Below, piece after piece: positions 1 to 56,603 of a stretch of DNA of 56,603 nucleotides. Both the position numbers and the translations under genes were made by a program. Each line of letters starts with the position of its first letter. The first letter of the stretch is position 1. The DNA is taken from positions 1 to 56,603 of the forward strand of contig CAZTOA010000002.1 of NCBI GenBank assembly GCA_964614975.1. The letters are read 5' to 3'. The notes beneath the pieces were generated by a model. That model did not search any database. It was not told where the DNA came from and saw only the letters and a program-made list of their open reading frames with translations. Source of the DNA: an uncultured Gammaproteobacteria bacterium (lineage in GTDB: Bacteria > Patescibacteriota > Microgenomatia > UBA1406 > HO2-37-13b).

Positions 1-1517
1 CAGCGAATAACAGATGGCTTATTGACGTCGCATGCTGGATCTGGAGATTCCTGGACATCGTCACCGTCATATGGGGATACAGGGTTTGGAATTGGGTCGT
101 TTATTGTGTCCAGCTTATGGAATTGATCGTCTTTAAGCTTATACCAAGACGTATTGGCATATGACCAACCACCAGGAGCTGGAGTTGGACCTTCACCAAG
201 ATTGCAACTACACGCAATAACAATTTCTTTTTTACACGTTGCACCATTGCGACATGTCAGGGTAATTTCTTTTACTCCTGCGTTAGGGAACTGTACGCAA
301 CTTACATCTGGGTCTTCAACGCCTCCAGACGATCCGTAATCAAAGCTATATCCTGGCTCCGAATCAACTGTAATTGCGTTACAATTTGTACCCCAACATG
401 CACAACCTCCTTGTGGACCATTAACATCAAAGTCGCACCCAGGTGGGCAGCCTTCAATAGTCTTTGGTGCAACACAATTTGGACAACAGATTTCTCCTTC
501 GCATGCACAAGCAGCGGATGGGGGATCAGGTTCTGTGGCTCCGCCAAAGCTATAAGAGTATCCAACGCATTGATTACCGTCTAATGTATCAATCCTAACG
601 GTTGGATAAGGTGTGACTGCCATCTTATCGCAGTCGCCTGTTGTGCATTGAAAACAAGCCGGCTTTTCTCCACCGAAAATAGGGCCCTCAGCTTTTCCTG
701 GTTGGCCATCTGTGTGCTCAGGACATGAAAAGGTAAGACCTTGTGCCAAGGCTGCTGCACAACTACAGGCATTCGCACACCAACAGGCCCCATCGTCTAT
801 TGGGCAAGTAGAAGGAGCTCCTGGATTTACGCATTTCGATGTTCCATTTCCCATATCTCTACAGGTAGTTCCAGATGGGCATGCATTCGCATTAGCTGTA
901 CAATCGTCAAAACAACCTGGAACGGGAGTAGGCGATGGTGTTGGAGAGGTGATATTTCCTGGTGGACTAGATGGCTCTCCTGGATCTCCCGGAGCATCGC
1001 ATACACAATCTTGTTCTGTAGGACAAAGCGGATTAACGCATTTATTTATCGTAGCTGCTCCTACATAGGAATCACATTGCCCACCCATAAATTCACTTCC
1101 CGAACATGCAACTGGCGTTGAATTTTGATTTGCGCTGGCGCAAACTTTTCCAGAAGCTGAGCCAATGTTATAGCATCCACATGAAGAGCCCACGCATGCT
1201 TCATGTGAACAACCGCAGTCTGAGGCGTTCGGACAGCTTGTATTAACACATTTGGTAATTTTTGGATTTGGTCCCATTACTTCGCATAGTCCACCAGCAG
1301 CATCTTGACCAGTACAATTTACAAGGGTTGCAGTAAGACCTTGTGGACATGTCTTTCCTAAGGCCGAGCCGAGATTTTGACAACCACAAACTGCACCGCT
1401 ACAGCTTTGCCCTGAATTTGCATAGCCATCACCAAGCTGAGCTTTTACGCCCGAGGGAGCTACTAAAAATAGGAGTCCAAAGATAGATAGAGTGAGAAAA
1501 AACACTAACTTTCTCAT
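1..1517 (-). CDS. Secreted cysteine-rich modular protein, N-terminal ~505 aa (ORF runs off the left edge; absent from the supplied ORF track)
   Basis: ATG at 1517 (-) followed by signal-peptide-like MRKLVFFLTLSIFGLLFLVAPSGVKA. I checked every codon of this frame down to position 3 and found no stop. Repeated modules end in KCVN(T/P)xCPxxxDCxC, with a PSSPPGNITSPTPSPTPVP linker. Confidence 0.6.
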   Translation of the reverse strand, partial: MRKLVFFLTLSIFGLLFLVAPSGVKAQLGDGYANSGQSCSGAVCGCQNLGSALGKTCPQGLTATLVNCTGQDAAGGLCEVMGPNPKITKCVNTSCPNASDCGCSHEACVGSSCGCYNIGSASGKVCASANQNSTPVACSGSEFMGGQCDSYVGAATINKCVNPLCPTEQDCVCDAPGDPGEPSSPPGNITSPTPSPTPVPGCFDDCTANANACPSGTTCRDMGNGTSKCVNPGAPSTCPIDDGACWCANACSCAAALAQGLTFSCPEHTDGQPGKAEGPIFGGEKPACFQCTTGDCDKMAVTPYPTVRIDTLDGNQCVGYSYSFGGATEPDPPSAACACEGEICCPNCVAPKTIEGCPPGCDFDVNGPQGGCACWGTNCNAITVDSEPGYSFDYGSSGGVEDPDVSCVQFPNAGVKEITLTCRNGATCKKEIVIACSCNLGEGPTPAPGGWSYANTSWYKLKDDQFHKLDTINDPIPNPVSPYDGDDVQESPDPACDVNKPSVIR

Positions 1518-1567
1518 GATATGGTTACAGCTTAGAGTTTTTTAGGAGAAAAATCAAGAAGTGATAC

Positions 1568-3703
1568 TTAGTTTTGGTTGGCGTTAGCTACCGCACCTCG
1601 CATAGCACCGGCAAATACTGGTTCTCTCAAAAGATCGGTCGTATCTCGTGCACCCCATGCACCTGGTATAGCAACTCGAAGTCGCGCATTTTGTTCACGT
1701 GCTGCGATTGCGGCGGCTGAAAGAGCAACGCCAGCATTGTAGTCACCATTTGGATAGATAGGCATCATTACTGCACCATAATCGACAGGATACGTTCCTA
1801 GATCAGCATCGATCTGTGCCGCGAGTTGGTCTACAGGCAAGCCATTAGCTGCGGCAGGATAATTAAATATTGGTAAAACAAGCAATGTTCGTGATCTTGG
1901 TATAGTTGCAGAAATTTCAGCTACGATTCTACGCGCATTGTCTCTCAATGCTTGATTATCTCCAAGTACAAGCCCATGTTGTTCAATTCCAACCAATCTA
2001 TCGGCTGGAGTATCTCTTAATACTCTTGCCATTACATCTTGTACGTGTGAAGTAGGCCCTGAACTCCAATGTGCTTCCAAAGGGAAGTAGTCCATATAAT
2101 TTCGGCGCCGTCTACTACTACTATTCACGTCTGATGCTGGGTTTGCAACTGCACCAATGTTCAGAGCTGGGAAAGTATCAATACCCCAACGTTGAGCAAG
2201 AACTCCATATGCTTCACGTGCAAATGCTTTTATTGGATTATCTAGCTCTGGTTCACCATAATCATTTTGACGTCTGCCTACCCACTCAGGAAATCCAGCT
2301 CGTGAATTCACATATGATGGCATGTAAAGAGACAATCCGTTTTGTTGAGCTATTCGTACAAGCAAATCAGCTTGACTTAATCTTGGGGCATTGTCTGAAT
2401 AAGCTCTACCTGGGTTAAATGCTATTCCTCGTAAATATTGTTCGCTAAATAATTGCCAGGCTTCTGCACTTCTCCAGAAGTCGGTATCCGCTATGGCAAC
2501 TTCCGGGCCTCCAAATGCTTCTACATATTGACGTACATAGGCAAGTTCAGGATAGAGTTCCACAAGTTGTTGTGGATTTTCGCTTGCTAATCGTACAATA
2601 TCATCAATTCTCATTCCCCTTGTATTGGGTGGAAGATTAATGCCAATATGGCGTTCATGATTTGAACGTGCAGCCTCAGGTTGATTAGGATTGACGTCAA
2701 CTACCTCTATACAAGCACCTTCTGGTGTTTCAACTTCGACATAATGTTGTTCACCGGTTGAGCTAGTTCTTGATAAAAGCGTGACTGTTGCAGCTCTTGC
2801 AGCCAATGTTTCTGCAGTATCACCAGTTTCATCATCACAAAGCTCTTGACCATTTACTTCCCATCGTCCATCATTTGCATCGTATGCAACTTCGGTTCTC
2901 AAATCTTGTGATTGACCATCTGGTAATGTTGCAAAAGCTCCCGCGAGTGTAAGTGTTGGATCACCGTCGAGATATAAGTTTTTTGAACCATCTATTGCGG
3001 GAATAAGATTAGGTTGTGCGACTACTTTTAATTCAACACCAGCAGGTTCATTACTCAAAGCAAAACCCGTACCAGCGAGGACATCTTGTTGTGGTTGTCC
3101 ATTAAGCCAATCAACATCGTCGGAGCCTCCAGTTGTCATGTTGACTCCATCGCCTTGCGGGGAAGTCAATACTGGTTCTCTATGCATAGCATCTGGGTTG
3201 AATACAGGGGGCACTGCTGTTACTGTTGGACTAGGTGGAGGTAAATCAGTTGGACTTGGTGGTGGATCGGTTGGGTCTGGACTCGGTGGCAAGTCTGTTG
3301 AGCTAGGTGTTGCCGAAGGCACTTCAGTAGGAGGCAATGATGTAGCAGTTGGCAGATTGGAATCTCGAGCTTGTACGGCAAGTGGAAGATAATTGTAATA
3401 TCTCTTTGGTGTATCGGTTTGACCTGAAGAAACGGTAGATTCAGGCACAGGTGTACTATTAGGAGCAGCTGTAGCGTCGTCGTCAAGTTGTTGAGGTTGT
3501 GCGTCACCCTGTAAAGCTATTCCATATGTTGGCATAGCATCTAATCTAAGATGGTGGCCAGAATCAGTGTTAGGATCAACATCCTGAGCTCTAACTGCGC
3601 CTGATTCACCTTGACTTGCTAGAACTAGTGCCACCGTAGCAAGACCGACCGTAACAGCCGATGCATGTCTTCTATCTGGTGTGTATCCGTTTTCAGCTGA
3701 CAT
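1568..3703 (-). CDS. Secreted/membrane-anchored hypothetical protein with long Pro/Thr/Ser/Asp linker
   Basis: 711-aa ORF. N-terminal hydrophobic segment AVTVGLATVALVLASQG. Low-complexity DLPPSPDPTDPPPSPTDLPPPSPT. TATAGA box 5 nt upstream of the ATG. No catalytic motif I can name. Confidence 0.55.
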   Translation of the reverse strand: MSAENGYTPDRRHASAVTVGLATVALVLASQGESGAVRAQDVDPNTDSGHHLRLDAMPTYGIALQGDAQPQQLDDDATAAPNSTPVPESTVSSGQTDTPKRYYNYLPLAVQARDSNLPTATSLPPTEVPSATPSSTDLPPSPDPTDPPPSPTDLPPPSPTVTAVPPVFNPDAMHREPVLTSPQGDGVNMTTGGSDDVDWLNGQPQQDVLAGTGFALSNEPAGVELKVVAQPNLIPAIDGSKNLYLDGDPTLTLAGAFATLPDGQSQDLRTEVAYDANDGRWEVNGQELCDDETGDTAETLAARAATVTLLSRTSSTGEQHYVEVETPEGACIEVVDVNPNQPEAARSNHERHIGINLPPNTRGMRIDDIVRLASENPQQLVELYPELAYVRQYVEAFGGPEVAIADTDFWRSAEAWQLFSEQYLRGIAFNPGRAYSDNAPRLSQADLLVRIAQQNGLSLYMPSYVNSRAGFPEWVGRRQNDYGEPELDNPIKAFAREAYGVLAQRWGIDTFPALNIGAVANPASDVNSSSRRRRNYMDYFPLEAHWSSGPTSHVQDVMARVLRDTPADRLVGIEQHGLVLGDNQALRDNARRIVAEISATIPRSRTLLVLPIFNYPAAANGLPVDQLAAQIDADLGTYPVDYGAVMMPIYPNGDYNAGVALSAAAIAAREQNARLRVAIPGAWGARDTTDLLREPVFAGAMRGAVANANQN

Positions 3704-3978
3704 GGAGATCTATAGAACTTGTAGAAAGGGTTTTTTTGCGTCTAACTATGAGTTTATGGGTGGGGGAAGTAAAGCCAAACCCAAAACGGGCATGAAGATA
3801 GAGTAAATGATGCGATCTAGTCGCTCGGTGTATCATAAATAAATCTTATAGGATAACTTTATGTTTGTCTATAGGCTATTATAGACCTTATCCTAACTGA
3901 TTGCAAATATCACGCTACAACGATCTTACTCATTAATAATACTATTTTGTTATAGGAATTGTCAAATTTAATTATTTG

Positions 3979-5157
3979 TTAATAATATCCATATGCCCAA
4001 TAGCCAATAGAAAAAACTCTTTTTGTGGATAAATATGCTGTTTTAGCCTGTAGTGACAACGTATCTTCATACCAGATAGAATGTCTTTGTCCTGAATTAT
4101 CGACATATGAGATGTTCATTTCATGACTAAAATCATCGCGCATTTTTTTGCAGTTGAGCGTAATACATTTCGGCAATAGCGATTCCTCAATATTACTAAG
4201 AGTGAGCGCTTTTCCGGCCTTTGCAGGCCTATTTTTACTGTCGACGGACCAATCATAGCCGAAAAGGCCGAAGAGAACAGTGATTTTCTGAGCCGGAATG
4301 AGCTCAGAAAAATCGTTGATCATGATTGCGAAATCATATGAATAGGTTTTTCCCTTGAAAAGGGGGAAATTTGGGCCAGGCTCGCCGTAACTTTTATGAA
4401 AATCGTAGGCCATGATGAAGACTTCATCAGAAAATGAACCTATTTTTTTGACATCATAAGGGCGTTGGCGATAAAAAGTATCTCCATAAAGGGTAACGCT
4501 AAAATGTTGGTTTTGCTCGTGTGTTTTTGTAGCAAAAAGTTCGAGAAAAGAAGATATTTGAGCAATCGTATCTTTAGTGGGTAAAACGGAATGCTCTAGA
4601 TCAATAACGACGCCGTCGAAGCCGTGTTGTTTTGAGAGAGAAAGCGTCTCATTGATCAGCGCTTTCTGATAAGAAACATTTGTTAGTAGCGATTCATTTA
4701 TATCTTCGTTCATAAGTCGTAATGTGAGGAGCTTTCTACCAGCCATTTCGACTGTTTTTTGTGAAAAACTTGTGGTGTTCGCATAGCCGGGTTCAGATTT
4801 ATCTAGAGCCCCAAACTCATCTGAAGTAACTCCAAAATAAATGATATTTCGTACATTTTTATGAGAAATTGTTTCTGGTAAAACTGGTTTTGAAAGCGAA
4901 GCTACCTTCCAGTACGGAACAAAAATAGAACTTTCAGGAGGGTCGAATTTTTCAGGAAGCTTTTGAACTTCTGTATCCGAGTCTGGCATATTTAGAGTTG
5001 AGGGTTTTGAAGCTAAAGAGTGGTTTTGTGGTTGTGGTGTTGAGGATAAAATAAAATAGCCGAGAATAGCACTTATTGTTGCGATAATAAGCCATAGGCG
5101 TTTAGTTTTAAAGAGTTTTCTTTTAGGTGTACTCCGTTTTGATCTCAAATAGGACAT
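3979..5157 (-). CDS. GH18-like (chitinase/YaaH-like) membrane-anchored protein
   Basis: 392 aa with K/R-rich N-terminus plus a TM helix. FDGVVIDLEH resembles the GH18 DGxDxDxE strand, but the middle Asp is Val, so activity is uncertain. Confidence 0.5.
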   Translation of the reverse strand: MSYLRSKRSTPKRKLFKTKRLWLIIATISAILGYFILSSTPQPQNHSLASKPSTLNMPDSDTEVQKLPEKFDPPESSIFVPYWKVASLSKPVLPETISHKNVRNIIYFGVTSDEFGALDKSEPGYANTTSFSQKTVEMAGRKLLTLRLMNEDINESLLTNVSYQKALINETLSLSKQHGFDGVVIDLEHSVLPTKDTIAQISSFLELFATKTHEQNQHFSVTLYGDTFYRQRPYDVKKIGSFSDEVFIMAYDFHKSYGEPGPNFPLFKGKTYSYDFAIMINDFSELIPAQKITVLFGLFGYDWSVDSKNRPAKAGKALTLSNIEESLLPKCITLNCKKMRDDFSHEMNISYVDNSGQRHSIWYEDTLSLQAKTAYLSTKRVFSIGYWAYGYY

Positions 5158-5572
5158 ACCAGGTGATGATCTGAGCTGAAAATGTGTAAACGTTAAAGAA
5201 CATCAATGTAAGTAGGAGCTGAATGAGCGACACATAAAAGAGATTGTACCAACCCTTTTTCATCCAAAGAGATAATGGCTTAAATGAGATGATAAGAACC
5301 ACAGAACAAAGCAATAGAACAGCCTGAAGTAGATAATGGTTTAGCTTAAAAATTTGGTCTTCTTCACCAAGGATAAAATCCGTTGCACCACTAAATAGGG
5401 GGAGAATGGTAGCGAATCCAATGATTAGTGCGATCAGAAATATTACATACGGAATGATCTCTGTGACAAAACGCCTCACCGACTTTGGAACATGGGGAAA
5501 GGCTTTATGGACTGTGCCAATAATCTCCTCTATTTGTTCGAATCGCTTTAAATCGAGTACGCCCATCAACAT
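5123..5572 (-). CDS. Small integral membrane protein, unknown function
   Basis: 149 aa with several hydrophobic helices. Overlaps both neighbours (7 nt and 35 nt), consistent with operon packing. Confidence 0.45.
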   Translation of the reverse strand: MLMGVLDLKRFEQIEEIIGTVHKAFPHVPKSVRRFVTEIIPYVIFLIALIIGFATILPLFSGATDFILGEEDQIFKLNHYLLQAVLLLCSVVLIISFKPLSLWMKKGWYNLFYVSLIQLLLTLMFFNVYTFSAQIITWYVLFEIKTEYT

Positions 5573-6669
5573 ATATAGTATTCTCCCAACGTGTCTTTTG
5601 CAATGTGGCCTTTTATTTCGAGCTCTAAAAGTCGATTAAGAATGGCAGACATTGGAATTTTTAATTCTTCAGCAATTGTATCCGGATTAGCTATTTCTTG
5701 CCTAATAAGAGCCATAAGTTCTATTTCTTCTTCAGAAAGGTTCAGAGTCATGTCGGGGGGAAGTGGAGGGGGTTTTAAGTTCAAATGTTCAAAAATATCA
5801 TCGGGCGAAAAGACAAAAACGCCTCCATTTTGCATAAGATGTGAAAAAGTATAGCCATAGGTTGCAGTTAGATTATAAGGTGGCAGAAAGATTGATTTAC
5901 CTTGGTCGCCGGCGTGTCTCGCTGTAATCAGAGTGCCTGATTTGCTTGTTCCTTCAATAATAAGAACGCCGTCAGAAAGTGCTGAAATAAGACGATTACG
6001 AGTTACAAATAGTCCTTTTATTACTTTCTGATCTGGTGGAAATTCACTCAGAATTGCACCGCCTTCGTTTAGAATGCGGTTGTAAAGCTTAGAGTTTGAT
6101 GGCGGAGACACAATATTAACGCCACAACCAAGAATAGCTAGTGTTTTTGTCTTAAATTTGAGCGCTGTCTCGTGAGCTAGGGAATCTATGCCAGAGGCCA
6201 TTCCCGAAATGATAGTTATTCCAGCTGAGGCAAGGCGGGAAGTGAAGAAATTTGTAAGGTATCTACCATAGGGTGTGCAATTTCTACTGCCGACAACGGC
6301 GATGGCGGGTGTTTCTTCGTCAGTGACAATGGAGGCATCGCCCTTAATGTAGAGGCATAGTGGTTTTACGGCTATATTGCGAATCTTATTAGGGTATTGG
6401 GGGAGGTCAGGAGTTAAAACTTGTATATCTTTTTTTAACAGGCTTTTTAGAATGCTATAGGGGCTTTCTTGTGAACGAATTTCCAATAGATTTTTTAGTG
6501 TTTCACCTGGAATAAGTTGAGCGAGTTGTTCCACGGGCGCATTATATGCGGACTGTATCGACCCAAATTTTTCAATTAGTTTTTTGACGGTAAGTGGGCC
6601 AATTCCAGAGACGTGAGAAAAGGCAACATAGTATTCAGTTTCGTCAGTGTAATGTAGATCTAGGTTCAT
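5566..6669 (-). CDS. dprA: DNA-processing protein DprA (Smf)
   Basis: VVGSRNCTPYG and SGMASGIDSLAHETAL Rossmann-like DprA motifs. N-terminal HhH-like region and C-terminal winged-helix-like tail. TAGACT box 6 nt upstream of the ATG. Confidence 0.9.
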   Translation of the reverse strand: MNLDLHYTDETEYYVAFSHVSGIGPLTVKKLIEKFGSIQSAYNAPVEQLAQLIPGETLKNLLEIRSQESPYSILKSLLKKDIQVLTPDLPQYPNKIRNIAVKPLCLYIKGDASIVTDEETPAIAVVGSRNCTPYGRYLTNFFTSRLASAGITIISGMASGIDSLAHETALKFKTKTLAILGCGVNIVSPPSNSKLYNRILNEGGAILSEFPPDQKVIKGLFVTRNRLISALSDGVLIIEGTSKSGTLITARHAGDQGKSIFLPPYNLTATYGYTFSHLMQNGGVFVFSPDDIFEHLNLKPPPLPPDMTLNLSEEEIELMALIRQEIANPDTIAEELKIPMSAILNRLLELEIKGHIAKDTLGEYYIC

Positions 6670-6790
6670 GTGGGTAGTCTATCAAGGAGAAATTAAAGAA
6701 TTATTATGCAAATAGGCCGACGGCCGGGGAATATACCCCCGGGCCGCCGGCACAATCCAAAACAACAATAAGCTCAATGAGAGTAGCCAC

Positions 6791-6827
6791 GGAGGTGGCC
6801 CTGGCGCTGGTAACCAGGGCCACCTCC
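6791..6827 (-). terminator. GC-rich hairpin downstream of cassette-1 ORFs (one of three 3' structures)
   Basis: Perfect 14-bp stem GGAGGTGGCCCTGG (6791-6804) / CCAGGGCCACCTCC (6814-6827). A second imperfect GC hairpin lies at 6715-6751 and an 8-bp stem at 6837-6844/6870-6877. The U-tract is weak and offset (TTATTGTTGTTTT ~19 nt further on). Confidence 0.5.
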
Positions 6828-6940
6828 GGGTAAAGACTACCCAAGTATCCGTGCAGCCACTCACAGACTTTGGGTAGCCGGGCGGCTACGATGCCACCGT
6901 CACCGTGCCGCGGTAGATGTCGAGTTGTTGTCGGCTCTGT

Positions 6941-7063
6941 TCAGAGACCGCTCTCGCCGACACCGCCGGATTGTTCTTCCGACGAGCCTTCAGCTTCGTC
7001 ATCATCCTCGTCGGGGAACCAGGTCGTGGGATCGTTCTTGTCGAATGGCTTCGGATCATCCAT
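6941..7063 (-). CDS. Cassette 1 ORF B: 40-aa acidic peptide MDDPKPFDKNDPTTWFPDEDDDEAEGSSEEQSGGVGESGL
   Basis: Hand translation. The ATG shares its A with the TGA of ORF A (TGATG at 7061-7065). GC-rich codons. Paralogous DPxTW(F)P-acidic motif with ORF A. Below the ORF-track length cutoff. Confidence 0.4.
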   Translation of the reverse strand: MDDPKPFDKNDPTTWFPDEDDDEAEGSSEEQSGGVGESGL

Positions 7064-7176
7064 CAGTCGTAGTCCTCGTTGGGCTCAGCTTCGGGCTCAT
7101 CTTCCTTCGGCCAGGTATCAGGATCCTCTGGATCAACGCCGTTGGTGGGATCCACACCTTGGGTCACTGCGGACAT
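7063..7176 (-). CDS. Cassette 1 ORF A: 37-aa acidic peptide MSAVTQGVDPTNGVDPEDPDTWPKEDEPEAEPNEDYD
   Basis: Hand translation. SD-like GGGAG lies 8 nt upstream of the ATG at 7176. About two thirds of codons end in G/C. Plus-strand ORFs over the same DNA are R/S/P-rich shadow-like. Confidence 0.45.
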   Translation of the reverse strand: MSAVTQGVDPTNGVDPEDPDTWPKEDEPEAEPNEDYD

Positions 7177-7385
7177 CGGAGATCTCCCTTCAATGAGTTG
7201 AGGGGCCTACCTCCCCAGGCCTGCATCCACAGGCTGGGGAGGCTTAAGCCCCAGAGGAGTGTGCTCCCCAGCACCGTTACTGGGGCTGGATAGGCTCTTG
7301 CCGTCAGCAACTCAAGAGCCCTTCCAACCAGGCACGATCTTTTTGAGACCGAGACTTGTTGGAAGAGCTCTTTTTCATTGAAAAC
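7177..7385 (-). promoter_or_regulatory. Long structured 5' leader of cassette 1 (candidate cis-regulatory RNA)
   Basis: Stems seen by eye: 7316-7328/7358-7370 (13 bp, one G-U), 7293-7300/7313-7320 (8 bp, overlaps the former so the two are mutually exclusive), and 7210-7223/7230-7242 (13 bp plus a bulge, containing GGGGAGG). CCCCAG/CTGGGG words are repeated. Confidence 0.35.
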
Positions 7386-7445
7386 TTATTATCTTCGGAA
7401 TATGAAAAAGTGCGTGGTACGTGGACAATACATGCTTGCGTACGG

Positions 7446-7489
7446 TACACCTACCTAAAAATAAATTGACAATATTATACACCTACCTA
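7446..7489. repeat. 12-nt direct repeat TACACCTACCTA x2 (7446-7457, 7478-7489)
   Basis: Exact copies 32 nt apart in the gap between the dockerin-protein gene and cassette 1. TTGACAA/TTGTCAA inverted words flank the second copy. Confidence 0.6.
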
Positions 7490-7515
7490 TATTTCAACTT
7501 GTCAAGAAAAGGGCG

Positions 7516-7541
7516 CGATCCACAAGAAGACCAGGTCTTAT
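7516..7541. repeat. 26-nt repeat copy A (CGATCCacAAGAAGACCAGGTCTTAT), partner at 24489-24514
   Basis: 24/26 identical to 24489-24514. Contains the palindrome AAGACC-A-GGTCTT. The TTA at its 3' end is the stop codon of the minus-strand gene in both copies. Confidence 0.6.
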
Positions 7542-8671
7542 TGTCCAAATACGCGGGTAAAGAGAAGAGACCAATCTGAGCTATCAACTTTTCTATCACA
7601 GTTAATGTCGGTTGCATCAAGATTATCCTGGCTAAATTGTGAGCGCACAAAAAAATTCACATCACGCGTATCAACGTTACCATCATTATTAAGATCGCCA
7701 CTTGATCGTACACATGTCGTGAGCGAAGTTGTTGGAGTAACGATACTAGGAATACTTACAGGTGTCGTTGGTATGCTTACCGGCGGTGTGATCCCAGCAC
7801 AACGTAATCTACCCGACATGTGGGCGCATATCGTTGGATTAAGCTGGGTATCATCAAATACCTCTAGTTTGCACGTATAAATTGAGCCTGTTTGCGCAGG
7901 GAATTGAATATCGGTTTGATCAGGTTGTGAATCTCTTGTGTCGTTAATTGGAGTTGCCGCTTTGATGCTCCCATCTTGCCCATAGACAGCAAGCCTGTAT
8001 AACAAGCTGTAACCGTCGATAAGGGCTTTATCCGCTGACGATAAGGCGCACTTCCACTGTCTTGTCTCAGAGCACGAAACTGGCGTTACACCCGCACTCA
8101 AACAGCGTCCTTCGCCATCTGTCACACAAAGAATAGGTTCAATATTGCGAATATTTATCGGACACCCCGGAAATACCGGGCCAGTCGGTGTTGGTACAAA
8201 ATTAAAAGGAGTTGGAGTTGCCTCAAATATAGTTGGTGAAGGAGAAGGTGGAGTTGTCGGTACGGCAGGTGTTGCCGTTGGCCCAGAACAGATTGGTGCA
8301 GTTCCTGTTACCTCGTTTACAGGACAATCAGCTCTTTTTGTGCCTCCACCGGTAACACCAATAACACGGCACGTATAAACTGTACCTGAGACTACAGGGG
8401 CTTCTACGCTCAGTTCATTAACGCCGCCAGCTTTTATGAGCTCATTTGTTGATTGATTAATTATTTGAACAATAAAATCATCATATTCGCCCGCTGGAAC
8501 AGAACATATTGCAGTCGGAGCTTCACACTTATTTGGTTCTGCAGCTCGATTACGTATATCAATTGGTCCACGCACAAGAAGAGCGCCGGCAGTTATGCCA
8601 CCGAGAATCAGTATCATTAAGGCAATCATCATTTTTGTGCGTAAGGCTTCTCTTGTCATAGCTGTGAACAT
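7538..8671 (-). CDS. Secreted Cys-containing protein with PT linkers and a C-terminal dockerin-like domain
   Basis: 377 aa with an N-terminal TM anchor. The C-terminus has two DxNxDGxVDxxD-type repeats (DLNNDGNVDTRD, DINCDRKVDSSD), typical of type I dockerin Ca-binding loops. Confidence 0.6.
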   Translation of the reverse strand: MFTAMTREALRTKMMIALMILILGGITAGALLVRGPIDIRNRAAEPNKCEAPTAICSVPAGEYDDFIVQIINQSTNELIKAGGVNELSVEAPVVSGTVYTCRVIGVTGGGTKRADCPVNEVTGTAPICSGPTATPAVPTTPPSPSPTIFEATPTPFNFVPTPTGPVFPGCPINIRNIEPILCVTDGEGRCLSAGVTPVSCSETRQWKCALSSADKALIDGYSLLYRLAVYGQDGSIKAATPINDTRDSQPDQTDIQFPAQTGSIYTCKLEVFDDTQLNPTICAHMSGRLRCAGITPPVSIPTTPVSIPSIVTPTTSLTTCVRSSGDLNNDGNVDTRDVNFFVRSQFSQDNLDATDINCDRKVDSSDWSLLFTRVFGQ

Positions 8672-9579
8672 CCTTCAGGACATCTAAATCGTAACTGAGG
8701 TACGGGTACCCGACATGCAGGTGGCGTCGGTGTTAGTGTTGGTGCTTCCGTTGTTGGTGTAGGACTTAAAGTTGGAATCGAAACTGGAACTGTCGGTGTT
8801 GGCGACGTACATACGCCAGGAACCTGGTCGGTAATTGTGACTTGTTTTTTACAAACCGACTGTCCGTCACCACAAGTAAGGGATACGTCGTACGTTCCTG
8901 GAGTAGCATAAGTAAATAACTGCTCATCAAAGCGCTGTGTTGCGACAGTGTCTCCTTGTGTAGAAGATTGTCCCTGAGCCCCAAAATCGAAAGTGCCGTC
9001 AGACCAGAGCGAACGAGCTGCTATGCCAGTATTTCCATCTGAAATGACTGAGAAATCGCATCGTTCTGTTGCTGAACAGCCATCAAGCGTCGTGACAGAT
9101 AGTTGCTCACCGCCTCCTGGACATGAGGTTGGGGTAGGAATAGTTCCGACTGGAAGAGTTGGTGTTGGCTGGCTAAGAGGCAATGTAGGCGTTGGTTCAT
9201 CAATTGGTAGCGTCGGAGTAATTTGTCCGATTGGTACACAACAAAAACCGAGGACTTGTGGTGTTGGGCTGATTTGAATTGAACCCGTAGGTCCAATATC
9301 ATTGCCACCAAATGCACCTCCATCAATACTCCCGGTTCCAATAGATTGTTGGCCACCGCCAGTAGGAAGCACAGGTACGGGAATAAATCCTGAAGGGCAC
9401 TTTCCAGTTGGATCAGCTGGGACGCCACCAATAGGGCAACTGAACTGAGTTCCAACTTGTTGAGCATTAGGACGTGTTGCTTGGCGCTGTTGCAGACCTA
9501 ACATAATAAATCCTGTTGCAACAGTAAAAAATAGTAGTCCGCCAATACCGATAATGACCTTATTGTTGAACATAGGCAC
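8656..9579 (-). CDS. Secreted PT-linker/Cys-containing hypothetical protein
   Basis: 307 aa with an N-terminal TM helix and repeated PTPTLP linkers. 16-nt overlap with the downstream gene and 20-nt overlap with the upstream gene. Confidence 0.5.
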   Translation of the reverse strand: MPMFNNKVIIGIGGLLFFTVATGFIMLGLQQRQATRPNAQQVGTQFSCPIGGVPADPTGKCPSGFIPVPVLPTGGGQQSIGTGSIDGGAFGGNDIGPTGSIQISPTPQVLGFCCVPIGQITPTLPIDEPTPTLPLSQPTPTLPVGTIPTPTSCPGGGEQLSVTTLDGCSATERCDFSVISDGNTGIAARSLWSDGTFDFGAQGQSSTQGDTVATQRFDEQLFTYATPGTYDVSLTCGDGQSVCKKQVTITDQVPGVCTSPTPTVPVSIPTLSPTPTTEAPTLTPTPPACRVPVPQLRFRCPEGCSQL

Positions 9580-12124
9580 CTAATTCAATAATGGTAAAGC
9601 CTTTTCGTTCAATTGGCGAAAGTTTTGGAGCGACAACCCCGGGGGTTGTCTGGGCCGTTGCCACAGGCTCTAGATAAATATGAACTCGTCGTACTGTTGT
9701 TGGCGCAGGGGAAAGTCTGAACGGTAATTGTCTACTTACCTCGGCTTCATCAAGCAAACCCATAAATACGTTCTTATTTTGTTGTAGGTCTCCTTCAACT
9801 CTATACATTTCTTTCAACAATGCTGTGGTTTCTTGAGAAGTAAGTCGTAGATCGTGTGCGATACTTTGGGCCTTCTCAACGATCTTATCCGAAGATATAA
9901 TCCAACCATTTTTTGGTTGTGCAAAGCGAACGTCGCTATATTCATAATGAAGTCTATCTCGAGTTAATCCATTGTTAAAACTGAGCGTTCCATCAGGCTG
10001 AGCATTAAAAGTAAGATTCTTCTTTAAATATGGATCAACGTATGCGACATGATTATGGTCAAACGAGAAGTTAACAAGCATTGGCTTCTCTGGATAGAAG
10101 AAGAGAAGCGGCGAAATTGTTGATAACCAGCGACATTTACTATCAACGCGGAAATTATTGTATGTTCGTGATTGGATACCGAATTGAGTCGCATTTCTGC
10201 GTGCCAGCCAGATTGTTTCGTTTGTAAGCCCTGCATCGCTAAGAGGAGTCGGGTGACTCGTCAATGAGGTTAAGTTAAATCGTTCTAAATAGAGCGTATT
10301 GGCAACATGGTCCCAATAGAGAGCTCTTTCGCCGACACCGTTTCCATAATCAACGTTAGGTAAGTTTTGAATGTCAGTTGTAAGCGCGTATAACTTTTTT
10401 AAGTCAAGGCCATTACTTCCATAAGCCACTCGTGAAGGTTCATTAATCATAATCTCTGCCCCAATTGCCAAAAGCTCGTTTTGAATGCGTTCTTCGAATG
10501 GCAGACTTGCTAAAGATGCGTCACCTTCCTGTGGATTCGAATACTGATCATGGACGGAATTTTCGACAACAAGAGGACCCGAAGCAAGATTCGAGAAGTA
10601 ATATACCGTTCCAATACCGGCTACAAAGATTGGACGACCTTCCTCGATGAGGTCGCCGGCTAGATTATAGATAACGCATTTATCTGTACTTGGAGGAGGT
10701 GGGGTTATGCTCGGTGACTGCGGTGTTGTTGGCGATGGAGCGATTGTTGTAGGTGTCGGGTTTTGAGGTGGTGTCGGGGTATTCTTGAACGTTTCAAAGG
10801 TACAGGTGCCTGAGCCGTTCGGACATGGGATCTGGATTTCTTGATCAAGTGCGAAGGCAGGTTTCACAAAGAAAGATGTTGCCTCAGTATCTTCGAGAGA
10901 TGAAACGGCTGGAATTGTTTGGACAAATTTTACGCGAACGCCTGTTTCTGTTTCTGCATAGCCACGCACGATATACACTGGCTGGAGATATCGTTGTACG
11001 ACATTCGCGGGCTTTTCAATAAAGGATAAAGCCATATCAGTTATGACTGCCTCTTGAGTTTTGAGCTCATTATTTAAGTAAACCTTGTCGTAGTCGATGT
11101 TTCCTTGACCTGAAGGGACGGTAATGTTAAAGTACGAGCCTTTGTTTTGGAGCTCTTCGATGGCCTCATCGGGGGAAAGGATTGATAAGGCGAGGCCGGT
11201 TACATAGTCTGAGCTTTCAATGGGGCGCAAGTTAGATTCTATTGAGATAATTGCACCCGCACTATTAACGCCAACGGTAAGTGTATTAAAGTCGCTGCGA
11301 CGGGCTTTTCCTGGTGTATCAGAAGCCAAAATGATCGTCGCGTCATTTGCTGCATCAGCTGCAAATGAGTTAAGACTTACTTTTTGCAGCTGCACGTCTT
11401 CAGTTAAGTTTGCAACACCAATTGGGTTGATGATTTGCAATCCCATTTGTTCCTGATCACGATGGAATTCGTAATATGTTACGTCTGGCGTTGTGTTGCG
11501 CTGGTAATATGCGGTAAGAGTCGTCGTTTCATCAATAATTTGTAAAGAATCTTTCAGATAGTTTGTGAGCGCTGGACGAATGTCTGTTATCGTTTTAAGT
11601 TGTTCAAGCGGCGTTGCAGATCCAACAGAATTTAAGGCAAATGTACCCGTTTTTGTATTGAAAACTAAATAGCCAAAGGCGCTATTATAGGTACGCACTC
11701 CTTCAGAAGTCGCAATAAGTTGTGCGTCAGAAGACAGTAACTTTTGTGCTAAAGCAAGCGTTTCTGGCTCAGAAAAAGAGTTCTTAAAGGTATAGATTTT
11801 TGTCTGAGCTGGAAGAAAGGGAAGTGTGGTCGCTACTGTGTAGCGACCAACGTTAAATTTTGGCGCGCTGCGCGCGCCAGCATTATCTTTTGAGGTGGTT
11901 TCAACAGGAATAAGATCTCTGTAATAACTTGCTGTTTTTGGATCTTTGAGGGCTTTTGTGATGCGCTCGGTTTGTGGATGATCGCTGAGATCACTTTTTG
12001 GATGGGTGAGGCGAAAATAGTAAAAAGCACCGCCGACAATTGACACCATTATAAGCAGAGTAAGAAGCATTCCTCCAAATTTTTTTAAAGGAGATTCTTT
12101 CTCAGCAAAGGCAAGCTCAGTCAT
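9560..12124 (-). CDS. Large membrane-anchored hypothetical protein
   Basis: 854 aa with a single N-terminal TM helix and an internal PTPPQNPTPTTIAPSPTTPQSPSITPPPPS linker. TGGTATGCT extended -10 lies 6 nt from the ATG. No recognisable catalytic motif. Confidence 0.55.
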   Translation of the reverse strand: MTELAFAEKESPLKKFGGMLLTLLIMVSIVGGAFYYFRLTHPKSDLSDHPQTERITKALKDPKTASYYRDLIPVETTSKDNAGARSAPKFNVGRYTVATTLPFLPAQTKIYTFKNSFSEPETLALAQKLLSSDAQLIATSEGVRTYNSAFGYLVFNTKTGTFALNSVGSATPLEQLKTITDIRPALTNYLKDSLQIIDETTTLTAYYQRNTTPDVTYYEFHRDQEQMGLQIINPIGVANLTEDVQLQKVSLNSFAADAANDATIILASDTPGKARRSDFNTLTVGVNSAGAIISIESNLRPIESSDYVTGLALSILSPDEAIEELQNKGSYFNITVPSGQGNIDYDKVYLNNELKTQEAVITDMALSFIEKPANVVQRYLQPVYIVRGYAETETGVRVKFVQTIPAVSSLEDTEATSFFVKPAFALDQEIQIPCPNGSGTCTFETFKNTPTPPQNPTPTTIAPSPTTPQSPSITPPPPSTDKCVIYNLAGDLIEEGRPIFVAGIGTVYYFSNLASGPLVVENSVHDQYSNPQEGDASLASLPFEERIQNELLAIGAEIMINEPSRVAYGSNGLDLKKLYALTTDIQNLPNVDYGNGVGERALYWDHVANTLYLERFNLTSLTSHPTPLSDAGLTNETIWLARRNATQFGIQSRTYNNFRVDSKCRWLSTISPLLFFYPEKPMLVNFSFDHNHVAYVDPYLKKNLTFNAQPDGTLSFNNGLTRDRLHYEYSDVRFAQPKNGWIISSDKIVEKAQSIAHDLRLTSQETTALLKEMYRVEGDLQQNKNVFMGLLDEAEVSRQLPFRLSPAPTTVRRVHIYLEPVATAQTTPGVVAPKLSPIERKGFTIIELGAYVQQ

Positions 12125-12182
12125 ACTTTCAGCATACCATGTTAAACCTCGGCCCTCAAGCCTAAGGTGCTATAATGTCCTC

Positions 12183-13589
12183 ATGTCGAAATACTACGTC
12201 GGTACCCCAATATATTATGTGAATGACGTGCCTCATGTGGGACACTTTTATACTACTTTGGCAGCAGATGTTTTGGCACGCTATTACGCGCTAAAGATTG
12301 GAAAAGAAAACGTACTGTTTGTAACAGGAACTGATGAGCATGGTGCGAAAGTTGCTGAAGCAGCTGCGTCTCATGGAAAAACGCCTCAGGAATATGCTGA
12401 TGAAGTTGCTCCTGCCTTTCAGAAAGCTTGGGAGGAGGCAGGGCTTTCTTATGATTATTTTATGCGCACAACGCATCCAGAACACAAGAGGATTGCGCAG
12501 GAAGTTCTTCAGAAGATGTACGATGCAAAATTTATCTACAAAGGCGTCTATGAAGGTTTGTACTGTGTTGGTTGTGAGAAGTTTTTAACTGAACAAGACC
12601 TCGTTGATGGCAAATGCCCGTTACATCCAAACCAAGAGCCGGTTCATCAAAAAGAAGACAACTATTTCTTCAAATTGAAGGACTTTGCGGCTCAGGTACG
12701 GGCTAAAATAGCAAGTGGCGAAATTGAAGTTTTGCCAGAAAGTCGTCGAAATGAGGTCTTAGGGAGAATCGACCAGGGTGTTGAAGACATTTCAATTTCG
12801 CGCCAAGGCTTAAGTTGGGGTGTGCAAATTCCATGGGACAATACACAGACCGTGTATGTCTGGGTAGAGGCACTTTTTTACTATTACACTGCTACAAAAA
12901 TTATTGAAGGTAAAGAAGATTTTTGGCCAATCCAGATGCATTTAATGGCAAAAGATATAGTGTGGTTCCACGCATTTATTTGGCCTGCGCTTTTGCTTGC
13001 GGCAGGATTGGAATTACCAAAGACCATTTTTGCGCACGGATTTTTCACCATTAACGGTCAAAAAATGTCAAAATCCCTTGGAAATGTGATTGCGCCATCA
13101 GAATTGATAGAAAAATATGGGAGAGATGGCGCGCGCTATCTTCTTCTGTCTGCGTATACATTTGGGAATGATGGTGATCTTGCTCTTGATAAATTTACCG
13201 ATACATATAACAGCGATCTTGCAAATGGTCTGGGTAATCTTATTTCGCGTGCTGCAAAGCTTTGTGAAGGATTAGATATGGGTGAACATACATCAAAGGA
13301 ATTTACATTCCAATATATTGAGCGAATTGAGTCATTCGGATTCAAAGAGATACTTGATGACATATGGAGGAAGTTGAGTGAGCTTGATAAGTACTTTAAC
13401 CACGTAGAGCCATGGAAACTCAAAGGTACTCCTGAAGCCCTAAAAGAGGCACTTTTGCCTGTTGTGCAAGGATTACTGGATATTTCTATAGAGCTTGAGC
13501 CTTTTATGCCAGAAACTGCGGAGAAGATTAAGAAACAATTTTCTGGTGCAGAAATCAAAGCGGGTGAGCCTTACTTTAAGAGAATCTAA
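12183..13589 (+). CDS. metG: Methionyl-tRNA synthetase
   Basis: Class I HIGH-type motif (PHVGHFY), KMSKS (KMSKSLGN) and a CxxC...CP zinc knuckle. TATAAT at 12171-12176 is 6 nt from the ATG. Confidence 0.95.
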   Translation: MSKYYVGTPIYYVNDVPHVGHFYTTLAADVLARYYALKIGKENVLFVTGTDEHGAKVAEAAASHGKTPQEYADEVAPAFQKAWEEAGLSYDYFMRTTHPEHKRIAQEVLQKMYDAKFIYKGVYEGLYCVGCEKFLTEQDLVDGKCPLHPNQEPVHQKEDNYFFKLKDFAAQVRAKIASGEIEVLPESRRNEVLGRIDQGVEDISISRQGLSWGVQIPWDNTQTVYVWVEALFYYYTATKIIEGKEDFWPIQMHLMAKDIVWFHAFIWPALLLAAGLELPKTIFAHGFFTINGQKMSKSLGNVIAPSELIEKYGRDGARYLLLSAYTFGNDGDLALDKFTDTYNSDLANGLGNLISRAAKLCEGLDMGEHTSKEFTFQYIERIESFGFKEILDDIWRKLSELDKYFNHVEPWKLKGTPEALKEALLPVVQGLLDISIELEPFMPETAEKIKKQFSGAEIKAGEPYFKRI

Positions 13590-13780
13590 TAGCCGTCATA
13601 GCTTCGAAGCTTATCCATAATCTTATCCTGCGCAAACCTATGCAGCTTCTTGAACGTGTTCATAGAGAGTAATATTGCTGTTGGTTTTTTATCAGCTTGT
13701 ACATAAAGATATCCATACTCTTCTAATTTTGCTAAAAGTTCTTCAGGGACTTTTGTTACCGATATTCGTGGGAAAAACAT
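13586..13780 (-). CDS. Small hypothetical protein (weak Phd/YefM-antitoxin-like flavour)
   Basis: 64 aa. TAAAAT box 6 nt upstream of the ATG. 4-nt convergent overlap with metG. Family assignment is only an impression. Confidence 0.3.
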   Translation of the reverse strand: MFFPRISVTKVPEELLAKLEEYGYLYVQADKKPTAILLSMNTFKKLHRFAQDKIMDKLRSYDGY

Positions 13781-13846
13781 AGAGAGATTTTAGAGGGGAT
13801 TTGTTAAGGAATTCTTATAAAGAAGGGCTAGTGGATTAAGAGATGC

Positions 13847-13879
13847 GGGCGGAGCCGTGCGTTGTGCACGACTCCGCCC
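13847..13879 (-). terminator. GC-rich hairpin ending cassette 2
   Basis: GGGCGGAG (13847-13854) / CTCCGCCC (13872-13879), about 60 nt after the stop codon. Poor U-tract. Confidence 0.45.
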
Positions 13880-13940
13880 TCAATGATCCTACCACTCAGC
13901 GGTCTACATGGCACGAGGGCCATTTCGACCGCAGAAGCGG

Positions 13941-14147
13941 TTACGACACGATTTCAGCTCGTGTCAAGGTGGCGCGGATGCGCCCCTGGGCCTCCTCGCT
14001 GTTGAACGCCGCCATTCGTGGTCGCATCCCGTACCTCCGGGCTGCGACGACGTAGGCCGGGCGATACGCCGGAGGGGCGAATCGACGGACGTCATCGAGC
14101 GTACTGCTGGCGCTCCTTGGTGAACCACCGGTCGCTACTTGCTGCAT
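13941..14147 (-). CDS. Cassette 2 ORF: 68-aa basic protein MQQVATGGSPRSASSTLDDVRRFAPPAYRPAYVVAARRYGMRPRMAAFNSEEAQGRIRATLTRAEIVS
   Basis: AAGGAG (14157-14162) lies 9 nt upstream of the ATG at 14147. GC-rich codons. The ORF track extends it to 14240 through a leader hairpin (CCCCGAGTTGACTCGGGG), which I consider less likely. Confidence 0.45.
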   Translation of the reverse strand: MQQVATGGSPRSASSTLDDVRRFAPPAYRPAYVVAARRYGMRPRMAAFNSEEAQGRIRATLTRAEIVS

Positions 14148-14308
14148 GGGTATGGGCTCCTTCTTGCAGCTTGTGCTGATTGCTCGCATCAACATGTGAA
14201 TGTGCCATCCCCGAGTCAACTCGGGGTAGGGGCTGAGCATTCCCTTTCTAGCAACAAAATAAGGCGATTAGCCCCACTTATTACCAAAAAGCATGCGCTC
14301 AACCCCTT

Positions 14309-14338
14309 AAAAAAAGAAAAAATCAGCCGATGCTGATT
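14309..14338 (-). terminator. Rho-independent terminator downstream of PBP2
   Basis: AATCAGC/GCTGATT stem (14321-14327/14332-14338) followed on the minus strand by TTTTTTCTTTTTTT. Confidence 0.7.
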
Positions 14339-14360
14339 CTCAATGTAATTACTATAAGTC

Positions 14361-14389
14361 AGTATAGACCTATTTTTTGACCGTGTCAA
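14361..14389 (-). promoter_or_regulatory. Consensus sigma70-type promoter TTGACA-17-TATACT directly after the PBP2 stop
   Basis: -35 at 14384-14389 and -10 at 14361-14366 (minus strand). The predicted start is only ~16 nt upstream of the 14309-14338 terminator. Confidence 0.45.
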
Positions 14390-14396
14390 GAGGAAT

Positions 14397-16043
14397 TTAT
14401 TGGTTTCTTTGAAAATATGTCGTTAGAATTTCCTTCGCAATCGGAGCAGCAATGTTTGAACCTTCACCAGCTTCTTCAACAAGAACAGTGAGTGAGATTT
14501 CTGGTTTATCAAAAGGTGCAAAAATAGTAAACCACGCATGGGGAATGCCACTTTTTAGATGTGATTCCGCCGTTCCCGTTTTACAACCAACCTCAACTCT
14601 TTGGCCTTTTGTGACAGGCTCAAAAGTAAAGAACGGCCATCCAGTTCCACCTGTTTCACACGCCTTTTTCATGCCTTCTCGGATTGTTGCGAGGGTCTCT
14701 TTTTCTAATCCAAGATCCTCGCAATGCGGAGTAATCTCGTCAGATATTTTTAATATTTGAGGCAGGCAGTATTTCCCATCTTGTGCAAAAACTGCAGAAG
14801 ATAAGGCGAGTTGGATTGGTGTAACGAGTAGATATCCCTGGCCAATAGAGAAATTATAGGAATCTCCTAGATACCATTTTTCTCCAATGCGCTCACGCTT
14901 CCAAAAATCCGAAGGAATTAGACCAGTACTGTCATCTAAATTAATTCCAGTATGTTTTCCAAAACCAAACGTATGCGACCAACTCTTAAGCTTACTTTCA
15001 CCTAATTTTTCTCCCAAACGATAAAAATATATGTCGTTTGAGCGTTGTAGTCCCTTTACCATATCAACCATGCCGTCAGTCTTACCATATTTCGTGTAAA
15101 ACCAGTTATGAAATCTTTGTTTATTTGCGCCAACCTCAATAAATCCATTGTCTTCAATGAGATCTGACGGCGAAATTACCTTCTCTTCAAGCGCTGCCGC
15201 AGCAATAACAGGCTTAAAAACTGATCCAGGTGGATATGTACCAAGTAGCGCACGATTATATAGAGGTTGCTCTTTGTTTTTCAAATAGCCTTGTACCGCA
15301 GCTGTTTCGTTATCTTCAAAGGCTTGCGGATTGTATGTCGGATAAGAGAGCATAATGAGTACCTCACCCGTACCTGGTTTAAGGGCGATTATCGATATTT
15401 TCTTATTTGGGTAGTCAACAACCTCATTACTTTTTGGCAAATTCTGAACAATCACTTCGTGAGCACGCTTTTGAAGTTCAGCGTCAATACTTAGTGTAAT
15501 ATCTTTGCCCGCTTGAGGCTCGATCTTTGAGATTGTTTTTACAAATTTGCCTTGCGCATTAGTTTCAATAAGTTCACGTCCTTTTATTGGGCGCAAATCG
15601 CATTCAAAGAGTTTTTCGACACCCTTAACGCCCAATTTATCATTGAGGCGAAGCTTTTCTTTACATGCATCGTCTTTTAGATTTTCTGCTGAGGCTATTT
15701 GGCGATAGCCGAGGATATGTGCAAATGCTTCGCCATCAGAATATACGCGCCTGAATTTCTTGTCTTCGCCTTCTGAATAGCTAATTACTTGTCCTTTGCG
15801 ATCAAAGATTGTGCCTCTTTTTCCTTCGATAGCGATCTCAGTCAAAAGATTATTTTCTGAGGCGAATTTATAGTAAGCGCCTTTTACAAGGGTAATGTGG
15901 AAGAGGCGGATGACAAAAATGAGGAAAATGAATGCAATGCCGAAAGGAATGAGGTAGGCTCGAAGACTTGCACCTGATGTCGAGCGTGGCTTAAAGTTTA
16001 TATTGCCATCAATTCTTGAGAAGGGTGGGAGTTTCTTATTCAT
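14397..16043 (-). CDS. mrdA: Penicillin-binding protein 2 family transpeptidase
   Basis: N-terminal TM anchor. SxxK (GSVFKP), SxN (RSND) and KTG (KTGTA) motifs in the expected order. Confidence 0.85.
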   Translation of the reverse strand: MNKKLPPFSRIDGNINFKPRSTSGASLRAYLIPFGIAFIFLIFVIRLFHITLVKGAYYKFASENNLLTEIAIEGKRGTIFDRKGQVISYSEGEDKKFRRVYSDGEAFAHILGYRQIASAENLKDDACKEKLRLNDKLGVKGVEKLFECDLRPIKGRELIETNAQGKFVKTISKIEPQAGKDITLSIDAELQKRAHEVIVQNLPKSNEVVDYPNKKISIIALKPGTGEVLIMLSYPTYNPQAFEDNETAAVQGYLKNKEQPLYNRALLGTYPPGSVFKPVIAAAALEEKVISPSDLIEDNGFIEVGANKQRFHNWFYTKYGKTDGMVDMVKGLQRSNDIYFYRLGEKLGESKLKSWSHTFGFGKHTGINLDDSTGLIPSDFWKRERIGEKWYLGDSYNFSIGQGYLLVTPIQLALSSAVFAQDGKYCLPQILKISDEITPHCEDLGLEKETLATIREGMKKACETGGTGWPFFTFEPVTKGQRVEVGCKTGTAESHLKSGIPHAWFTIFAPFDKPEISLTVLVEEAGEGSNIAAPIAKEILTTYFQRNQ

Positions 16044-16099
16044 TTCAGCTCTATTATACAGCTGATAGATAATGTTGGCAGATCGGCTATAATATAAGA

Positions 16100-17827
16100 A
16101 TGCAGTTAAAACGGGCTATAGGTTTTTGTGTCAGTCTCATGGCGCTTTCATGCGCTGCCTTTTTTATGCCTGCAGCAGTTCATGCGCAGTTCGGCACAGC
16201 TGATAATATTATTGGTGTTCATCAAATTTCACCATCAAAAGAAGATATTCGTGCAGGATGCAGAATGGTAAATGCGAATGGCGGAGCGTGGGGGTGGCAA
16301 ACGATTGTTATTCGCGAAGGTGAATATACCGTTTCGCAGCTCCAAGAGCTCGAAGATATTGCACGAGAAGAAAAATGTATCTTAATTCATCGCCTTGCAA
16401 CGGGCTTTGCTGAGAATGGAGCATGGGCGAAGCCAACGGATAAAACAATCAAATATTTTGCGGACTTATTTTCTCAGGAGGAGAAAATAGATCCGAGCGG
16501 AAAAAAGGTGCCAACACTTCTTACTTCAACGAAGCAGGCCTTTATTATCTGGCTCAATGAACCAAATCATGGAGCGGAATTTGGAGGATCGTGCGACGGC
16601 GTTGCGTATGGTAATTCGGCCGTCGCAGCAGCAAGAGCAATAAAAGAAAAAAATTCTAATGTTGTCTTTATGCTGGCCGGTCTTGATCTCGCCGCACCTG
16701 AAAGCCGCCCGTCTTTTTGCGATGCCGGCCGATTTTATGAAGACATGCTTGCTGGCGTCCCACAAGTAGTCGATTATTGGGACGCACTTGCATCGCATTG
16801 TTATCCAATGAATTTTATTGGCTCAGCAACAACCTCCGGAAGACGTTCTGTAGTTTGCTACCGATGGGAGAAAAGCTTGTTGCAGAGCCTTGGAGTAAGT
16901 AAGGCCGCTGATTTTAAAGTATTTATTACAGAAACAGGATGGAAGCATGGCGCCGGCGGCATTCCGGTCTCATATGCTGCTGATAATCTTCGCATTGCGC
17001 TTCAGAGATGGAAAGATGATGGCATCATATCAGCTTCATACTTTGCATATAAGTTTCTAACCCCTCCATTTGATACATTTTCGCTTATGAACCAAGAGAA
17101 TCAGGGCAATGAAATTGCGAACGTACTCGCAGGCTTTCCAAAAATAAATGGAAAGCCAGATCAGATCTATAAATCAACCTGTACCGGCACATTTCCAAAA
17201 GATGTTGTTGAAAACGTGCCGTATGACATTCAAATCGAATGCGAAAACAAAGGAACAGATATTTGGAATGGTTTGAACGGCGAGTATTCGCTTGTTTTAC
17301 AATCGCCATTTGAATATACATGCTCGTCATTCCATACGGTTAAGCCTCACGGTGTCTTGCGTACTACTTGCACGATAAATCCAGGAACGACATCAGGTTG
17401 CCCGACCCTAAATGTCGGTATGATGAGCGAAGGCTCGCTTCTTATGAGTATGATGAACACAGAAATGTGTGTGTATCCGGCGCCCCGCTTAGAGCTTACT
17501 AATATGCGCCGTTTCCCAGGAATTGATATAAATGGCGACACGGCAGAAGTACAAGTAATTAAAGAAAGCACTCAAAAACCATCGTATCGTACCTCTGCTC
17601 TTATTGAAAACGGCTCTATAATAATCCCAGCGGTTGAAGGTGTTTCGTTTGACGATACATACCGCGTCGTAGTTTTGAAGCAGGGTAGTTTACCAGTTCA
17701 AATAGTTAATGTTCGCTTTGGAAAGACAGAAAATAAGCTCGAAGTTCCTATGTTTTTACCTATTGATCGTAATGAGGATGGAAAGTTTTCGCTTTCTGAC
17801 TTAATCAGCAATTACGCTGGAAATTGA
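16100..17827 (+). CDS. Secreted clan GH-A-like glycoside hydrolase with C-terminal beta-rich region
   Basis: Signal peptide ending AVHAQ. WLNEPNH (acid/base NEP) and FITETGW (nucleophile E) spaced as in (beta/alpha)8 clan-A enzymes. TATAAT at 16088-16093 is 6 nt from the ATG. Confidence 0.5.
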   Translation: MQLKRAIGFCVSLMALSCAAFFMPAAVHAQFGTADNIIGVHQISPSKEDIRAGCRMVNANGGAWGWQTIVIREGEYTVSQLQELEDIAREEKCILIHRLATGFAENGAWAKPTDKTIKYFADLFSQEEKIDPSGKKVPTLLTSTKQAFIIWLNEPNHGAEFGGSCDGVAYGNSAVAAARAIKEKNSNVVFMLAGLDLAAPESRPSFCDAGRFYEDMLAGVPQVVDYWDALASHCYPMNFIGSATTSGRRSVVCYRWEKSLLQSLGVSKAADFKVFITETGWKHGAGGIPVSYAADNLRIALQRWKDDGIISASYFAYKFLTPPFDTFSLMNQENQGNEIANVLAGFPKINGKPDQIYKSTCTGTFPKDVVENVPYDIQIECENKGTDIWNGLNGEYSLVLQSPFEYTCSSFHTVKPHGVLRTTCTINPGTTSGCPTLNVGMMSEGSLLMSMMNTEMCVYPAPRLELTNMRRFPGIDINGDTAEVQVIKESTQKPSYRTSALIENGSIIIPAVEGVSFDDTYRVVVLKQGSLPVQIVNVRFGKTENKLEVPMFLPIDRNEDGKFSLSDLISNYAGN

Positions 17828-18469
17828 TTGAAGTTTTTCTAAACGCTCCGCAACATCTTCAGCCTTGAAATAACTTCCTGGACAAGCTGCATCGGGTTGA
17901 TGAGGTTTCTGCATGACAGTTTTAAGATTTTCTTCATTTATTGCACCATCAAGCACAATTTCGCCCTCATAACCCTTGTCTCTTAGCTGGCCAATCTTCT
18001 CAAGCACTTCAGGAACAAATGGATTACCTTGTTGACCAGGAACTACGGTCATAAGTTGAATAGAAGGGAATTCTTTTATTTGTTCCCATGAAGCCTCAAC
18101 TGTTTCATCAGGATTAAGTACGATGCCAATATCGAAAGGCGTATGATCAGAGAGTTCGTCAAAAGTATGTTGCAGAGCCTTAAGTTGTACGAACACATTG
18201 CGAATGTATATATCTGGAATATCTTCAAGTTCGCGCAATACTGTTGCATAGTCCTGAACCATAAGGTGGAATTCAAATTGAATGTATGCGAGGTCCCATT
18301 CTGGAACTTCCATAAGTGTTTTAATATCACTGACTTGGATTGTTTTTGTAGGAACAAATATGCCGTCGGCAATATCTACTTGAAGGTAATCAAAATGAGG
18401 CGTAAGTCGGGTCAAATCTTTGGAGAATTCTTCAATATCGGTCTCAAGAATTGAGGGGTAAATGTTCAT
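17801..18469 (-). CDS. rpe: Ribulose-phosphate 3-epimerase (divergent)
   Basis: YPSIL...LQVDIADGIFVP... and the C-terminal GAINEENL pattern resemble Rpe. 27-nt convergent overlap with the preceding gene. Confidence 0.7.
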   Translation of the reverse strand: MNIYPSILETDIEEFSKDLTRLTPHFDYLQVDIADGIFVPTKTIQVSDIKTLMEVPEWDLAYIQFEFHLMVQDYATVLRELEDIPDIYIRNVFVQLKALQHTFDELSDHTPFDIGIVLNPDETVEASWEQIKEFPSIQLMTVVPGQQGNPFVPEVLEKIGQLRDKGYEGEIVLDGAINEENLKTVMQKPHQPDAACPGSYFKAEDVAERLEKLQSISSVIAD

Positions 18470-18528
18470 ACGAATTAGTGTAACGAAAAAAGTTGAGAAT
18501 CGTCAAGTGATAGTAGCGATCCAGCGGT

Positions 18529-18557
18529 TTGTTATTTTCTATGGGCGTTGTTATAAT
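18529..18557 (+). promoter_or_regulatory. Promoter of cassette 3 (TTGTTA-17-TATAAT)
   Basis: -35 at 18529-18534 and -10 at 18552-18557. About 72 nt of leader before the ATG. Confidence 0.45.
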
Positions 18558-18635
18558 AGGCTGTTCTCGTGTTTTATGCACCTGAACAATGCACCTTTCA
18601 TTCGTTCAATCAAGCCGAAAGGCAGGAGGCCCGAC

Positions 18636-18902
18636 ATGTCGACTTTGTCAGTGCTTGCGACGATTCTGCTGCAGGAAGATGAGATCATCCAACAGCCCAA
18701 TCCCGTCTTGGAGTTCATCCAGGGCAACCTGATTTGGGGAGTCTTGTTGCTCGTCCTCATTGTTGCGGTCGTGGTCTTGTTCCGGCTCAGGAAGACTTCT
18801 CTTGGACACTGCAGCCTGTGTTCGGAGAAGGCTATCTACGTCATCGGGAACAAGCCGTACTGCTCCAATCATGGACGGGAGCTGATCCGCAACGTGAGTT
18901 GA
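18636..18902 (+). CDS. Cassette 3 ORF: 88-aa membrane protein with C-terminal zinc-ribbon-like CxxC...CxxH
   Basis: AGGAGG (18624-18629) lies 6 nt upstream of the ATG. TM helix WGVLLLVLIVAVVVLF. HCSLC...YCSNH motif. The AT-rich 5' extension in the ORF track (from 18462) is probably non-coding. Confidence 0.5.
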   Translation: MSTLSVLATILLQEDEIIQQPNPVLEFIQGNLIWGVLLLVLIVAVVVLFRLRKTSLGHCSLCSEKAIYVIGNKPYCSNHGRELIRNVS

Positions 18903-18928
18903 TTGACGGCGAAGCCGTGAAGGGTGTA

Positions 18929-18957
18929 GTGCGCCCCGGCGATTTGTCGGGGCGCAC
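18929..18957 (+). terminator. GC-rich hairpin ending cassette 3 (also directly downstream of convergent rpiB)
   Basis: GTGCGCCCCG/CGGGGCGCAC 10-bp stem. Sits between the cassette stop (18902) and the rpiB stop (18973). Confidence 0.55.
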
Positions 18958-18972
18958 ATGCACTATTTGTGA

Positions 18973-19548
18973 TTAGTACATGTCGTGTTTTCGTACTCTG
19001 CGAACGTATTTTTCTTTCATTAAGGGTGCTGCATTCAAAAATGTATGAACGATCTCTTTTGCTTTTTCAAAATCTAGCATTTCTGCCGCGAGGCCAAGGA
19101 TGTTGATATGATCATTCTCGCGGCCGTGGCGCGCATGATCGGGTGTATAGGCAGCCCCGCAGCGGATTCCTTTATAGCGGTTTGCGGTAATGCAAACACC
19201 AATGCCGGATCCGCACACTAAAATGCCAAGCTCATGATCTTCAGAGGGAATTTCTCGTTCAGTTTCATTTGGTAAGCTCGCAACACCTTCAAATGTGTGG
19301 CTTTTTGTAGTCGTAAAATCTGGATCTTCGCTGGTATCTTCGGTTAATGGAGCTTTTTCAGCCTGTTCTTGTTCGTGTCTTTTCAAAATCTTTAGTGCGA
19401 CTGCACGACCAAAATCTGGAAAATCATCTTCTGCGTCCATATGATCATTTCCGCAGTCAACGACTTTGTGGCCTTGTTCTTCGAGCCAATTTCTAAGCTG
19501 GTTTTTGAGCTCAAATCCGCGATGGTCAGCACCTATATATATTGTCAT
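18973..19548 (-). CDS. rpiB: Ribose-5-phosphate isomerase B with an acidic ~45-aa insertion
   Basis: IYIGADHRGFELK, VCGSGIGVCITANRYKGIRC and HARHGRENDHINIL match RpiB/LacAB. HEQEQAEKAPLTEDTSEDPDF...EDHE is an unusual internal insert. Confidence 0.85.
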   Translation of the reverse strand: MTIYIGADHRGFELKNQLRNWLEEQGHKVVDCGNDHMDAEDDFPDFGRAVALKILKRHEQEQAEKAPLTEDTSEDPDFTTTKSHTFEGVASLPNETEREIPSEDHELGILVCGSGIGVCITANRYKGIRCGAAYTPDHARHGRENDHINILGLAAEMLDFEKAKEIVHTFLNAAPLMKEKYVRRVRKHDMY

Positions 19549-19575
19549 AAGCTTAGTTCATATATACTACTAGAT

Positions 19576-20406
19576 ATGAACACATTTTTCGACACACATT
19601 GTCACTTAAACTTTAGCCGATTCAAAAAAAATGTAGATGAAGTTATTCGTGCCGCAAATAAGGCGGGCGTTAAAAGCATCGTTATTCCTGGAACTGATAT
19701 TATTTCATCGCTGAAGGCGGTCGAGCTTGCACAACAGTACGCAGCTGAGGGTTTGGATATTTGGGCAGCCGTCGGTATTCACCCACATCATGTATTTGAA
19801 CACAAAGAAGGTTCAGATGAGCTTGAAGAGCTTGAAAAACTTCTCAAAGAAGATCGCGTTGTGGCGATTGGCGAAATTGGCCTGGATAAACACCAATACG
19901 AGGCTACAAAGTATGAGGAATATCACGTCGACGATATGTTTATTGAGAAGCAAAAAGCGCTTTTTCGAGCCCAGTTTGAACTTGGAAAGAAGTATGACAA
20001 GTCGATTATCATGCATAACCGCGAGGCGAAAGAGGAGCTTTTGCCGCTAGTGCGGGAATTATGGGATTCGAGCTTAAAAGGAAGGGTAGTGCTGCATTGT
20101 TGTGAGCCTGATATGGAGCTTTTGGAGTTTGCAAAAGAGCTTGGTTTGTACCTCGGTGTTGATGGAGATCTAACATATTGGCCTGAAAAACAAGAATTTA
20201 TAAAGAAAGTTCCGTTGGAAATGTTGGTTATTGAAACGGATGCTCCGTTTTTACTGCCCGAGCCTTTGAAAAGCCAAAAATTGTATCCAAATGTGCCTGC
20301 GAATGTTGTTTTAGTGGCTAATAAAGTTGCGGAATTGAAGAGTGAGTCTGTTGAGCGTGTGGCGGAAGTAACGACTGCAAATGCGAGGCTATTATTCGGT
20401 TTATAG
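19576..20406 (+). CDS. tatD: TatD-family metal-dependent hydrolase
   Basis: FDTHCHL start motif. Start moved to the ATG at 19576 (TATACT 7 nt upstream). The ORF-track start at 19441 overlaps rpiB. Confidence 0.85.
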   Translation: MNTFFDTHCHLNFSRFKKNVDEVIRAANKAGVKSIVIPGTDIISSLKAVELAQQYAAEGLDIWAAVGIHPHHVFEHKEGSDELEELEKLLKEDRVVAIGEIGLDKHQYEATKYEEYHVDDMFIEKQKALFRAQFELGKKYDKSIIMHNREAKEELLPLVRELWDSSLKGRVVLHCCEPDMELLEFAKELGLYLGVDGDLTYWPEKQEFIKKVPLEMLVIETDAPFLLPEPLKSQKLYPNVPANVVLVANKVAELKSESVERVAEVTTANARLLFGL

Positions 20407-20411
20407 CAAAC

Positions 20412-20439
20412 TTGACTTCTCTCAGAAAAGGCCTATAAT
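20412..20439 (+). promoter_or_regulatory. Promoter of cassette 4a (TTGACT-16-TATAAT)
   Basis: TTGACT at 20412-20417 and TATAAT at 20434-20439. Near-identical layout to 20705-20732. Confidence 0.6.
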
Positions 20440-20457
20440 ATTTACTGCTTAAGGTGG

Positions 20458-20473
20458 TACCTGCCCTCAGGTA
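20458..20473. promoter_or_regulatory. Palindrome TACCTG-N4-CAGGTA just downstream of the 4a promoter (operator or 5' stem-loop)
   Basis: Perfect 6-bp arms at about +12 to +27 relative to the predicted start. Same motif at 20748-20765 and a related one at 40008-40021. Confidence 0.45.
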
Positions 20474-20505
20474 TATAGCTAGTTTCGTTCAAAGGAAACT
20501 CCGCT

Positions 20506-20628
20506 ATGCACATGAACACGCCGACCCCACAGCCGCAGACTAACTGCGGTGCTTGCGGAACTGTCTCGCCGGGCTCACTCAGCAAGTGTCCGTCTTGCGG
20601 TTCATCGAACGTCCGCGTCAAGAAGTAG
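20506..20628 (+). CDS. Cassette 4a ORF: 40-aa zinc-ribbon peptide MHMNTPTPQPQTNCGACGTVSPGSLSKCPSCGSSNVRVKK
   Basis: Hand translation. CxxC-N11-CxxC. Weak SD (AAGGA) 9 nt upstream. Below the ORF-track cutoff. Confidence 0.45.
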   Translation: MHMNTPTPQPQTNCGACGTVSPGSLSKCPSCGSSNVRVKK

Positions 20629-20648
20629 CGACTCCGGTCGCTGCACAG

Positions 20649-20681
20649 CCCGCCCTCCCGACATGTGTCGGGAGGAGCGGG
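20649..20681 (+). terminator. GC-rich hairpin ending cassette 4a
   Basis: CCCGCCCTCCCGAC / GTCGGGAGGAGCGGG (one bulge) followed by TTT. A smaller AGCGAC/GTCGCT stem overlaps the stop codon. Confidence 0.5.
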
Positions 20682-20704
20682 TTTCATCCCAACTCTTCCC
20701 AAAT

Positions 20705-20732
20705 TTGACTTCTAATACAAAAAGCCTATAAT
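20705..20732 (+). promoter_or_regulatory. Promoter of cassette 4b (TTGACT-16-TATAAT), duplicate of the 4a promoter
   Basis: AAAyTTGACTTCT...AAAAGCCTATAATA is shared with 20409-20440. Confidence 0.6.
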
Positions 20733-20747
20733 AATACCAGCATTGTC

Positions 20748-20765
20748 GTACCTGCATTCAGGTAC
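20748..20765. promoter_or_regulatory. Palindrome GTACCTG-N4-CAGGTAC downstream of the 4b promoter
   Basis: Perfect 7-bp arms. Same position relative to the -10 box as in 4a. Confidence 0.45.
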
Positions 20766-20794
20766 ACGCTCATTTCGTTATTGTGGAGGTTCTC

Positions 20795-21019
20795 ATGCCT
20801 GGCTGCTCTTTCCCGTCTCGTTGGACAGTGTTCGACCCAAAGCCGCTCGCCATTGGGCCCGGGGAGCCGATCCCACGGGCAGCGGCGCCTGTCGAGCCGT
20901 CGAAGACAGTGACGATCAAGTGTCCCAATCCGGAGTGCCCTTCGGAGTATTACATCGCACCGCCCAACGGGCGCTGTGATGCATGCGATACGATCATACC
21001 GGGCACTGGTGCGGGGTGA
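20795..21019 (+). CDS. Cassette 4b ORF: 74-aa zinc-ribbon protein (CPNPEC...CDAC)
   Basis: GGAGG (20784-20788) lies 6 nt upstream of the ATG at 20795. GC-rich codons. The ORF-track version starts 4 codons earlier at a GTG inside the SD. Confidence 0.5.
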   Translation: MPGCSFPSRWTVFDPKPLAIGPGEPIPRAAAPVEPSKTVTIKCPNPECPSEYYIAPPNGRCDACDTIIPGTGAG

Positions 21020-21054
21020 AGATGACGTGACCGTCGTGTGATCCTCACGCAAGA

Positions 21055-21081
21055 CCCCCGGCGGCATCGCGCCGCCGGGGG
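21055..21081 (+). terminator. GC-rich hairpin ending cassette 4b (adjacent to the convergent ychF stop)
   Basis: CCCCCGGCGGC / GCCGCCGGGGG perfect 11-bp stem with loop ATCGC. Confidence 0.6.
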
Positions 21082-21093
21082 CTTATTAACTTT

Positions 21094-22185
21094 CTAAGCA
21101 GATACTTTGAAGTCAACTACGTCACCATCTTTCATCATGTAATCTTTTCCACCCAATGTTACTTTTCCAGCTTCACGTGCTTTTACCCACCCCCCAAATT
21201 CAACGAATGTTTGATACTGTGTAATTTCAGCCTTAATAAAATGCTTTTCAAAGTCTGTATGAATTACTCCTGCCGCCTGAGGGGCGAGCGTGCCTTTCAG
21301 AATTGTCCATGCGCGAGCCTCAATTTTTCCGGCAGTTAAGAAGGAAATCAGCCCAAGCATATCATAAGCTTCTTTTACAAGTCTATCGAGCCCAGACTTT
21401 TCTAAATTATATGTTGCGAGATATTCAACTTGCTCTTCAGGTTCAAGCACAGATAATTCCTGTTCAAGCTTCGCACAAAGGTACAAGTAAGGATTTTTAG
21501 ATTTTTCTAATGAATTGAGTAAATTATTAATTTTTTCCTTCGTGCCTTCAGGATCCATAAGCTGAGGCTCTGAGACATTAAAAAGAAAAAGTACAGGTTT
21601 TAACGATAAAAGATTAAATTGCTTGAGATGTTCAAGTTGATCCTCTGTGAGTTCAAGATCACGAGCGGATTGTCCACGATTTAATTTTTCTTTAACAAAA
21701 AGCATAGTTTCATATGCGGCTTTTTCTTCTTTTGAAGCATTTGATTTTGGCTCGCGCTGTTTATCGAGAGTGGAGAGATCGGCAAGGATAAGCTCTGTTT
21801 CAATAGTTGCAATATCTTGTTCGGGATTTGCTACTTCATCCACATGAGTAATATTTTTGTCTTCAAAAAGCCTAACAACATGAACGACTAATGATGTTTC
21901 TCGAATATGGGAGAGAAATTTGTTTCCTAATCCAGCCCCTTCTGAAGCCCCGCGTACTAATCCGGCGATATCATAAAATTCTACAGCTGCTGGAACTATT
22001 TTTTCTGTTTCTACAACTTTCGCAAGTTTTGTAAGTCGTTCGTCTGGGACTTCGATAATGCCGACATTTGGTTCAATGGTGCAAAATGGATAATTTGCCA
22101 CATCGGCTACCTGCTTTTTTAAAAGTGCATTAAAAAGCGTTGACTTTCCTACATTCGGGAGACCGACAATTCCTACTTTTAGCAT
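21094..22185 (-). CDS. ychF: Ribosome-binding ATPase YchF
   Basis: GIVGLPNVGKSTLFNAL P-loop and the C-terminal TGS-like DGDVVDFK. TATACT (22192-22197) is 6 nt upstream of the ATG. Confidence 0.95.
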   Translation of the reverse strand: MLKVGIVGLPNVGKSTLFNALLKKQVADVANYPFCTIEPNVGIIEVPDERLTKLAKVVETEKIVPAAVEFYDIAGLVRGASEGAGLGNKFLSHIRETSLVVHVVRLFEDKNITHVDEVANPEQDIATIETELILADLSTLDKQREPKSNASKEEKAAYETMLFVKEKLNRGQSARDLELTEDQLEHLKQFNLLSLKPVLFLFNVSEPQLMDPEGTKEKINNLLNSLEKSKNPYLYLCAKLEQELSVLEPEEQVEYLATYNLEKSGLDRLVKEAYDMLGLISFLTAGKIEARAWTILKGTLAPQAAGVIHTDFEKHFIKAEITQYQTFVEFGGWVKAREAGKVTLGGKDYMMKDGDVVDFKVSA

Positions 22186-22236
22186 TGCGATAGTATAGCA
22201 AAGAGGCAGCTGATCTTATATAGCCTATAGTTTATA

Positions 22237-22245
22237 TGGTATAAT
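22237..22245 (+). promoter_or_regulatory. Extended -10 promoter (TGGTATAAT) of cassette 5
   Basis: Same TGGTATAATAT word as upstream of cassette 6 (23159-23169). No good -35. Confidence 0.4.
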
Positions 22246-22302
22246 ATTTCATCATTCGCTTGGGGCTCAGGCTCTTGGGAGGAAGCGAAAGAAGGAGTGA
22301 GC

Positions 22303-22518
22303 ATGTACGGAGTGTATGCGGGTATCCAATATCTTGTCACCGTGAAGGACGGCAAACGATACATCGGCATCCAAGACATGAACTTCGTCACCAAGCTTGT
22401 CGCCGCCGGCATCGATGTGACGGTGCTGGACGACATTGGCGATCAGCAACCTGACGACGTTGTTCAGGGGTTGCTCGAAAGCCTGCTTGCGGCCTCGACA
22501 AAGGCCAGTCCGGACTGA
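22303..22518 (+). CDS. Cassette 5 ORF: 71-aa protein MYGVYAGIQYLVTVKDGKRYIGIQDMNFVTKLVAAGIDVTVLDDIGDQQPDDVVQGLLESLLAASTKASPD
   Basis: AAGGAG (22292-22297) lies 5 nt upstream of the ATG. Shares KDG(K/R)R.I and (L/F)DDIG(D/E)...DV...G(L/M) blocks with the cassette 6 ORF. Confidence 0.5.
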   Translation: MYGVYAGIQYLVTVKDGKRYIGIQDMNFVTKLVAAGIDVTVLDDIGDQQPDDVVQGLLESLLAASTKASPD

Positions 22519-22524
22519 CCGGAC

Positions 22525-22548
22525 AAATGCCGACCTCCCTCGGCATTT
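22525..22548 (+). terminator. Hairpin ending cassette 5
   Basis: AAATGCCGA/TCGGCATTT 9-bp stem. A GTCCGG/CCGGAC stem overlaps the stop codon. Confidence 0.5.
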
Positions 22549-22600
22549 CTCTTCATCTTCAGGTGTATAATTTATTCATTACAAGTTCATATAAATACGT

Positions 22601-23092
22601 ATGAACAAGAACAATCTTCTTATAATCGTGTTGGCAGTTCTCGTTATCGGTGGTGGATTTTGGTATATGAAATCCAAAAATTCGACTGCCATGATAAATG
22701 ACCAGGAAAGCGCAACAGTTGTTGAAGAAGACGCAATCGGTGAGGATGGCGCAAAGTTAGAAGGCGTCATGAATGTCGCTTTAGCAGAACAATCAGGTAG
22801 CACAATGAAGCAATCAGGAACTGCCATGATTGAGGAAAAGGACGGCTCAGTCGTCGTTACTTTATCAGTAAGTCCAGCTGGAAAAGTGTCACAGCCAGCT
22901 CATATTCATATGGGTGCTTGTCCTACACCAGGTGAAGTTGCGTATCCTTTGACCGATGTTGTTGATGGAAAGTCTGTTACAACGCTCAGCGTTACGATGG
23001 CAGCCTTGAAAGAGCAGATGCCACTTGCAATCAACGTTCATAAGAGCGCTGATGAACCAAAAGTCTATACCGCATGCGGTGACTTGAAATAA
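22601..23092 (+). CDS. Membrane-anchored hypothetical protein, possibly CHRD-like
   Basis: 163 aa with an N-terminal TM helix. PAHIHMGACPTPGEV resembles the CHRD-domain HIHxG pattern. AT-rich, host-like codon usage. Confidence 0.4.
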   Translation: MNKNNLLIIVLAVLVIGGGFWYMKSKNSTAMINDQESATVVEEDAIGEDGAKLEGVMNVALAEQSGSTMKQSGTAMIEEKDGSVVVTLSVSPAGKVSQPAHIHMGACPTPGEVAYPLTDVVDGKSVTTLSVTMAALKEQMPLAINVHKSADEPKVYTACGDLK

Positions 23093-23117
23093 AATAAGGA
23101 TAAAAATGTTAGTTATG

Positions 23118-23142
23118 AGCCGCCCAGCCGGGCGGCTTTTTT
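23118..23142 (+). terminator. Rho-independent terminator of the 22601-23092 gene
   Basis: GCCGCCC-AGCC-GGGCGGC stem-loop followed by TTTTTT. Confidence 0.8.
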
Positions 23143-23158
23143 ATTGCCAGGATGCGAC

Positions 23159-23167
23159 TGGTATAAT
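23159..23167 (+). promoter_or_regulatory. Extended -10 promoter (TGGTATAAT) of cassette 6
   Basis: TGGTATAAT at 23159-23167. TTGCCA lies only 12 nt upstream, too close for a standard -35. Confidence 0.4.
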
Positions 23168-23237
23168 ATATGCCAAGACAAAATCGCTTAGGAACGTTCG
23201 TTTCTTGGGGGAAGCGGTTTGAACAGCGAGGTGACGC

Positions 23238-23441
23238 ATGAACGACGAGTTGCTCGATACGGGAAACCACATGGGAATTCCATACGAGCTTTGGAGAAAG
23301 GACGGCAGGCGCTGTATCGTTGTTCCGAAGGAGTTGCTCGAAAATCCGCCCTACGGCGTAAGCTTCGAGGGTTTTGACGACATTGGCGAGCGCGAAGCCC
23401 AAGATGTTCTATATGACGCCGTTGAAGGCATGTTCGAATAG
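23238..23441 (+). CDS. Cassette 6 ORF: 67-aa acidic protein, paralogue of the cassette 5 ORF
   Basis: GAGG lies 6 nt upstream of the ATG. MNDELLDTGNHMGIPYELWRKDGRRCIVVPKELLENPPYGVSFEGFDDIGEREAQDVLYDAVEGMFE. The leader shares CGCTT...CTTGGGRGGAAGCG with cassette 5. Confidence 0.5.
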   Translation: MNDELLDTGNHMGIPYELWRKDGRRCIVVPKELLENPPYGVSFEGFDDIGEREAQDVLYDAVEGMFE

Positions 23442-23459
23442 CCCGTCAGGCGGGCATAA

Positions 23460-23486
23460 GGAGCCGTCTCCCACGGCTCCTTTCTT
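23460..23486 (+). terminator. Rho-independent terminator of cassette 6
   Basis: GGAGCCG/CGGCTCC stem followed by TTTCTT, preceded by a GCCCG/CGGGC mini-hairpin. Confidence 0.7.
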
Positions 23487-23513
23487 ACTAAAATTAATTT
23501 TATACTAATAAAA

Positions 23514-24497
23514 ATGACTGCAAAAAAAGGAAATTTTTGGAGGGAACTTACGAAACCACTGTTTGTACAGGCTCCTATGGAAGATGTGACCGATACTGTG
23601 TGTCGACAAATGATTACAAAATGCGGGAAACCCGATGTATTTTTCACTGAATTCACGAACGTGGACGGTATGTTTTCTGAAGGGCGCGAACTTGTTACGC
23701 AAAGATTAAAATATACTGAAATTGAGCGTCCATTAGTTGCCCAAATTTGGGGAGCTAATCCAGACAACTTCTATAAAGCAGCTCAATATATTAAAGAACT
23801 CGGTTTTGATGGCATTGACTTGAACATGGGTTGCCCAATTAAAGATGTTGTTAAAAAGGGGCTTTGTGCTGGGTTGATGAATAATCGAAATCTTGCAACA
23901 GATATTATTGAGGCGGTTAAAGATGGGGCGGGAGGTTTGCCGGTTAGTGTTAAGACGCGCATAGGTATTAATTCAATAATTACTGAAGATTGGATCGGGT
24001 TTTTGCTAGATCATAATCTTAGTGCTCTTACCATTCACGGACGTACGGTCAAGGAAATGTCTTCAGTTCCAGCTCATTGGGACGAAATTGCAAAAGCCGT
24101 CGAGCTCAGGGCACGGTCTAAAAAAGACACGGTCTTAATAGGAAACGGTGATGTAAAATCCCGTCAAGACGGCTTAGAAAAAATTGCAGCATCTGGGATT
24201 GATGGAGTAATGCTTGGGCGCGGCATTCTTGAAAATCCTTGGGTATTTAATACCGAGGAAAAATATAAAAACCCCGCAAATGTGAGTTCAGAAGAGCGAC
24301 TCAAAACGTATGCACAGCATGTGAAATTGCATCAGGAAACTTGGGGAAATACTAAACATTTTGATCGTTTAAAAAAATATATGAAAATGTATATTCGCGA
24401 TTTTGCGGGATCAGGCGAATTACGCATTGAAATTGCAAAGTCGCGCAATGCAGAAGAACTACTTGCTTTGTTGGACAACAATAAGGCACGATCCTAA
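23514..24497 (+). CDS. dus: tRNA-dihydrouridine synthase
   Basis: QAPMEDVTD and DGIDLNMGCP (catalytic Cys) motifs. TATACT at 23501-23506 is 7 nt from the ATG. Confidence 0.9.
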   Translation: MTAKKGNFWRELTKPLFVQAPMEDVTDTVCRQMITKCGKPDVFFTEFTNVDGMFSEGRELVTQRLKYTEIERPLVAQIWGANPDNFYKAAQYIKELGFDGIDLNMGCPIKDVVKKGLCAGLMNNRNLATDIIEAVKDGAGGLPVSVKTRIGINSIITEDWIGFLLDHNLSALTIHGRTVKEMSSVPAHWDEIAKAVELRARSKKDTVLIGNGDVKSRQDGLEKIAASGIDGVMLGRGILENPWVFNTEEKYKNPANVSSEERLKTYAQHVKLHQETWGNTKHFDRLKKYMKMYIRDFAGSGELRIEIAKSRNAEELLALLDNNKARS

Positions 24498-24514
24498 AGA
24501 AGACCAGGTCTTAT
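24489..24514. repeat. 26-nt repeat copy B (partner of 7516-7541)
   Basis: CGATCCtaAAGAAGACCAGGTCTTAT. Supplies the TAA of dus and the TTA (stop) of the convergent 24511-24708 gene. Confidence 0.6.
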
Positions 24515-24708
24515 ATAAAGATGAGCGAAAGGACGATTGACATAAATAAACCTGTCTCTAAAGAGTGCATGTAATAGCCCATGGCTCCTCCGAGTGCGAA
24601 TACGCCGATCATTTGCATGAGGCCAAAATCTTTTGGATTCGTGTTAAAAGCCATGTGCCAGAACATGATGATGCCGGCAGAGACAATGGTGTATGTTAAG
24701 ATATCCAT
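24511..24708 (-). CDS. Small two-helix membrane protein
   Basis: 65 aa, hydrophobic. 13-nt overlap with the upstream GT4 gene (last gene of the operon). Confidence 0.4.
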   Translation of the reverse strand: MDILTYTIVSAGIIMFWHMAFNTNPKDFGLMQMIGVFALGGAMGYYMHSLETGLFMSIVLSLIFI

Positions 24709-25715
24709 CTCAGAATTTCTTTTGCAAACTTTTCTGGTTTAAATTTCTGTGCATGTTTGTAGGCTTTTTCTCCTAACTCTTTTGCGAAAACACCATCGTC
24801 TTTTAGTCGTACGATTTTTTCTGCTATCGATTGTGGATCTTCTGGCTGGGCGAAGAGGGCAGCTCCGTCTGCAATTTCGTTAAACACATCAATATCACTT
24901 AAAACCGAGGGGCACTTTTGAGTAGAGGCTTCAAGATAGGATAAACCAAAGCCTTCATCACGTGAAACTAATAGGTTTGCAAGTGATTTTTTGTAATATC
25001 GTGCGAGATCTTCATCTGAAACATAACCAGGAAAAATAAATTGGTCATCGTTTCCGACTTCTTTTTTAAACGCTTTGAATTCTGCGCGTTCAGGATGTTC
25101 AAGGTCTGCGTATTCTTCGATGAACGCTCTTCCAATAAACACGCCTTTGACCTGCGCGATTTTTAAAGCGCGCGCAATATTAACGATATTTTTATTCCAG
25201 TTAATGTCACCAACATACACACAGAAAGGGAGATTAGGGATTTCAATATCTTCATTGTGCTTTTTATTTTCGATTGGTTTGTTAAAAAATGATGAATTTG
25301 TCGTTAGGTGCACGACGTGGATGCGATTGGGTTCTATGTTTAAGTACTGCACAATATCGCGCTTTGATGCCTCCGAGATAGTAATAAAACTATCGAATTC
25401 TTTTATATGGTTTAGATTGTCAATAAGACCCAATTTCCCTTTAAAACCAACAGGAAATCTATCAGGATACTTGAATGGGATTACATCAAAAATTGTGAGA
25501 ACCTGGGTTTGGGTGTGTCGTTTTTTTATTGTTGCGGGTTTATACGGATTCCAAAATGGAATAAGGAGGGTATCATCTTTTTTTGCCTTTTCGACGTTAT
25601 CAACAAAATTTGCATAGTCGCTTAAATTTTCATGAAGCATCTGCAAAAAACGTCCCCCGCCGCGATGGCCACTTTCGTACGACGCTTGATCAGGATCGAG
25701 AATAACGAGCGACAT
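24696..25715 (-). CDS. GT4-family (GT-B) glycosyltransferase
   Basis: EGFGLSYLEA motif typical of the GT1/GT4 C-terminal domain. TATACT 6 nt from the ATG. Confidence 0.8.
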   Translation of the reverse strand: MSLVILDPDQASYESGHRGGGRFLQMLHENLSDYANFVDNVEKAKKDDTLLIPFWNPYKPATIKKRHTQTQVLTIFDVIPFKYPDRFPVGFKGKLGLIDNLNHIKEFDSFITISEASKRDIVQYLNIEPNRIHVVHLTTNSSFFNKPIENKKHNEDIEIPNLPFCVYVGDINWNKNIVNIARALKIAQVKGVFIGRAFIEEYADLEHPERAEFKAFKKEVGNDDQFIFPGYVSDEDLARYYKKSLANLLVSRDEGFGLSYLEASTQKCPSVLSDIDVFNEIADGAALFAQPEDPQSIAEKIVRLKDDGVFAKELGEKAYKHAQKFKPEKFAKEILRWIS

Positions 25716-25732
25716 GAGTATAGTATACAGGT

Positions 25733-26563
25733 TTAGGTGTGCTTGGGGCCAGCTTGTCTTACGGAGAGTTCATATACGCGCATGTAGCTTACCCAATATC
25801 TCAGAGAGGAAAAAAAGGAAAAGGCGAGACCAGGAAAACCGTCAACATATCCCCGATGACGGAAATAGGTAAGGAAGAACCAGTAAATTGGCCTCCAAAC
25901 GCATAAATCTAAAAACGTCAAAAGTGAAGGACGCATGCCCATTTTGTACCATTCATCTCCGTCATATTCGGAATATTGAGCCCATTTTCGGAAATATCCA
26001 ACTAAACTCCGATACGGAAAATGAAGAAGTGGATTTTGGAACTGGCCTATTTTTTCATTGAGGACTACATTGTCTTTCGTTGTACGAAAATCATCAATTT
26101 GGACTTGATCGTGGATTGTTTTGACAGGAAATTTTGCGTGATCTTTCTTGTAAAGGCGAATCGTGTAATCTGGATATTGCCCACCTTTTCTTAGGGGCTT
26201 ATTCATAAGGTGATTTAAGCGGGGAATCCAGAAGGCAACAGGACCAGATCCTGTCAGGGTGTGGCTCTGAATTTCTTTTGCTAGCTCTGGTGTGATAATT
26301 TCGTCTGCATCAAGCTCAAGCACCCATTCTCTTGTTGCCTTTTCAAGAGCCTTTTGCTTATTTATTATGAAATTTGGCGGATTATCTTCGCGAAAAACTT
26401 TCAGTTTTTTTTCTTTATCATTATCTTGCACTATCTTTACTGTTTCATCCGTCGACGCCGCATCTACCAATATTATTTCGTCGACGAGCTCATAAACAGA
26501 TTTTATTGTCTCGGCAATATATTCTTCTTCGTTATGCGCAACAATGATGAGTGAAATTGACAT
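25733..26563 (-). CDS. GT2-family glycosyltransferase
   Basis: SLIIVAHNEEEYI, VDAASTDET and LDADE (DxD) motifs. Confidence 0.85.
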   Translation of the reverse strand: MSISLIIVAHNEEEYIAETIKSVYELVDEIILVDAASTDETVKIVQDNDKEKKLKVFREDNPPNFIINKQKALEKATREWVLELDADEIITPELAKEIQSHTLTGSGPVAFWIPRLNHLMNKPLRKGGQYPDYTIRLYKKDHAKFPVKTIHDQVQIDDFRTTKDNVVLNEKIGQFQNPLLHFPYRSLVGYFRKWAQYSEYDGDEWYKMGMRPSLLTFLDLCVWRPIYWFFLTYFRHRGYVDGFPGLAFSFFSSLRYWVSYMRVYELSVRQAGPKHT

Positions 26564-26573
26564 AGATACATCA

Positions 26574-28391
26574 TTATTGTATCAAACCAGGGTGATGTCC
26601 GTTTGCGTGGGGGATAAGAGGAACAATCATACGTGCTCGGCCATTTTGATCCATTACAGTGTTTAAAACAATAGTTTTTCCATCTTTTAGATGATTGCTA
26701 AAAGTTGAATTTCGCATTATTGAGCGCATTCTATCGAATATTTCCCATATAGCATTATTCACATTATTTGTAGCAATAGGATTAATATCTTCACCATCTT
26801 TAAGCTGTGCTGCTCCAACAGCCTGATACCATATTGCACGAACATCTGGGGGTCTATAAGCCATCACTTCTTCGGAGTCCCAGTTAATATGTGAGAATAC
26901 ATCGAGTGCAACTGTTTGCAATTTTTGCCATTCAGCTTCGATCTTTTCACTTGAAGCATTAGGTATCAGATGTTTTACTACTGCCTGATTATCAATAAGC
27001 AATACGTCAGAAGGATCATCAGGAATTCCACCTGCTATACGAAAGTCTCGAATAAGACCATTCGCTCTTCTGATGTTATCAAGCACTTCGTTTTCACCCT
27101 CAAACGATGAGACGAGGAAATGGTCAATATTACCTGGGAAGGGGCCGTAAGCTCTTTCTGTAATTGCAATGACTCTTTCCTGGTGCTTATCGTACTTCCA
27201 TTTCTCATGATTTCTTCCGATAGACCAGCGAGTTACCATGTTCTTCATGAGTAATTTAGCTTTATGGTCAAGTATTTCTTCTTCCATACCATCTTCATCA
27301 TAGATAGCATGTAGTCTTTGCATAAGCATCCGGTAGATAGCTCCATTTCCACCATCGTAAAGATCGGTAAGGGCTTGCCAATTTTTTGCAACGCTCTCGG
27401 CATAATTGAGGCGGAAATTAGCCTTATGAGGTGCATGAGCTTCGAGTTCGGCGACTACCGCAGGTTCTTGTAATATACTCCAGGTATCAATGATCTTGCC
27501 TTCGCGGGCAAGTTGTTCACGAACTGCTGGTGTAAAACCTGTTTCTGGGTCAACATCATTAATGTAACGTTTAAGTCCCATTATTATGGTTCCTAGGTGA
27601 GGGTCGTATGAGAACATATCAGGTATAAGTTCTCCTACGGGTTTTCCAGCTTCTCTTAGTTCATCTGATATTCGTTGAAGTTCTATTGCGATCTTTTTCT
27701 TTCGTACGATATCTTCGTAAAGACCACCATCACCAACAGTGCTGCCGCCTTCTTTTGACATATCACCTCGGGCAGCGCAACCAACGTGGCTGTCAAGACC
27801 ATAATAAATAGTCTCACCTGGATATTGTTCCAACATCGCCTTAAGTCTTTTGTAATAGTCAGATTTTTTATCAAGTCGTACTTCATCGGAATTAAATTGT
27901 TGCTTGAATGCGGTTAAATCACCTGCTTGGGTACGTATAAAGCCTCCTTCTGAGTGCGGGACAAAAGTAAACATAATTGTTGGAATATTTCTTCCATCAA
28001 TGCAAGTGACCATAAAAAAATGATTACCTTCACCATGAAAAGCAAGTTTTTGTTCTCTGGCTTGTTGAAGTTCGGGAGTATCTAATTCGTTTCCTCGAAG
28101 ATAGCGTGAAGCGACATATCTTTCAGCAAACGTTTTAAACTTTCCGAGCTGTTCTGCTGGGATGACGTCGTCATAAAGTGAGAGAGTATATTCAAACTGG
28201 TGGGCTAAGCGATCATCAAGCTCATTGATAGATGGTAACTCAATTGAGTCTTCTTCTTCAGCGCTGTCTATGGTATCTGTCGGTAAATGACTATATACAA
28301 GTGCATCTGATGCAAGAGTGACGCGACTACCAGTATCAATTTGAATAGGACCTCTAATTTCTGCTGCCATATTGTTACTATTATTTTTCAT
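26574..28391 (-). CDS. Large orphan cytoplasmic protein with beta-carbonic-anhydrase-like CxDxR / HxxC signature
   Basis: 605 aa. VTCIDGR (Cys codon at 28002-28004) and DSHVGCAA about 72 residues later. First gene of a four-gene operon with GT2, GT4 and a small membrane protein. Confidence 0.55.
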   Translation of the reverse strand: MKNNSNNMAAEIRGPIQIDTGSRVTLASDALVYSHLPTDTIDSAEEEDSIELPSINELDDRLAHQFEYTLSLYDDVIPAEQLGKFKTFAERYVASRYLRGNELDTPELQQAREQKLAFHGEGNHFFMVTCIDGRNIPTIMFTFVPHSEGGFIRTQAGDLTAFKQQFNSDEVRLDKKSDYYKRLKAMLEQYPGETIYYGLDSHVGCAARGDMSKEGGSTVGDGGLYEDIVRKKKIAIELQRISDELREAGKPVGELIPDMFSYDPHLGTIIMGLKRYINDVDPETGFTPAVREQLAREGKIIDTWSILQEPAVVAELEAHAPHKANFRLNYAESVAKNWQALTDLYDGGNGAIYRMLMQRLHAIYDEDGMEEEILDHKAKLLMKNMVTRWSIGRNHEKWKYDKHQERVIAITERAYGPFPGNIDHFLVSSFEGENEVLDNIRRANGLIRDFRIAGGIPDDPSDVLLIDNQAVVKHLIPNASSEKIEAEWQKLQTVALDVFSHINWDSEEVMAYRPPDVRAIWYQAVGAAQLKDGEDINPIATNNVNNAIWEIFDRMRSIMRNSTFSNHLKDGKTIVLNTVMDQNGRARMIVPLIPHANGHHPGLIQ

Positions 28392-28462
28392 GTATCGATC
28401 TGAATATGAGCGAGTACAAATAGCTAATAAATCGAAGATGAAATTATAGCATAATAAATCCT

Positions 28463-29773
28463 ATGTCGACAATACGAATGTACCCAGGAGAAGCAGGATT
28501 CCTTCGAATGAAAAGATTGTATCGTCAATATAAAGAAGAATATAAACCCCGATTCAAGATTATTCATATTGCAGGAACTTCTGGAAAGGGGTCGACTGTG
28601 CTAATGACGGCAAAAATTTTACAAGCTTTGGGGCTTAAGGTAGGTGTTTTCGTAACACCATATTTATACGAGATTAGCGAAAATATTCAGATAGATGGGG
28701 GATTTATTAAGTCGCGCGCAAATGCGAGAGCAATGAAGGCTGTAGAAAAATTGGTAGGCGGAATTGAAGTGCCTGAGATTGGTGAGGTTACATATTTTGA
28801 GAAATTGACAATGAGAGCCCTTGTTTATTTTGCTGAAGAAAATGTTGATGTTGCGGTTATTGAGACTGCAATGGGTGGACTTTATGATGCGACAAATGTT
28901 GTAGAAAGTGATGTTAGTGTTATTACGCCGATCAGTATTGATCATGCACGGTTGTTGGGGAATAATCGCCATGAAGTAGCCGCGCATAAAGCGGGAATTA
29001 TTAAAAAAAGCAATAAGAAAGTTGTCGTCGGGCGTCAATTTGAGGATGCACAAACTGTAATTCGAGAGGCAGCAGCAAAAAACAATGTGCAGACAAGTTT
29101 CTTGGGAAGAGATTTTGAGGTGGATAATGTTGCGATACATGAGCAGGGAACTGCGTTTTCGTATCGCGGCTATGGTGAAGAAGGAAACGCGCGCATAGAG
29201 AACGTGCGTGTATCGCTTATCGGCGCGCATCAAGCAGATAATGCTGCTGTTGCAATTACAGCCGCCCGAGCTTTGCTCGGGCATTCATATTCATACGACA
29301 AATTTTTAAAAGCTGTTAAAAAAGCATTAAAAAAGGTCCAGAATCCTGGCAGGTTTGATATAGTGCGCCACAAAAATAAAACGATTATTCTCGATGTGGC
29401 GCATAATCCAGAGAAAATCACCTCAGTCATTACTACCTTTCAAACGCTATATCCAGGCAAAAAAGTAGCACTCATCTTTTCGTGCAAATGGACAAAGGAT
29501 GCGGCGACAATGGCGAAAATCTTGAAACCAATAACAAGTAGGGTTTTCCTGACTCAGTTTCAGGATAAAAATAATCCCGACAACAATAGAGTTATGAGTA
29601 AAGATGAGCTAATTCTTATTTTTGATAAACTAGATTTGAATCCAATCTGGTGTGAAAGCCCGCACGATGCTTTAGAAAATGCACTGAAAACACCTGAAGA
29701 CTTTATCTTAATCACCGGATCCTTTCATCTATTAAGAGAAATTAATCTCGCTTTCTTGTGTAGACAAGTATAA
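28463..29773 (+). CDS. folC: Folylpolyglutamate synthase / dihydrofolate synthase (Mur-ligase family)
   Basis: HIAGTSGKGST P-loop and Mur-ligase middle/C-terminal pattern. CATAAT 7 nt from the ATG. Confidence 0.85.
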   Translation: MSTIRMYPGEAGFLRMKRLYRQYKEEYKPRFKIIHIAGTSGKGSTVLMTAKILQALGLKVGVFVTPYLYEISENIQIDGGFIKSRANARAMKAVEKLVGGIEVPEIGEVTYFEKLTMRALVYFAEENVDVAVIETAMGGLYDATNVVESDVSVITPISIDHARLLGNNRHEVAAHKAGIIKKSNKKVVVGRQFEDAQTVIREAAAKNNVQTSFLGRDFEVDNVAIHEQGTAFSYRGYGEEGNARIENVRVSLIGAHQADNAAVAITAARALLGHSYSYDKFLKAVKKALKKVQNPGRFDIVRHKNKTIILDVAHNPEKITSVITTFQTLYPGKKVALIFSCKWTKDAATMAKILKPITSRVFLTQFQDKNNPDNNRVMSKDELILIFDKLDLNPIWCESPHDALENALKTPEDFILITGSFHLLREINLAFLCRQV

Positions 29774-29839
29774 GGACGATTAAGAGAAAAATCCCATAAC
29801 CTATGTATACAAGAAGTTGGGTGTTTATTTGTGCCACAT

Positions 29840-30046
29840 TCATAATACTTTCTCACTAATTCTTTCTAACCTTAGTGATATCCAAATTCCTGAAATCGAC
29901 AACAAGATGCCAACGATAGTTCTACTATTAATATTACCATTTAGAAAAATTGGCGGAAATATTATGGAGCCAACACAGAGTTGATTAATGTCATCAATGA
30001 TACTTGCGAACCTACTTACTTGTTTTTGTGTGAATACGCTTCTCAT
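29840..30046 (-). CDS. Small membrane protein
   Basis: 68 aa with two hydrophobic segments. No homology recognised. Confidence 0.35.
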   Translation of the reverse strand: MRSVFTQKQVSRFASIIDDINQLCVGSIIFPPIFLNGNINSRTIVGILLSISGIWISLRLERISEKVL

Positions 30047-30081
30047 GAAAGTAAGGATATCATGTAAAGATTAAATACTTA

Positions 30082-31044
30082 TTAAAGAACAGGGTAGGCA
30101 GCTTTGAAAGATGCGAAAGAAACAGGCTTTTTACCCTCAAGTTGGATCTGTATGATTATTGGATCGCTTTCATTGAAGGACATTTCAATAATTTTAAGCC
30201 GCTTTTTTACGTCATCAATCACAACTTCTGTCCATATTCCTGGCCATGGTGAAAGACTGCGATACATGTTCCAAAGGAGTTGTTTTCCATGCGGAACTTC
30301 CCAAGAAAAAGATGAATTTTTTTCTAAGAAAGTCTTAATAATCTCAGGAAATTCATTGATGGTTAATATTTCATCGTTCAAGAGTTTTACTAAAACTTCA
30401 TAAGAAATATATCCGCTTTCCCGCGAAAGCAATTGCGTAAAAGTTTTTTTATTTTCATCTTGAACAGTGGAAACCAGAGTATTTGTAGCAATTTTTTTAA
30501 CACTTTTAAAAAGTATATAGTAACTCATCTGGGCCATTTTAGTTAATAGTTCGTTGTGTAATATATCAGGAGAAATAGCCATTTTTTCTTCTGCAATTAT
30601 CGCTCCGTGATCCATTTTTGCATCCATTTGAATAAGACTAATTGCACTTTCTCTGTCGCCCAAAAGTAGAGGGAAGACGACTGGCGAAGGTCCACGATAT
30701 AGCGGGAGTGCAGAAGGGTGTACATTCCAGAAGCCATACTTTGGGGCTCTGAGAAGATCCGATTTTATTAGGTGTCCATACGCAAAAACAAGGGCAATAT
30801 CGCATCTGTTAAGTATTTCTTGAACATCATCTGTTACTTCGTCAAAGACAGTGATGTTATTTTCTAATGCAAATTGTTTTACAGGACATGGAGTTATTTT
30901 TTGATCACGGCCTACCGGTTTGTCGGGTTGAGTAACAGTACACACTACTTCAAATGTATCTTTTCCTTCATCAACAATTTTCTTTAATAATTCTACAGAA
31001 AATATGGGAGATCCAAAGTAGGCGAGCTTTATTTTATTGCTCAT
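30082..31044 (-). CDS. fmt: Methionyl-tRNA formyltransferase
   Basis: YFGSPIFSV N-terminus and WNVHPSALPLYRGPSP catalytic motif. 8 nt downstream of tyrS. Confidence 0.9.
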   Translation of the reverse strand: MSNKIKLAYFGSPIFSVELLKKIVDEGKDTFEVVCTVTQPDKPVGRDQKITPCPVKQFALENNITVFDEVTDDVQEILNRCDIALVFAYGHLIKSDLLRAPKYGFWNVHPSALPLYRGPSPVVFPLLLGDRESAISLIQMDAKMDHGAIIAEEKMAISPDILHNELLTKMAQMSYYILFKSVKKIATNTLVSTVQDENKKTFTQLLSRESGYISYEVLVKLLNDEILTINEFPEIIKTFLEKNSSFSWEVPHGKQLLWNMYRSLSPWPGIWTEVVIDDVKKRLKIIEMSFNESDPIIIQIQLEGKKPVSFASFKAAYPVL

Positions 31045-31052
31045 AGGTAGTT

Positions 31053-32129
31053 TTAACGAGTGATTTTGTAAGACGAAACCTTTTCGAGCAATGCTTTTGC
31101 TTCTGAATTTTCTTCAAAATGAGCGCGAACAGGTTGAAGTAGTTGGTCAAGAAGTTCTACGACGGCCATTTTTAAATCCATTGGGTGGATTTCTTTCTGA
31201 CCAAATGCAGTTTCTAGCTCAGAATATGTGGAAAAAGTAATATCGCCACCAAATTGTTCAGGTCGTTTTATAGTTATTGAAGGGAACTTCTCGAACAAAA
31301 TGTATTTACAATATTCAAGAATAGGGTTTTCTTCGGTAATACCTTCTGGACACCACGCTTTTGTTATCTTTCTTTCGATATCTGCACGTGTATCAGTCAT
31401 AAAAATAGCTGTATCAGGTTTAGACTTTGACATTTTGAGATCGATAGCTCGCTCCTTTGCATCAGTCGCATCAGTTGTTGGTTTTCCAAGCCCAAGAAGC
31501 ATATGATTACTTACGACAACCGGTTTCCAGTAGCCAACTTCTTCTCCAATTTGACGCGCAAGCATATTTACTTTTCTCTGATCCATGCCGAGTTGGGTTA
31601 CGTTAGCACCTAACATAAAAATGTCGGCAGTTTGCATGATCGGGTAGAGAATCTGCGCTGCAGAAAGGGCATCTTTATCATCGCGACCCATTATCTGTGT
31701 TGTGCGAAGCACGCGATTGAGACTCACTTGGGTCGCAATTTTCATGACGAGTTCCCAATATTCAGGTTTGTGAACCATTTCACTTGCCCAGAGAAACTCG
31801 ACATGATCAAGATCCATACCACAAGCTTTCCAGACTTCAATAAAGTATTTTCCTGTAGTTTGGATTTTCTCAAGATCTCCGCCTAACTTATTATTCAGAT
31901 ATGCATGCCAGTCGGCTACCCACATTTTAAAGGTAAAGCCTGCCTTCGTCATTTTATTGATATTTATTGTGCGGAGAATACCTTGAGCGATATGCATTTG
32001 GCCAGATGGCTCAAATCCATCATATGCGATAAGCGGTTTTCCGCTCTCTAATAACGCGCGCAGGTCGTCTCCAGTATTTATCTCTTCGCCGACCTGCTCA
32101 ATTAATTGTATTTTTTCATCTGTGGTCAT
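31053..32129 (-). CDS. tyrS: Tyrosyl-tRNA synthetase, archaeal/eukaryal type
   Basis: AYDGFEPSGQMHIAQG, YPIMQTADI, KMSKSKP and the C-terminal RPEQFGGDITF...HPMDLK align by eye along the whole length with Methanocaldococcus-type TyrRS. Confidence 0.8.
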   Translation of the reverse strand: MTTDEKIQLIEQVGEEINTGDDLRALLESGKPLIAYDGFEPSGQMHIAQGILRTININKMTKAGFTFKMWVADWHAYLNNKLGGDLEKIQTTGKYFIEVWKACGMDLDHVEFLWASEMVHKPEYWELVMKIATQVSLNRVLRTTQIMGRDDKDALSAAQILYPIMQTADIFMLGANVTQLGMDQRKVNMLARQIGEEVGYWKPVVVSNHMLLGLGKPTTDATDAKERAIDLKMSKSKPDTAIFMTDTRADIERKITKAWCPEGITEENPILEYCKYILFEKFPSITIKRPEQFGGDITFSTYSELETAFGQKEIHPMDLKMAVVELLDQLLQPVRAHFEENSEAKALLEKVSSYKITR

Positions 32130-32278
32130 AGTGATACTTTATTTCGTGCTTTCTTTTTAAGGTCATCGTGTATGTTTCTTTTTACAAGCTCACCATAAAT
32201 GAGAACTAACAATAAAAGTATAAGCGCAATACCAATTCGGAAACTAGCTTCCTCAAAAAATTTAGATATATCTATCAT
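32126..32278 (-). CDS. 50-aa single-TM peptide translationally coupled to tyrS
   Basis: Hand translation: MIDISKFFEEASFRIGIALILLLLVLIYGELVKRNIHDDLKKKARNKVSL. Its TGA overlaps the tyrS ATG (ATGA). Below the ORF-track cutoff. Confidence 0.35.
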   Translation of the reverse strand: MIDISKFFEEASFRIGIALILLLLVLIYGELVKRNIHDDLKKKARNKVSL

Positions 32279-32453
32279 AAGCATACTTATGTTCAATTAT
32301 AACAGCTAGCAAGTACAAAACAGATATAACAGCAGATTGTATAGCGAGCGCACTGCCACTGTGTATGGTTGTCAAACCAAGGACTAGTGTCGCCACAATT
32401 CCCGTGAATATATCTTTTACGATATGTAGATGGGCTAAAGTTGTAATGTTCAT
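32262..32453 (-). CDS. Small two-helix membrane protein
   Basis: 63 aa, hydrophobic. Overlaps the start of the 50-aa ORF. Confidence 0.4.
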   Translation of the reverse strand: MNITTLAHLHIVKDIFTGIVATLVLGLTTIHSGSALAIQSAVISVLYLLAVIIEHKYAYDRYI

Positions 32454-32507
32454 AAGGAAATAATCTCACATGAATATTAAAAGAACATTATCGACTTGGG
32501 AGATTCC

Positions 32508-32987
32508 CTATTCTACTTTTAACGTTTTCAAGATTAGCTCTGTAAGATTCGAGGATGCATTAAACGAAATTACTTGTCGAGTTTTTGTGTTTTTTATTTC
32601 CCACGTACTCACACCTTCTTTTTTAACCATTGGCGTAATGGTATCCGCAACAGCGCCAATTTTCGCAGAATTTGAGGCTATTTTTGCGCATGTTATTTCG
32701 ATCAGTTGATTACCGTCACTAAGTTTTGCTGCTTCGCTTGCATTCTTTTCAACGCCTAATGTCGCTGGATAATTAAACGAAACACCACATGGATGTGTGA
32801 ATGTTTTCAGGACCAACGGAACTGGTGTTGCTGTGGGAATGTATTCTGTGGGAAAAGGAATTCTTGTTGGAGGAACGTACGATTTATCGGTTTTTTCTAC
32901 AAATCTACCGAGTCGGAATCCGCCTAAAAATATGACGAGGAAAGTCAGCGAACCAAAGACTAATAATGAACGCGAGGAGAGTTTCAT
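32508..32987 (-). CDS. Secreted/anchored hypothetical protein
   Basis: Start moved to MKLSSRSLLVFG... (ATG at 32987) because TATACT (32995-33000) sits 7 nt upstream. Signal/anchor helix. Confidence 0.5.
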   Translation of the reverse strand: MKLSSRSLLVFGSLTFLVIFLGGFRLGRFVEKTDKSYVPPTRIPFPTEYIPTATPVPLVLKTFTHPCGVSFNYPATLGVEKNASEAAKLSDGNQLIEITCAKIASNSAKIGAVADTITPMVKKEGVSTWEIKNTKTRQVISFNASSNLTELILKTLKVE

Positions 32988-33025
32988 ACCGAATAGTATA
33001 CACACTTAGTTCAAGCCGAGTCGTA

Positions 33026-34483
33026 TTATTGAGAAATGTATTTCTGATGATCTGCTTTAACAGTAATCCACATCCACTGATTTGTATTTCCGTCAACTCC
33101 TTGTTTATTGCAGGTGAGGACATAATATCCATCGAAGCCAGGTATAACACGGATTTGGTAGTTTACCGGGCTTGCTCCTTCGCTGTCAAGTAATTCCACG
33201 TCTGTAATTACTCCGTTCAATGTATTTCCGTCTTCTGCGTCTAGGACTAGCTTAGTTCCTGCTAATTTTGCAACATTTTCATCACCAAGTTCGTTTGCTC
33301 TTCTTGATATATCTGCGAAAGGGCCCTCTTGTTTTTTCCAAGTTTGATGTGCTTGGACTACGGGTACTTCACTGACGTTAACGATGGTAAGTCCATTAAT
33401 TGTTTGTGGTGCAAGCTCTTCTCCAGGTTCTACTTCGGAATAATCCTGAGTATTTTCTATGCCGACAGGTTTTTGATAGGTATATGAGGTGCCATCAGTA
33501 TATTCAACAGAGAGTTGCATGCTTCCTTTCATCTCCGATAAGTTGGGGGCTTCTGGATTGGTAGATCCAGTTTGCGGTGCGGGATATTGTGCTGAATCTG
33601 GAGTTGCGGTAGGTGCTGTGCGCGCAAGTTGGGTAAAGTAGCGTTGTTCTGCACGGACTTGATCACCAGATTGTCCAGTATATACACTCACATCGCGAGC
33701 GATTGGGTTTGGCTTCGGCAAGTCTAATGTGGGAAGATCGTTATTGGCATGAGTTAGTCGATAAACACCAAACAAAGCGACACCCAATAAGGCAACGTTG
33801 AATGCTTTTCCAGCTAACTCTTTTGCTTTCCCAAGTCCGAATCTTGATCTTCTTTGTGGGGGTGTTGCTACAATTTGTACTGGTTCCGCAACTGGTTCAA
33901 AAAGACCAAGATCTAAAGTTGGAACTATTTCAATAGGCTCAAGAGTAGCAAGAGCAGGGTCGATACTACCAACAGTTTCAATTGGAACTAAAGGTTCCTC
34001 TGGTGGAAGTTCAGCAATTGTGGCTTTTTTTTGGAAGAGTTTCGCTCTACCTTCAGGATTAAATCGATTACGAATCTTAAAAATAGCCGATTGTTTCATT
34101 TTATATGCAGCGGTTTTGTTATAGCCACTTTCTACGAGTTGTTGATAATACGCATCAACTTGAGCCAAGAGACTTTCTTTGTCCAAGCTTTCGGCATTAG
34201 TGGCATACAAAGCGTCCACATATGATTGGGAAACGGCTTTCGCTTCTTCAGTAAGAACCTGAACATGACGCTTGGTTTTTCTTTTTACTTTAATGCGGAG
34301 CAAATCATTACCATTTGCATTTTCAGTGAAGGCTTCTTGGAGAATTTCGTATGGAGAAAGTGGGGTAGGAGCTGCTTCAACGATAGGTTCAGCAGACACA
34401 ACAAAATTATTGCGATTATTAAAAGCTGTCTCTCCGGTTATTTCATCACCTAATCCTAATTCTGATGCTGTTAATCGATACAT
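33026..34483 (-). CDS. Hypothetical protein with central TM helix and C-terminal extracytoplasmic domain
   Basis: 485 aa. TM segment AFNVALLGVALFGVYRL. The C-terminal domain has a VLTC motif (see rejected sortase idea). Confidence 0.5.
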   Translation of the reverse strand: MYRLTASELGLGDEITGETAFNNRNNFVVSAEPIVEAAPTPLSPYEILQEAFTENANGNDLLRIKVKRKTKRHVQVLTEEAKAVSQSYVDALYATNAESLDKESLLAQVDAYYQQLVESGYNKTAAYKMKQSAIFKIRNRFNPEGRAKLFQKKATIAELPPEEPLVPIETVGSIDPALATLEPIEIVPTLDLGLFEPVAEPVQIVATPPQRRSRFGLGKAKELAGKAFNVALLGVALFGVYRLTHANNDLPTLDLPKPNPIARDVSVYTGQSGDQVRAEQRYFTQLARTAPTATPDSAQYPAPQTGSTNPEAPNLSEMKGSMQLSVEYTDGTSYTYQKPVGIENTQDYSEVEPGEELAPQTINGLTIVNVSEVPVVQAHQTWKKQEGPFADISRRANELGDENVAKLAGTKLVLDAEDGNTLNGVITDVELLDSEGASPVNYQIRVIPGFDGYYVLTCNKQGVDGNTNQWMWITVKADHQKYISQ

Positions 34484-34542
34484 ATTGCTTGGAAATTATA
34501 TTCTTTGCTCCTGCACACATTTATATATATGCATAAGCAAAG

Positions 34543-34555
34543 AGGAGAGAGTTGA
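34543..34555. repeat. Left terminal inverted repeat AGGAGAGAGTTGA of cassette 7
   Basis: Perfect reverse complement of 35818-35830 (TCAACTCTCTCCT). 15/16 if extended by 3 nt. Confidence 0.7.
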
Positions 34556-34564
34556 GATCTGGCC

Positions 34565-34603
34565 CAGGGGGCCCGGGTGGCTCGCGCCAACCCGGACCCC
34601 CTG
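34565..34603 (-). terminator. GC-rich hairpin ending cassette 7
   Basis: CAGGGGGCCCGGGT / ACCCGGACCCCCTG (14 bp, one mismatch), 18 nt after the stop codon. Confidence 0.6.
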
Positions 34604-34620
34604 ACCAGCGCATCCGACGC

Positions 34621-35622
34621 TCAGCGGTTGAAGCTGAACGCGGGGAGGAAGCGGCGCCGATTGACGAAGGCCAGGCCGAAAGCCGCGCCGATCGCCATGA
34701 GCCAGCCGATGATGTCGGTGGCCGCGCCGGTGGTGGCACCCTTCGAGCCGGCCAACTTGAGGTCGAACGGCTGGCAGACGCCATCGACCCGGGTGAGCTT
34801 GGTGAAGCTGCCACCGGGAGTCGCGTCCAGGTCGCCGAGGTACATGGGCTTGCCGCCGGAAGTCGGGATGCGGAAGACCCGCCAATTCCCGCTGCTGATG
34901 GCCACCTTGATGCCCACGGCGAGGCCGTCGAAGCTGCGCTCCATGCCCAGCTTCTTGTCCTTGTTGAAGGCCGCCAGGGCCGCCTCGGCGGTCATGGCCT
35001 TGCCGTTCAGCACGAACAGGAGCTTGCCCGTGAACACGTCGTTGGTGTCACCCACGATGACCTCGGCGGTCTTGGTCGTGGTGATCGGCGACGTGGTGGC
35101 GAAGAGGCACATGGCGGTGCCGGTCGGGGCCGCGGCCGTGGTCGTCTTGGTCGTGCCGGTCTTGGCCTTGGCCGTGGTCGTGCCGCAATAGCCACCGAAG
35201 GTGTTCGACTGACCGCCGACGACTGTGAGGAACGTCGGGATGACCTTGACGTTCGTGCCGTTGAAGAGCACGACGACGTAGTCACCCTCGTCGACCCCGC
35301 CGCCACCGACGGTCGTGCCGCCCTTGACGGTGTCGACCACGGTGGTGCGGAGCTGGTAGACGTTGGCCACGCCGGCCTCGTTGGTGCCGGTGATGACCTT
35401 GCCGTTCTTGACGGCCCAGCCCGGGGCATCGGCGTAGAAGAACTTGGCCCAGGTCTGGCCGGAGCCCTCGGAGGGCTGGCACAGCTCCAGGCTGACGTTG
35501 CCCTGGCCGCCCATGGTGGACGGCGAGGCGTTGGCGGTGCCGGCGAAGCCGGCGAGCATGGAGGCCACCAGGACGGCGGCCAGGCCGAAGGACGTGACGA
35601 TGCGATTGAAGCGGGTGGACAT
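34621..35622 (-). CDS. Cassette 7 ORF: 333-aa secreted surface protein with C-terminal sorting-signal-like tail
   Basis: AAGGAG (35633-35638) lies 10 nt upstream of the ATG at 35622. Signal peptide MSTRFNRIVTSFGLAAVLVASMLAGFAGTANA. Two Cys-bracketed domains joined by TTAKAKTGTTKTTTAAAPTGT. The C-terminus is IIGWLMAIGAAFGLAFVNRRRF. Almost every codon ends in G/C. Confidence 0.6.
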   Translation of the reverse strand: MSTRFNRIVTSFGLAAVLVASMLAGFAGTANASPSTMGGQGNVSLELCQPSEGSGQTWAKFFYADAPGWAVKNGKVITGTNEAGVANVYQLRTTVVDTVKGGTTVGGGGVDEGDYVVVLFNGTNVKVIPTFLTVVGGQSNTFGGYCGTTTAKAKTGTTKTTTAAAPTGTAMCLFATTSPITTTKTAEVIVGDTNDVFTGKLLFVLNGKAMTAEAALAAFNKDKKLGMERSFDGLAVGIKVAISSGNWRVFRIPTSGGKPMYLGDLDATPGGSFTKLTRVDGVCQPFDLKLAGSKGATTGAATDIIGWLMAIGAAFGLAFVNRRRFLPAFSFNR

Positions 35623-35817
35623 GGCGTTCGAGCTCCTTTGATATGCGCTGGTGCGCTGGGTTGGTTCCTGCAAGGGAAATACTCGCGACAGCGTCACGAA
35701 TAGTCTTCCCCGCAGGAGAGGGAAGACATGCTGCAGATACGTCATTTGGCGTACCCGCAACATACCTTCCCCCTAAGCAGGGAAAAACATGCCCTTACAA
35801 AAGGCCCATATAATTAA

Positions 35818-35830
35818 TCAACTCTCTCCT
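35818..35830. repeat. Right terminal inverted repeat of cassette 7
   Basis: TCAACTCTCTCCT. Lies in the spacer of a possible TTGAAA-18-TATATG promoter (35831-35836 / 35807-35812, minus strand). Confidence 0.7.
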
Positions 35831-35987
35831 TTTCAAAGTACTTCCCCAATAAGAACCACAACAATAATGCTTTACTATTGATGAGATATATAAAAGGGGA
35901 TAATGGCCGATAGTATATCATACTATAAGATGGAATGCAAGTCATATAGTTTCAGCCAATATTTTTAATATGCTTTTAATTTGACTG

Positions 35988-36200
35988 ATGTATGCTAGCG
36001 ATATGATGCGTTATATTTTTCAAATCTTCGGTGAGTTTTCAGTAGGTATATCAACTATCTATTATGGCTTTGTAGTATCCACTCTGAGTTTTGAGGATGA
36101 TCCTCATAGCAAGGCTTTGTATATTCTGAACAATTTGATCTTTGGTATAATGTTTTTCATATTCGCTGTTATTATTCGTTCACAACAATCTGAGTTATGA
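35988..36200 (+). CDS. Small membrane protein
   Basis: 70 aa. An alternative ATG at 36003 has TATGCT 6 nt upstream. Hydrophobic helices. Confidence 0.4.
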   Translation: MYASDMMRYIFQIFGEFSVGISTIYYGFVVSTLSFEDDPHSKALYILNNLIFGIMFFIFAVIIRSQQSEL

Positions 36201-36346
36201 TCACACAAGAATTTCTACAAGATGTGAATATGGGATTCTTTATCAGCGGTGGTCTTCTGCTTATCGTGTTTATTCTTATGTATATTGCATATCGTCGCGA
36301 TCAATTTTATTCTTCACAGAAGAAGAAGCAAACCAGACCTGCTTGA
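36197..36346 (+). CDS. 49-aa single-TM peptide coupled to the preceding ORF
   Basis: Hand translation: MITQEFLQDVNMGFFISGGLLLIVFILMYIAYRRDQFYSSQKKKQTRPA. ATGA start/stop overlap at 36197-36200. Confidence 0.35.
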   Translation: MITQEFLQDVNMGFFISGGLLLIVFILMYIAYRRDQFYSSQKKKQTRPA

Positions 36347-36372
36347 CAATAAGAATAGACGCGCAGTATAAT
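36343..36372 (+). promoter_or_regulatory. Strong sigma70-type promoter TTGACA-18-TATAAT
   Basis: TTGACA at 36343-36348 and TATAAT at 36367-36372. No ORF start follows for ~300 nt. Confidence 0.55.
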
Positions 36373-36378
36373 AGGGTT

Positions 36379-36587
36379 GATCCTCCTTACAAAGAGGCGT
36401 GTACATTGAAAAAGTTTTTCTAACAATTTCATCAATCAGGGTAATCCATAGTTTCGATTGAAAATATCTAATTATGGAAATCTGGCGGTATCCCGGGATC
36501 CTCTGTTCAGTTTTGAACACGTCGCGGGTGCACCCACCCATTGCTTCATGGAAAAACTTTCTGTATAGCCCTTTATTTAGGAGGGTC
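36379..36587 (+). ncRNA. Candidate ~210-nt rod-like structured RNA (6S-like RNA or rho leader element)
   Basis: The 5' end GATCCTCCT (36379-36387) pairs with AGGAGGGTC (36579-36587). AAAGTTTTTC (36411-36420) pairs perfectly with GAAAAACTTT (36551-36560). Intervening bases pair collinearly with small bulges, giving a ~40-bp imperfect closing helix. Confidence 0.3.
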
Positions 36588-36678
36588 ATTTATTTCCCAC
36601 TGTATATATATTTCCCTTGATTTTCGTACGTAATTAATTATTAGTCATTTATTATTATTCATTCAATTCTAAACTCAT

Positions 36679-38010
36679 ATGTCAGATGATGACACACTTT
36701 TGAACCCCGATGAACTCCACTTTAAGGATTCTCATCCAATACTTCCTGTCGAAGATTTGCCAGAAACTTCTATAGAGAAGCCAGTAGAGGTACCAATTAG
36801 CCAGCCAGTTGCACAAGTACATCATGCCGCGCCAGCTTATGCAGCGCCGATGCGTGAAGAAATGCCACTTGAAGAGCGCATTCAAGAAGATCTTAAAAAC
36901 TCTTTCCCAGGAAAGGGTATTCTTGAAATTACACCCTCAGGTTTTGGCTTTTTGCGTCCAAAATTTACCCCATCGCAAGATGATATTTATGTATCGCAAT
37001 CACAAATTCGCAAGTTTTGGCTTCGCGCAGGAGATGAAGTCGAAGGCCTTATTCGACCTCCAAAGGATAATGAAAAGTACCATGGTCTTTTAAAGATAGA
37101 AAAGGTCAACGATATTCCTATGACCGAAGACGATAGTCGTAATAGAAAGCGCTTTAGCGCACTTACTTCCATGTATCCAGATAGACAAATCAAGCTCGAA
37201 ACCGAGCCTGATATCTTGTCTACACGTATTATGGATTTAGTGTCACCAATCGGATTTGGTCAGCGTGGACTTATTGTATCGCCACCAAAAGCTGGAAAAA
37301 CGACACTTTTGAAGCAAATTGCGAACGGTATTATTACAAATCATCCGAATGCACATCTAATAGCTATCTTGATCGGTGAGCGACCAGAAGAGGTAACTGA
37401 TCTTGCGCGATCAATTAAGGCTGAGGTGGTTTCTTCGCATTTTGACCAGTCACCTCGTGATCAGATCCGCGCGGCTGAAATAGGACTTGAGCGTGCAAAA
37501 CGCCTTGTCGAGACTGGAAAAGACGTTGTCATATTACTCGATTCTATAACAAGACTTGCACGTGCGTACAATTTTGCAGTCAACCCTTCTGGAAGAACTC
37601 TTTCGGGTGGATTTGATCCTGCTGCTTTGTACCCAGCTAAGAAATTCTTAGGTGCAGCTCGAAATTGTGAAGAAGGTGGAAGTTTGACCATTATCGGTAC
37701 TGCTCTTGTAAATACAGAATCTCGTATGGATGACCTTATTTATGAAGAGTTTAAGGGAACGGGTAATATGGAGCTTCACCTTGACCGTGATTCAGCAAAT
37801 AAGCGTATTTACCCAGCAATTGATATTGAGCGTTCAGGAACACGCCATGACGAACTTTTGTTCGACAAGGATACTCTTGATAAGCTCGCAACATTGCGCC
37901 GCATGATGGCCTTACTCGATAAAGATGAGCGTATAACCGCCATGATCGACAAGCTTTCTAAGGTAAAAACGAATGCTGAGTTTCTTAAGGAGCTCACTGT
38001 CGGGAAGTAA
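36679..38010 (+). CDS. rho: Transcription termination factor Rho
   Basis: N-terminal extension, RNA-binding OB region (GFGFLR), Walker A PPKAGKTTLL and RLARAYN motif. Confidence 0.95.
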   Translation: MSDDDTLLNPDELHFKDSHPILPVEDLPETSIEKPVEVPISQPVAQVHHAAPAYAAPMREEMPLEERIQEDLKNSFPGKGILEITPSGFGFLRPKFTPSQDDIYVSQSQIRKFWLRAGDEVEGLIRPPKDNEKYHGLLKIEKVNDIPMTEDDSRNRKRFSALTSMYPDRQIKLETEPDILSTRIMDLVSPIGFGQRGLIVSPPKAGKTTLLKQIANGIITNHPNAHLIAILIGERPEEVTDLARSIKAEVVSSHFDQSPRDQIRAAEIGLERAKRLVETGKDVVILLDSITRLARAYNFAVNPSGRTLSGGFDPAALYPAKKFLGAARNCEEGGSLTIIGTALVNTESRMDDLIYEEFKGTGNMELHLDRDSANKRIYPAIDIERSGTRHDELLFDKDTLDKLATLRRMMALLDKDERITAMIDKLSKVKTNAEFLKELTVGK

Positions 38011-38069
38011 GCGCGAGCCAAGTTTTTCTGCTTGCACATCCATTTTTTGTGGAGTAAAATGGTCCAATT

Positions 38070-39362
38070 ATGGATCCATTTGAAAATGCGCTAACGTTTC
38101 TCAATAACATCAAGTCTAATCTTTCAAAAGAGCATCAGAAATACCTTTCTAGACTTCAAAAGCCCCAAAATATCGTAAAAGGTGAGCTCGAAATTACCAT
38201 GGATAATGGTAAGAAGAAGAAATTCCAGGCATTTCGATCTCAGCATAATAATGCTCTCGGCCCCTATAAAGGCGGTATCCGTTTTCATCCCAATGTTTCC
38301 GAATCTGAGGTCAAGGCTTTGTCTCTTTGGATGTCGCTCAAGACTTCTATTGCCGGAATTCCATATGGAGGCGGCAAAGGTGGGATTATCGTAGAGCCTC
38401 GCGACTTAAGTGCCGGCGAACTTGAGCGTCTTTCACGCGCATATATAACCTTTATTGCACCTCATATTGGTGTTGATAAAGATGTTCCAGCGCCTGATGT
38501 CAATACAAATGGACAAATTATGGCCTGGATGCTTGATGAGTACGAGAAGCTCCAAGGCCATCATGAACCTGGCGTTTTAACAGGTAAACCGCTTGAAATT
38601 GGTGGGTCTGAAGGTCGCACAAAGGCAACAGGTTATGGCGGCGTTTTGGCTCTGGAAGCGCTTCTTGAGCAAATTAAAGATGTTATCGATAAGCCTAAGG
38701 CACAGATTACGATTGCGGTTCAAGGATTTGGAAATGTAGGCTATTATTTTGCAAAAATAGCTTCGGATCAAGGATACCGCGTCGTAGCAGTCTCGGATTC
38801 AAAAGGTGGCGTATATATTGAAGAAGGACTTGATCCAGCAGCCACACTTGCATGCAAAGAACAGAAAGGAAAGATCTCGAATTGTTACTGTGTTGGCGGC
38901 GTTTGTGAGCTCGGAAAAGGTAAAGAAATTACAAATGAAGCTTTGCTCGAGCTCGATGTAGATGTGTTGGTGCCTGCGGCCTTAGAAAACGTATTGCATA
39001 AAGATAATGCAGGCAAGATTAAGGCGAAAGTAGTCATCGAAATGGCAAATGGGCCGTTAACAAGCGAGGCTGACGACATTTTGACGAAAAAAGGTGTTTT
39101 AGTTGTGCCTGACATATTTTCGAATGCAGGTGGAGTAACTGTTTCATACCTAGAATGGGTTCAAAATCGCATGGGTTACTACTGGAGTGAGGCTGAGGTT
39201 GATGCCAAGCTTGAAAACCTTATGGCAAAGGCTTTTGAGGCTATGTGGAAGAAGTATGGCGAGCTCAAGGAGAAGGATAAAAAGAGCGCGAGCCTCAGAA
39301 AAGCAGCATATATTCTCGCTGTTGAGCGTATTCTAGCAGCTGAGATGCTTAGAAGACCGTAA
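38070..39362 (+). CDS. gdhA: Glutamate dehydrogenase (Glu/Leu/Phe/Val dehydrogenase family)
   Basis: YKGGIRFHP, PYGGGKGG and GFGNVG dinucleotide-fold motifs. Confidence 0.9.
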   Translation: MDPFENALTFLNNIKSNLSKEHQKYLSRLQKPQNIVKGELEITMDNGKKKKFQAFRSQHNNALGPYKGGIRFHPNVSESEVKALSLWMSLKTSIAGIPYGGGKGGIIVEPRDLSAGELERLSRAYITFIAPHIGVDKDVPAPDVNTNGQIMAWMLDEYEKLQGHHEPGVLTGKPLEIGGSEGRTKATGYGGVLALEALLEQIKDVIDKPKAQITIAVQGFGNVGYYFAKIASDQGYRVVAVSDSKGGVYIEEGLDPAATLACKEQKGKISNCYCVGGVCELGKGKEITNEALLELDVDVLVPAALENVLHKDNAGKIKAKVVIEMANGPLTSEADDILTKKGVLVVPDIFSNAGGVTVSYLEWVQNRMGYYWSEAEVDAKLENLMAKAFEAMWKKYGELKEKDKKSASLRKAAYILAVERILAAEMLRRP

Positions 39363-39959
39363 CCTGTCCAGGATCGTATCCTTCGATATCCAACTACGCT
39401 CTCGTGTTCCAAGATAATCTCTTAAGCTTGACCACAGATATGCTTCTGGATCTTGCGTACCAAATTGTAGCTCAGATGGGTTGTGGTGTATGTAATTTAG
39501 CACGGTTTTATAGTAGGTCTCATTCTTGACATGAATTCCCTTGTATCTTGCCTGGAACAACGGTCCTATACGCTCATATTTCTTTCCATAGTACATAGCA
39601 TAGCTTGTTTGAAGTGACTTCATAAACTGAGAAATGGAGCGTTCACCAACTTGTTCTACAAGCAGATGAAAGTGGTTTGGCATAAGGCAAAATGCCAGCA
39701 GCTTAATCTCTTTAGAGTAGTTTTTTTGTCGAGAAGCTCTGTGCAGCAGGTGAGTAAGGCGTTTCGAGCTTACGGGAAGTGTGGCGTGTTTTAACGCTGT
39801 ATATAGTTCACTGGCAGGGCACAGATACATTGTTAGACCCCTTTCAAAATACGCATAATCATCTGTGTTATGGTAAATTTCCATCTTATCAATACCACGA
39901 TTATAAATGTGATATAGCCCTCCGGCTACAAATTCTTTCCGTTCATGTCGTGATGGCAT
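39333..39959 (-). CDS. IS200/IS605-type Y1 (HUH) transposase-like protein, RayT-like
   Basis: YHIYNRG..., LMPNHFHLLV (HUH) and YIHHNPSE motifs. Its 3' end overlaps gdh by 30 nt. No TnpB or flanking hairpin family seen. Confidence 0.75.
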   Translation of the reverse strand: MPSRHERKEFVAGGLYHIYNRGIDKMEIYHNTDDYAYFERGLTMYLCPASELYTALKHATLPVSSKRLTHLLHRASRQKNYSKEIKLLAFCLMPNHFHLLVEQVGERSISQFMKSLQTSYAMYYGKKYERIGPLFQARYKGIHVKNETYYKTVLNYIHHNPSELQFGTQDPEAYLWSSLRDYLGTRERSWISKDTILDRLRSSKHLSC

Positions 39960-40007
39960 ACTGTGGAAATTGTAGGGTATTAATGTTAAGATCTTATTAA
40001 GTTAACG

Positions 40008-40021
40008 AACCTGAACAGGTT
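40008..40021. promoter_or_regulatory. Palindrome AACCTG-AA-CAGGTT immediately upstream of the CsoR-like gene (candidate operator)
   Basis: Perfect 6-bp arms, 12 nt before the ATG at 40034, i.e. over the expected -10/start region of a leaderless-type promoter. Confidence 0.4.
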
Positions 40022-40033
40022 ACGGTCTTGATT

Positions 40034-40252
40034 ATGGATACACGTATAAACAGACTCGTTGGGCAGATCGAAGGTATTCGTCGCATGATAAATAGTAAGC
40101 GAAAGAGTGGCGATGTCGTTCAACAAATACTTGCGGCGCGTGAAGCGCTCACAAAAATCGGCATGCTTGTCTTAAAAGAAGAGCTTGGTGAAGCCTCAGG
40201 AAAAAATAAAGCCAAAATGGATAAACTTCTCGAACAAATCTTCAGAATGTAA
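40034..40252 (+). CDS. CsoR/RcnR/FrmR-family (DUF156) transcriptional repressor lacking the Cys/His metal ligands
   Basis: RINRLVGQIEGIRRMI...QQILAAREALTKIGMLVLKEEL matches the family helix pattern. There are no Cys or His residues at the usual x-C-H-C positions. The ORF track starts at the TTG at 40028. Confidence 0.7.
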   Translation: MDTRINRLVGQIEGIRRMINSKRKSGDVVQQILAAREALTKIGMLVLKEELGEASGKNKAKMDKLLEQIFRM

Positions 40253-40253
40253 T

Positions 40254-40282
40254 TTGCATATCCTATAGTTCTGTATTAAAAT
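40254..40282 (+). promoter_or_regulatory. Promoter of cassette 8 (TTGCAT-17-TAAAAT)
   Basis: -35 at 40254-40259 and -10 at 40277-40282, directly after the CsoR-like stop codon. Confidence 0.5.
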
Positions 40283-40317
40283 AGTAGCTCGCGTTGTCCT
40301 ACCATAAGGAGTTTGCG

Positions 40318-40533
40318 GTGATACCCAACGACGTGGTGCAGTTTCCGTGGGATGGTCATACGTATGCCATCCCTTCCACACGGGTTGCCGATCAGGTGAT
40401 ATGCATGCCTGGCGGCACGAAGAAGCTCGTCGTTCGCAGCTGGAAGCCAAATGGCAGCCCGCATGTTGTCATCCAGCTCGACAGCTCAAACGCTCCCGAG
40501 AGCGTTTGCGTCTGGGCCACGCTCGTCAGCTAG
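40318..40533 (+). CDS. Cassette 8 ORF: 71-aa protein (V)IPNDVVQFPWDGHTYAIPSTRVADQVICMPGGTKKLVVRSWKPNGSPHVVIQLDSSNAPESVCVWATLVS
   Basis: AAGGAG (40306-40311) lies 6 nt upstream of the GTG at 40318. GC-rich codons. The ORF-track version starts at a TTG inside the leader. Confidence 0.5.
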   Translation: MIPNDVVQFPWDGHTYAIPSTRVADQVICMPGGTKKLVVRSWKPNGSPHVVIQLDSSNAPESVCVWATLVS

Positions 40534-40568
40534 TCTGACGCATACTGGCCGTGTAGGACGTATTCGCT

Positions 40569-40598
40569 GAAGCCGGCCCCCACTGCGGGGCCGGCTTC
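40569..40598 (+). terminator. GC-rich hairpin ending cassette 8
   Basis: GAAGCCGGCCCC / GGGGCCGGCTTC perfect 12-bp stem with loop CACTGC. Confidence 0.6.
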
Positions 40599-40653
40599 TC
40601 AATCCTTTCCTGGAAAAACGTAACCCTCCTTTTCTGCTATAATGTAAGTCTCA

Positions 40654-41745
40654 ATGATTTCGGAAAAGACCTTCGCGAGGGAACTTGCTGAGTTCATTCG
40701 TTTCCTTGCAGGCTACATAAAACTCCGGCTCCATGGTTGGGGAACCAATTTTGAGCACATCAAAGACATAATCGTTGCCTTCTTAGTAGTTAAGAGAGGT
40801 AAGTATTCCCAGTCTTTTCTTAATACCTCGTTCTTTCTACTTGTTGGAGCAACACTTATCGCAGGTCCAATTATTATTGAAAACAACCCTTTTATTTCTG
40901 ATTATTTTCAGAATGAAGAAAGTTCTGTGCAAAGTGTTTTGGCCACAGATGTAAGCGACTTATCAGTACAGACTACAATATCTAATAAACCGCGTGCCGA
41001 GATTCGTGAATATAAGGTTAAAGCAGGTGATACGCTCGCAAGCATAGCAGACCAATTTGATATAAGCGTAGACTCGTTAAAGTGGGAGAATAACCTAAAA
41101 GGAGATTCTATAAAGCCTGGTCAAACAATTCGTGTTTTACCTGTATCTGGAGTGGCACATAAAGTAAAGTCAGGAGAAAGCATTTATTCTATTGCAAAGC
41201 GATACGGTGTTGACGCGCAGTCAATAGTTAACTTTCCATTCAACGAATTTGAAGATCTTGATACATTTGCTTTAAGCGTAGGTCAGACATTAATTGTTCC
41301 AGGTGGAACACCACCACAAGAGAAACCCACTATTGTTAGGGGTAAGGCTCCACAACGAGTTAATATTGTTGCTGGACAACCTGGAAGTGGTCGATTTATT
41401 TGGCCAACAACAGGAAGTGTAAGTCAATATCCAGTGTATTATCACATGGCGCTAGATATTGCGAATCGCTCACTCCCTCCTGTCATAGCCTCAGATACGG
41501 GAACAGTTTCATTCTCTGGATGTGTAGGGTATGGATATGGATGCCATGTCATCATTGATCACGGAAATGGCTTCCAAACGCTCTATGGGCATCTTTCGCG
41601 TATAGATGTAAATGCTGGTCAAAATGTAAGTCAGGGAGAAAAGATTGGAACACTTGGATCAACAGGGCGTTCTACAGGGCCTCATTTGCACTTCGAAGTG
41701 CGTAAGGGTGGAGTGCTTCAAAATCCGCTAGGATATCTGCAGTAA
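40654..41745 (+). CDS. LysM-domain M23 peptidoglycan endopeptidase
   Basis: Two LysM repeats (YKVKAGDTLASIADQF, HKVKSGESIYSIAKRYGV), then the M23 motif HxxxD...HLHFEV. Confidence 0.9.
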   Translation: MISEKTFARELAEFIRFLAGYIKLRLHGWGTNFEHIKDIIVAFLVVKRGKYSQSFLNTSFFLLVGATLIAGPIIIENNPFISDYFQNEESSVQSVLATDVSDLSVQTTISNKPRAEIREYKVKAGDTLASIADQFDISVDSLKWENNLKGDSIKPGQTIRVLPVSGVAHKVKSGESIYSIAKRYGVDAQSIVNFPFNEFEDLDTFALSVGQTLIVPGGTPPQEKPTIVRGKAPQRVNIVAGQPGSGRFIWPTTGSVSQYPVYYHMALDIANRSLPPVIASDTGTVSFSGCVGYGYGCHVIIDHGNGFQTLYGHLSRIDVNAGQNVSQGEKIGTLGSTGRSTGPHLHFEVRKGGVLQNPLGYLQ

Positions 41746-41754
41746 GACCGTGTC

Positions 41755-43119
41755 TTAAAAAGGTGTTTTGATATTCAAGAACCCTGTTGCGAAGGTGAGG
41801 CCTTTTTTTATGAGATCGATTTCGAAGTTTTCGTCAGCTCCGTGCATATTACAATCCTCGTTCGCCATTGGAATATACAACTGCGGAATTTTTAGGAGCT
41901 CTTCAAAGAGCACTGCGATAGGAATGGTCGCGCCACAGAATTTTTTAATAACTGTGCGACCATAAATGTTTTCCATAAGCTCGAAAGCTTTATCAAATAA
42001 GGGGCCCTCGGTAGGAATATGTACCGGAGGACAACTTTCGCTTGCATCAAGCGTATAAGTGCAATATTCGGGTATATTATCTTCAACAAAAGCCTTGAAT
42101 TTTGAGGCAATATCTTCGGGATTTTGATTGTGCACAAGCCTCAAATTCATTTTTACTGTCGCACTGCCAGGGACGCTATTGCGAAATCCTACCCCAGTAT
42201 AGCCTGACTGGATCCCAGTTATTTCTAAGGATGGTGCGAAACCTAGCTGGGTATATATATTCCAGCCGTTTCGTGCAAAATGTGTCTTTGCCCCAGATGT
42301 TTTTTTAAATTCTTCTTCATCAAAGGGAATAAGTTCGTTTGCTTCTATATCTTTATCAGTTGGCTCAGTAATATTGTCATAAAATCCTTTAACTGCGATC
42401 CTTTTCTCCATCGAACTTTCATCGAAAAGCTTTCCTAAAAGGATCGCAAGTTCCGTAGCAGCATTTGGCATTATTCCGCCGTAAAGCCCCGAATGGTTAT
42501 CTTTTGCCGATGTATCCAATGTAAGAGCAATATTAACAATGCCGCGGAATCCAACTTCAATCGCAGGATGCCCTGCGGTAATCTCACCATCAGAAACAAG
42601 CAAAAAATCTGCCTTCAATTCTTCTTTATATTTACGAATAAACTCATCAAACCTTCCTGAACCAGTTTCTTCATTACCTTCAATCAAAAACGAAACGTCA
42701 TAACCAAGACTTTTCTGCTTTATGAGTTCAATTACTGTCGCTAGATAGATCATAATCTGACCCTTATTATCTACAGCTCCACGAGCAAGAAATCGCCCAT
42801 TTTTTTCAGTTAAAGTAAACGGATCATTAGTCCAACCCTCTTCTTTTGCAGCTGGTTGCACATCATAATGGCCATATATTAGTACGTGTTGTTTCTTTTC
42901 ACCTTCGTTTTGGGTATTTTTATAATGTGCAAGGACAATAGGATTATCAAATCCGGTAATAAGTTTTACGTCAAATCCGTTGTCTTCGAGAAGTCTTTTT
43001 ATCCATTCTGCGGTTTTTTGAATATCTTCAGAAAATTGGGGATCAGTAGAAATGCTGCGTAACGCAACAAATTCTTTTAACAATTGAACATAGCGATCGA
43101 ATAGTGCAGGTTGGTCCAT
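41755..43119 (-). CDS. M20-family metallopeptidase (dipeptidase/ArgE-DapE-like)
   Basis: IYGHYDVQP and EGNEETGS motifs. Start moved to the ATG at 43119 (MDQPALF...); the ORF track used the TTG at 43146. Confidence 0.8.
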   Translation of the reverse strand: MDQPALFDRYVQLLKEFVALRSISTDPQFSEDIQKTAEWIKRLLEDNGFDVKLITGFDNPIVLAHYKNTQNEGEKKQHVLIYGHYDVQPAAKEEGWTNDPFTLTEKNGRFLARGAVDNKGQIMIYLATVIELIKQKSLGYDVSFLIEGNEETGSGRFDEFIRKYKEELKADFLLVSDGEITAGHPAIEVGFRGIVNIALTLDTSAKDNHSGLYGGIMPNAATELAILLGKLFDESSMEKRIAVKGFYDNITEPTDKDIEANELIPFDEEEFKKTSGAKTHFARNGWNIYTQLGFAPSLEITGIQSGYTGVGFRNSVPGSATVKMNLRLVHNQNPEDIASKFKAFVEDNIPEYCTYTLDASESCPPVHIPTEGPLFDKAFELMENIYGRTVIKKFCGATIPIAVLFEELLKIPQLYIPMANEDCNMHGADENFEIDLIKKGLTFATGFLNIKTPF

Positions 43120-43181
43120 ATTTCGATTATACAATAATTCTTGCAAAAAATTTAATCATGTGATAATCTAGCTTCATTAGT

Positions 43182-43232
43182 ATGAAATACGTATCCGCAT
43201 TCATTATTTTCTTTCTTATTATCGCCATCTAG
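43182..43232 (+). CDS. 16-codon hydrophobic leader-type ORF MKYVSAFIIFFLIIAI
   Basis: Preceded by TTGCAA...TGTGATAAT (43141-43167) and followed by the terminator at 43264-43287. 4 Phe and 5 Ile in 16 codons. No SD, as for host genes. Confidence 0.25.
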   Translation: MKYVSAFIIFFLIIAI

Positions 43233-43263
43233 GGCGAGGAAGAAGTGTGAATGCACACAGACA

Positions 43264-43287
43264 CCCGCCCAAAAGGCGGGTTTTTTT
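43264..43287 (+). terminator. Rho-independent terminator/attenuator upstream of the ATP-grasp operon
   Basis: CCCGCC-CAAAA-GGCGGG followed by TTTTTTT. 22 nt before the ATG at 43310. Confidence 0.8.
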
Positions 43288-43309
43288 GTTGCCAATTTAA
43301 TAATGAAAT

Positions 43310-44896
43310 ATGAATAGGAGTGAAGTTCCTACAGCAAGAGGATTGTATCCAAGTGATCGAGAGCCAATTGTCCAGGCCCATCACAACGTGCCTGATTTAA
43401 TTGGAAGTTTATCCCAAGGACAAATTGCAGATGTAAATAAGCACTATAGTTATCGTGCATTTCATCAACTCATGGCTTCGAGGGAGGGTGATATAGTAGC
43501 TATACCATCAAACCCCGAGAACTTTAAAAAAATGCAACCTCTGCTTTCGTGGGCAGAGCGTAATCTCGGCGTTCAATATGTCATGACATCGATGAGGCCT
43601 GGTGAGCTTCCCTTCTCTGATGACGAAAATTTGGTTGTAGTTCCATATTATTCATCCCCAAACTTTGGTGATAAACCTATGTGGGGACTTGATCCGGAGG
43701 TGGCGGCTAACCTAAAAAATAAAATTAGCTTTGCTAATACTATTCTGGAGATGGGTGATGACTTAGCCGAGGTCTCATTTGAAAATGGAGTTCATCCCAC
43801 AACAGTGCTTCCGTATTTAACTTTTAACGATCCTGCAGATGCCAGACAAATAATAGCGCAGAGCATGGAAGCATCAAGGCGAATGTATGCGGGATTCTCA
43901 GTCTTCGATGCAAGTATTGCTGGTTATCCGTTAGGTGTCGTGGTTCAACAGTCGGGTGGCGATGGTGGGTATGGAACAGTCATTATGCATGAAGGTGAGG
44001 GTGGGGAATGGATTATTCAAGCGGAAAAAAAGAAGAAACAATATGCATCTCGTGAAGAGGCTGAAGAAGCGTTGGTTGAGCTTGTGGCAATATCAGGTGG
44101 AGAATATAAAGTTACACGATATGTCGACGTGGCTACAAGTCCAAGTGTTGGAGTGTATGTTAATGGTGCAGACACGGTATCCTTGCCTGTAACGGTGCAA
44201 TTTTTTGAGAATGGAAGCTGTATCGGCGGCGCATCACAGAACTCAGTAGATCCTTCGGGATTTAAAGCGGTAAAAGAAAAAGAACCATATATGCGGGCGT
44301 TGGCAGGTCGCATTGCCGAAAATGCTCTATATGTCAAGACAGAATCAGCACACATAGGTATTGATTTTATGATTGCTGGAGAAAAAGAAATGCGACTCGT
44401 TGAACTCATCAAGAAGCACCCTGAACTTGCGATTTACTCAAAAAACTGTATGGAGGTTGGTATAGCTGAATGTAATCCACGTATGACATCACTTTCGCTT
44501 TCTGTGTGGCCACTACTTCTGTACGACAATAAATTATCAGGTCGTAATAGGGATGACATAACATATGATGATATTCATGCATTTTATGGCGGTGAAAATG
44601 CACAAGGTCAATCAGGCGGATTCGCAGTTTGGGATTACATAGCAGCACCTCATGGAGTCACTACAGAATCCGAGCTCATTGCATGGATTGATCGGGTAAA
44701 TGACACCTTCTCTGCATCGGGTATATTTATTGTCCCAAGGCTCCCGCTTGAGTATGATCCTAAAAATGATTGTCTTTCAACCTCTGTGGTACTTGGAATG
44801 CGACCTAACACATCATCTGAATCTCATGCTGAATTTCAGCGTATAATTAGTGAGTTAAGTAGCGCTTGTAGCTTACAATCATTGATGGAAGAGTAA
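43310..44896 (+). CDS. ATP-grasp-family ligase (unknown substrate)
   Basis: 528 aa. GVVVQQSGGDGGYG glycine-rich loop and IGIDFMI...VGIAECNPRM (E-x-N-x-R Mg/ATP motif) typical of ATP-grasp folds. Confidence 0.65.
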   Translation: MNRSEVPTARGLYPSDREPIVQAHHNVPDLIGSLSQGQIADVNKHYSYRAFHQLMASREGDIVAIPSNPENFKKMQPLLSWAERNLGVQYVMTSMRPGELPFSDDENLVVVPYYSSPNFGDKPMWGLDPEVAANLKNKISFANTILEMGDDLAEVSFENGVHPTTVLPYLTFNDPADARQIIAQSMEASRRMYAGFSVFDASIAGYPLGVVVQQSGGDGGYGTVIMHEGEGGEWIIQAEKKKKQYASREEAEEALVELVAISGGEYKVTRYVDVATSPSVGVYVNGADTVSLPVTVQFFENGSCIGGASQNSVDPSGFKAVKEKEPYMRALAGRIAENALYVKTESAHIGIDFMIAGEKEMRLVELIKKHPELAIYSKNCMEVGIAECNPRMTSLSLSVWPLLLYDNKLSGRNRDDITYDDIHAFYGGENAQGQSGGFAVWDYIAAPHGVTTESELIAWIDRVNDTFSASGIFIVPRLPLEYDPKNDCLSTSVVLGMRPNTSSESHAEFQRIISELSSACSLQSLMEE

Positions 44897-45654
44897 TGAA
44901 CATAACGGTTATTCAATTCCGCACTGATCAATCAGGACCACACGAGGTCAAATGCTTATTTAACTCGTGTGGACTTCCATATCAATCCTTCACATTTATT
45001 AATGCTCTTAATGACAGCTTTCTTAATAATGTGAATAAGTTAAAAAAAAATACGGACGTGTGGATTCTTACTGGATGGGGAGAAGCAGGATATGAGAGTC
45101 AGGATGAAGATGGCAAAAAAAAACTGACAATTGTCAAGCAAAGATTGTACCCGCTTATTCGCGAGCTATATTCACAGAAAGTCTCATTAATAGGTATCTG
45201 TTTCGGCTTTCAAATTATGGTCGATGCACTTGGCGGCTCTTTGGCTATTGAACCTAAGATGTCTGAAGGAGGTATATTTGATGTGTTTCTTACAGAAAAG
45301 GGCGCTAAGGAAAAAATATTTGCGGGTATGGAAACACCATTCAAGGCTGTGCTTGGCCATAAAACATCCGTTGTATCATTGCCAAAGGGCGTAGTGAGGC
45401 TAGCATACTCAAAAAAATGCCCTATACAAGCTGCGAAGTTTGGCAAGTATTCATATGGTTTTACTTTTCATCCTGAGCTCATACACAAGGATATTATTGA
45501 GAGAACAAGTCTTTATGATGGGTATATATCTGATCAGAGTACCATGGAGTATAGCGAAATAGGAACGGCAAAAATATTACAGAATCTATTTAGCGAATAT
45601 TTGATAAATAACAACTCAATGAAAGGGTCTACTTTCTCCGCACTAAGCATATAG
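44896..45654 (+). CDS. Class I glutamine amidotransferase-like protein
   Basis: LIGICFGFQ nucleophile elbow and FTFHPE His-Glu pair. The start overlaps the ATP-grasp stop by 1 nt. Confidence 0.8.
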   Translation: MNITVIQFRTDQSGPHEVKCLFNSCGLPYQSFTFINALNDSFLNNVNKLKKNTDVWILTGWGEAGYESQDEDGKKKLTIVKQRLYPLIRELYSQKVSLIGICFGFQIMVDALGGSLAIEPKMSEGGIFDVFLTEKGAKEKIFAGMETPFKAVLGHKTSVVSLPKGVVRLAYSKKCPIQAAKFGKYSYGFTFHPELIHKDIIERTSLYDGYISDQSTMEYSEIGTAKILQNLFSEYLINNNSMKGSTFSALSI

Positions 45655-47724
45655 TTAATTTGAAGGGTTGGGTGTTGGTGTTACCTGAGTTGGTTCTACA
45701 GTTGGGCTCGGTGTTACTTTTATTTCACTCTCCGGTCCTGCATTTTCAGGCAATTGAATCGCTGGTGAGAGCTGTGGATTTGGCTCTTTTGGAAGATCTA
45801 ATTGATCTCCTTGTCGAATGCCGGCTGATTCAGTCGCTGCTTTTTTCTTTGTGTCATCAGCTGCTGCTTTAAATGCTTCAAGATTTTCTTTTGCCTTTTT
45901 GTAATCTTCAGATTTATTATCGAGCACTTTTAATACGCTTTCTAGACTTGTTACCGCTCTATCGATTTTTCCATTCTGATATTGTGCCCATGCAAGATTA
46001 TAGAAAGCATTTGGCCAATCTGGTTTTAATCCAGCAGACTGTTCGAAAAGCTTTTCAGCCTCATCATAATCTTTCAAAGAATAATACACACCACCAAGAT
46101 TTAATCTCAAAAGTGGATTATTTGGATCCTGAAGTATCGCTCGGCGGTATGATGCAATAGTCCATGATTCTGCACCTTGGGCCACATTAATAATGTTTCT
46201 GTAAATTACTGCAAGGTTATTCCAGTAACCAACTTTATTTGGGTTGAGCTGTACAGGAACTTTAGCTTCGCTAATTGCCAACTGAATGAAGCGGGCAATT
46301 TCTTCTCTATCTTTGTCGGTAAGATCCTTTTTCTTTGATATATTATTTGCTAGGAGAAGGTTTACTTGGCTGAACTGTACGTGGTAGCGCTCGATGAAAG
46401 GATTTGTTTGCATTGCCTTTACCAAACCGTTATATACTGCTTGACCATTATTATTTCGGATTCCATTTATTGAGCTTTTGAAATAGACTTCTGCTGCATA
46501 GGCACGATATCCAAGAAATCCAAAGCCACCAACAAGCCCCAATATTATTAATGCAATAGCAATATACAAAAGAGGCATAGAGCGGAGATCCACAGAAACT
46601 TTTTCTTCATTGTACTCATGGGCTTTTAGCGCCAGACCAACACACAGCATTATTGTGAGGAGTAGTGATATGAATGATGCTGGAAGTATTAGCGATACTA
46701 ATCCAAGATACATCGCCCAGGCGGCATATATTTTGCTTTCGTGATCTTTCTCTGCAAACAAACCATATACTTCGCGAATAATATATACCCAGAGTAAGAG
46801 GAAGGCCAGCAGTCCCAGAATTCCAGTTTCAGTCCAAATTTGTAACACCATCGAACTTGCTAAATTAAAGTTTGTCTGCCAAAATTCGGAGGCATTGTAA
46901 CTGCGGGGCTTTGCAGCAGTAAATGCTGCTTCATAATTATCAATGCCGACACCAACTACAGCGGTTCTGAGTGTCTTCATGCTTTCCACACCAGCTACCC
47001 AAGATGATTCAATCGGAGGAAGTTGAAGGGCTTGTTGACCTTCTGGGGGAAAAAAACCACGATAACCAACGAGAGTTACCGCTACCAGACCGACGAGCAT
47101 TCCTACTATAGAGATGTATGATGGTTTCTTTGACAGCATGATATTTTGTATAACTCGCATCAATGAAACAATGCTTAGTAAGCCTGTCATGATAAGGACG
47201 TCTAATACATTGCCGATAGGAGAGAAGCGTATATTTTTTAAGAAATCGAGTTCTGTTGAAAGTTGTGCACTGTTAAGTGGGCCGAACCAAAATACTACAG
47301 TTATACAAGCGGCAAAGAGCATTCCAACTTCAAAGAAACGCATTGCGCGATTTTCGTCACCTTTTTTTGTTAATGAATTTACAAGAACATAGTACAAAGC
47401 CACGCATGTAAGTATTGGTGCAAGGCCCCAAGGCACAGTTGTAAGAGCTTGTACTTTATTTGTTGATGAAAAAAGAACAGCAATAATTTGAGAGATGCTA
47501 AAGAAAAGTAAAACTCTGTCGAATGGAGTTTTAAGTAATTTTATATGTTTATTTAATAATAGAGAAAGAGCACTCAGTACAAGTGAAATAAGGATGACTA
47601 CGAGAAGAAGATAAAATTTCTGTGTTAAAAAATACTCTTGTGTGAAAGGAAGGAAAAACCAAGGAACCAGTGCTAGGGTTATATAAAGTAAATTTGTGCG
47701 TAATTTATGGAGGAAATCATTCAT
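45655..47724 (-). CDS. O-antigen-ligase-like polytopic membrane protein with C-terminal TPR repeats
   Basis: About 10 TM helices, then TPR-like repeats (AFYNLAWAQYQNGKIDRA etc.) and a PT tail. ATG at 47724 with TGGTACAAT 5 nt upstream. The ORF track extends to the TTG at 47790. Confidence 0.65.
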   Translation of the reverse strand: MNDFLHKLRTNLLYITLALVPWFFLPFTQEYFLTQKFYLLLVVILISLVLSALSLLLNKHIKLLKTPFDRVLLFFSISQIIAVLFSSTNKVQALTTVPWGLAPILTCVALYYVLVNSLTKKGDENRAMRFFEVGMLFAACITVVFWFGPLNSAQLSTELDFLKNIRFSPIGNVLDVLIMTGLLSIVSLMRVIQNIMLSKKPSYISIVGMLVGLVAVTLVGYRGFFPPEGQQALQLPPIESSWVAGVESMKTLRTAVVGVGIDNYEAAFTAAKPRSYNASEFWQTNFNLASSMVLQIWTETGILGLLAFLLLWVYIIREVYGLFAEKDHESKIYAAWAMYLGLVSLILPASFISLLLTIMLCVGLALKAHEYNEEKVSVDLRSMPLLYIAIALIILGLVGGFGFLGYRAYAAEVYFKSSINGIRNNNGQAVYNGLVKAMQTNPFIERYHVQFSQVNLLLANNISKKKDLTDKDREEIARFIQLAISEAKVPVQLNPNKVGYWNNLAVIYRNIINVAQGAESWTIASYRRAILQDPNNPLLRLNLGGVYYSLKDYDEAEKLFEQSAGLKPDWPNAFYNLAWAQYQNGKIDRAVTSLESVLKVLDNKSEDYKKAKENLEAFKAAADDTKKKAATESAGIRQGDQLDLPKEPNPQLSPAIQLPENAGPESEIKVTPSPTVEPTQVTPTPNPSN

Positions 47725-47819
47725 ATTAGATTGTACCAGTTTACGTTTAATGTAATTTCTTGTCAACAGAAAATTGGGGAGTATTGACAAGACCTTTCTT
47801 TGTCGATTAGTATGTATGT

Positions 47820-48581
47820 ATGCAACAATACATGGGTGGAGTAATCACCGCTGTCCTCACAATTATTGTTTTTCTATTAACGACTCTGCCATCAACGCGC
47901 CCTTTTATTAATTCACTTTTTCTCTTATATATAGGTGTTGCTTTTTTTGGCTCACTTTACTTTCCGGTAGTACGAAAAAGTATTAAAAGCAAAACTGTTT
48001 TGTCAAGTTATATGCTGATTATTTTTGTCGCAATGCTCTTTTGGGTTGGCGTGACGGGCTGGTTCTTCTCACCATTTTTCTATATTCTTTATCTGCTGGC
48101 GATAATGCTCTCATTTGTTCTTTCACCTTTTTCAACGCTTCTTTTTGTTATGACATTAGTAGGGCTGTTTGCTCCAAATATTGGATCAATCGATATTGTC
48201 TTGGATCTCATTACGATATTATCTCTCTTTTCAATTGTTCCGATAACGCTCTTCCTTCAAAAGGAGTATCTATACTTACGACAGCAAGAAAAGAAAGTTC
48301 TTATTCTTGAAGAAGAAACCCAGGATTTACACAATAAGGTTGATGAAGTTTTGCGTAATCGTGTCATAAAATTTGCAGTAAATCTGCGTCAACCTGTTAA
48401 TGATATGAAGCAGATGGCGATTTTCGCACAGACCGATACAAAGGCGAAAATCGCAAAAGCATTAAAGAAAATTGAAAAGCTCGGTGATGAATCTCTCGGA
48501 ATTATTGAAGATTTTGAGGTGTCAGTAACAGGTAAAAAACTCATCCATACATCTTCTGAAAAAAAAGGCAAGATAAGTTAA
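47820..48581 (+). CDS. Polytopic membrane protein with degenerate histidine-kinase DHp-like tail (no His, no ATPase domain)
   Basis: Five or six TM helices, then a coiled coil. KFAVNLRQPVNDMKQ parallels the H-box FVSVASHELRTPMTAIK of the 54154 kinase, but with Asn at the His position. Confidence 0.45.
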   Translation: MQQYMGGVITAVLTIIVFLLTTLPSTRPFINSLFLLYIGVAFFGSLYFPVVRKSIKSKTVLSSYMLIIFVAMLFWVGVTGWFFSPFFYILYLLAIMLSFVLSPFSTLLFVMTLVGLFAPNIGSIDIVLDLITILSLFSIVPITLFLQKEYLYLRQQEKKVLILEEETQDLHNKVDEVLRNRVIKFAVNLRQPVNDMKQMAIFAQTDTKAKIAKALKKIEKLGDESLGIIEDFEVSVTGKKLIHTSSEKKGKIS

Positions 48582-48594
48582 ACAAGGGAGCTAT

Positions 48595-48960
48595 TTACTT
48601 TAAGTATTCTTTAAGCTTTTCTACAAGTTGATCAGGTGTCATATCTGCTTTAATGAGATATGCTTTTGCACCTAAATCAAGAGCTTCTTTCATTACAGGG
48701 TCGTGGGCTAGGTTTGTGAGAAGCACAACTTTTGAAGCGTTAGACTTTGATTTTTCTGAAAGTTCGCGAAGTACTTCGACACCATCCATTTTTGGCATCA
48801 TGATGTCGAGTAAAATTAAGTCATATGATCCGGCGATGATTTTATCGTAACCATCTTTTCCATCCACTGCCGTATCAACATCAAATCCACTATCTTTAAG
48901 AATTTCTTCGTAGAGGTCTCGAATATACTCATCGTCATCAACCACGATCAGCTTGTGCAT
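48595..48960 (-). CDS. Stand-alone response-regulator receiver domain (CheY-like)
   Basis: VVDDDE, LILLDIMMPKMDG and a conserved K near the C-terminus. TTGACA-17-TAGACT promoter 9 nt upstream. Confidence 0.9.
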   Translation of the reverse strand: MHKLIVVDDDEYIRDLYEEILKDSGFDVDTAVDGKDGYDKIIAGSYDLILLDIMMPKMDGVEVLRELSEKSKSNASKVVLLTNLAHDPVMKEALDLGAKAYLIKADMTPDQLVEKLKEYLK

Positions 48961-49073
48961 AATAATACAAGTCTATGCCAAGGTATAATAAATGTCAACA
49001 AGCGAGTTGAATATAGAGTAGGGGTACTGTATAGTTGATTACTTATAATATACATTAACAAGCTATTCGTTTT

Positions 49074-50753
49074 ATGAAAGCAGGCACAGATGTTTATAGA
49101 AACCTTTCTCTCATTGCTATTGATAGTAAATTATCAAAAAAACCTCAAAGTGTTGTTATAGATGGATCTTCATTAGAGCTCGAACATATCCTTTCAGTCG
49201 GCCGTGAAAATACGGACGTACAATTTACTGCCGATCCCGATGTCCTCAAGAGAGTACAGACAACTTATGAAGCAATGATGACTGACGTGCAAAATGGAGT
49301 GCCTATTTACGGGTGTAATACTGGATATGGAGCACAAGCTTCTCATGTGGTAAATAAAGGTTTGAAAAAGAAGCGTGTTGAAATTGCAAAGAAAATCTCG
49401 GAAGGTATTACGCATATTGATGTTGCAGTTGGACCAGAATTTAAGAAAGAAATTGTCCGTGGTGCAATGTTAATACGTATTAACATGTTGTTGAATGGGG
49501 TAAGTGCGGTCAAACTAGATGACCTGAATATATTTCGACAAATGCTGAATAAGCAAGTTACTCCTATTATAAATATGTATGGAGGTATTGGTGCCTCGGG
49601 TGACTTGGCACATAATGCTCGTGTTCTGAATGCTGCTCGACGAATAAAAGGAACCCTGGCAAGTAATGCAAAAGGGCAGGTTTTAGAAGCACAAAAGGCA
49701 ATGATAGAGGCTGGTATTAAACAGCTGACACTGGACCCAAAAGCAGGTTTAGGGCTTGTGAACGGCGATAATTTTTCGACATCTGTTGCCACATTCCTTG
49801 CAACAGATACTATTCGTGCGTTGCTATTGATGCATGTTCTTGCAGCCATGGTTATAGAGGTATTGAGGGGAACAGATAGATCATTCCATCCGCTGGTTGC
49901 CCATGTTCGTCCTCACGAAGGTCAGAGAGAAACAGCAGATATGATGCGTGATCTTTTAGAAGGAAGCAAACTTGCATATCAAGAAATGCGGGGCCATAAA
50001 AAAAGACCCACTGGAGTAAAGGTTCAAGATGGATATAGCTTGAGAGGCATTGCCCAATACTTAGGTGTCGATGTGGCAAAGATGAAAGGAATCCTAGATA
50101 CAATCGAGATAAATGCGAATTCTGTTTCTGACAACCCGCTATGGGTTTTGCCTGAATATGCGACCAAGGGTGAAAAGCCATATCAGTGGGTAAGTGGAGC
50201 CAATTTTATTGCAATGCATATGGTTGATGTTCTTGATGATACACGTAAAGTCATGACGCATATAGTAAAACTATGTGATCGTCATGTTGCGCGATTGGTG
50301 AACACGCATGAAAGTAATGGATTGCCGCCTAATCTTTCTGATAAAGCAGCGATTACCCAATGTGCTTTTAAGGGTGTTCAGATTCAATCGGGCATGCTTG
50401 ATGTGTATTCCTCACTTTTATCCGTGCCAGTCAGTACGTTTTTTGGCGTGCATGAGGAAGGAAACCAGGATATAACGTCGCATGCATTAACATCAGGAAT
50501 GATTGGTATGGAAAATTTACGTCTGACACATTATGCGCTCGCGCAAACGCTTATGGCTGTGTGCCAAGCAGTAGATTTGCGCGGTGGAGCAGATAAGCTT
50601 TCTGAGAAAACCCGTCCAGTATATAGATTTGTGCGATCGAAGATCGCATATGTAAAAGAAGAGCGCCCATTACACAATGAAATTGAAGTATTGTATGAAG
50701 CTATCGCTTCTGGTGAGCTGAATACTTTATTACGTGAGCAGACATTTTCATAA
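49074..50753 (+). CDS. MIO-dependent aromatic amino acid ammonia-lyase/aminomutase (HAL/PAL/TAL family)
   Basis: GGIGASGDLAHNA contains the Ala-Ser-Gly triad that forms the MIO cofactor. NTGYGAQA and QDGYSLRG family motifs. Confidence 0.85.
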   Translation: MKAGTDVYRNLSLIAIDSKLSKKPQSVVIDGSSLELEHILSVGRENTDVQFTADPDVLKRVQTTYEAMMTDVQNGVPIYGCNTGYGAQASHVVNKGLKKKRVEIAKKISEGITHIDVAVGPEFKKEIVRGAMLIRINMLLNGVSAVKLDDLNIFRQMLNKQVTPIINMYGGIGASGDLAHNARVLNAARRIKGTLASNAKGQVLEAQKAMIEAGIKQLTLDPKAGLGLVNGDNFSTSVATFLATDTIRALLLMHVLAAMVIEVLRGTDRSFHPLVAHVRPHEGQRETADMMRDLLEGSKLAYQEMRGHKKRPTGVKVQDGYSLRGIAQYLGVDVAKMKGILDTIEINANSVSDNPLWVLPEYATKGEKPYQWVSGANFIAMHMVDVLDDTRKVMTHIVKLCDRHVARLVNTHESNGLPPNLSDKAAITQCAFKGVQIQSGMLDVYSSLLSVPVSTFFGVHEEGNQDITSHALTSGMIGMENLRLTHYALAQTLMAVCQAVDLRGGADKLSEKTRPVYRFVRSKIAYVKEERPLHNEIEVLYEAIASGELNTLLREQTFS

Positions 50754-52117
50754 TGGTGTCTAAAAATCTACAAAACTATCTTAATAATAAAACTTCTTCA
50801 TTGAAGCCACTTGATCTTTTTCATGAGGCTTCACAACGGATTCCTGCATACAAAGATTTTTTGAAGAAAAACAAATTTTCACCAAAAGAAGTCAAGACAA
50901 TGAAGGATTTTGTGAAGATTCCCCTTATGACAAAGGAGAATTATATTCTTGCATATGATTATAAAAGTAGAACTTGGGATGGAAATACGAGCAACGAGCA
51001 TATGATTTCTACAAGCTCTGGAACGTTGGGAGAGCCCGTTTTCTGGCCTCGAGATATTCAAACCGTTGTCGAAGGCGCGATGTATCATGAAGTAATTTTC
51101 GATCAGTGCTTTAATATGAAAAAAAAGCAGACATTATTTATCAATGGTTTTGCTTTAGGAAATTGGATTGCGGGAACGTTTACTTCTGAATGTTGTTTTC
51201 TTGTTTCACTAAAAGGTTTTCCATTAACAGCGGCGACTCCCGGATATAGTTCTGAAGAAATAATAAAACTTTTAAAAGAATTATCACCACAATATGCAAT
51301 GACTGTTATTACCGGACATGCACCGTTCTTAAAACAGCTTGTCGAAGAAGCCACAAAAGAGGGTGTTGATTTTAAAAAAATAGATGTTCGTTTGTTAGGA
51401 ACGGGGCAGGCGATTACAGAAAATTGGCGTACATATGTGCTTTCTATATTAAAGAAGAAAGATTACACGCATTCTGTAGTTAATTTATATGGTTCTGCTG
51501 ATGCCGCACTCATGGCCTATGAAAGCCCCGCATCAATTTTATTAAGAAAAAATTTAGCTGACAATCCAAAAAAAGCTCGAAGTTTATTTAATGATGAGCG
51601 GCTTCCATCAATATATAGTTATGATCCTAGAATTGTCCACTTTGAGTCAGTTGATGGTGAATTATGCATTACAAAGTATTCAAGCATACCTCTTATTCGC
51701 TACAACATGCATGATACTGGAGGCATTTTGGAAAATAATATGTTATATCTTTACGGACGTGAGAAATTCATGGTTAAGATATATGGGGCAAACATCTACA
51801 CCGAGCATGTTCAACATGCATTAAACCATAAAGATTTACAACCTCATCTTACAGGTCGTTTTGCGATGGAGATGATATATGACGACGCCCAGAATCCGCA
51901 GCTTACTTGTCGCGTCGAGCTAAATATTTCTATTCCCGCCGACGCGATTCTTGAAAAAAAAGTTAAGGACACATTTATTAATGAAGTGCGAAAGATGAAT
52001 AGCGAATACAACGATGCGCTTTCTCGTATGGGCGAGCGAGCCCATCCAGTAATTATTTTGCATGAATTTGGGCATAAAAAATATTTTCCTGTAGGAAAAG
52101 TAAAGAAAACCGCTTAA
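50753..52117 (+). CDS. PaaK/coenzyme-F390-synthetase-like adenylate-forming ligase
   Basis: STSSGTLGEPVFWP matches the SSGTTGKP AMP-binding loop of the phenylacetate-CoA ligase clade. 1-nt start/stop overlap with the lyase gene. Confidence 0.7.
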   Translation: MVSKNLQNYLNNKTSSLKPLDLFHEASQRIPAYKDFLKKNKFSPKEVKTMKDFVKIPLMTKENYILAYDYKSRTWDGNTSNEHMISTSSGTLGEPVFWPRDIQTVVEGAMYHEVIFDQCFNMKKKQTLFINGFALGNWIAGTFTSECCFLVSLKGFPLTAATPGYSSEEIIKLLKELSPQYAMTVITGHAPFLKQLVEEATKEGVDFKKIDVRLLGTGQAITENWRTYVLSILKKKDYTHSVVNLYGSADAALMAYESPASILLRKNLADNPKKARSLFNDERLPSIYSYDPRIVHFESVDGELCITKYSSIPLIRYNMHDTGGILENNMLYLYGREKFMVKIYGANIYTEHVQHALNHKDLQPHLTGRFAMEMIYDDAQNPQLTCRVELNISIPADAILEKKVKDTFINEVRKMNSEYNDALSRMGERAHPVIILHEFGHKKYFPVGKVKKTA

Positions 52118-52140
52118 TTTACTGTGATATAATTGCTCCC

Positions 52141-53142
52141 ATGAGAGCAAAGCTCATTAAGGAACTCTTCAAAATTCGCAATCCGCACATCGCTCCCACT
52201 GCAATAGATCTCAAAAAACTAGAAGCAAAAGTTACGTCCGTTTCAAAAACGAAATCTTCTATTCATGGGCTTTCAAAAAAAGCAATATTTGAACTCACAA
52301 CTGCGAGGAACCGCAATTTGATAAAGCCCGATCAGCAATATGATCTCCATACATTTCCTGTCGGTTTTTTTGGCATGAGTGTTGGTAGCCATGCCGCATT
52401 GTCATGGATGCTTATTTCTAGAGCTAGTATTATTAAAATTGTTGATCCAGATACCATTGATGCCTCAAACCTCAATAGACTTCGTTTTGGATGGAGTGCT
52501 GTAGGTAAATATAAAATTGATGTGGTTAAAGAACAATTAAAAGATATGTATCCTGATGGCGTTATTATTGCTTCAAAAAAAACTGATCTTGCATCTGTTA
52601 AAGAAATATTTGATAAAAATACTCCAATAGAAGCTGTGGTCGACGAAATTGATAATTTTCCATCAAAAATTTTGCTTCGCAAACTAGCGAGAGAGCGCAA
52701 AATACCTCTTGTTTCTGCAGCCGATGTAGGCGATAACATTATGGTCGATATCGAGCGTTACGATACTGATCCGAATTATCCATTTTTCCACGGACGTGAA
52801 AAAAACTTAGAAAACCTTGAAATTACAAAACTAAGTGAACCTGAATTGAAGCGTCTTATTATTAAACTTGTCGGCTTTGAACATAATAGTGAACAAATGA
52901 TTAATTCTCTTTTCGGCATGGGAGCATCAATACCAACATGGCCGCAGCTCGGAACTACTGCAAGCATTGCTGGGGGAGTTATAGCGACTATTTTAAAGAA
53001 AATCAGATTGGGTGAAGCTGTTAAGAGTGGTAGATATTACGTATCACTTGATGATATTTTTGTAAGCGATTTTTCTTCATCTGTGAATATAGATCGCAGA
53101 GAAAGAAAGGTTTCACACATTAAAAAAATGTTAAAGATATGA
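52141..53142 (+). CDS. ThiF/MoeB/E1-like adenylyltransferase-family protein
   Basis: FGMSVGSHAA...IKIVDPDTIDASNLNRL matches the ThiF nucleotide-binding fold. TGTGATATAAT lies 7 nt upstream of the ATG. Confidence 0.7.
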   Translation: MRAKLIKELFKIRNPHIAPTAIDLKKLEAKVTSVSKTKSSIHGLSKKAIFELTTARNRNLIKPDQQYDLHTFPVGFFGMSVGSHAALSWMLISRASIIKIVDPDTIDASNLNRLRFGWSAVGKYKIDVVKEQLKDMYPDGVIIASKKTDLASVKEIFDKNTPIEAVVDEIDNFPSKILLRKLARERKIPLVSAADVGDNIMVDIERYDTDPNYPFFHGREKNLENLEITKLSEPELKRLIIKLVGFEHNSEQMINSLFGMGASIPTWPQLGTTASIAGGVIATILKKIRLGEAVKSGRYYVSLDDIFVSDFSSSVNIDRRERKVSHIKKMLKI

Positions 53143-54146
53143 CAACGCAAGATAATTACAAAGCATGGGAACCAGACAGAAAGAAAGGAACGATTGAAGA
53201 TATTGTTGCATACGGACTCTTAGCTCCATCAAGCCATAACAGCCAGCCTTGGAAATTTAAAGTTGAAGGAAACATAATAAAAATAGTGCCAGATTATGCA
53301 CGTAGCCTTCCATATAGCGATAGATTTAATCGTGAACTTTTCATATCGCTTGGTTGTGTATGGGCAAATTGTGAGGTTGCTGCGAAACATTTTGGATATT
53401 CGGTAAAAAGTGAGGTATTACCGGAAGACGAAATTGAAGACGTAGCGATAAAAATTACATGCACAAAGGGAAAGAGCGGAAAAAATGATGAACTTTTCAC
53501 AGCAATAACTGAAAGAAAAACGAATAGATTTCCACATACAGATGAAAAATTATCGAAATCAATAATTTCTGCGTGCTCCGGACAAAAATTTGATAAAAAT
53601 ATGTCGGTGCACATCATTACTAACTCAGAACAAATAAAAGCTGCTGCTGATATAGCTGCTGATGTTGCTGGATTTGTATTCGCCGATCCTGTATTTAAAA
53701 AAGAATTGCAAGAATGGCTGCGTCCAGTTTCTACAAAAGAAAAAGACGGGATTGCACTCTTTGATGCCGGTGTACCAGCAAAAATTACTGAGATGATTGT
53801 CAAAAATATTACGCAGGCCGATCCGAAAGAAGAAGCTGAACGTGATAGGAAAACTGTGCAATCGTCTACAGGGCTTTTTGTATTAACTGCGCCCGACGAT
53901 TCAAAAGAATCCTGGCTACGTGCCGGGCGTGCTGTTGAATACTGCTGGCTTACCTTAACAAATTTCGGTATTTCTGTAGCACCTATGGGGGGTTTTGTTG
54001 AGCACCCAATAGCAAATCAACAACTTATGAAACTACTAAAAACCAAAAAACACCCACTGTTTTTTGCTCGTATTGGATATGCTAAAGAACCCACACACGT
54101 CAGTCCTCGCAGACCTCTTGAAGATGTCCTGAAAAGAAGCTTATAA
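53139..54146 (+). CDS. Acg-type double-domain nitroreductase-family FMN protein
   Basis: APSSHNSQPWKF motif. Length (~335 aa) fits the fused two-lobe Acg/Tpa1-like nitroreductases. ATGA overlap with the ThiF-like gene. Confidence 0.75.
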   Translation: MTTQDNYKAWEPDRKKGTIEDIVAYGLLAPSSHNSQPWKFKVEGNIIKIVPDYARSLPYSDRFNRELFISLGCVWANCEVAAKHFGYSVKSEVLPEDEIEDVAIKITCTKGKSGKNDELFTAITERKTNRFPHTDEKLSKSIISACSGQKFDKNMSVHIITNSEQIKAAADIAADVAGFVFADPVFKKELQEWLRPVSTKEKDGIALFDAGVPAKITEMIVKNITQADPKEEAERDRKTVQSSTGLFVLTAPDDSKESWLRAGRAVEYCWLTLTNFGISVAPMGGFVEHPIANQQLMKLLKTKKHPLFFARIGYAKEPTHVSPRRPLEDVLKRSL

Positions 54147-54153
54147 TCAAACT

Positions 54154-56424
54154 ATGTTCAGTATTCTTACGATTGTCCTAGAGTTTATTGCGTTTGTGGG
54201 CATTGTCTTATTGGGAGTTTCAACCTTGCAAACAAGCCCAAAAAGCATTACAAATCGTTTGTTTTTTCTGTTCTCATCAACACTTGCGTTATATATTTGG
54301 GCAAACTATTTATCTGCAATTCAGAGCGTTGATTCCCTTACATTATTTTGGATACGTGTTGTCATGGGGCTTGCTCTGTTGATTAATATATTCTATTTTC
54401 TTCTAGTCTTTGAATTTCCAAATATTAAAAGATCATTAGCAAAGAATTGGTATTACCTCATTGGACTTTGTACATTGCCATTATTATTTTTAAGTCAAAC
54501 AGCTGCTATTTTCAGTTCTGTTAATCCAGGCACTAATCAACCTGTTCCAGGAAAATTAATTCCTTTATTCCTTATTCATACACTCGTATTTTTAGTAGGA
54601 GGAGTCATCATTCTGTTTAAGAAGTTTAAGGTTGCCAAGGGTGTCATTCGTATTCAATTACGATATCTCATTTTTGCTACCGCATTTATGTTTGTATCCA
54701 TACTTTTAACGAACGTATTTTTTGTGTTGGTTTTGAAGACGACTGCATTTATAGGGCTACTGCCAATATATACAACAATATTCGTTGGATTAATTAGTTA
54801 TGCGATTCTTCGGCATAAATTTTTAGATATTCGTCTTATTGTTGCGCGATCAATTGCGTACTCCGTTGTAGTACTCATCCTCGTGCTTTCATATTCATCG
54901 GGAATTTTTCTTGTGGGTACATATGTAATTGGTTATGAAATCAGGCCAATTAACATGATCGTGTCAGTATTCTTCGCTTTTATTATCGCGATCTCATACC
55001 ATCCGCTTTTGCGCAATATTGAACATATTACTGATAAGCTCTTTTTCAAAGATCGCTATGATTCGCGATTTCTTCTTGCTAAGTTAGGCCGTATTATGGC
55101 TTCAACGCTTGAATTAAAAGAAATCGCTCAGATGATTCTTAAAACTTTGTTAAAAGATATGCGTATCTCGAAAGGTTATCTTCTTTTGATGCGTGAAAAC
55201 CAAATAATCTGGTCATATGGTCAAAGTTATAATCATGCGCTTGCTCATAATTTTGTTGGTGATTACATAAGCTTTTTAATTGAATCTGCTCACAAAAAAA
55301 GAGAAGATAATATTCTTCTTTTCGAAGAACTTCAGGATGGTGCGGAAAAAGATATTATGCGCGAATACGGCATGAGTATTGCATTTCCGCTTCTGGTAGA
55401 AGGAAAACCGATTGGCCTTATGTGGTTTGGATCAAAGCTTTCTGGTGAAACATATTCGACTGAAGACATGCATCTTTTTAAAATTCTTGCACCAGAAGTA
55501 GCAGTAGCAGTAAAAAATTCGCTGCAATATGACGAAATAAAACAATTCAACGTTACTCTTCAAGAAAAAATAAAACACGCGACATACAATCTACGCTCTG
55601 CAAATCATAAGCTTAAAGAGCTCGACAAAATGAAAGATGATTTTGTATCTGTCGCTTCCCATGAATTGCGAACACCAATGACGGCTATTAAATCTTACTT
55701 GTGGTTAGCATTGGCGGGGAAGGGTGGAAAGCTTTCAGTAAAGCAAGAGTATTATCTTCAAAGATCGTACAACTCTGTGGACCGATTAATTAAGCTGGTT
55801 AATGACATGCTTAATATTTCTCGTATCGAATCTGGAAGAATTTTTGTGAGTCTTGCAAAAACCGATATTTTAGCACTGATTAATGAAGTCATTGAGGAAA
55901 TAAAACCACGAATCGATGAGCTTAAATTAAACATAAAAGTTGATTTTAGTAAGGACGGATCACTTTCGAAGGAAGACGTAAAAGAACTTATCGCTGATCC
56001 AGATAAAGTAAAAGAGGTTGTACTTAACTTAATTGGAAATTCTCTTAAGTTTACTGAAGAAGGAGGCCTTATTTCAATATTCTTTACGAAAGAAGGCAAT
56101 AAAATAGTTACGAACGTGAAGGATACGGGTAGGGGAATTGATGCGAAAGATATGGGCACACTCTTCACAAAGTTCGGAATGGTTCAAGGATCATATGCAA
56201 CAAATAAAAAAGCATCTGGTACTGGATTAGGGCTTTATATTAGTAAGTCCATTATTGAGTTACATGATGGAGAAATGAAGGCAAGTTCAGAAGGAATAGG
56301 GAAAGGAGCGACATTCTCATTTTCGTTACCGATATATTCTCCAAAGCTTTTTAAGGACATGAATGATGAGTTGAATACTGGGAAGCGTGATCAAACTATC
56401 GGGATAATTCACACCACACTATAA
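54154..56424 (+). CDS. Sensor histidine kinase with polytopic N-terminal domain and GAF-like region
   Basis: About 8 TM helices, H-box SHELRTPMT, N-box NLIGNSLKF and G-boxes DTGRGI / GTGLGL. TATAAT 6 nt from the ATG. Confidence 0.9.
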   Translation: MFSILTIVLEFIAFVGIVLLGVSTLQTSPKSITNRLFFLFSSTLALYIWANYLSAIQSVDSLTLFWIRVVMGLALLINIFYFLLVFEFPNIKRSLAKNWYYLIGLCTLPLLFLSQTAAIFSSVNPGTNQPVPGKLIPLFLIHTLVFLVGGVIILFKKFKVAKGVIRIQLRYLIFATAFMFVSILLTNVFFVLVLKTTAFIGLLPIYTTIFVGLISYAILRHKFLDIRLIVARSIAYSVVVLILVLSYSSGIFLVGTYVIGYEIRPINMIVSVFFAFIIAISYHPLLRNIEHITDKLFFKDRYDSRFLLAKLGRIMASTLELKEIAQMILKTLLKDMRISKGYLLLMRENQIIWSYGQSYNHALAHNFVGDYISFLIESAHKKREDNILLFEELQDGAEKDIMREYGMSIAFPLLVEGKPIGLMWFGSKLSGETYSTEDMHLFKILAPEVAVAVKNSLQYDEIKQFNVTLQEKIKHATYNLRSANHKLKELDKMKDDFVSVASHELRTPMTAIKSYLWLALAGKGGKLSVKQEYYLQRSYNSVDRLIKLVNDMLNISRIESGRIFVSLAKTDILALINEVIEEIKPRIDELKLNIKVDFSKDGSLSKEDVKELIADPDKVKEVVLNLIGNSLKFTEEGGLISIFFTKEGNKIVTNVKDTGRGIDAKDMGTLFTKFGMVQGSYATNKKASGTGLGLYISKSIIELHDGEMKASSEGIGKGATFSFSLPIYSPKLFKDMNDELNTGKRDQTIGIIHTTL

Positions 56425-56428
56425 CTTT

Positions 56429-56602
56429 TTATTGACAGCTATTAGAACATGTACCTTCACTATAGAGTTGTAATGGAGAATTGCATGTTCCTCCAGAGGT
56501 ACAATTTGCAAAGTCTCCACAGTTATTACATATAGATCCTTGAAAACAGAATTTAGGTGCAGGATCAGATGGGCATGATGGATATGGAGTCGGACTAGGA
56601 CC
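56429..56602 (-). CDS. C-terminal 57 aa of a cysteine-rich secreted protein (gene enters from the right edge)
   Basis: Hand translation: ...GPSPTPYPSCPSDPAPKFCFQGSICNNCGDFANCTSGGTCNSPLQLYSEGTCSNSCQ*. Stop at 56429-56431. Absent from the ORF track. Confidence 0.4.
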   Translation of the reverse strand, partial: GPSPTPYPSCPSDPAPKFCFQGSICNNCGDFANCTSGGTCNSPLQLYSEGTCSNSCQ

Positions 56603-56603
56603 A

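Follow-up and report, generated by a model that had tools for sequence, protein, structure and literature searches.

Two small acidic-protein genes of a Microgenomates genome share a conserved leader RNA whose G-rich loop may pair with the terminator loop of the same mRNA

Why do two short GC-rich units in an AT-rich contig resemble each other in their untranslated leaders as well as in the proteins that they encode, and what might such a leader do? The units, cassettes 5 and 6, lie in a stretch of 56,603 nucleotides (the window, which is the whole of the DNA analysed here) from a contig of about 40% G+C. The genome is 1.01 Mb and 97% complete. Cassette 6 (23144-23486, + strand) consists, in order, of TGGTATAAT, a leader of about 70 nt, a 67-aa ORF and a hairpin followed by TTTCTT. 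Cassette 5 (22237-22554) has the same layout; it lies some 920 nt further upstream, with ychF on one side and a gene for a 163-aa lipoprotein-like product on the other. The parts of both units are collected in Table 1. The cassette 5 ORF is counted from the ATG at 22303 (the program's ORF listing begins at GTG 22297), and the Shine-Dalgarno-like (SD-like) sites are named from the sequence of the window; the 3' end of the 16S rRNA is absent from the assembly.

Table 1. Positions of the features of cassettes 5 and 6, numbered from the first letter of the window.
Feature	Position	Strand	Basis
Indel of 361 bp, carries the entire cassette 5 unit, missing in congeners	22204-22564	+	alignment of the ychF/lipoprotein intergenic region
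Cassette 5 extended -10 promoter box (predicted), TGGTATAAT	22237-22245	+	sequence
Cassette 5 leader: P1 TTCGCTT/AAGCGAA, P2 GGGGC-TCAG-GCTCT, J2 TGGGAGG (22276-22282)	22255-22289	+	fold, descriptor scan, pair counts
Cassette 5 Shine-Dalgarno AAGGAG	22292-22297	+	sequence
Cassette 5 ORF, 71-aa acidic protein, pI 4.21, conservative GIYAG subfamily	22303-22518	+	ORF listing, profiles, tree
Cassette 5 intrinsic terminator AAATGCCGA, loop CCTCCC (22534-22539), TCGGCATTT, then U-rich tail	22525-22554	+	fold, hairpin scan
Cassette 6 extended -10 promoter box (predicted), TGGTATAAT	23159-23167	+	sequence
Cassette 6 leader P1 5' arm, AATCGCTT	23182-23189	+	pairs with 23212-23219 in minimum-energy fold
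Cassette 6 leader P2 hairpin, AGGAAC-GTTC-GTTTCT	23190-23205	+	fold and pair counts
Cassette 6 leader G-rich 3' internal loop J2, TGGGGG	23206-23211	+	unpaired in leader fold
Cassette 6 leader P1 3' arm, AAGCGGTT	23212-23219	+	fold and pair counts
Cassette 6 Shine-Dalgarno-like GAGGTG, 4 nt before ATG, distinct from the G-rich loop	23228-23233	+	sequence
Cassette 6 ORF, 67-aa acidic protein, pI 4.25, dus-linked subfamily	23238-23441	+	ORF listing, orthologues
Cassette 6 small 3'-UTR hairpin CCCGTCAGGCGGG, immediately past the stop codon	23442-23454	+	fold
Cassette 6 intrinsic terminator GGAGCCG, loop TCTCCCA, CGGCTCC, then TTTCTT	23460-23486	+	fold, hairpin scan

The cassette 6 ORF was present as an earlier note on this DNA had described it, as were the peptide blocks quoted there (RKDGRRCIVV in cassette 6 and VKDGKRYIGI in cassette 5). 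BLASTP of the cassette 6 protein against that of cassette 5 gave 19/61 identities (E = 4e-7 in a single comparison). The proposal that the two are paralogues was supported by a six-frame search of their own genome, in which each protein matched only the other (E ~0.02).

The further claim, that these two ORFs define a genuine small-protein family, was borne out by profile searches, which gave many additional members. With a profile made from the two proteins, relatives were recovered as single copies from three of the four congeners. A five-sequence profile, run against 1.84 billion representative proteins, recovered 19 small proteins (57-136 aa) in which the whole profile was covered, and a second profile and word-indexed search contributed 25 further clusters, one member of which is named Candidatus Gottesmanbacteria by its source. 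Another family locus is titled Patescibacteria UBA10108. Six giant proteins returned by the profile search contain WD40 or TPR repeats of which one beta-hairpin-like stretch was matched, and these were discarded as spurious. Degenerate peptide patterns identified one locus each in metagenome and genome-contig collections and none in IMG/VR and phage collections. The word-indexed protein search with cassette 6 alone returned only itself; the family surfaced only with profiles. Among 219 other genomes of the order, outside the genus, there was no credible family match (a weak match, G194, was checked and is not a member), and sampling of about 400 genomes at the class level yielded one further genome with a family member.

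These comparisons place both proteins in an as yet unnamed family with some 40 small, acidic members (60-80 aa), so far found in Microgenomates/Patescibacteria. The family consensus is GIYAG..Y.V..KDGK.YI...GA(D/N)..LL.DIGDQDPDDVMAALFESIP, with DIGDQDPDDVM at its end, and the pI was 4.0-4.8 in all members checked. Neither cassette protein had a significant profile match in Pfam, NCBIfam, PHROGs, PADLOC or PDB sequences, and the family is new in the sense that it is undescribed in the libraries searched. AlphaFold models of both proteins were confident (pLDDT 88.5 and 90.7 for cassettes 6 and 5, respectively) and had the same topology, predicted as three antiparallel beta-strands followed by two or three helices. 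Foldseek found no significant neighbour of these models (best E values of 0.7 and 1.5 against PDB and 0.14 against BFVD). Since the proteins are small and acidic and lack catalytic motifs, our guess is that they have a protein-binding or inhibitor role.

In the congeners G021, G023 and G024, the metagenome contigs L041 and L042 and the distant L044, a gene of the cassette 6 type immediately precedes dus, and the site of cassette 6 upstream of dus is the same in three congeners and four metagenome contigs. The fourth congener (G022), whose assembly is 82% complete, is without dus too. At L044 the gene order is lipoprotein, small gene, dus and 65-aa membrane protein. That the small gene always adjoins dus in one lineage is noted as a lead only. 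In the other genera of the host's family dus is present and no comparable unit was seen upstream of it. The dus-linked orthologues differed most often at the third position of codons (20, 12 and 38 differences at positions 1, 2 and 3 in one example), with pN of 0.25-0.53 and pS of 0.62-0.85, which is saturated. Identity among the dus-linked small proteins was 28-45%, compared to 71-75% for Dus. The codon-position pattern and the low identity relative to Dus therefore argue that the cassette 6 ORF is a real and fast-evolving gene. On this evidence from alignment and gene order, cassette 6 is a fixed, fast-evolving orthologue wherever the dus region is assembled in the genus.

These data also bear on whether the two units share any function. 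The proteins are short as well as acidic, and their resemblance might be due to chance or to low-complexity acidic composition. In AT-rich genomes, islands of high GC are often a sign of structured RNAs, and a GC-rich unit in this AT-rich genome might be a structured non-coding RNA. Against these ideas, more members were found, profile matches to about 40 proteins are full-length, substitutions are dominated by the third codon position, the two proteins have confident structure models that agree, and their similarity is ordered, detectable by profiles and goes beyond acidic composition. Whole-mRNA folding is also only modestly more stable than that of shuffled sequences (z = -1.3 and -1.8). 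The profile matches and the third-position pattern refute a lack of shared function, and we give that explanation a negligible probability.

The earlier note had inferred a mobile or duplicated expression unit. Recent duplication was contradicted by the tree, in which the g1-type dus-linked proteins, including cassette 6, form a clade of eight members (support 99/97) on a long stem, and cassette 5 falls in an unresolved conservative group of 28 members together with the dus-linked L044 protein. The tree positions thus make cassettes 5 and 6 deep paralogues rather than recent duplicates. Mobility found weak support, and for one of the two units: cassette 6 is fixed upstream of dus, and only cassette 5 resembles a gained unit, being carried by a 361-bp indel. 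The same intergenic region is empty at this site in G023, G024 and L041, and the borders of the indel have neither a target-site duplication nor a terminal (inverted) repeat. Cassette 5 probably represents a single gain of the complete unit in this lineage, which is the more parsimonious account. Elsewhere, members of the conservative subfamily have varied surroundings, for example toxin-antitoxin genes or a rolling-circle Rep gene.

The leaders were compared next to the promoters from which they would be transcribed. The promoter word that the two units were said to share, TGGTATAATAT, is exact at 22237 and 23159; its count alone was not above chance (3 matches at no more than one mismatch, compared to 1.4 expected). 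The extended -10 box is equally spaced in the orthologues of G023, G024, L041 and L042, and the G021 variant is TGATATAAT. The CGCTT...AAGCG stem, also reported for both leaders, corresponds to the outer stem of their minimum-energy folds. A second word, CTTGGGRGGAAGCG, was only half right, as it is exact in cassette 5 (22274-22287) and reads CTTGGGGGAAGCG, with one G fewer, in cassette 6. The leader is conserved alongside the ORF, as claimed, and this extends to members with only about 30% protein identity, which indicates a function in the leader RNA.

In the shared fold, seen in minimum-energy structures, an outer stem (P1) surrounds a hairpin (P2), and the unpaired bases on the 3' side form an asymmetric internal loop (J2) with a run of G. 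Ten units have this design: cassettes 5 and 6, G021, G023, G024, L041, L042, L044, L048 and L051. Because the MAFFT alignment of the leaders was structurally wrong, an alignment made by hand was used; it is N-padded and fitted to the model, and the pair counts given here rest on it. P1 was 100% paired over the ten units with changes on both sides in 8/8 pairs (CGCTT/AAGCG, ATGCGC/GCGCAT, ATCACA/TGTGAT and TTGCTT/AAGCAA are examples), and P2 was 100% paired with changes on both sides in 7/9 pairs, compared to 41-50% in slid controls. The P2 sequence is wholly different in L041, L048 and L051, and the pairing is kept. L048 and L051 have the P1 sequence of cassette 5; L044 keeps the AAGCGAA arm and has two C-to-T changes in the 5' arm that result in G.U pairs. 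G.U pairs in the leader arise only when the + strand is read, suggesting RNA rather than DNA. From this covariation the shared leader is a conserved RNA structure.

The element is restricted in distribution. Rfam gave no match in the window at the gathering threshold, and an E-value scan of 22200-23520 gave weak terminator-like matches only, none of them on the leaders. In its own genome the leader element occurs only at cassettes 5 and 6. A loose descriptor (P1-P2-GGGNG-P1') had 62 hits in the whole genome that were mostly chance, and the CGCTT...AAGCG version was confined to the same two cassettes. Eight family members (L045, L046, L047, L049, L050, L053, L054 and L055) have different leaders, as do cassettes 1-4 and 8 among the other GC-rich cassettes of the window. 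The word GGGGAGGAAGCG at 34640 in cassette 7 was considered, and the leader there is not equivalent.

At the 3' ends of the units, hairpin scans identified a GC-rich hairpin with a T-rich tail at the end of each gene (22528-22545 and 23461-23478), as expected of intrinsic terminators; a stricter consensus terminator search listed neither. Folds of the orthologues have a hairpin of differing sequence at the place equivalent to the small post-stop hairpin of cassette 6. The dus-linked terminators have the form GGAGCCG-NNCCCCA-CGGCTCC, and the stem is identical in seven dus-linked g1-type units and L044 despite saturated synonymous sites. The CCC core of the terminator loop and the TGGG core of J2 are likewise conserved among the dus-linked orthologues in spite of this saturation. 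A C-rich loop was present in only 2 of 187 terminator-like hairpins of the genome, those of cassettes 5 and 6, which is independent support for a match between J2 and the terminator loop. When GGAGCCG-N6-8-CGGCTCC was searched in 223 genomes of the order, the version with a C-rich loop occurred only in this genus.

The G-rich loop of the leader and the C-rich loop of the terminator are complementary within each unit. In the g1 orthologues UGGGG (J2) faces CCCCA in the terminator loop (5 bp), and in L041 UGGGGG faces CCCCCA (6 bp). For cassette 6 the segments are UGGGGGA and UCUCCCA (23467-23473), which form 7 bp with one G.U if A23212 is counted. In cassette 5 and L044 the loop CCUCCC and the J2 core GGGAGG are perfectly complementary. 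The match is exact over 10 nt in L048 (GAGAGGGCGG with CCGCCCUCUC), and L051, with the J2 of L048, has one internal mismatch with its terminator loop. The central pair is G-C in five units, G.U in one, A-U in two and C-G in two. Cognate duplexes had energies from -9.3 to -21.7 kcal/mol and fell into three specificity classes. Over the ten units the J2/loop helix was 86.6% paired, compared to 73.6% in shuffles and 47-68% when slid, and its covariation score on the hand-made alignment was 0.302, compared to 0.10 in shuffles, a value reached by 0 of 500. This reflects about three independent covariation events, with two of the seven pairs invariant and three departing only by unpaired cells. RNAduplex on whole 5' and 3' UTRs gave long implausible duplexes with no cognate or general 5'/3' signal, and the pairing signal is thus local to the two loops. 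By comparison with known pairing between UTRs, the units have complementary segments (5-10 bases in ten units) and compensatory change in few independent events. We conclude from these comparisons that J2 probably pairs with the terminator loop of the same mRNA molecule. The view that regulation resides in the leader needs amending accordingly to this extent: the leader RNA is conserved as a structure and does not stand alone, its G-rich loop being matched by the terminator loop.

Complementary words near the two ends of a unit could also be read at the level of DNA, as remnants of terminal inverted repeats or of recombination sites in a mobile cassette. The clean 361-bp indel found in this genome only, the varied contexts of conservative-subfamily members and the patchiness of the family in the class-level sample are in line with this. 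However, the words lie within the transcript, one in an internal loop and the other in a hairpin loop, away from the ends of the unit; some of the pairs are G.U, valid only in RNA of the + strand; and cassette 6 has remained at one site while synonymous sites became saturated. For these reasons we regard a DNA-level mobile element as very improbable. The indel is also without target-site duplication, terminal repeat or recombinase, and no relatives were found in the phage and IMG/VR collections. A MITE or IS-like element would be expected to have border repeats or a duplication, which were not found, and the genome has only two diverged copies. Nor is the layout that of an integron gene cassette, as each unit has its own extended -10 box, a plain terminator hairpin of 6-9 bp and housekeeping neighbours (ychF, dus).

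The reading that we prefer, at a probability of roughly 0.55, is that cassettes 5 and 6 are two single-gene units, each encoding an acidic protein of the family, in which contact between J2 and the terminator loop ties the ends of the mRNA and stabilises or tunes it. Each unit would be self-contained, with an extended -10 promoter, a 5' UTR formed of P1, P2 and J2, a separate SD, the ORF and a terminator with a C-rich loop. The products would be small acidic cytoplasmic proteins of Microgenomates, and selection would keep the whole frame of the mRNA, from promoter through leader and ORF to a terminator with the matching loop. On completion of the transcript J2 would pair with the terminator loop, over 5-7 bp in most units and with complementarity of up to 10 bp in L048, and this loop-loop contact would join both ends of the mRNA. 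The ends, or cleavage sites near them, may then be shielded from ribonucleases, giving a long-lived full-length mRNA and an abundant small protein.

Parts of this arrangement have counterparts elsewhere. The stabiliser stem-loops at the 5' ends of the E. coli ompA and B. subtilis aprE/ermC leaders act alone, without a 3' partner; P1 of cassettes 5 and 6 is similarly at or near the 5' end. In plant RNA viruses, long-distance kissing loops that connect 5' hairpins with 3' translation elements support cap-independent translation in eukaryotes, and they resemble the proposed contact in being short, G/C-rich and loop to loop, and in joining RNA ends. In the B. subtilis hbs mRNA, pairing of the 5' and 3' UTRs forms a 14-bp linear duplex over a cleavage site and modulates access of RNase Y and RNase J1 (PMC5737220). 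Like cassettes 5 and 6, hbs is a short mRNA for a small protein with a structured 5' UTR and complementary segments in the two UTRs, and it is highly expressed (PMC5737220). In contrast to hbs, the units here would pair an internal loop with the loop of a terminator hairpin, over 5-7 bp for the most part (complementarity of up to 10 bp in L048); the proteins are unrelated, and pairing was demonstrated experimentally for hbs, whereas for the cassettes it is proposed from comparative sequence alone. P1 begins about 2-8 nt past the predicted transcription start, and it is this proximity, together with the hbs analogy, that leads us to favour protection from ribonucleases. An effect of the contact that is stabilising rather than repressing would be consistent with that analogy.

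Repression by a similar contact is known from S. aureus icaR, in which UCCCCUG in the 3' UTR pairs with the SD region, leading to translational repression and RNase III cleavage (PMC3868564). The C-rich terminator loop of the cassettes could likewise be an anti-SD mimic that acts on J2 or on the true SD, decreasing translation and creating a target for RNase III. The two cases share complementarity, within one mRNA, between a C-rich motif in the 3' UTR and a G-rich segment in the 5' UTR, and the CCCCA and CCUCCC motifs resemble that of icaR (PMC3868564). Most units have an SD-like J2 (GGGAGG, GGGGGA), and the evidence that it pairs with the loop is equally applicable to a repressive role. However, J2 sits 20-45 nt upstream of the start codon, apart from the true SD, and the partner of the 3' motif is this separate internal loop rather than the SD region. 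In L048 and L051 the J2 sequence GGGCGG does not resemble an SD, and even so its 3' partner changes with it (CCGCCC). The terminator loop also fits the true SD (GAGGTG in cassette 6 and AAGGAG in cassette 5) less well than it fits J2. Because J2 is separate from the SD and is not SD-like in two units, we consider self-repression of the icaR type unlikely, although it is the leading rival to stabilisation.

It might also be that the leader is a cis-regulatory sensor, of the encoded protein, another protein or a ligand, and that the terminator loop is conserved separately, for example in a trans-acting small RNA derived from the 3' UTR that acts on SD regions. The conservation of P1, P2 and J2 with invariant G residues in the loop is like that of many protein- or ligand-binding RNA motifs, and the invariance of the terminator stem in the dus-linked group, in sequence and not only in pairing, suggests sequence-specific recognition. 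Staphylococcal small RNAs with C-rich loops that target SD regions have been described (PMC2790875). Terminator loops of the small RNAs ArrS, RseX and SdsR act on the fepA 5' UTR in a manner that depends on Hfq and RNase E and likely does not involve base-pairing (PMC11979758). That system is similar to the cassettes in having the loop of an intrinsic terminator as the regulatory determinant that acts on structured 5'-UTR sequence a long way upstream (PMC11979758); the small RNAs act in trans, whereas the partner in cassettes 5 and 6 would be in cis and the evidence for it is base-pair covariation. Were J2 and the terminator loop to act independently, they would not be expected to covary. Moreover, the leader element, of only about 35 nt, has one conserved loop and no Rfam relative, and proteins of pI 4.0-4.8 are unlikely to bind RNA. 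A sensor with an independent terminator loop seems improbable to us on these grounds.

Mechanisms in which the 5' and 3' UTRs pair are already known; what appears to be new is the proposed form, in which an internal loop would meet the loop of the mRNA's own terminator and be kept by compensatory change across a gene family. A search of the full-text literature found no description of a 5'/3' contact between an internal loop and a terminator loop. To our knowledge, very few cases of end-to-end pairing in bacterial mRNA exist, and all were found experimentally. We put forward only tentatively the broader idea that these units represent a portable closed-loop mRNA, with the internal-loop/terminator-loop contact kept by compensatory change as far as the family can be traced, that moves with the gene as a promoter-to-terminator module in bacteria of the candidate phyla radiation. 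If that is so, covariation and not experiment would have given the initial recognition of this contact between the ends of a bacterial mRNA. The RNA biology of these organisms is almost unknown. The locus is compact (about 300 nt) and can be tested by mutation, with compensatory changes already supplied by evolution.

The same idea, if true, might help to explain a minority class of GC-rich mini-genes in such genomes. GC3 was 0.63 in cassette 6 and 0.69 in cassette 5, compared to a genome background of 0.33 ± 0.08 (652 long ORFs) and 0.31 for EF-Tu and GroEL. The dus-linked relatives of cassette 6, including L044, had GC3 of 0.54-0.63, and outside the genus the family gene was more GC-rich than its flanks in 10 of 11 loci. 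The excess of GC at synonymous sites lasts in resident orthologues and is not ordinary high-expression bias. In this AT-rich genome the GC-rich mini-genes have long been resident, and something other than recent import or ordinary high-expression bias is needed to explain them.

The dus gene, which lies directly downstream of cassette 6, looks almost leaderless and transcribed separately from the small gene, because its start codon falls 7-10 nt past a -10-like box of its own that sits immediately behind the small gene's terminator. In the congeneric genome G023, for example, the box and start read GGTATAAT gctctcc ATG. At the other end of cassette 6, a 52-aa ORF in an alternative frame opens with a TTG 6 nt past the G-rich leader loop; this ORF is probably spurious.

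The terminator loop of cassette 6 (UCUCCCA) pairs with the leader loop of the paralogous cassette 5 (UGGGAGG) at -11.1 kcal/mol, roughly equal to the -10.5 kcal/mol calculated with its own leader loop. Cross-talk between the cassette 5 and cassette 6 mRNAs is possible. The closest relative, L041 (a metagenome contig with a cassette 6 orthologue), carries ACCCCCA in place of UCUCCCA. The terminator hairpin of L048 (AAGAG-ACCGCC-CTCTT) is weak, and its loop and 3' arm are spanned by the 10 nt that complement the leader loop, an arrangement in which leader pairing and terminator formation would compete. Two members of the conservative type (the GIYAG subfamily, which includes cassette 5), on the unrelated contigs L047 and L053, share the 3'-UTR word CCRGACGGGYRGYTCCGTTAG, possibly a conserved 3' element of another kind.

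Coordinates of features at cassette 6, at other family members and elsewhere in the genome
Feature	Location	Remark
dus -10-like box/start region	window 23487-23516; L006 about 1425-1440; L005 about 1535-1560	
Alternative-frame ORF	window 23219-23377	52 aa
Cassette 6 terminator loop	window 23467-23473	
Cassette 5 leader loop	window 22276-22282	
Leader-loop complement	L048 about 750-780	
Shared 3'-UTR word	L047 about 2760-2800; L053 about 1800-1840	
Lipoprotein-like gene, sites compared	window 22601-23092; L006 about 1800-1915 (minus strand); L039 2283-2399; L041 2284-2400	
Rolling-circle Rep (REP_ORF2-G2P) gene	L055 1-527	5.1-kb contig
MNT/HepT toxin-antitoxin pair	L046 1083-1717	
HicB-like antitoxin	L048 1423-1659	
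High-GC3 ORFs, examples	C6:23414-26611; C3:40524-46936; C7:791-1306; C18:13232-13891; C48:3927-4934	own genome

Near cassette 6 lies a lipoprotein-like gene (163 aa, carrying an AHIH.GACP motif) that G000 and the congeneric G024 retain at full length. In G023 and L041 this gene has shrunk to a 38-aa open frame in which just its signal-peptide-like N-terminus survives. Mobile or accessory genes adjoin some conservative-type members (L055, L046 and L048), and one family member, P0012 (136 aa), consists of two complete domain copies fused in tandem. A scattered minority of ORFs in the genome has a GC3 (G+C at third codon positions) of 0.6-0.92, compared to a mean of 0.33; GC-rich mini-genes are a genome-wide class and not peculiar to the window. 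Among the high-GC3 ORFs of contig C6 are four small acidic ORFs in a run.

Follow-up and report, generated by a model that had tools for sequence, protein, structure and literature searches.

The 56,603-nt stretch of DNA analysed here (the window) contains a very GC-rich gene enclosed by a short, perfect inverted repeat and surrounded by genes with far fewer G/C-ending codons. Such an arrangement raises the question of whether the block was carried in from elsewhere or is a resident part of the genome, whose flanks act in some other way. A sequence-only reading had favored the former, describing the gene as the cargo of a non-autonomous element bounded by terminal inverted repeats, or as a transplant from a high-GC organism. 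Comparison with related loci suggests instead a resident, vertically inherited, single-copy expression unit, whose flanks would pair 5' to 3' in the mRNA, and not a mobile element; this interpretation is regarded as having about an even chance of being correct. The features discussed are collected in Table 1.

Table 1. Features of the GC-rich locus, in window coordinates. Promoter, transcript and RNA structures are predicted.
Feature	Position	Strand	Description
Putative promoter P1	35912..35940	-	-35 TTGCAT 35940-35935; 17-nt spacer; -10 TATACT 35917-35912
Arm A, 5' arm of the inverted repeat	35818..35830	-	sense RNA reads AGGAGAGAGUUGA
Putative 5' UTR, ~283 nt	35623..35905	-	~55% GC; nearly invariant among relatives (alignments A2, A9)
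Structured leader domain	35654..35808	-	outer stems around a 25-bp hairpin (~35774-35717) and a 10-bp hairpin (35702-35680)
Segment B, inner 5' complement	35643..35652	-	ACCAGCGCAU; ~5 nt upstream of the Shine-Dalgarno
Shine-Dalgarno AAGGAG	35633..35638	-	10 nt from ATG 35622; GGAG kept in orthologues at the same position
GC-rich CDS, 333 aa	34621..35622	-	ORF runs 35622..34621; in-frame indels in five diverged orthologues
Segment B', inner 3' complement	34604..34613	-	AUGCGCUGGU; starts 8 nt past the stop codon
GC-rich hairpin T1	34565..34603	-	no U-tract after it; no call by the terminator scan
Arm A', 3' arm of the inverted repeat	34543..34555	-	sense RNA reads UCAACUCUCUCCU
AT-rich hairpin H3'	34500..34542	-	abuts A' directly; the next gene starts ~20 nt further on
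o485, downstream gene	33026..34483	-	always adjoins the GC-rich gene; AT-rich codon usage, GC3 0.276

The inverted repeat

A search of the 56.6-kb window with the 13-nt word AGGAGAGAGTTGA returned two exact matches, at 34543-34555 (+) and 35818-35830 (-), where 0.02 are expected by chance. The two copies form the inverted repeat A/A', perfect at 13/13 positions and matching at 15/16 when extended, in agreement with the sequence-only reading. When complements between gene flanks were compared across 39 window genes, that of the GC-rich gene was the longest at 13 nt, the next being 12 nt and the median 7. The 12-nt complement belongs to another window gene, and 13 nt alone are not extraordinary. 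The significance of the A/A' length is moderate if judged from the window alone; its weight rests on conservation in relatives.

Both junctions of the repeat with the surrounding DNA are reproduced at 100% identity in other Logan assemblies, possibly from the same study as the window, and a 7.2-kb Logan contig spanning window positions 31008-38206 covers both. Some Logan contigs end near the arms, L011 and L005 starting at or just inside arm A. These ends were considered as a sign of graph branching and were given no weight, being inconsistent: L001 stops 10 nt outside and L005 begins 8 nt inside.

Composition of the gene and of its surroundings

The ORF coding for 333 aa was confirmed, together with its almost exclusive use of G/C-ending codons: GC is 0.554/0.527/0.946 at the three codon positions, for a GC3 of 0.95, while GC3 ranges from 0.28 to 0.38 in the neighboring genes (n = 9). 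The GC-rich island, extending over 34487-35797, has a GC content of 0.646, versus 0.42 for the whole window. Its left boundary is sharp: no more than about 10 nt from the left arm, GC climbs from 0.30 to 0.70, in line with the sequence-only description; at the right boundary GC falls gradually across the leader. Codon usage and amino-acid composition of the gene are typical of organisms with ~70% GC. The other GC-rich islands of the window, evaluated as similar cassettes, were discarded, having neither flanking repeats nor a period-3 signal.

Alternative reading frames were also evaluated and rejected. Leader indels are out of frame across orthologues for an extended ORF of 380 aa from ATG 35763, and small leader peptides from TTG inside arm A are not conserved; an antisense ORF of 383 aa (34552..35703, +), with a TTG start inside arm A', is a by-product of the GC3 periodicity, with a GC1 of 0.92. 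Members of the gene family are often missed by gene callers, or called on the wrong strand, and as a result are nearly invisible in protein databases.

Host, synteny and age of the locus

The host is a Microgenomates bacterium (Roizmanbacteria/Woesebacteria-like; CPR/Patescibacteria). The best matches of the window Rho are found in Woesebacteria and Roizmanbacteria MAGs, and the gene order fmt-tyrS-o165-[variable]-rho-gdh is conserved. The GC-rich gene occupies the identical site (rho ... gene ... o485-tyrS-fmt) in six or more diverged relatives; the orthologous loci are L005, L010, L014, L097, L098, L099-L101 and L133, and their aligned flanking segments show 69-94% nucleotide identity. One copy per locus is present, and all relatives with o485 carry the GC-rich cassette. 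Distant Microgenomates have neither the gene nor o485, and contain unrelated DNA at the syntenic site, which implies that the unit was gained at some point.

The gain is not a recent one. Synonymous divergence (dS) between the gene of the window and those of the relatives is 0.42-0.63, and that of o485 is 0.40-0.97 over all pairs, while the GC3 of the gene in the five orthologues measured is 0.915-0.946. Synteny, a dS of 0.4-1.0 in the neighbor and a GC3 of 0.92-0.95 in the orthologues indicate together that the gene did not insert recently, and that it is not a transplant which has yet to be ameliorated. The proposal of a transplant from a high-GC organism loses ground also on the side of the donor: homologues of the 333-aa protein outside the clade were found neither in 5.8 billion proteins and 1.84 billion cluster representatives, nor in GTDB species genomes and IMG/VR. 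The cluster representatives gave nine matches at E <= 0.001, and the contigs examined all correspond to the GC-rich locus; the weakest match, P0013 (E = 7e-5), is repetitive and probably spurious. Nothing relevant was found in the literature on GC-rich genes in Patescibacteria or Microgenomates.

These comparisons make it very unlikely that a non-autonomous, TIR-bounded cargo element, or the fossil of one, brought in the gene of a high-GC donor. The unit does resemble MITEs and TIR-bounded cargo elements in having short terminal inverted repeats around a transposase-free segment (none was found between the arms, as already noted from the sequence); the perfect 13-nt repeat lies at a composition boundary, the codon and amino-acid usage is like that of ~70% GC organisms, and the absence of gene and o485 at the syntenic site of distant Microgenomates shows that the unit was once gained. 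Unlike MITEs, it is single-copy: among the 103 loci compared the 16-mer of the extended repeat matches at the GC-rich locus only, and the 29 matches obtained in IMG/VR with the repeat are all unpaired and at chance level. In JGI metagenomes, too, the leader motif matches at the GC-rich locus only. No direct repeat abutting both arms, as a target-site duplication would, is conserved at the locus; the sequence CTTTG beside arm A' was evaluated as a candidate and rejected, since it forms part of the H3' stem and is missing from both L098 and L100. Presence/absence polymorphism is not observed among the relatives sharing o485, none of which has an empty site joining 34542 to 35831. Moreover, the right 'end' is placed not at the composition boundary, as the left one, but inside the leader, i.e. 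within conserved regulatory sequence which is probably transcribed, and GC3 stays steady at 0.92-0.95 over a dS of ~0.5, with a donor homologue in none of the databases searched.

The inverted repeat itself is kept in the other copies of the gene. Arm A is present in L010, L097, L098, L099, L100, L101 and L133, and arm A' in all relatives whose sequence reaches it; this conservation points to function, not transposition.

The encoded protein and its neighbor

By sequence reading, the 333-aa protein begins with a signal-peptide-like segment ending in ANA|S, and contains four Cys as two pairs. A variable N-terminal domain is followed by a Thr/Lys/Ala linker, by a Cys-bracketed C-terminal domain and by a hydrophobic stretch, predicted to form a TM helix, before the terminal NRRRF. 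This layout, as well as the AAGGAG located 10 nt from ATG 35622, is the one originally described, and the protein is predicted to be secreted and held at the cell surface by the C-terminal TM helix and the basic tail.

As to the further suggestion of a cell-surface sorting signal, a hydrophobic stretch and an RRR tail are present, but no known sorting-domain model reaches threshold. Curated sorting-signal models gave no LPXTG match with the 333-aa protein, the best sub-threshold ones being MYXO-CTERM (E = 0.13) and, for the relative P0007, NPXTG (E = 0.04). Only an [A/P]xTG-like motif (ATTG, ARTG, GRTG, LETG) precedes the hydrophobic stretch, and G299 is the sole invariant column of alignment A5. 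PEP or GlyGly motifs are absent before the TM helix, exosortase and rhombosortase models have no match at E <= 10, and Pfam Sortase has none in the window. Pfam and NCBIfam searches with the 333-aa protein gave no matches. An AlphaFold2 model, built on an alignment of five sequences, was set aside (pLDDT 41.6), as its Foldseek/PDB matches are not meaningful.

The protein evolves fast. Its dN/dS against the relatives is ~0.8-0.9, compared with 0.25-0.35 for the neighbor o485, and its N and C halves occur in different combinations across lineages, as mosaic alleles, while signal peptide, anchor and non-coding flanks are near-identical across alleles.

For the product of o485, a TM helix is predicted along with a C-terminal domain in which His379 and Thr457-Cys458 are invariant. 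The invariant His...Thr-Cys prompted its consideration as a dedicated sortase, which is not claimed since no similarity to Pfam, PDB or SrtA was found; hhalign against S. aureus SrtA gave a probability of 0.15%. The AlphaFold2 model of the C-domain, from a single sequence, was unusable (pLDDT 35).

Promoter and structure of the flanks

The elements of the locus follow one another in the order P1, structured 5' UTR of 283 nt, GC3-saturated gene, structured 3' UTR or intercistronic region, o485. P1 appears to be a sigma-70-like promoter, with a start near 35905: its hexamers and their 17-nt spacing, though not the sequence of the spacer itself, are kept in L010, L098 (TTGCAA) and L100 (TTGATA). 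A different promoter, TTGAAA/TATATG around the right repeat, had been proposed, along with the idea that the insertion recruited a host -35. That promoter is present in the window, but L098 lacks its -10, and the recruitment is unlikely given the better conserved TTGCAT-N17-TATACT about 85 nt upstream. A second plausible promoter of the window, TTGAAA-N17-TTATAT, has arm A in its spacer, and its use would leave arm A untranscribed.

Conservation of the 5' UTR exceeds that of the two coding regions adjoining it (dS 0.4-1.0). The minimum free energy predicted for the leader (35600-35812) is -92.5 kcal/mol, with z = -6.1 relative to dinucleotide shuffles, and its pairs are kept across lineages by one- and two-sided changes (helices 4-8); in the L133 leader a GT-to-AC change converts wobble to Watson-Crick pairs. 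The leader hairpin GTCTTCCC/GGGAAGAC, described in the sequence-only reading, exists, but in the minimum-energy fold both segments enter the longer hairpin of 25 bp.

On the 3' side, the presumed terminator corresponds to T1: the GC hairpin is present, but has no T-run and was not recognized by the terminator scan. Its stem sequence differs between the window, L098 and L100 with pairing kept, five pairs being changed on both sides (helix 10). In hairpin H3' (helix 11), the lineages show two-sided changes at 10 of the 17 pairs, with 96.5% of the cells paired. Over all helices of alignment A6, 93.4% of the cells are paired, and pairs changed on both sides number 24, versus 10.9 in shuffles (0/500 reach 24) and 3-7 in slid controls. 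Comparison of the leader and the 3' region with Rfam 15 gave no match at gathering score, and only noise at E <= 10 over the 1.5-kb region. The two adjacent coding regions diverge, the flanks hardly vary (alignments A2 and A3), and the predicted local hairpins covary.

A second complement is nested within the first. Segment B is complementary at 10/10 positions to 34604-34613, i.e. to segment B'; its core ACCAGCGC is invariant in all lineages, and B' is invariant in the relatives except for its first base in L100.

Proposed long-range pairing of the flanks

The conserved P1 upstream of arm A and the lack of a U-tract after T1 would place both arms on one transcript, and long-range pairing of the mRNA through A:A' is, as we infer, the best reading of the repeat. 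The A:A' helix measures 11-13 bp, and the B:B' helix 8-11 bp, in four lineages. In L100 arm A is GGAGAGAGTTGTT and the opposite arm is altered to match: one A-U pair becomes U-A, with a register shift and a pair gained at the inner end, so that 13 bp are kept. This double change is the sole covariation support for A:A', of which 11/13 pairs never vary; in L010 and L098 changes in A' just shorten the helix. A:A' is predicted both in the MFE and in the centroid structure of the 1425-nt transcript, and full-length transcripts of five lineages, which differ in their CDSs, give it a predicted pair probability of 0.94-0.98; that of B:B' is very variable, from 0 to 0.98. Thermodynamic predictions of this kind, over 1.4 kb, leave ribosomes and folding during transcription out of account.

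It may be that the arms are conserved separately, for instance A as promoter spacer or decoy ribosome binding site and A' for the regulation of o485, and that their complementarity is functionless. Both arms lie within blocks invariant over more than 100 nt, where conservation of an arm is not by itself proof of interaction, another gene has a 12-nt flank complement, and most arm changes are not compensatory. An incidental repeat is nonetheless improbable in view of the L100 arms, which underwent an A-to-T change in concert and preserve 13 bp through a register shift, of the helix length held at 11-13 bp in four lineages, of the second, nested complement B:B' and of the high pairing probability predicted in five sequence contexts.

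Paired protein-binding sites, or DNA repeats undergoing gene conversion with each other, would likewise be expected to show an identical change on both arms. The repeat could accordingly act at the DNA level, bordering an invertible phase-variation segment or providing paired operators through which one regulator would loop 1.26 kb, an explanation which is considered unlikely. The geometry would be workable for an ON/OFF switch, as the repeats enclose a surface-protein gene and its leader and leave the conserved P1 outside; sites of one protein, or sites homogenized by recombination, would fit the L100 change, and two Logan contigs (L011, L005) start at or just inside arm A. An inverted junction would read GCAAAG-AGGAGAGAGTTGA-TTAATTATATGG, but a single orientation is found in all informative contigs, which come from several samples and lineages (L001, L005, L006, L010, L097, L098, L100, L102, L133). 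No invertase or integrase is encoded in the 56-kb window, where the only recombinase is an IS200-like Y1 transposase, 3.5 kb away, of a type not using such repeats. A function in DNA would, in addition, leave unaccounted for the nested B:B' and the covarying hairpins abutting both 3' arms.

Under mRNA pairing, the preferred reading, the following course of events may be proposed. Transcription from P1, starting near 35905, would read through the U-less GC hairpin, so that both arms are transcribed; these would pair in the RNA, and 5' and 3' UTR would close the coding region into a panhandle. The A:A' helix would then control the access of ribonucleases, by protecting the ends, by offering a double-stranded processing site that splits the cistron from o485, or both, and the pairing would set the stability or the translation of the mRNA for a surface protein that is abundant and antigenically variable. 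The flanks, nearly invariant, probably double as homology arms for the shuffling of alleles between lineages.

The saturated GC3 is interpreted as an equilibrium property of the locus, with two candidate causes: selection acting at the RNA level, and a recombination hot spot at which gene conversion is GC-biased. A broader interpretation, possible and at the same time rather doubtful, is that of a previously undescribed, 'RNA-framed' type of antigen locus of CPR bacteria, in which the CDS of a hypervariable surface protein with ~95% GC3 in an AT-rich genome, two nested helices and covarying hairpins belong together, GC saturation and frame acting jointly. The two could make the mRNA refractory to AU-preferring ribonucleases; alternatively, the invariant frame could provide homology arms, in which case the locus would be a recombination hot spot, saturated in GC3 through GC-biased gene conversion.

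Comparison with known systems

In the hbs mRNA of B. subtilis, the 5' UTR is cut by RNase Y, and a 14-bp interaction with the 3' UTR modulates this cleavage (Braun, Durand and Condon 2017, PMC5737220). The helix proposed here is of similar length (13 bp) and likewise would join a structured 5' UTR to the 3' UTR of the same mRNA, and the control of RNase Y cleavage in hbs is the kind of ribonuclease control envisaged. There is no sequence similarity, and the GC-rich locus, known from sequence alone in an uncultured CPR bacterium, differs in its two nested complements, in the intercistronic position of the 3' arm and in its GC3-saturated, hypervariable CDS.

In S. aureus icaR, base pairing of the 3'-UTR motif UCCCCUG with the SD region yields a substrate for RNase III (Ruiz de los Mozos et al. 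2013, PMC3868564), and for B. subtilis a preprint describes long-range anti-SD-like pairing (Gill et al. 2025, PMC12697547). As in icaR, a pyrimidine-rich, anti-Shine-Dalgarno-like 3' segment, UCAACUCUCUCCU in arm A', is complementary to a purine-rich, SD-like 5' segment, AGGAGAGAGUUGA in arm A. Here, unlike in icaR, the 5' partner is located ~180 nt upstream of the working SD, so direct occlusion of the ribosome binding site is not an obvious effect; it is conceivable that arm A and the true SD compete for A'.

In rRNA operons, the sequences to either side of the 16S or 23S rRNA pair with each other into processing stalks which are RNase III sites. The GC-rich locus shares with these stalks a long GC-rich RNA which complementary flanks would close into a loop, with local hairpins adjacent; it differs in enclosing a protein-coding mRNA, and its helices, of 13 and 10 bp, are shorter than typical RNase III stalks. 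Variable surface-antigen loci have conserved flanks, and their alleles are exchanged by homologous recombination. The near-identical signal peptide, anchor and flanks of the GC-rich gene, together with N and C domains recombined across lineages, recall this organization; unlike such loci, it consists of one gene and has no silent cassettes. For its extreme local GC3 we know of no counterpart among variable surface-antigen loci.

Implications

A gene with a GC3 of 0.95 among genes with a GC3 of ~0.3 would normally be read as a fresh horizontal transfer, and is here at equilibrium over substantial divergence. A local force, be it RNA selection or GC-biased conversion, can thus override the genome-wide mutation bias, and the locus bears both on composition-based detection of horizontal transfer and on the debate about biased gene conversion in bacteria. 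CPR/Patescibacteria probably meet their hosts and phages through their surface proteins, hardly any of which has been characterized; the 333-aa protein belongs to a fast-evolving family restricted to a narrow clade. If the proposed 5'-3' pairing is true, it would extend the very few documented bacterial cases, such as hbs and icaR, to a deep-branching lineage, and the locus would represent a compact, conserved test system for 5'-3' mRNA pairing.

Composition and product of the GC-rich gene

The island at 34487-35797 is the sole strongly GC-rich block of the window (GC 0.646 vs 0.42 overall). GC at the three codon positions of its ORF is 0.554, 0.527 and 0.946, and GC3 in nine neighbouring genes ranges from 0.28 to 0.38. 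The codons AAA, GAA, CAA, TTT and ATT are never used; GC2 is raised as well (0.53 vs about 0.36), owing to a high content of Gly, Ala, Thr and Val. Among the GC-rich islands of the window, this alone shows a period-3 GC signal. The sequence-only reading was confirmed with respect to the inverted repeat around the gene, the ribosome binding site, the hairpin in the leader and the order of features in the protein (signal peptide, two Cys pairs, Thr/Lys/Ala linker, hydrophobic C-terminus, RRRF). The GC hairpin past the stop, taken there for a terminator, is present, but lacks a U-tract and was not called as such.

The C-terminus features an [A/P]xTG-like motif, after which come a hydrophobic segment and an RRR tail. 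It had been likened to a sorting signal, which its classification failed to bear out: no sorting-signal model matched at threshold. No sortase was detectable near the gene, and a putative type-I membrane anchor is the conservative reading.

The ORF is maintained across orthologues, with indels in frame, and its dN/dS against relatives is 0.82-0.91, the values for o485, the next gene downstream, being 0.25-0.35. Signal peptide and anchor are nearly identical across alleles with differing domains, and N- and C-terminal halves are variously combined: locus L005 joins the N half of L014 to the C half of L010. Among the related proteins from the cluster search, P0001 and P0008 have a common Cys-containing N-domain type, P0007, P0008 and P0012 a common second C-domain type, and P0010 a single domain. 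As read from the aligned alleles, the pattern is typical of a surface protein that is subject to diversifying selection and whose alleles recombine.

Distribution and genomic context

Protein relatives form 5 clusters among 5.8 billion proteins; a search of 1.84 billion cluster representatives gave 9 matches at E <= 0.001, of which the weakest is probably spurious, and none was found in GTDB species genomes or IMG/VR. Gene callers skip the gene or call an antisense 383-aa ORF or fragments, so the family is under-represented in protein databases and these counts are lower bounds.

The window is an entire NCBI contig of 56,603 bp. The genes flanking the cassette are ordinary bacterial housekeeping ones, among them those for Rho, glutamate dehydrogenase, TyrRS, Fmt, a PBP, MetRS, DprA and YchF. 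The nearest counterparts of Rho, with 72-84% amino-acid identity, come from MAGs named Candidatus Woesebacteria and Roizmanbacteria. The region recurs at 100% identity in other Logan assemblies, which may stem from the study that also yielded the window, and one 7.2-kb Logan contig runs continuously from tyrS through rho; the junctions thus do not reflect an error of one particular assembly.

In every relative contig of sufficient length the neighbourhood is constant, with the rho side upstream and the o485 homologue, o165, tyrS and fmt downstream; aligned flanking segments are 69-94% identical. The cassette had been proposed to be a mobile cargo element. The 16-mer of the repeat was found at this locus only, among 103 fetched loci including more than 1 Mb of Microgenomates DNA, and 29 matches in IMG/VR were all unpaired, consistent with chance. 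No conserved target-site duplication accompanies the repeat, no transposase lies between its arms, as had been noted, and no empty site was seen in relatives sharing o485. These comparisons argue against mobility: the cassette appears to be resident, neither mobile nor recent. In more distant Microgenomates both the gene and o485 are absent between tyrS/o165 and rho, and no GC island is found there, indicating a single gain of the pair by the ancestor of a narrow clade. That the cassette is an ancient, domesticated insertion is an improbable alternative.

The inverted repeat in relatives

The 13-nt sequence AGGAGAGAGTTGA occurs twice in the window, in opposite orientations, against a chance expectation of 0.02 matches; extended to 16 nt, the arms are 94% complementary. 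Both arms were found in all relatives whose contigs reach them. L098 encloses a one-domain gene of only 27% identity; its arm A matches exactly, and its arm A' deviates at one end. In L010 a single base of arm A' is deleted. In L100, ...GTTGTT replaces ...GTTGA on both arms, the shared repeat becoming GGAGAGAGTTGTT, still of 13 nt, so that complementarity is preserved by a concerted change. A coincidental complementarity of the arms is improbable. Nested inside the outer repeat, a second complement (B/B'), with a core invariant in the relatives compared, directly flanks the coding sequence.

Positions of the features in the window, unless another locus is named
Feature	Position	Strand	Remark
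GC-rich gene	35622-34621	-	333 aa
Arm A	35818-35830	-	AGGAGAGAGTTGA
Arm A'	34543-34555	+	AGGAGAGAGTTGA
B	35652-35643	-	ACCAGCGCAU; ~5 nt upstream of SD
B'	34613-34604	-	AUGCGCUGGU; 8 nt past stop
Cassette promoter	35940-35912	-	TTGCAT-N17-TATACT; hexamers and spacing kept in L010, L098, L100, spacer sequence differs
Antisense ORF or fragments called in place of the GC-rich gene	34552-35703; L102 3545-4696; L133 2325-3509	+ in window	383-aa ORF in window, starting at TTG within arm A'
o485	33026-34483		Transmembrane protein
Segment upstream of cassette promoter	35943-36333		~390 nt
Consensus promoter	36343-36372		TTGACA-18-TATAAT, perfect; upstream of rho
rho leader	36343-36678 (promoter included)		~300 nt between promoter and rho
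91-aa ORF	36314-36589	-	Overlaps rho leader
IS200-like Y1 transposase homologue	39333-39959	-	Pfam Y1_Tnp, E = 2e-12
CsoR-type metal-sensing repressor	40028-40252	+	Adjoins the former
Seven further GC-rich islands	6693-7382, 13812-14259, 18735-19237, 20443-21141, 22332-22573, 23207-23490, 40282-40658		GC 0.51-0.59
sRNA P9-like match	43212-43284	+	Sub-threshold, Rfam
605-aa gene	26574-28391		Flank complement TATATTCTTCTT

Conserved flanks and predicted pairing of the transcript ends

Within the region, conservation is highest in the flanks: the 5' sequence from about 35940 to the ATG and the 137 nt from the stop to the start of o485 are near-invariant in relatives, while the coding regions on both sides diverge. 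Neither flank matches an Rfam family. The leader (region folded, 35600-35812), which contains a 25-bp hairpin, folds very stably, with an MFE of -92.5 kcal/mol (z = -6.1). Structure was evaluated on a five-sequence alignment joining the 5' UTR to the 3' region, which represents only about four independent lineages, one of which supplied the structure. Paired cells make up 93.4%, and 24 of 134 pairs are changed on both sides (shuffle mean 10.9, with 0 of 500 shuffles reaching 24; slid controls 3-7). The covariation lies mostly in three local hairpins: leader hairpin 2, the post-stop GC hairpin and an AT-rich hairpin before o485.

The promoter predicts a start near 35905, which places arm A inside the 5' UTR; since the post-stop hairpin is no evident terminator, read-through to arm A' and o485 is plausible. 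When the 1425-nt transcript was folded, A:A' and B:B' were paired both in the MFE and in the centroid structure. The A:A' helix has a predicted probability of 0.94-0.98 across five lineages that differ in coding sequence; for B:B' it varies from 0 to 0.98. The repeat would then form the outer helix of a long-range 5'-3' interaction, closing the mRNA into a panhandle. Conserved complementarity of the arms, one concerted change, covarying neighbouring hairpins and thermodynamic plausibility are established; we infer that the arms are co-transcribed and pair in vivo, and that pairing has an effect. Action of the repeat at the DNA level, as an inversion switch or as paired operators, is considered unlikely.

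The closest documented cases to the proposed panhandle are the Bacillus subtilis hbs mRNA, where a 14-bp helix between 5' and 3' UTR modulates RNase Y cleavage (PMC5737220), and icaR, where pairing of the 3' with the 5' UTR makes an RNase III substrate (PMC3868564). Anti-SD-like sequences have likewise been reported to act across hundreds of nucleotides (PMC12697547).

Neighbouring genes and other features

o485 always accompanies the GC-rich gene. Its C-terminal domain has an invariant His379, Gly-Pro, Ala-Ser-Pro and Thr457-Cys458-x-Lys; the His/Cys order is reminiscent of a sortase, but comparison with SrtA, Pfam and PDB showed no similarity, and this assignment was not adopted.

The segment just upstream of the cassette promoter is present in this genome, about 30 nt taking its place in L010, L097, L098, L099, L101 and L133. 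It holds two small plus-strand ORFs of 70 and 49 aa, the latter a hydrophobic peptide, MITQEFLQDVNMGFFISGGLLLIVFILMYIAYRRDQFYSSQKKKQTRPA. The rho leader, 88-94% identical in relatives, is probably autoregulatory; the 91-aa ORF overlapping it is probably spurious. The Y1 transposase/CsoR arrangement recurs in L097, and a homologue is found downstream of rho and gdh in L024; the transposase copy may be domesticated or fixed.

None of the seven further islands has a clean ORF, a period-3 GC signal, flanking repeats or an Rfam match at E <= 1. Four lie wholly in gaps between long ORFs; those at 18735, 20443 and 22332 overlap ends of adjoining ORFs. All except the one at 23207 fold far better than dinucleotide shuffles on both strands (z -3 to -8). 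The island at 40282 corresponds to a GC-rich stretch of L097 (967-1330) with only about 69% identity, the flanking genes being 86-88% identical. The islands are candidates for large structured RNAs of a CPR genome. The match to the Pseudomonas sRNA P9 (34.8 bits, gathering threshold 43, E = 0.001) lies just upstream of a 528-aa ORF starting at 43310.

The AT-rich 12-nt complement TATATTCTTCTT joins 300 nt upstream with 200 nt downstream of the 605-aa gene; second longest among 39 genes, it may well be due to chance.

Two relative contigs carry artefacts. L099 (OBLX010001772.1) retains remnants of Illumina adapters at its two ends (CTCTTCCGATCT... / ...AGATCGGAAGAG). L097 (JAHZTO010005775.1) has 100-N scaffold gaps at 2816-2915, 5080-5179 and 6756-6855, one of which falls within the GC-rich gene, hence its truncated 163-aa annotation.

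Saturation of GC3

Transplantation from a high-GC organism had also been proposed. In window-versus-relative comparisons synonymous divergence is 0.42-0.63 for the gene (for o485, over all pairs, 0.40-0.97), and the five orthologues measured keep a GC3 of 0.915-0.946 within AT-rich flanks; synonymous differences among them are mostly C/G transversions, which leave GC unchanged. Since GC3 is kept despite this divergence, saturation represents the equilibrium of the locus and not un-ameliorated foreign DNA. Translational selection in this genome is unlike the pattern of the gene, because GC3 of Rho and Gdh is 0.34-0.38. Two candidate causes of a GC3 of about 0.95 are GC-biased gene conversion at a hot spot of recombination, in keeping with the mosaicism and with the invariance of the flanks, and selection on the RNA for a GC-rich, structured message with few AU-rich ribonuclease sites. 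The cassette is an unusual resident expression unit, and GC3 saturation at equilibrium is a real anomaly of the locus.

Follow-up and report, generated by a model that had tools for sequence, protein, structure and literature searches.

What does a run of four enzyme genes placed between two-component genes make, and do the two-component genes belong with it? The four open reading frames lie on the + strand of the window, i.e. the whole 56,603-nucleotide stretch of DNA that was analysed, and had been described in an earlier note as an orphan four-gene operon. The coordinates given there (49074-50753, 50753-52117, 52141-53142, and 53139-54146) proved exact, and the four families named, an MIO lyase/aminomutase, a PaaK-fold ligase, a ThiF/E1-like enzyme, and an Acg-type flavoprotein, were confirmed by profile matches and, for the ligase, by the fold of its model. 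The gene junctions were also as described: the MIO and ligase genes overlap by 1 nt at 50753 within TAATG, the ligase and ThiF genes are separated by a 23-nt gap (TTTACTGTGATATAATTGCTCCC) with TATAAT inside, and the ThiF and flavoprotein genes overlap by ATGA at 53139-53142. As promoter-like matches in the region were not above chance (26 found versus 31.7 ± 5.8 expected), the internal TATAAT carries no weight. For the same reason, the assignment of the promoter-like sites at 49007-49035 (+) and 48998-48970 (-) is weak; these lie in the 113-nt divergent intergenic region between the receiver and MIO genes (48961-49073), where promoters are presumed.

The term orphan did not hold. The receiver and the large sensor kinase flanking the enzymes are real, but they do not merely bracket them; both are part of the unit and, phylum-wide, accompany the ligase and ThiF genes more constantly than any other gene does. 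The receiver gene (48595-48960, - strand), divergent from the enzyme genes, encodes a stand-alone response-regulator receiver of 121 aa with a match to PF00072 (89 bits) and no output domain. Its orthologues adjoin the module in 47 loci, are all receiver-only, and conserve D9, D52, and K104. The sensor histidine kinase gene (54154-56424, + strand) starts 7 nt after the flavoprotein gene, and its product carries HisKA_7TM, GAF-like, HisKA (PF00512), and HATPase_c (PF02518) regions, an invariant His503 in HisKA, and conserved polar residues in the transmembrane region. A 253-aa membrane protein encoded at 47820-48581, previously called pseudo-kinase-like, generated no family match and gave only E = 0.2 against the kinase in BLASTP, so that label is not supported.

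Homologues of the ligase (n = 485) were collected together with 328 genome loci, and the ligase family was present in 45 of 400 sampled Patescibacteria genomes. The linkage of the genes, which the earlier note had proposed to check by co-occurrence, is conserved in loci across Patescibacteria: ligase, ThiF, and kinase genes occur together in about 60 of the 85 loci examined, with kinase orthologues 3′ of the enzymes in about 58 of these 85. Junctions within the module have a median of 6 nt, and 73 of 233 overlap. Methyltransferase genes are inserted in some loci. The region is one copy of a widely conserved Patescibacteria module of six genes with the arrangement receiver-MIO-ligase-ThiF-(flavoprotein)-7TM kinase. 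No paper describing this module was found in a literature search, and the statement that no characterised cluster has this exact gene set was upheld. The host is a Patescibacteria bacterium with a genome of roughly 1 Mb.

The first enzyme gene (49074-50753, + strand) encodes an MIO-dependent aromatic amino acid lyase/aminomutase predicted to be tyrosine-specific. The product matched PF00221 at 361 bits and contains the Ala-Ser-Gly triad within GGIGASGDL. Its closest solved relatives are cyanobacterial PALs, and F107-L108 of AvPAL aligns with His114-Ile115, a site kept as H-[V/I/T] in 29 orthologous MIO loci. The triad and a His at the selectivity switch, His89 in RsTAL, are common to the window enzyme and the Tyr-specific enzymes RsTAL and SgTAM. 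The His-Ile selectivity site is, as judged by alignment, of the TAL/TAM type, and lyase and aminomutase are inseparable at this level. The score of the protein was below every NCBIfam equivalog cut-off, all TAL/TAM models included, and in contrast to TAL and TAM it belongs to a separate, Microgenomates-centred subfamily with its own NGDNFS and HEExNQD motifs. An ordinary HutH was rejected, as the site is His114-Ile115 (Tyr type) instead of Ser-His (His type), the hutH model gave 261 bits against a cut-off of 539 bits, and no urocanase (PF01175) was matched in the host genome, which is 97% complete. In loci without the MIO enzyme, its place is filled by a HAL-like lyase, an ELFV dehydrogenase, or an aminotransferase, each of which takes the amino group off an amino acid, and the kind of deaminating partner follows the ligase clades. 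The MIO enzyme is thus one of several interchangeable amino-acid-deaminating partners.

The second gene (50753-52117, + strand) encodes a PaaK-fold adenylate-forming ligase of a Patescibacteria-centred family. It generated no hit in Pfam and only weak matches in NCBIfam, to FlxY, PaaK, and F390 synthetase, and PaaK at the equivalog level was rejected (TIGR02155, 35 bits versus a 646-bit cut-off), though the fold is common to both. The AlphaFold (AF2) model, with a pLDDT of 90.9, superposes on PaaK1/BT_0428 with a TM-score of about 0.7, and the P-loop S88-S89-G90 and C-terminal K452 are invariant. Other Foldseek neighbours of the model (E about 1e-17) were NatL2, AjiA1, and ClxA of benzoxazole pathways, which are CoA-independent ester- or amide-forming ligases (PMC7204872, PMC12519233). 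With these there is precedent for the direct transfer of an adenylated aryl acid by a PaaK-type enzyme to a second small molecule rather than to CoA, although their identity to the window ligase is only about 15%, their substrates differ, and their partner is an amidohydrolase, whereas the window ligase has ThiF. We propose that the ligase, probably CoA-independent, fills the gap in the pathway as an amide ligase forming an N-acyl amino acid; alternatively, its product may be a CoA thioester, another thioester, or an ester. An acid-activating ligase gene likewise stands beside the lyase gene in the FlxA/FlxY pair of flexirubin and the TAL/pCL pair of photoactive yellow protein. In contrast to those pairs, the window has no polyketide or photoactive yellow protein partner, and its ligase is PaaK-type, not 4CL-type.

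The third gene (52141-53142, + strand) encodes a ThiF/E1-like ATP-dependent enzyme of the oxazolone-cyclase (TrzS/Rv1355c) type. It matched PF00899 at 69.7 bits, and its best family was NF005901 (Rv1355c family; E = 1.3e-48, 165.8 bits, model positions 78-339), against E = 1.9e-12 for the next-best ThiF family. The closest solved structures are TcdA cyclodehydratases. The nucleotide-binding loop, Arg finger, and catalytic Asp171 are conserved, with G78, S80-V81-G82, D102, D104, N112-R113, K125, and D171 at least 90% conserved among 61 sequences. The fourth gene (53139-54146, + strand) encodes an accessory Acg-type FMN flavoprotein of the flavin-dependent oxidase subgroup of the nitroreductase superfamily; it exceeded the 199-bit cut-off of NF047509 (Acg-family FMN oxidoreductase) with 256.5 bits, also matched the Acg structure 2YMV, and conserves an APSxxNxQPW motif and Arg residues. 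The flavoprotein further matched positions 368-652 of the Rv1355c model (E = 1.7e-31), so that the ThiF protein and flavoprotein correspond to consecutive halves of the TrzS family model, with 166 and 109 bits against an equivalog cut-off of 476 bits set for the fused protein. The flavoprotein gene was present in 37 of 84 module loci, about 40% of MIO-type loci are without it, and in one genome (G060) it was not found anywhere. The flavoprotein is thus a dispensable member of the module; its proposed role, by homology, is that of a Cα/Cβ desaturase.

The earlier note had compared the E1-like and nitroreductase-fold pair with azole-forming peptide machinery. The apt precedent is instead the small-molecule oxazolone synthetase (OxzB, TyzB/TyzC, TrzS = Rv1355c). 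The note's observations that YcaO and a precursor ORF are lacking were borne out: PF02624 had no match in the genome, no small ORF is conserved, and there is essentially no intergenic room inside the module. Together with a flavoprotein of the Acg type rather than the SagB type, these led to the rejection of azole-forming RiPP machinery. TrzS, OxzB, and TyzB/TyzC have been shown biochemically to cyclise and desaturate N-acyl amino acids to oxazolones (PMC12856293, PMC10404671, bioRxiv 10.1101/2020.06.11.147165). The known systems are OxzA/OxzB in Pseudoalteromonas rubra and TyzA/TyzB/TyzC and TrzA/TrzS (Rv1356c/Rv1355c) in Mycobacterium and Rhodococcus, and related N-acyl dehydrotyrosine clusters make stieleriacines and thalassotalic and kyonggic acids. 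The window shares with the oxazolone systems a TrzS/TyzB/OxzB-homologous, ThiF-like ATP-dependent cyclase with an Acg-type flavin-dependent oxidase, here adjacent rather than fused, and an operon-like order with overlapping genes; methyltransferases are occasional partners in module loci, as in stieleriacine clusters. The differences are that no NAS-type N-acyltransferase (PF13444) was matched in the 97%-complete genome, and none of the OxzA/TyzA/TrzA type stands beside the synthetase genes or among the conserved neighbours in 85 loci, the MIO lyase/aminomutase and PaaK-fold ligase being in its place. As these two would replace the acyltransferase, an aryl-acrylate would serve as the acyl group in place of a fatty acyl and would be made without acyl-CoA or ACP. 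Also unlike the known systems, the flavoprotein is often missing from the Patescibacteria module, the 7TM histidine kinase and stand-alone receiver are integral to it and occur in no described oxazolone cluster, and the host genome is small and of Patescibacteria.

From homology and synteny, the source of all chemistry proposed here, the module may well make an amino-acid-derived, oxazolone-type small molecule coupled to a dedicated phosphorelay. The MIO enzyme would deaminate tyrosine to p-coumarate. The PaaK-fold ligase would adenylate p-coumarate and, without CoA, condense it with an amino acid at the latter's amino group to form an N-acyl amino acid; the ligase would thereby take the role that the N-acyltransferase has in known oxazolone pathways. 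The ThiF-like enzyme would then adenylate the carboxylate of the N-acyl amino acid and close the 5(4H)-oxazolone ring, and the Acg-type flavoprotein, where present, would desaturate the Cα/Cβ bond with O2. As the flavoprotein is missing in a considerable part of the MIO-type loci, the conserved product may be a saturated azlactone, which would be very labile, or a different compound. The co-transcribed 7TM kinase would have the pathway product, or the dehydro-amino acid formed by its hydrolysis, as its ligand or functional partner and would phosphorylate the stand-alone receiver.

That the kinase senses the product is suggested by synteny and may be so. The gene arrangement resembles that of AgrBDCA and CqsA/CqsS, where the biosynthetic genes of a small, labile signal are grouped with those for a polytopic histidine kinase and a response regulator; however, there is no sequence relationship to these systems, the chemistry differs, and the window regulator has no DNA-binding domain. 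Only tentatively do we propose the fuller circuit, in which the 7TM kinase has as its cognate ligand an electrophilic aryl-acyl oxazolone that the cell itself makes, and acts through the CheY-like receiver directly on the PilB motor of type IV pili. If this is true, ultra-small episymbiotic bacteria would control attachment through an autoinducer or contact-signalling circuit of a chemically new kind, and oxazolones would gain a first receptor and a first physiological role. For this class of natural products, which is poorly understood, the module offers a function open to test.

The enzymes could instead make a secreted effector, pigment, UV screen, or antibiotic-like molecule, with the two-component system sensing an outside cue such as host contact and being merely co-regulated or co-inherited. 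Synteny does not separate a receptor from a co-regulated partner, arylidene oxazolones are reactive and absorb at 360-400 nm, stieleriacine-type N-acyl dehydrotyrosines affect biofilms of other species, and secondary metabolites typically show tailoring that varies by lineage, as seen here in the methyltransferases and in the presence or absence of the flavoprotein. We nevertheless judge this explanation unlikely, as the receiver has no DNA-binding output and cannot control the operon by itself, the kinase gene shares a transcript with the enzyme genes and is coupled to them in translation (7-nt gap; module median 6 nt), and no exporter is conserved among module neighbours. In addition, the sensor half of the kinase tracks ligase and ThiF divergence more than the kinase core does (partial r 0.42-0.50 versus 0.14-0.16), a difference confounded by common descent and by the core's lower dynamic range.

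A second explanation, that the substrate of ThiF and the ligase is a protein or peptide, by MccB/PaaA-type RiPP chemistry or ubiquitin-like activation, for instance to modify a pilin or the kinase, appears quite improbable. The Rv1355c-type, small-molecule oxazolone synthetase family leads the other matches by about 36 orders of magnitude, and the E1 matches to PaaA and Cap2-type E1-E2 are weak, though characterised ThiF-like enzymes mostly act on proteins, peptides, or tRNA (PMC12596934) and pilin genes are frequent neighbours. Moreover, enzymes that deaminate amino acids and small-molecule methyltransferases accompany the module, no Cys is conserved in the kinase, and neither YcaO nor a conserved small ORF was found, as noted above.

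That the module breaks down or salvages aromatic amino acids under two-component control, from Tyr through coumarate to coumaroyl-CoA and onwards, is very improbable. TAL and an aryl-acid ligase do start coumarate activation elsewhere, as the FlxA/FlxY-type matches recall, but no hydratase, lyase, or beta-oxidation gene lies downstream in any module locus, the 97%-complete genome yielded neither CoaE nor urocanase, ThiF and the kinase, not catabolic enzymes, are the constant partners, and a dehydrogenase or aminotransferase can replace the MIO enzyme. Least probable of all is a photoreceptor whose chromophore, made by the enzymes as by the TAL and ligase of photoactive yellow protein, is bound covalently to the kinase GAF domain, since, despite a TAL-like enzyme and acid-activating ligase beside a GAF-containing kinase and the colour and electrophilicity of arylidene oxazolones, Cys occurs in <40% at every position of 36 aligned long kinases, many module kinases (520-560 aa) have no GAF-like region, and many modules have no MIO enzyme.

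For the preferred reading, in which the kinase responds to the oxazolone-type product of its own module, the output would pass through a receiver without a DNA-binding domain, whose target would probably be a protein; the type IV pilus machinery is the most plausible candidate. This output is proposed because PilB lies 3′ of the receiver within 4-49 nt in loci L034 and L015/L020 and a receiver-PilB fusion adjoins the module in one locus (L060). Pilin, PilB, or PilC genes flank 22 of 64 module loci, about a third, a share to be read against a background density of pilus genes taken from only one genome. In the window, the 3′ end of a pilin-like gene (56419-56601, - strand), convergent with the kinase gene and cut by the contig end, encodes a fragment 80% identical to the C-terminal 41 residues of an N_methyl-motif protein whose gene comes after that of the kinase in the sister genome. 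The N-terminal 160 residues, with a GFTLVE pilin motif, are encoded at the end of another contig (C66) of the genome to which the window belongs.

Four consecutive plus-strand genes of the window were located exactly where the earlier note had placed them: an MIO enzyme gene (49074-50753; PF00221, 361 bits, with the Ala-Ser-Gly triad in GGIGASGDL), a ligase gene (50753-52117; no Pfam match and weak NCBIfam matches to FlxY, PaaK and F390 synthetase), a ThiF gene (52141-53142; PF00899) and a gene for an Acg-family FMN oxidoreductase, hereafter the flavoprotein (53139-54146; 256.5 bits against a curated cut-off of 199). The Pfam and NCBIfam profile matches upheld the four family assignments, and the junctions were as described: a 1-nt overlap at 50753 (TAATG), a 23-nt gap between the ligase and ThiF genes (TTTACTGTGATATAATTGCTCCC) and an ATGA overlap at 53139. 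Domain matches likewise confirmed the flanking stand-alone receiver (48595-48960, minus strand), upstream of the enzyme genes, and the large sensor kinase (54154-56424; HisKA_7TM-GAF-HisKA-HATPase), which starts 7 nt past the flavoprotein gene. The 253-aa membrane protein encoded at 47820-48581 had been labelled a pseudo-kinase, a label that is unsupported because the protein has no family match and its similarity to the kinase is insignificant (E = 0.2); it is kept solely in the sister genome. The TATAAT of the 23-nt gap was rejected as an internal promoter and is uninformative, since promoter-like matches in the region were no commoner than in shuffles (26 versus 31.7 +/- 5.8). An Rfam scan of the window gave no match. 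With gene spacing as the sole basis, we infer that one transcript may span the module genes.

MIO orthologues in relatives lie in the same gene order with ligase, ThiF, kinase and receiver genes, and this order was also found in Gottesmanbacteria, a Roizmanbacteria-type contig and a 1.3-Mb JGI contig; the linkage of the genes is thus conserved. A pattern scan that took one genome from each species yielded 328 loci encoding a ligase relative. The best 80 of these 328, together with four more loci and the window, were analysed, a set that is not an unbiased sample and in which contig ends hide module partners in several loci; within it, ORF-similarity clusters covered 84 loci for the ligase, 63 for the kinase/receiver, 62 for ThiF, 37 for the flavoprotein and 34 for the MIO enzyme. 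Loci without partners were mostly contigs ending early or members of a solo clade with unrelated neighbours. Module genes on the same strand met at 233 junctions, with a median gap of 6 nt and an overlap at 73 of them. The ligase family was present in 45 of 400 genomes sampled evenly from the phylum, across many families and usually in single copy. Given this conserved linkage, the receiver and the 7TM kinase are counted in the unit, which consists of a receiver, an optional amino-acid-deaminating enzyme, the ligase, ThiF, an optional flavoprotein and the 7TM kinase; what had been described as a four-gene operon is the enzyme half of this larger unit.

The ThiF protein matched the NCBIfam Rv1355c-family model over positions 78-339 (E = 1.3e-48, against 1.9e-12 for the next-best ThiF family), and the flavoprotein matched the same model over positions 368-652 (E = 1.7e-31). 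Rv1355c, also named TrzS, joins a ThiF-like cyclase and a flavin-dependent oxidase in one protein and makes an oxazolone from N-acyl tryptophan in two steps, ATP-dependent cyclisation and then O2-dependent desaturation (PMC12856293); OxzB carries out the same conversion on N-acyl tyrosine (bioRxiv 10.1101/2020.06.11.147165), and TyzB and TyzC do so as separate proteins (PMC10404671). The discovery of enzymatic oxazolone formation by ThiF-flavoprotein pairs dates to 2020-2025, a 2025 review names OxzB as the sole ThiF-like enzyme with a known small-molecule substrate (PMC12596934), and the role of oxazolones is stated in the literature as unknown. Oxazolones are prone to hydrolysis and alcoholysis (PMC12856293). 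The closest solved relatives of the module ThiF are TcdA cyclodehydratases, not protein-activating E1s, and that of the flavoprotein is Acg. At least 90% conservation among 61 module ThiFs was seen for the nucleotide loop (G78, S80-V81-G82), D102/D104, N112-R113, K125 and D171 of the DEIDN motif, while the APSxxNxQPW motif and Arg126/Arg130 were conserved in 36 module flavoproteins. On the strength of the Rv1355c-family matches, supported by these relatives and residues, ThiF and the flavoprotein are a split relative of a characterised small-molecule oxazolone synthetase. A Magasanikbacteria module (L084:10416-12380, plus strand) encodes a ThiF-like enzyme with an alpha/beta-hydrolase domain fused to its C-terminus; this domain could open or transfer an activated (oxazolone) intermediate.

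The flavoprotein is missing in many MIO-type modules, and no Acg-type gene was found anywhere in genome G060 (96% complete). Since it is so often missing, the conserved core chemistry would end at the ThiF step, giving a saturated azlactone or a derived product; a simple 'arylidene oxazolone' picture is at its weakest here. In another genome (L014:4229-5297) the flavoprotein gene is broken, with one in-frame TGA and a split into several ORFs, and its module partners are intact, as would be expected of a dispensable member.

The gene upstream of the ligase differed by lineage, encoding a Microgenomates-type MIO enzyme at 29 loci, an ELFV amino-acid dehydrogenase at 12, a class I/II aminotransferase at seven and a canonical HAL-like MIO enzyme, with Ser-His at the selectivity site and a TSG triad, at five. 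The common trait of these four alternatives is removal of the alpha-amino group of an amino acid. Partner type was strongly clustered on a maximum-likelihood ligase tree, where 27 of 28 rows of one clade were MIO-linked and no shuffle of the labels produced so few changes; as kin share labels, this is consistency, not proof. The MIO enzyme of the window fell under every equivalog cut-off, and its relatives carry automatic names only. It aligned best with cyanobacterial PALs, F107-L108 of AvPAL corresponding to His114-Ile115, and H-[V/I/T] is conserved at this site in the orthologues. Within the MIO family, Tyr-specific lyases and mutases are recognised by His-Leu, PALs by Phe-Leu and HALs by Ser-His.

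Known oxazolone clusters begin with a NAS-type N-acyltransferase, whereas the module has none and the ligase is the invariant partner instead; the genome of the window gave no PF13444 match, and no such family occurred among the conserved neighbours. The AlphaFold model of the ligase (pLDDT 90.9) has a PaaK fold with a TM-score of about 0.7 to PaaK1, and its P-loop serines and glycine and C-terminal lysine are invariant. Among its structural neighbours are NatL2, AjiA1 and ClxA, PaaK-family enzymes described as adenylating aryl acids and then, with no need for CoA, transferring them to another small molecule (PMC7204872, PMC12519233). No CoaE was found in the genome of the window. We propose that the deaminated acid, here p-coumarate, would be the acyl substrate of the ligase, and that the resulting N-acyl amino acid would then be cyclised by ThiF. 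Methyltransferases lie within some modules (PF00891-type in L016 and L037, others in L033 and L036); these inserted small-molecule enzymes have a parallel in the stieleriacine clusters and are consistent with a product that is a decorated small molecule.

In about 58 of 85 loci a kinase gene comes after the enzyme genes; this kinase is either short or, as in the window, long with a GAF-like domain in the middle. That it senses an outside cue, the enzyme product being an effector or a pigment, is a possible but rather doubtful alternative to the kinase as candidate receptor for the product. Polar residues are conserved within the membrane domain of the long kinases, and sensor-half distances tracked those of the ligase and ThiF when the kinase core was controlled for (partial r = 0.42 and 0.50; converse 0.16 and 0.14), a co-divergence that is only suggestive given shared ancestry and rate differences. 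Nearly all module receivers are stand-alone proteins of 121-143 aa with canonical Asp and Lys residues, so transcriptional output through them seems unlikely. Pilin-like, PilB-like or PilC-like genes occurred in the fetched flanks of 22 of 64 module loci against one of 18 solo loci (ligase homologues without module partners), and the density of pilin-like starts was about 0.6 per 10 kb in the flanks of modules, the single-genome background, taken from the genome of the window, being 0.06 per 10 kb. A PilB-like gene starts 4-49 nt past the receiver gene in L034 and in L015/L020 (one and the same locus), and in a Yanofskybacteria genome a receiver-PilB-like ATPase fusion (L060:10959-12704, plus strand; PF00072 and PF00437) directly follows the module's own receiver, a Rosetta-stone hint that the pilus motor is the phosphorelay target. 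From this neighbourhood, adjacency and fusion, the phosphorelay is proposed to act on pilus function. In the window itself, a partial ORF (56419-56601, minus strand) encodes a pilin-like C-terminus 80% identical to the pilin-like protein after the kinase in the sister genome; the N-terminal part (C66:3322-3854), which carries the GFTLVE motif, is found at one end of contig C66 of the same genome, and the two contigs are therefore adjacent. They part within a Gly/Pro-rich run, whose Gly-rich stretch probably broke the assembly. Upstream of the pilin start, C66 encodes a 921-aa protein without known function (535-3300).

ThiF is unlikely to act on a protein or peptide. The earlier note had likened ThiF and the flavoprotein to the scaffold and oxidase of azole-forming peptide machinery, an analogy at odds with the Rv1355c-family match and the small-molecule partners; as that note had itself remarked, YcaO is absent, here from the whole genome. 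A precursor peptide would find no space within the module. Conserved small ORFs were not found among the loci at lengths of 70 aa or more, and for ORFs below 70 aa, which lay outside the clustering, the argument is the near-absence of intergenic space; the YcaO/RiPP reading was ruled out on these grounds. Anti-phage defence with a Cap2-like E1 was also rejected, the defence-system models giving generic E1 similarity only (at most 30 bits). Catabolism finds little support and is very improbable. The genome of the window (1.01 Mb, 97% complete, the window being its entire contig C2) is placed in Microgenomates, within Patescibacteria/CPR, by the names of homologues; it contains one MIO gene only and lacks urocanase, so the enzyme is not an ordinary HutH, and with a selectivity site not of the His type the Hut pathway was ruled out. 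A photoreceptor is likewise very improbable, as no position in the alignment of 36 long kinases has cysteine in at least 40% of sequences, which removes support for a covalent PYP- or bilin-style chromophore, and the GAF-like region is missing from many module kinases.

Full-text literature searches gave nothing relevant on the module in Patescibacteria or CPR. As read from the sequences, the known part is the oxazolone-synthetase chemistry, and the new part would be the supply route of the N-acyl amino acid and the integral sensor kinase and receiver. If the split-synthetase reading is true, the N-acyl amino acid would be made by a new route, in which an amino-acid-deaminating enzyme feeds an ATP-dependent ligase, oxazolone chemistry would extend to a new acyl class and to Patescibacteria, a new host group credited with almost no specialised metabolism, and the 7TM kinase, stand-alone receiver and type IV pili would be a candidate receptor and output for oxazolones. 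For Patescibacteria as epibionts, pili are of central importance, so a small-molecule/phosphorelay unit beside pilus genes would offer a concrete handle on partner or kin sensing.

The solo clade comprises L042, L047, L049, L050, L053, L055, L062, L064, L069, L070, L078, L087 and L088, from Chloroflexia, cyanobacteria and one actinomycete, and is nested within Patescibacteria diversity on the midpoint-rooted ligase tree; it may reflect transfer out of CPR with a different function. The neighbourhoods of these loci were discarded as a functional lead, the genes there being unrelated. The ligase homologue of L077, on a contig labelled Gracilibacteria, is nearly identical to that of L069 from the cyanobacterium Hydrococcus and is placed in the solo clade with the cyanobacterial genes, which makes contamination of the bin likely. 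In L013/L018 (Microgenomates bacterium OLB23, same genus as the window) the MIO, ligase, flavoprotein and kinase genes each align as two to four fragments that lie in different frames, a sign of a low-quality consensus or of decay of this module copy. Farther out in the window, a 528-aa protein without family matches overlaps a class I glutamine amidotransferase-like gene (43310-45654, plus strand); the sister genome also has a homologue of the latter close to its module (L013:17035-17736), and modules of other lineages do not include this gene. A 711-aa TPR protein (45655-47790, minus strand) adjoins the receiver, and in G060 a 672-aa protein with a TMEM260/PMT-like O-mannosyltransferase domain and TPR (L012:5574-7592) occupies the same place; if related, the two could represent a recurring glycosyltransferase neighbour across families.
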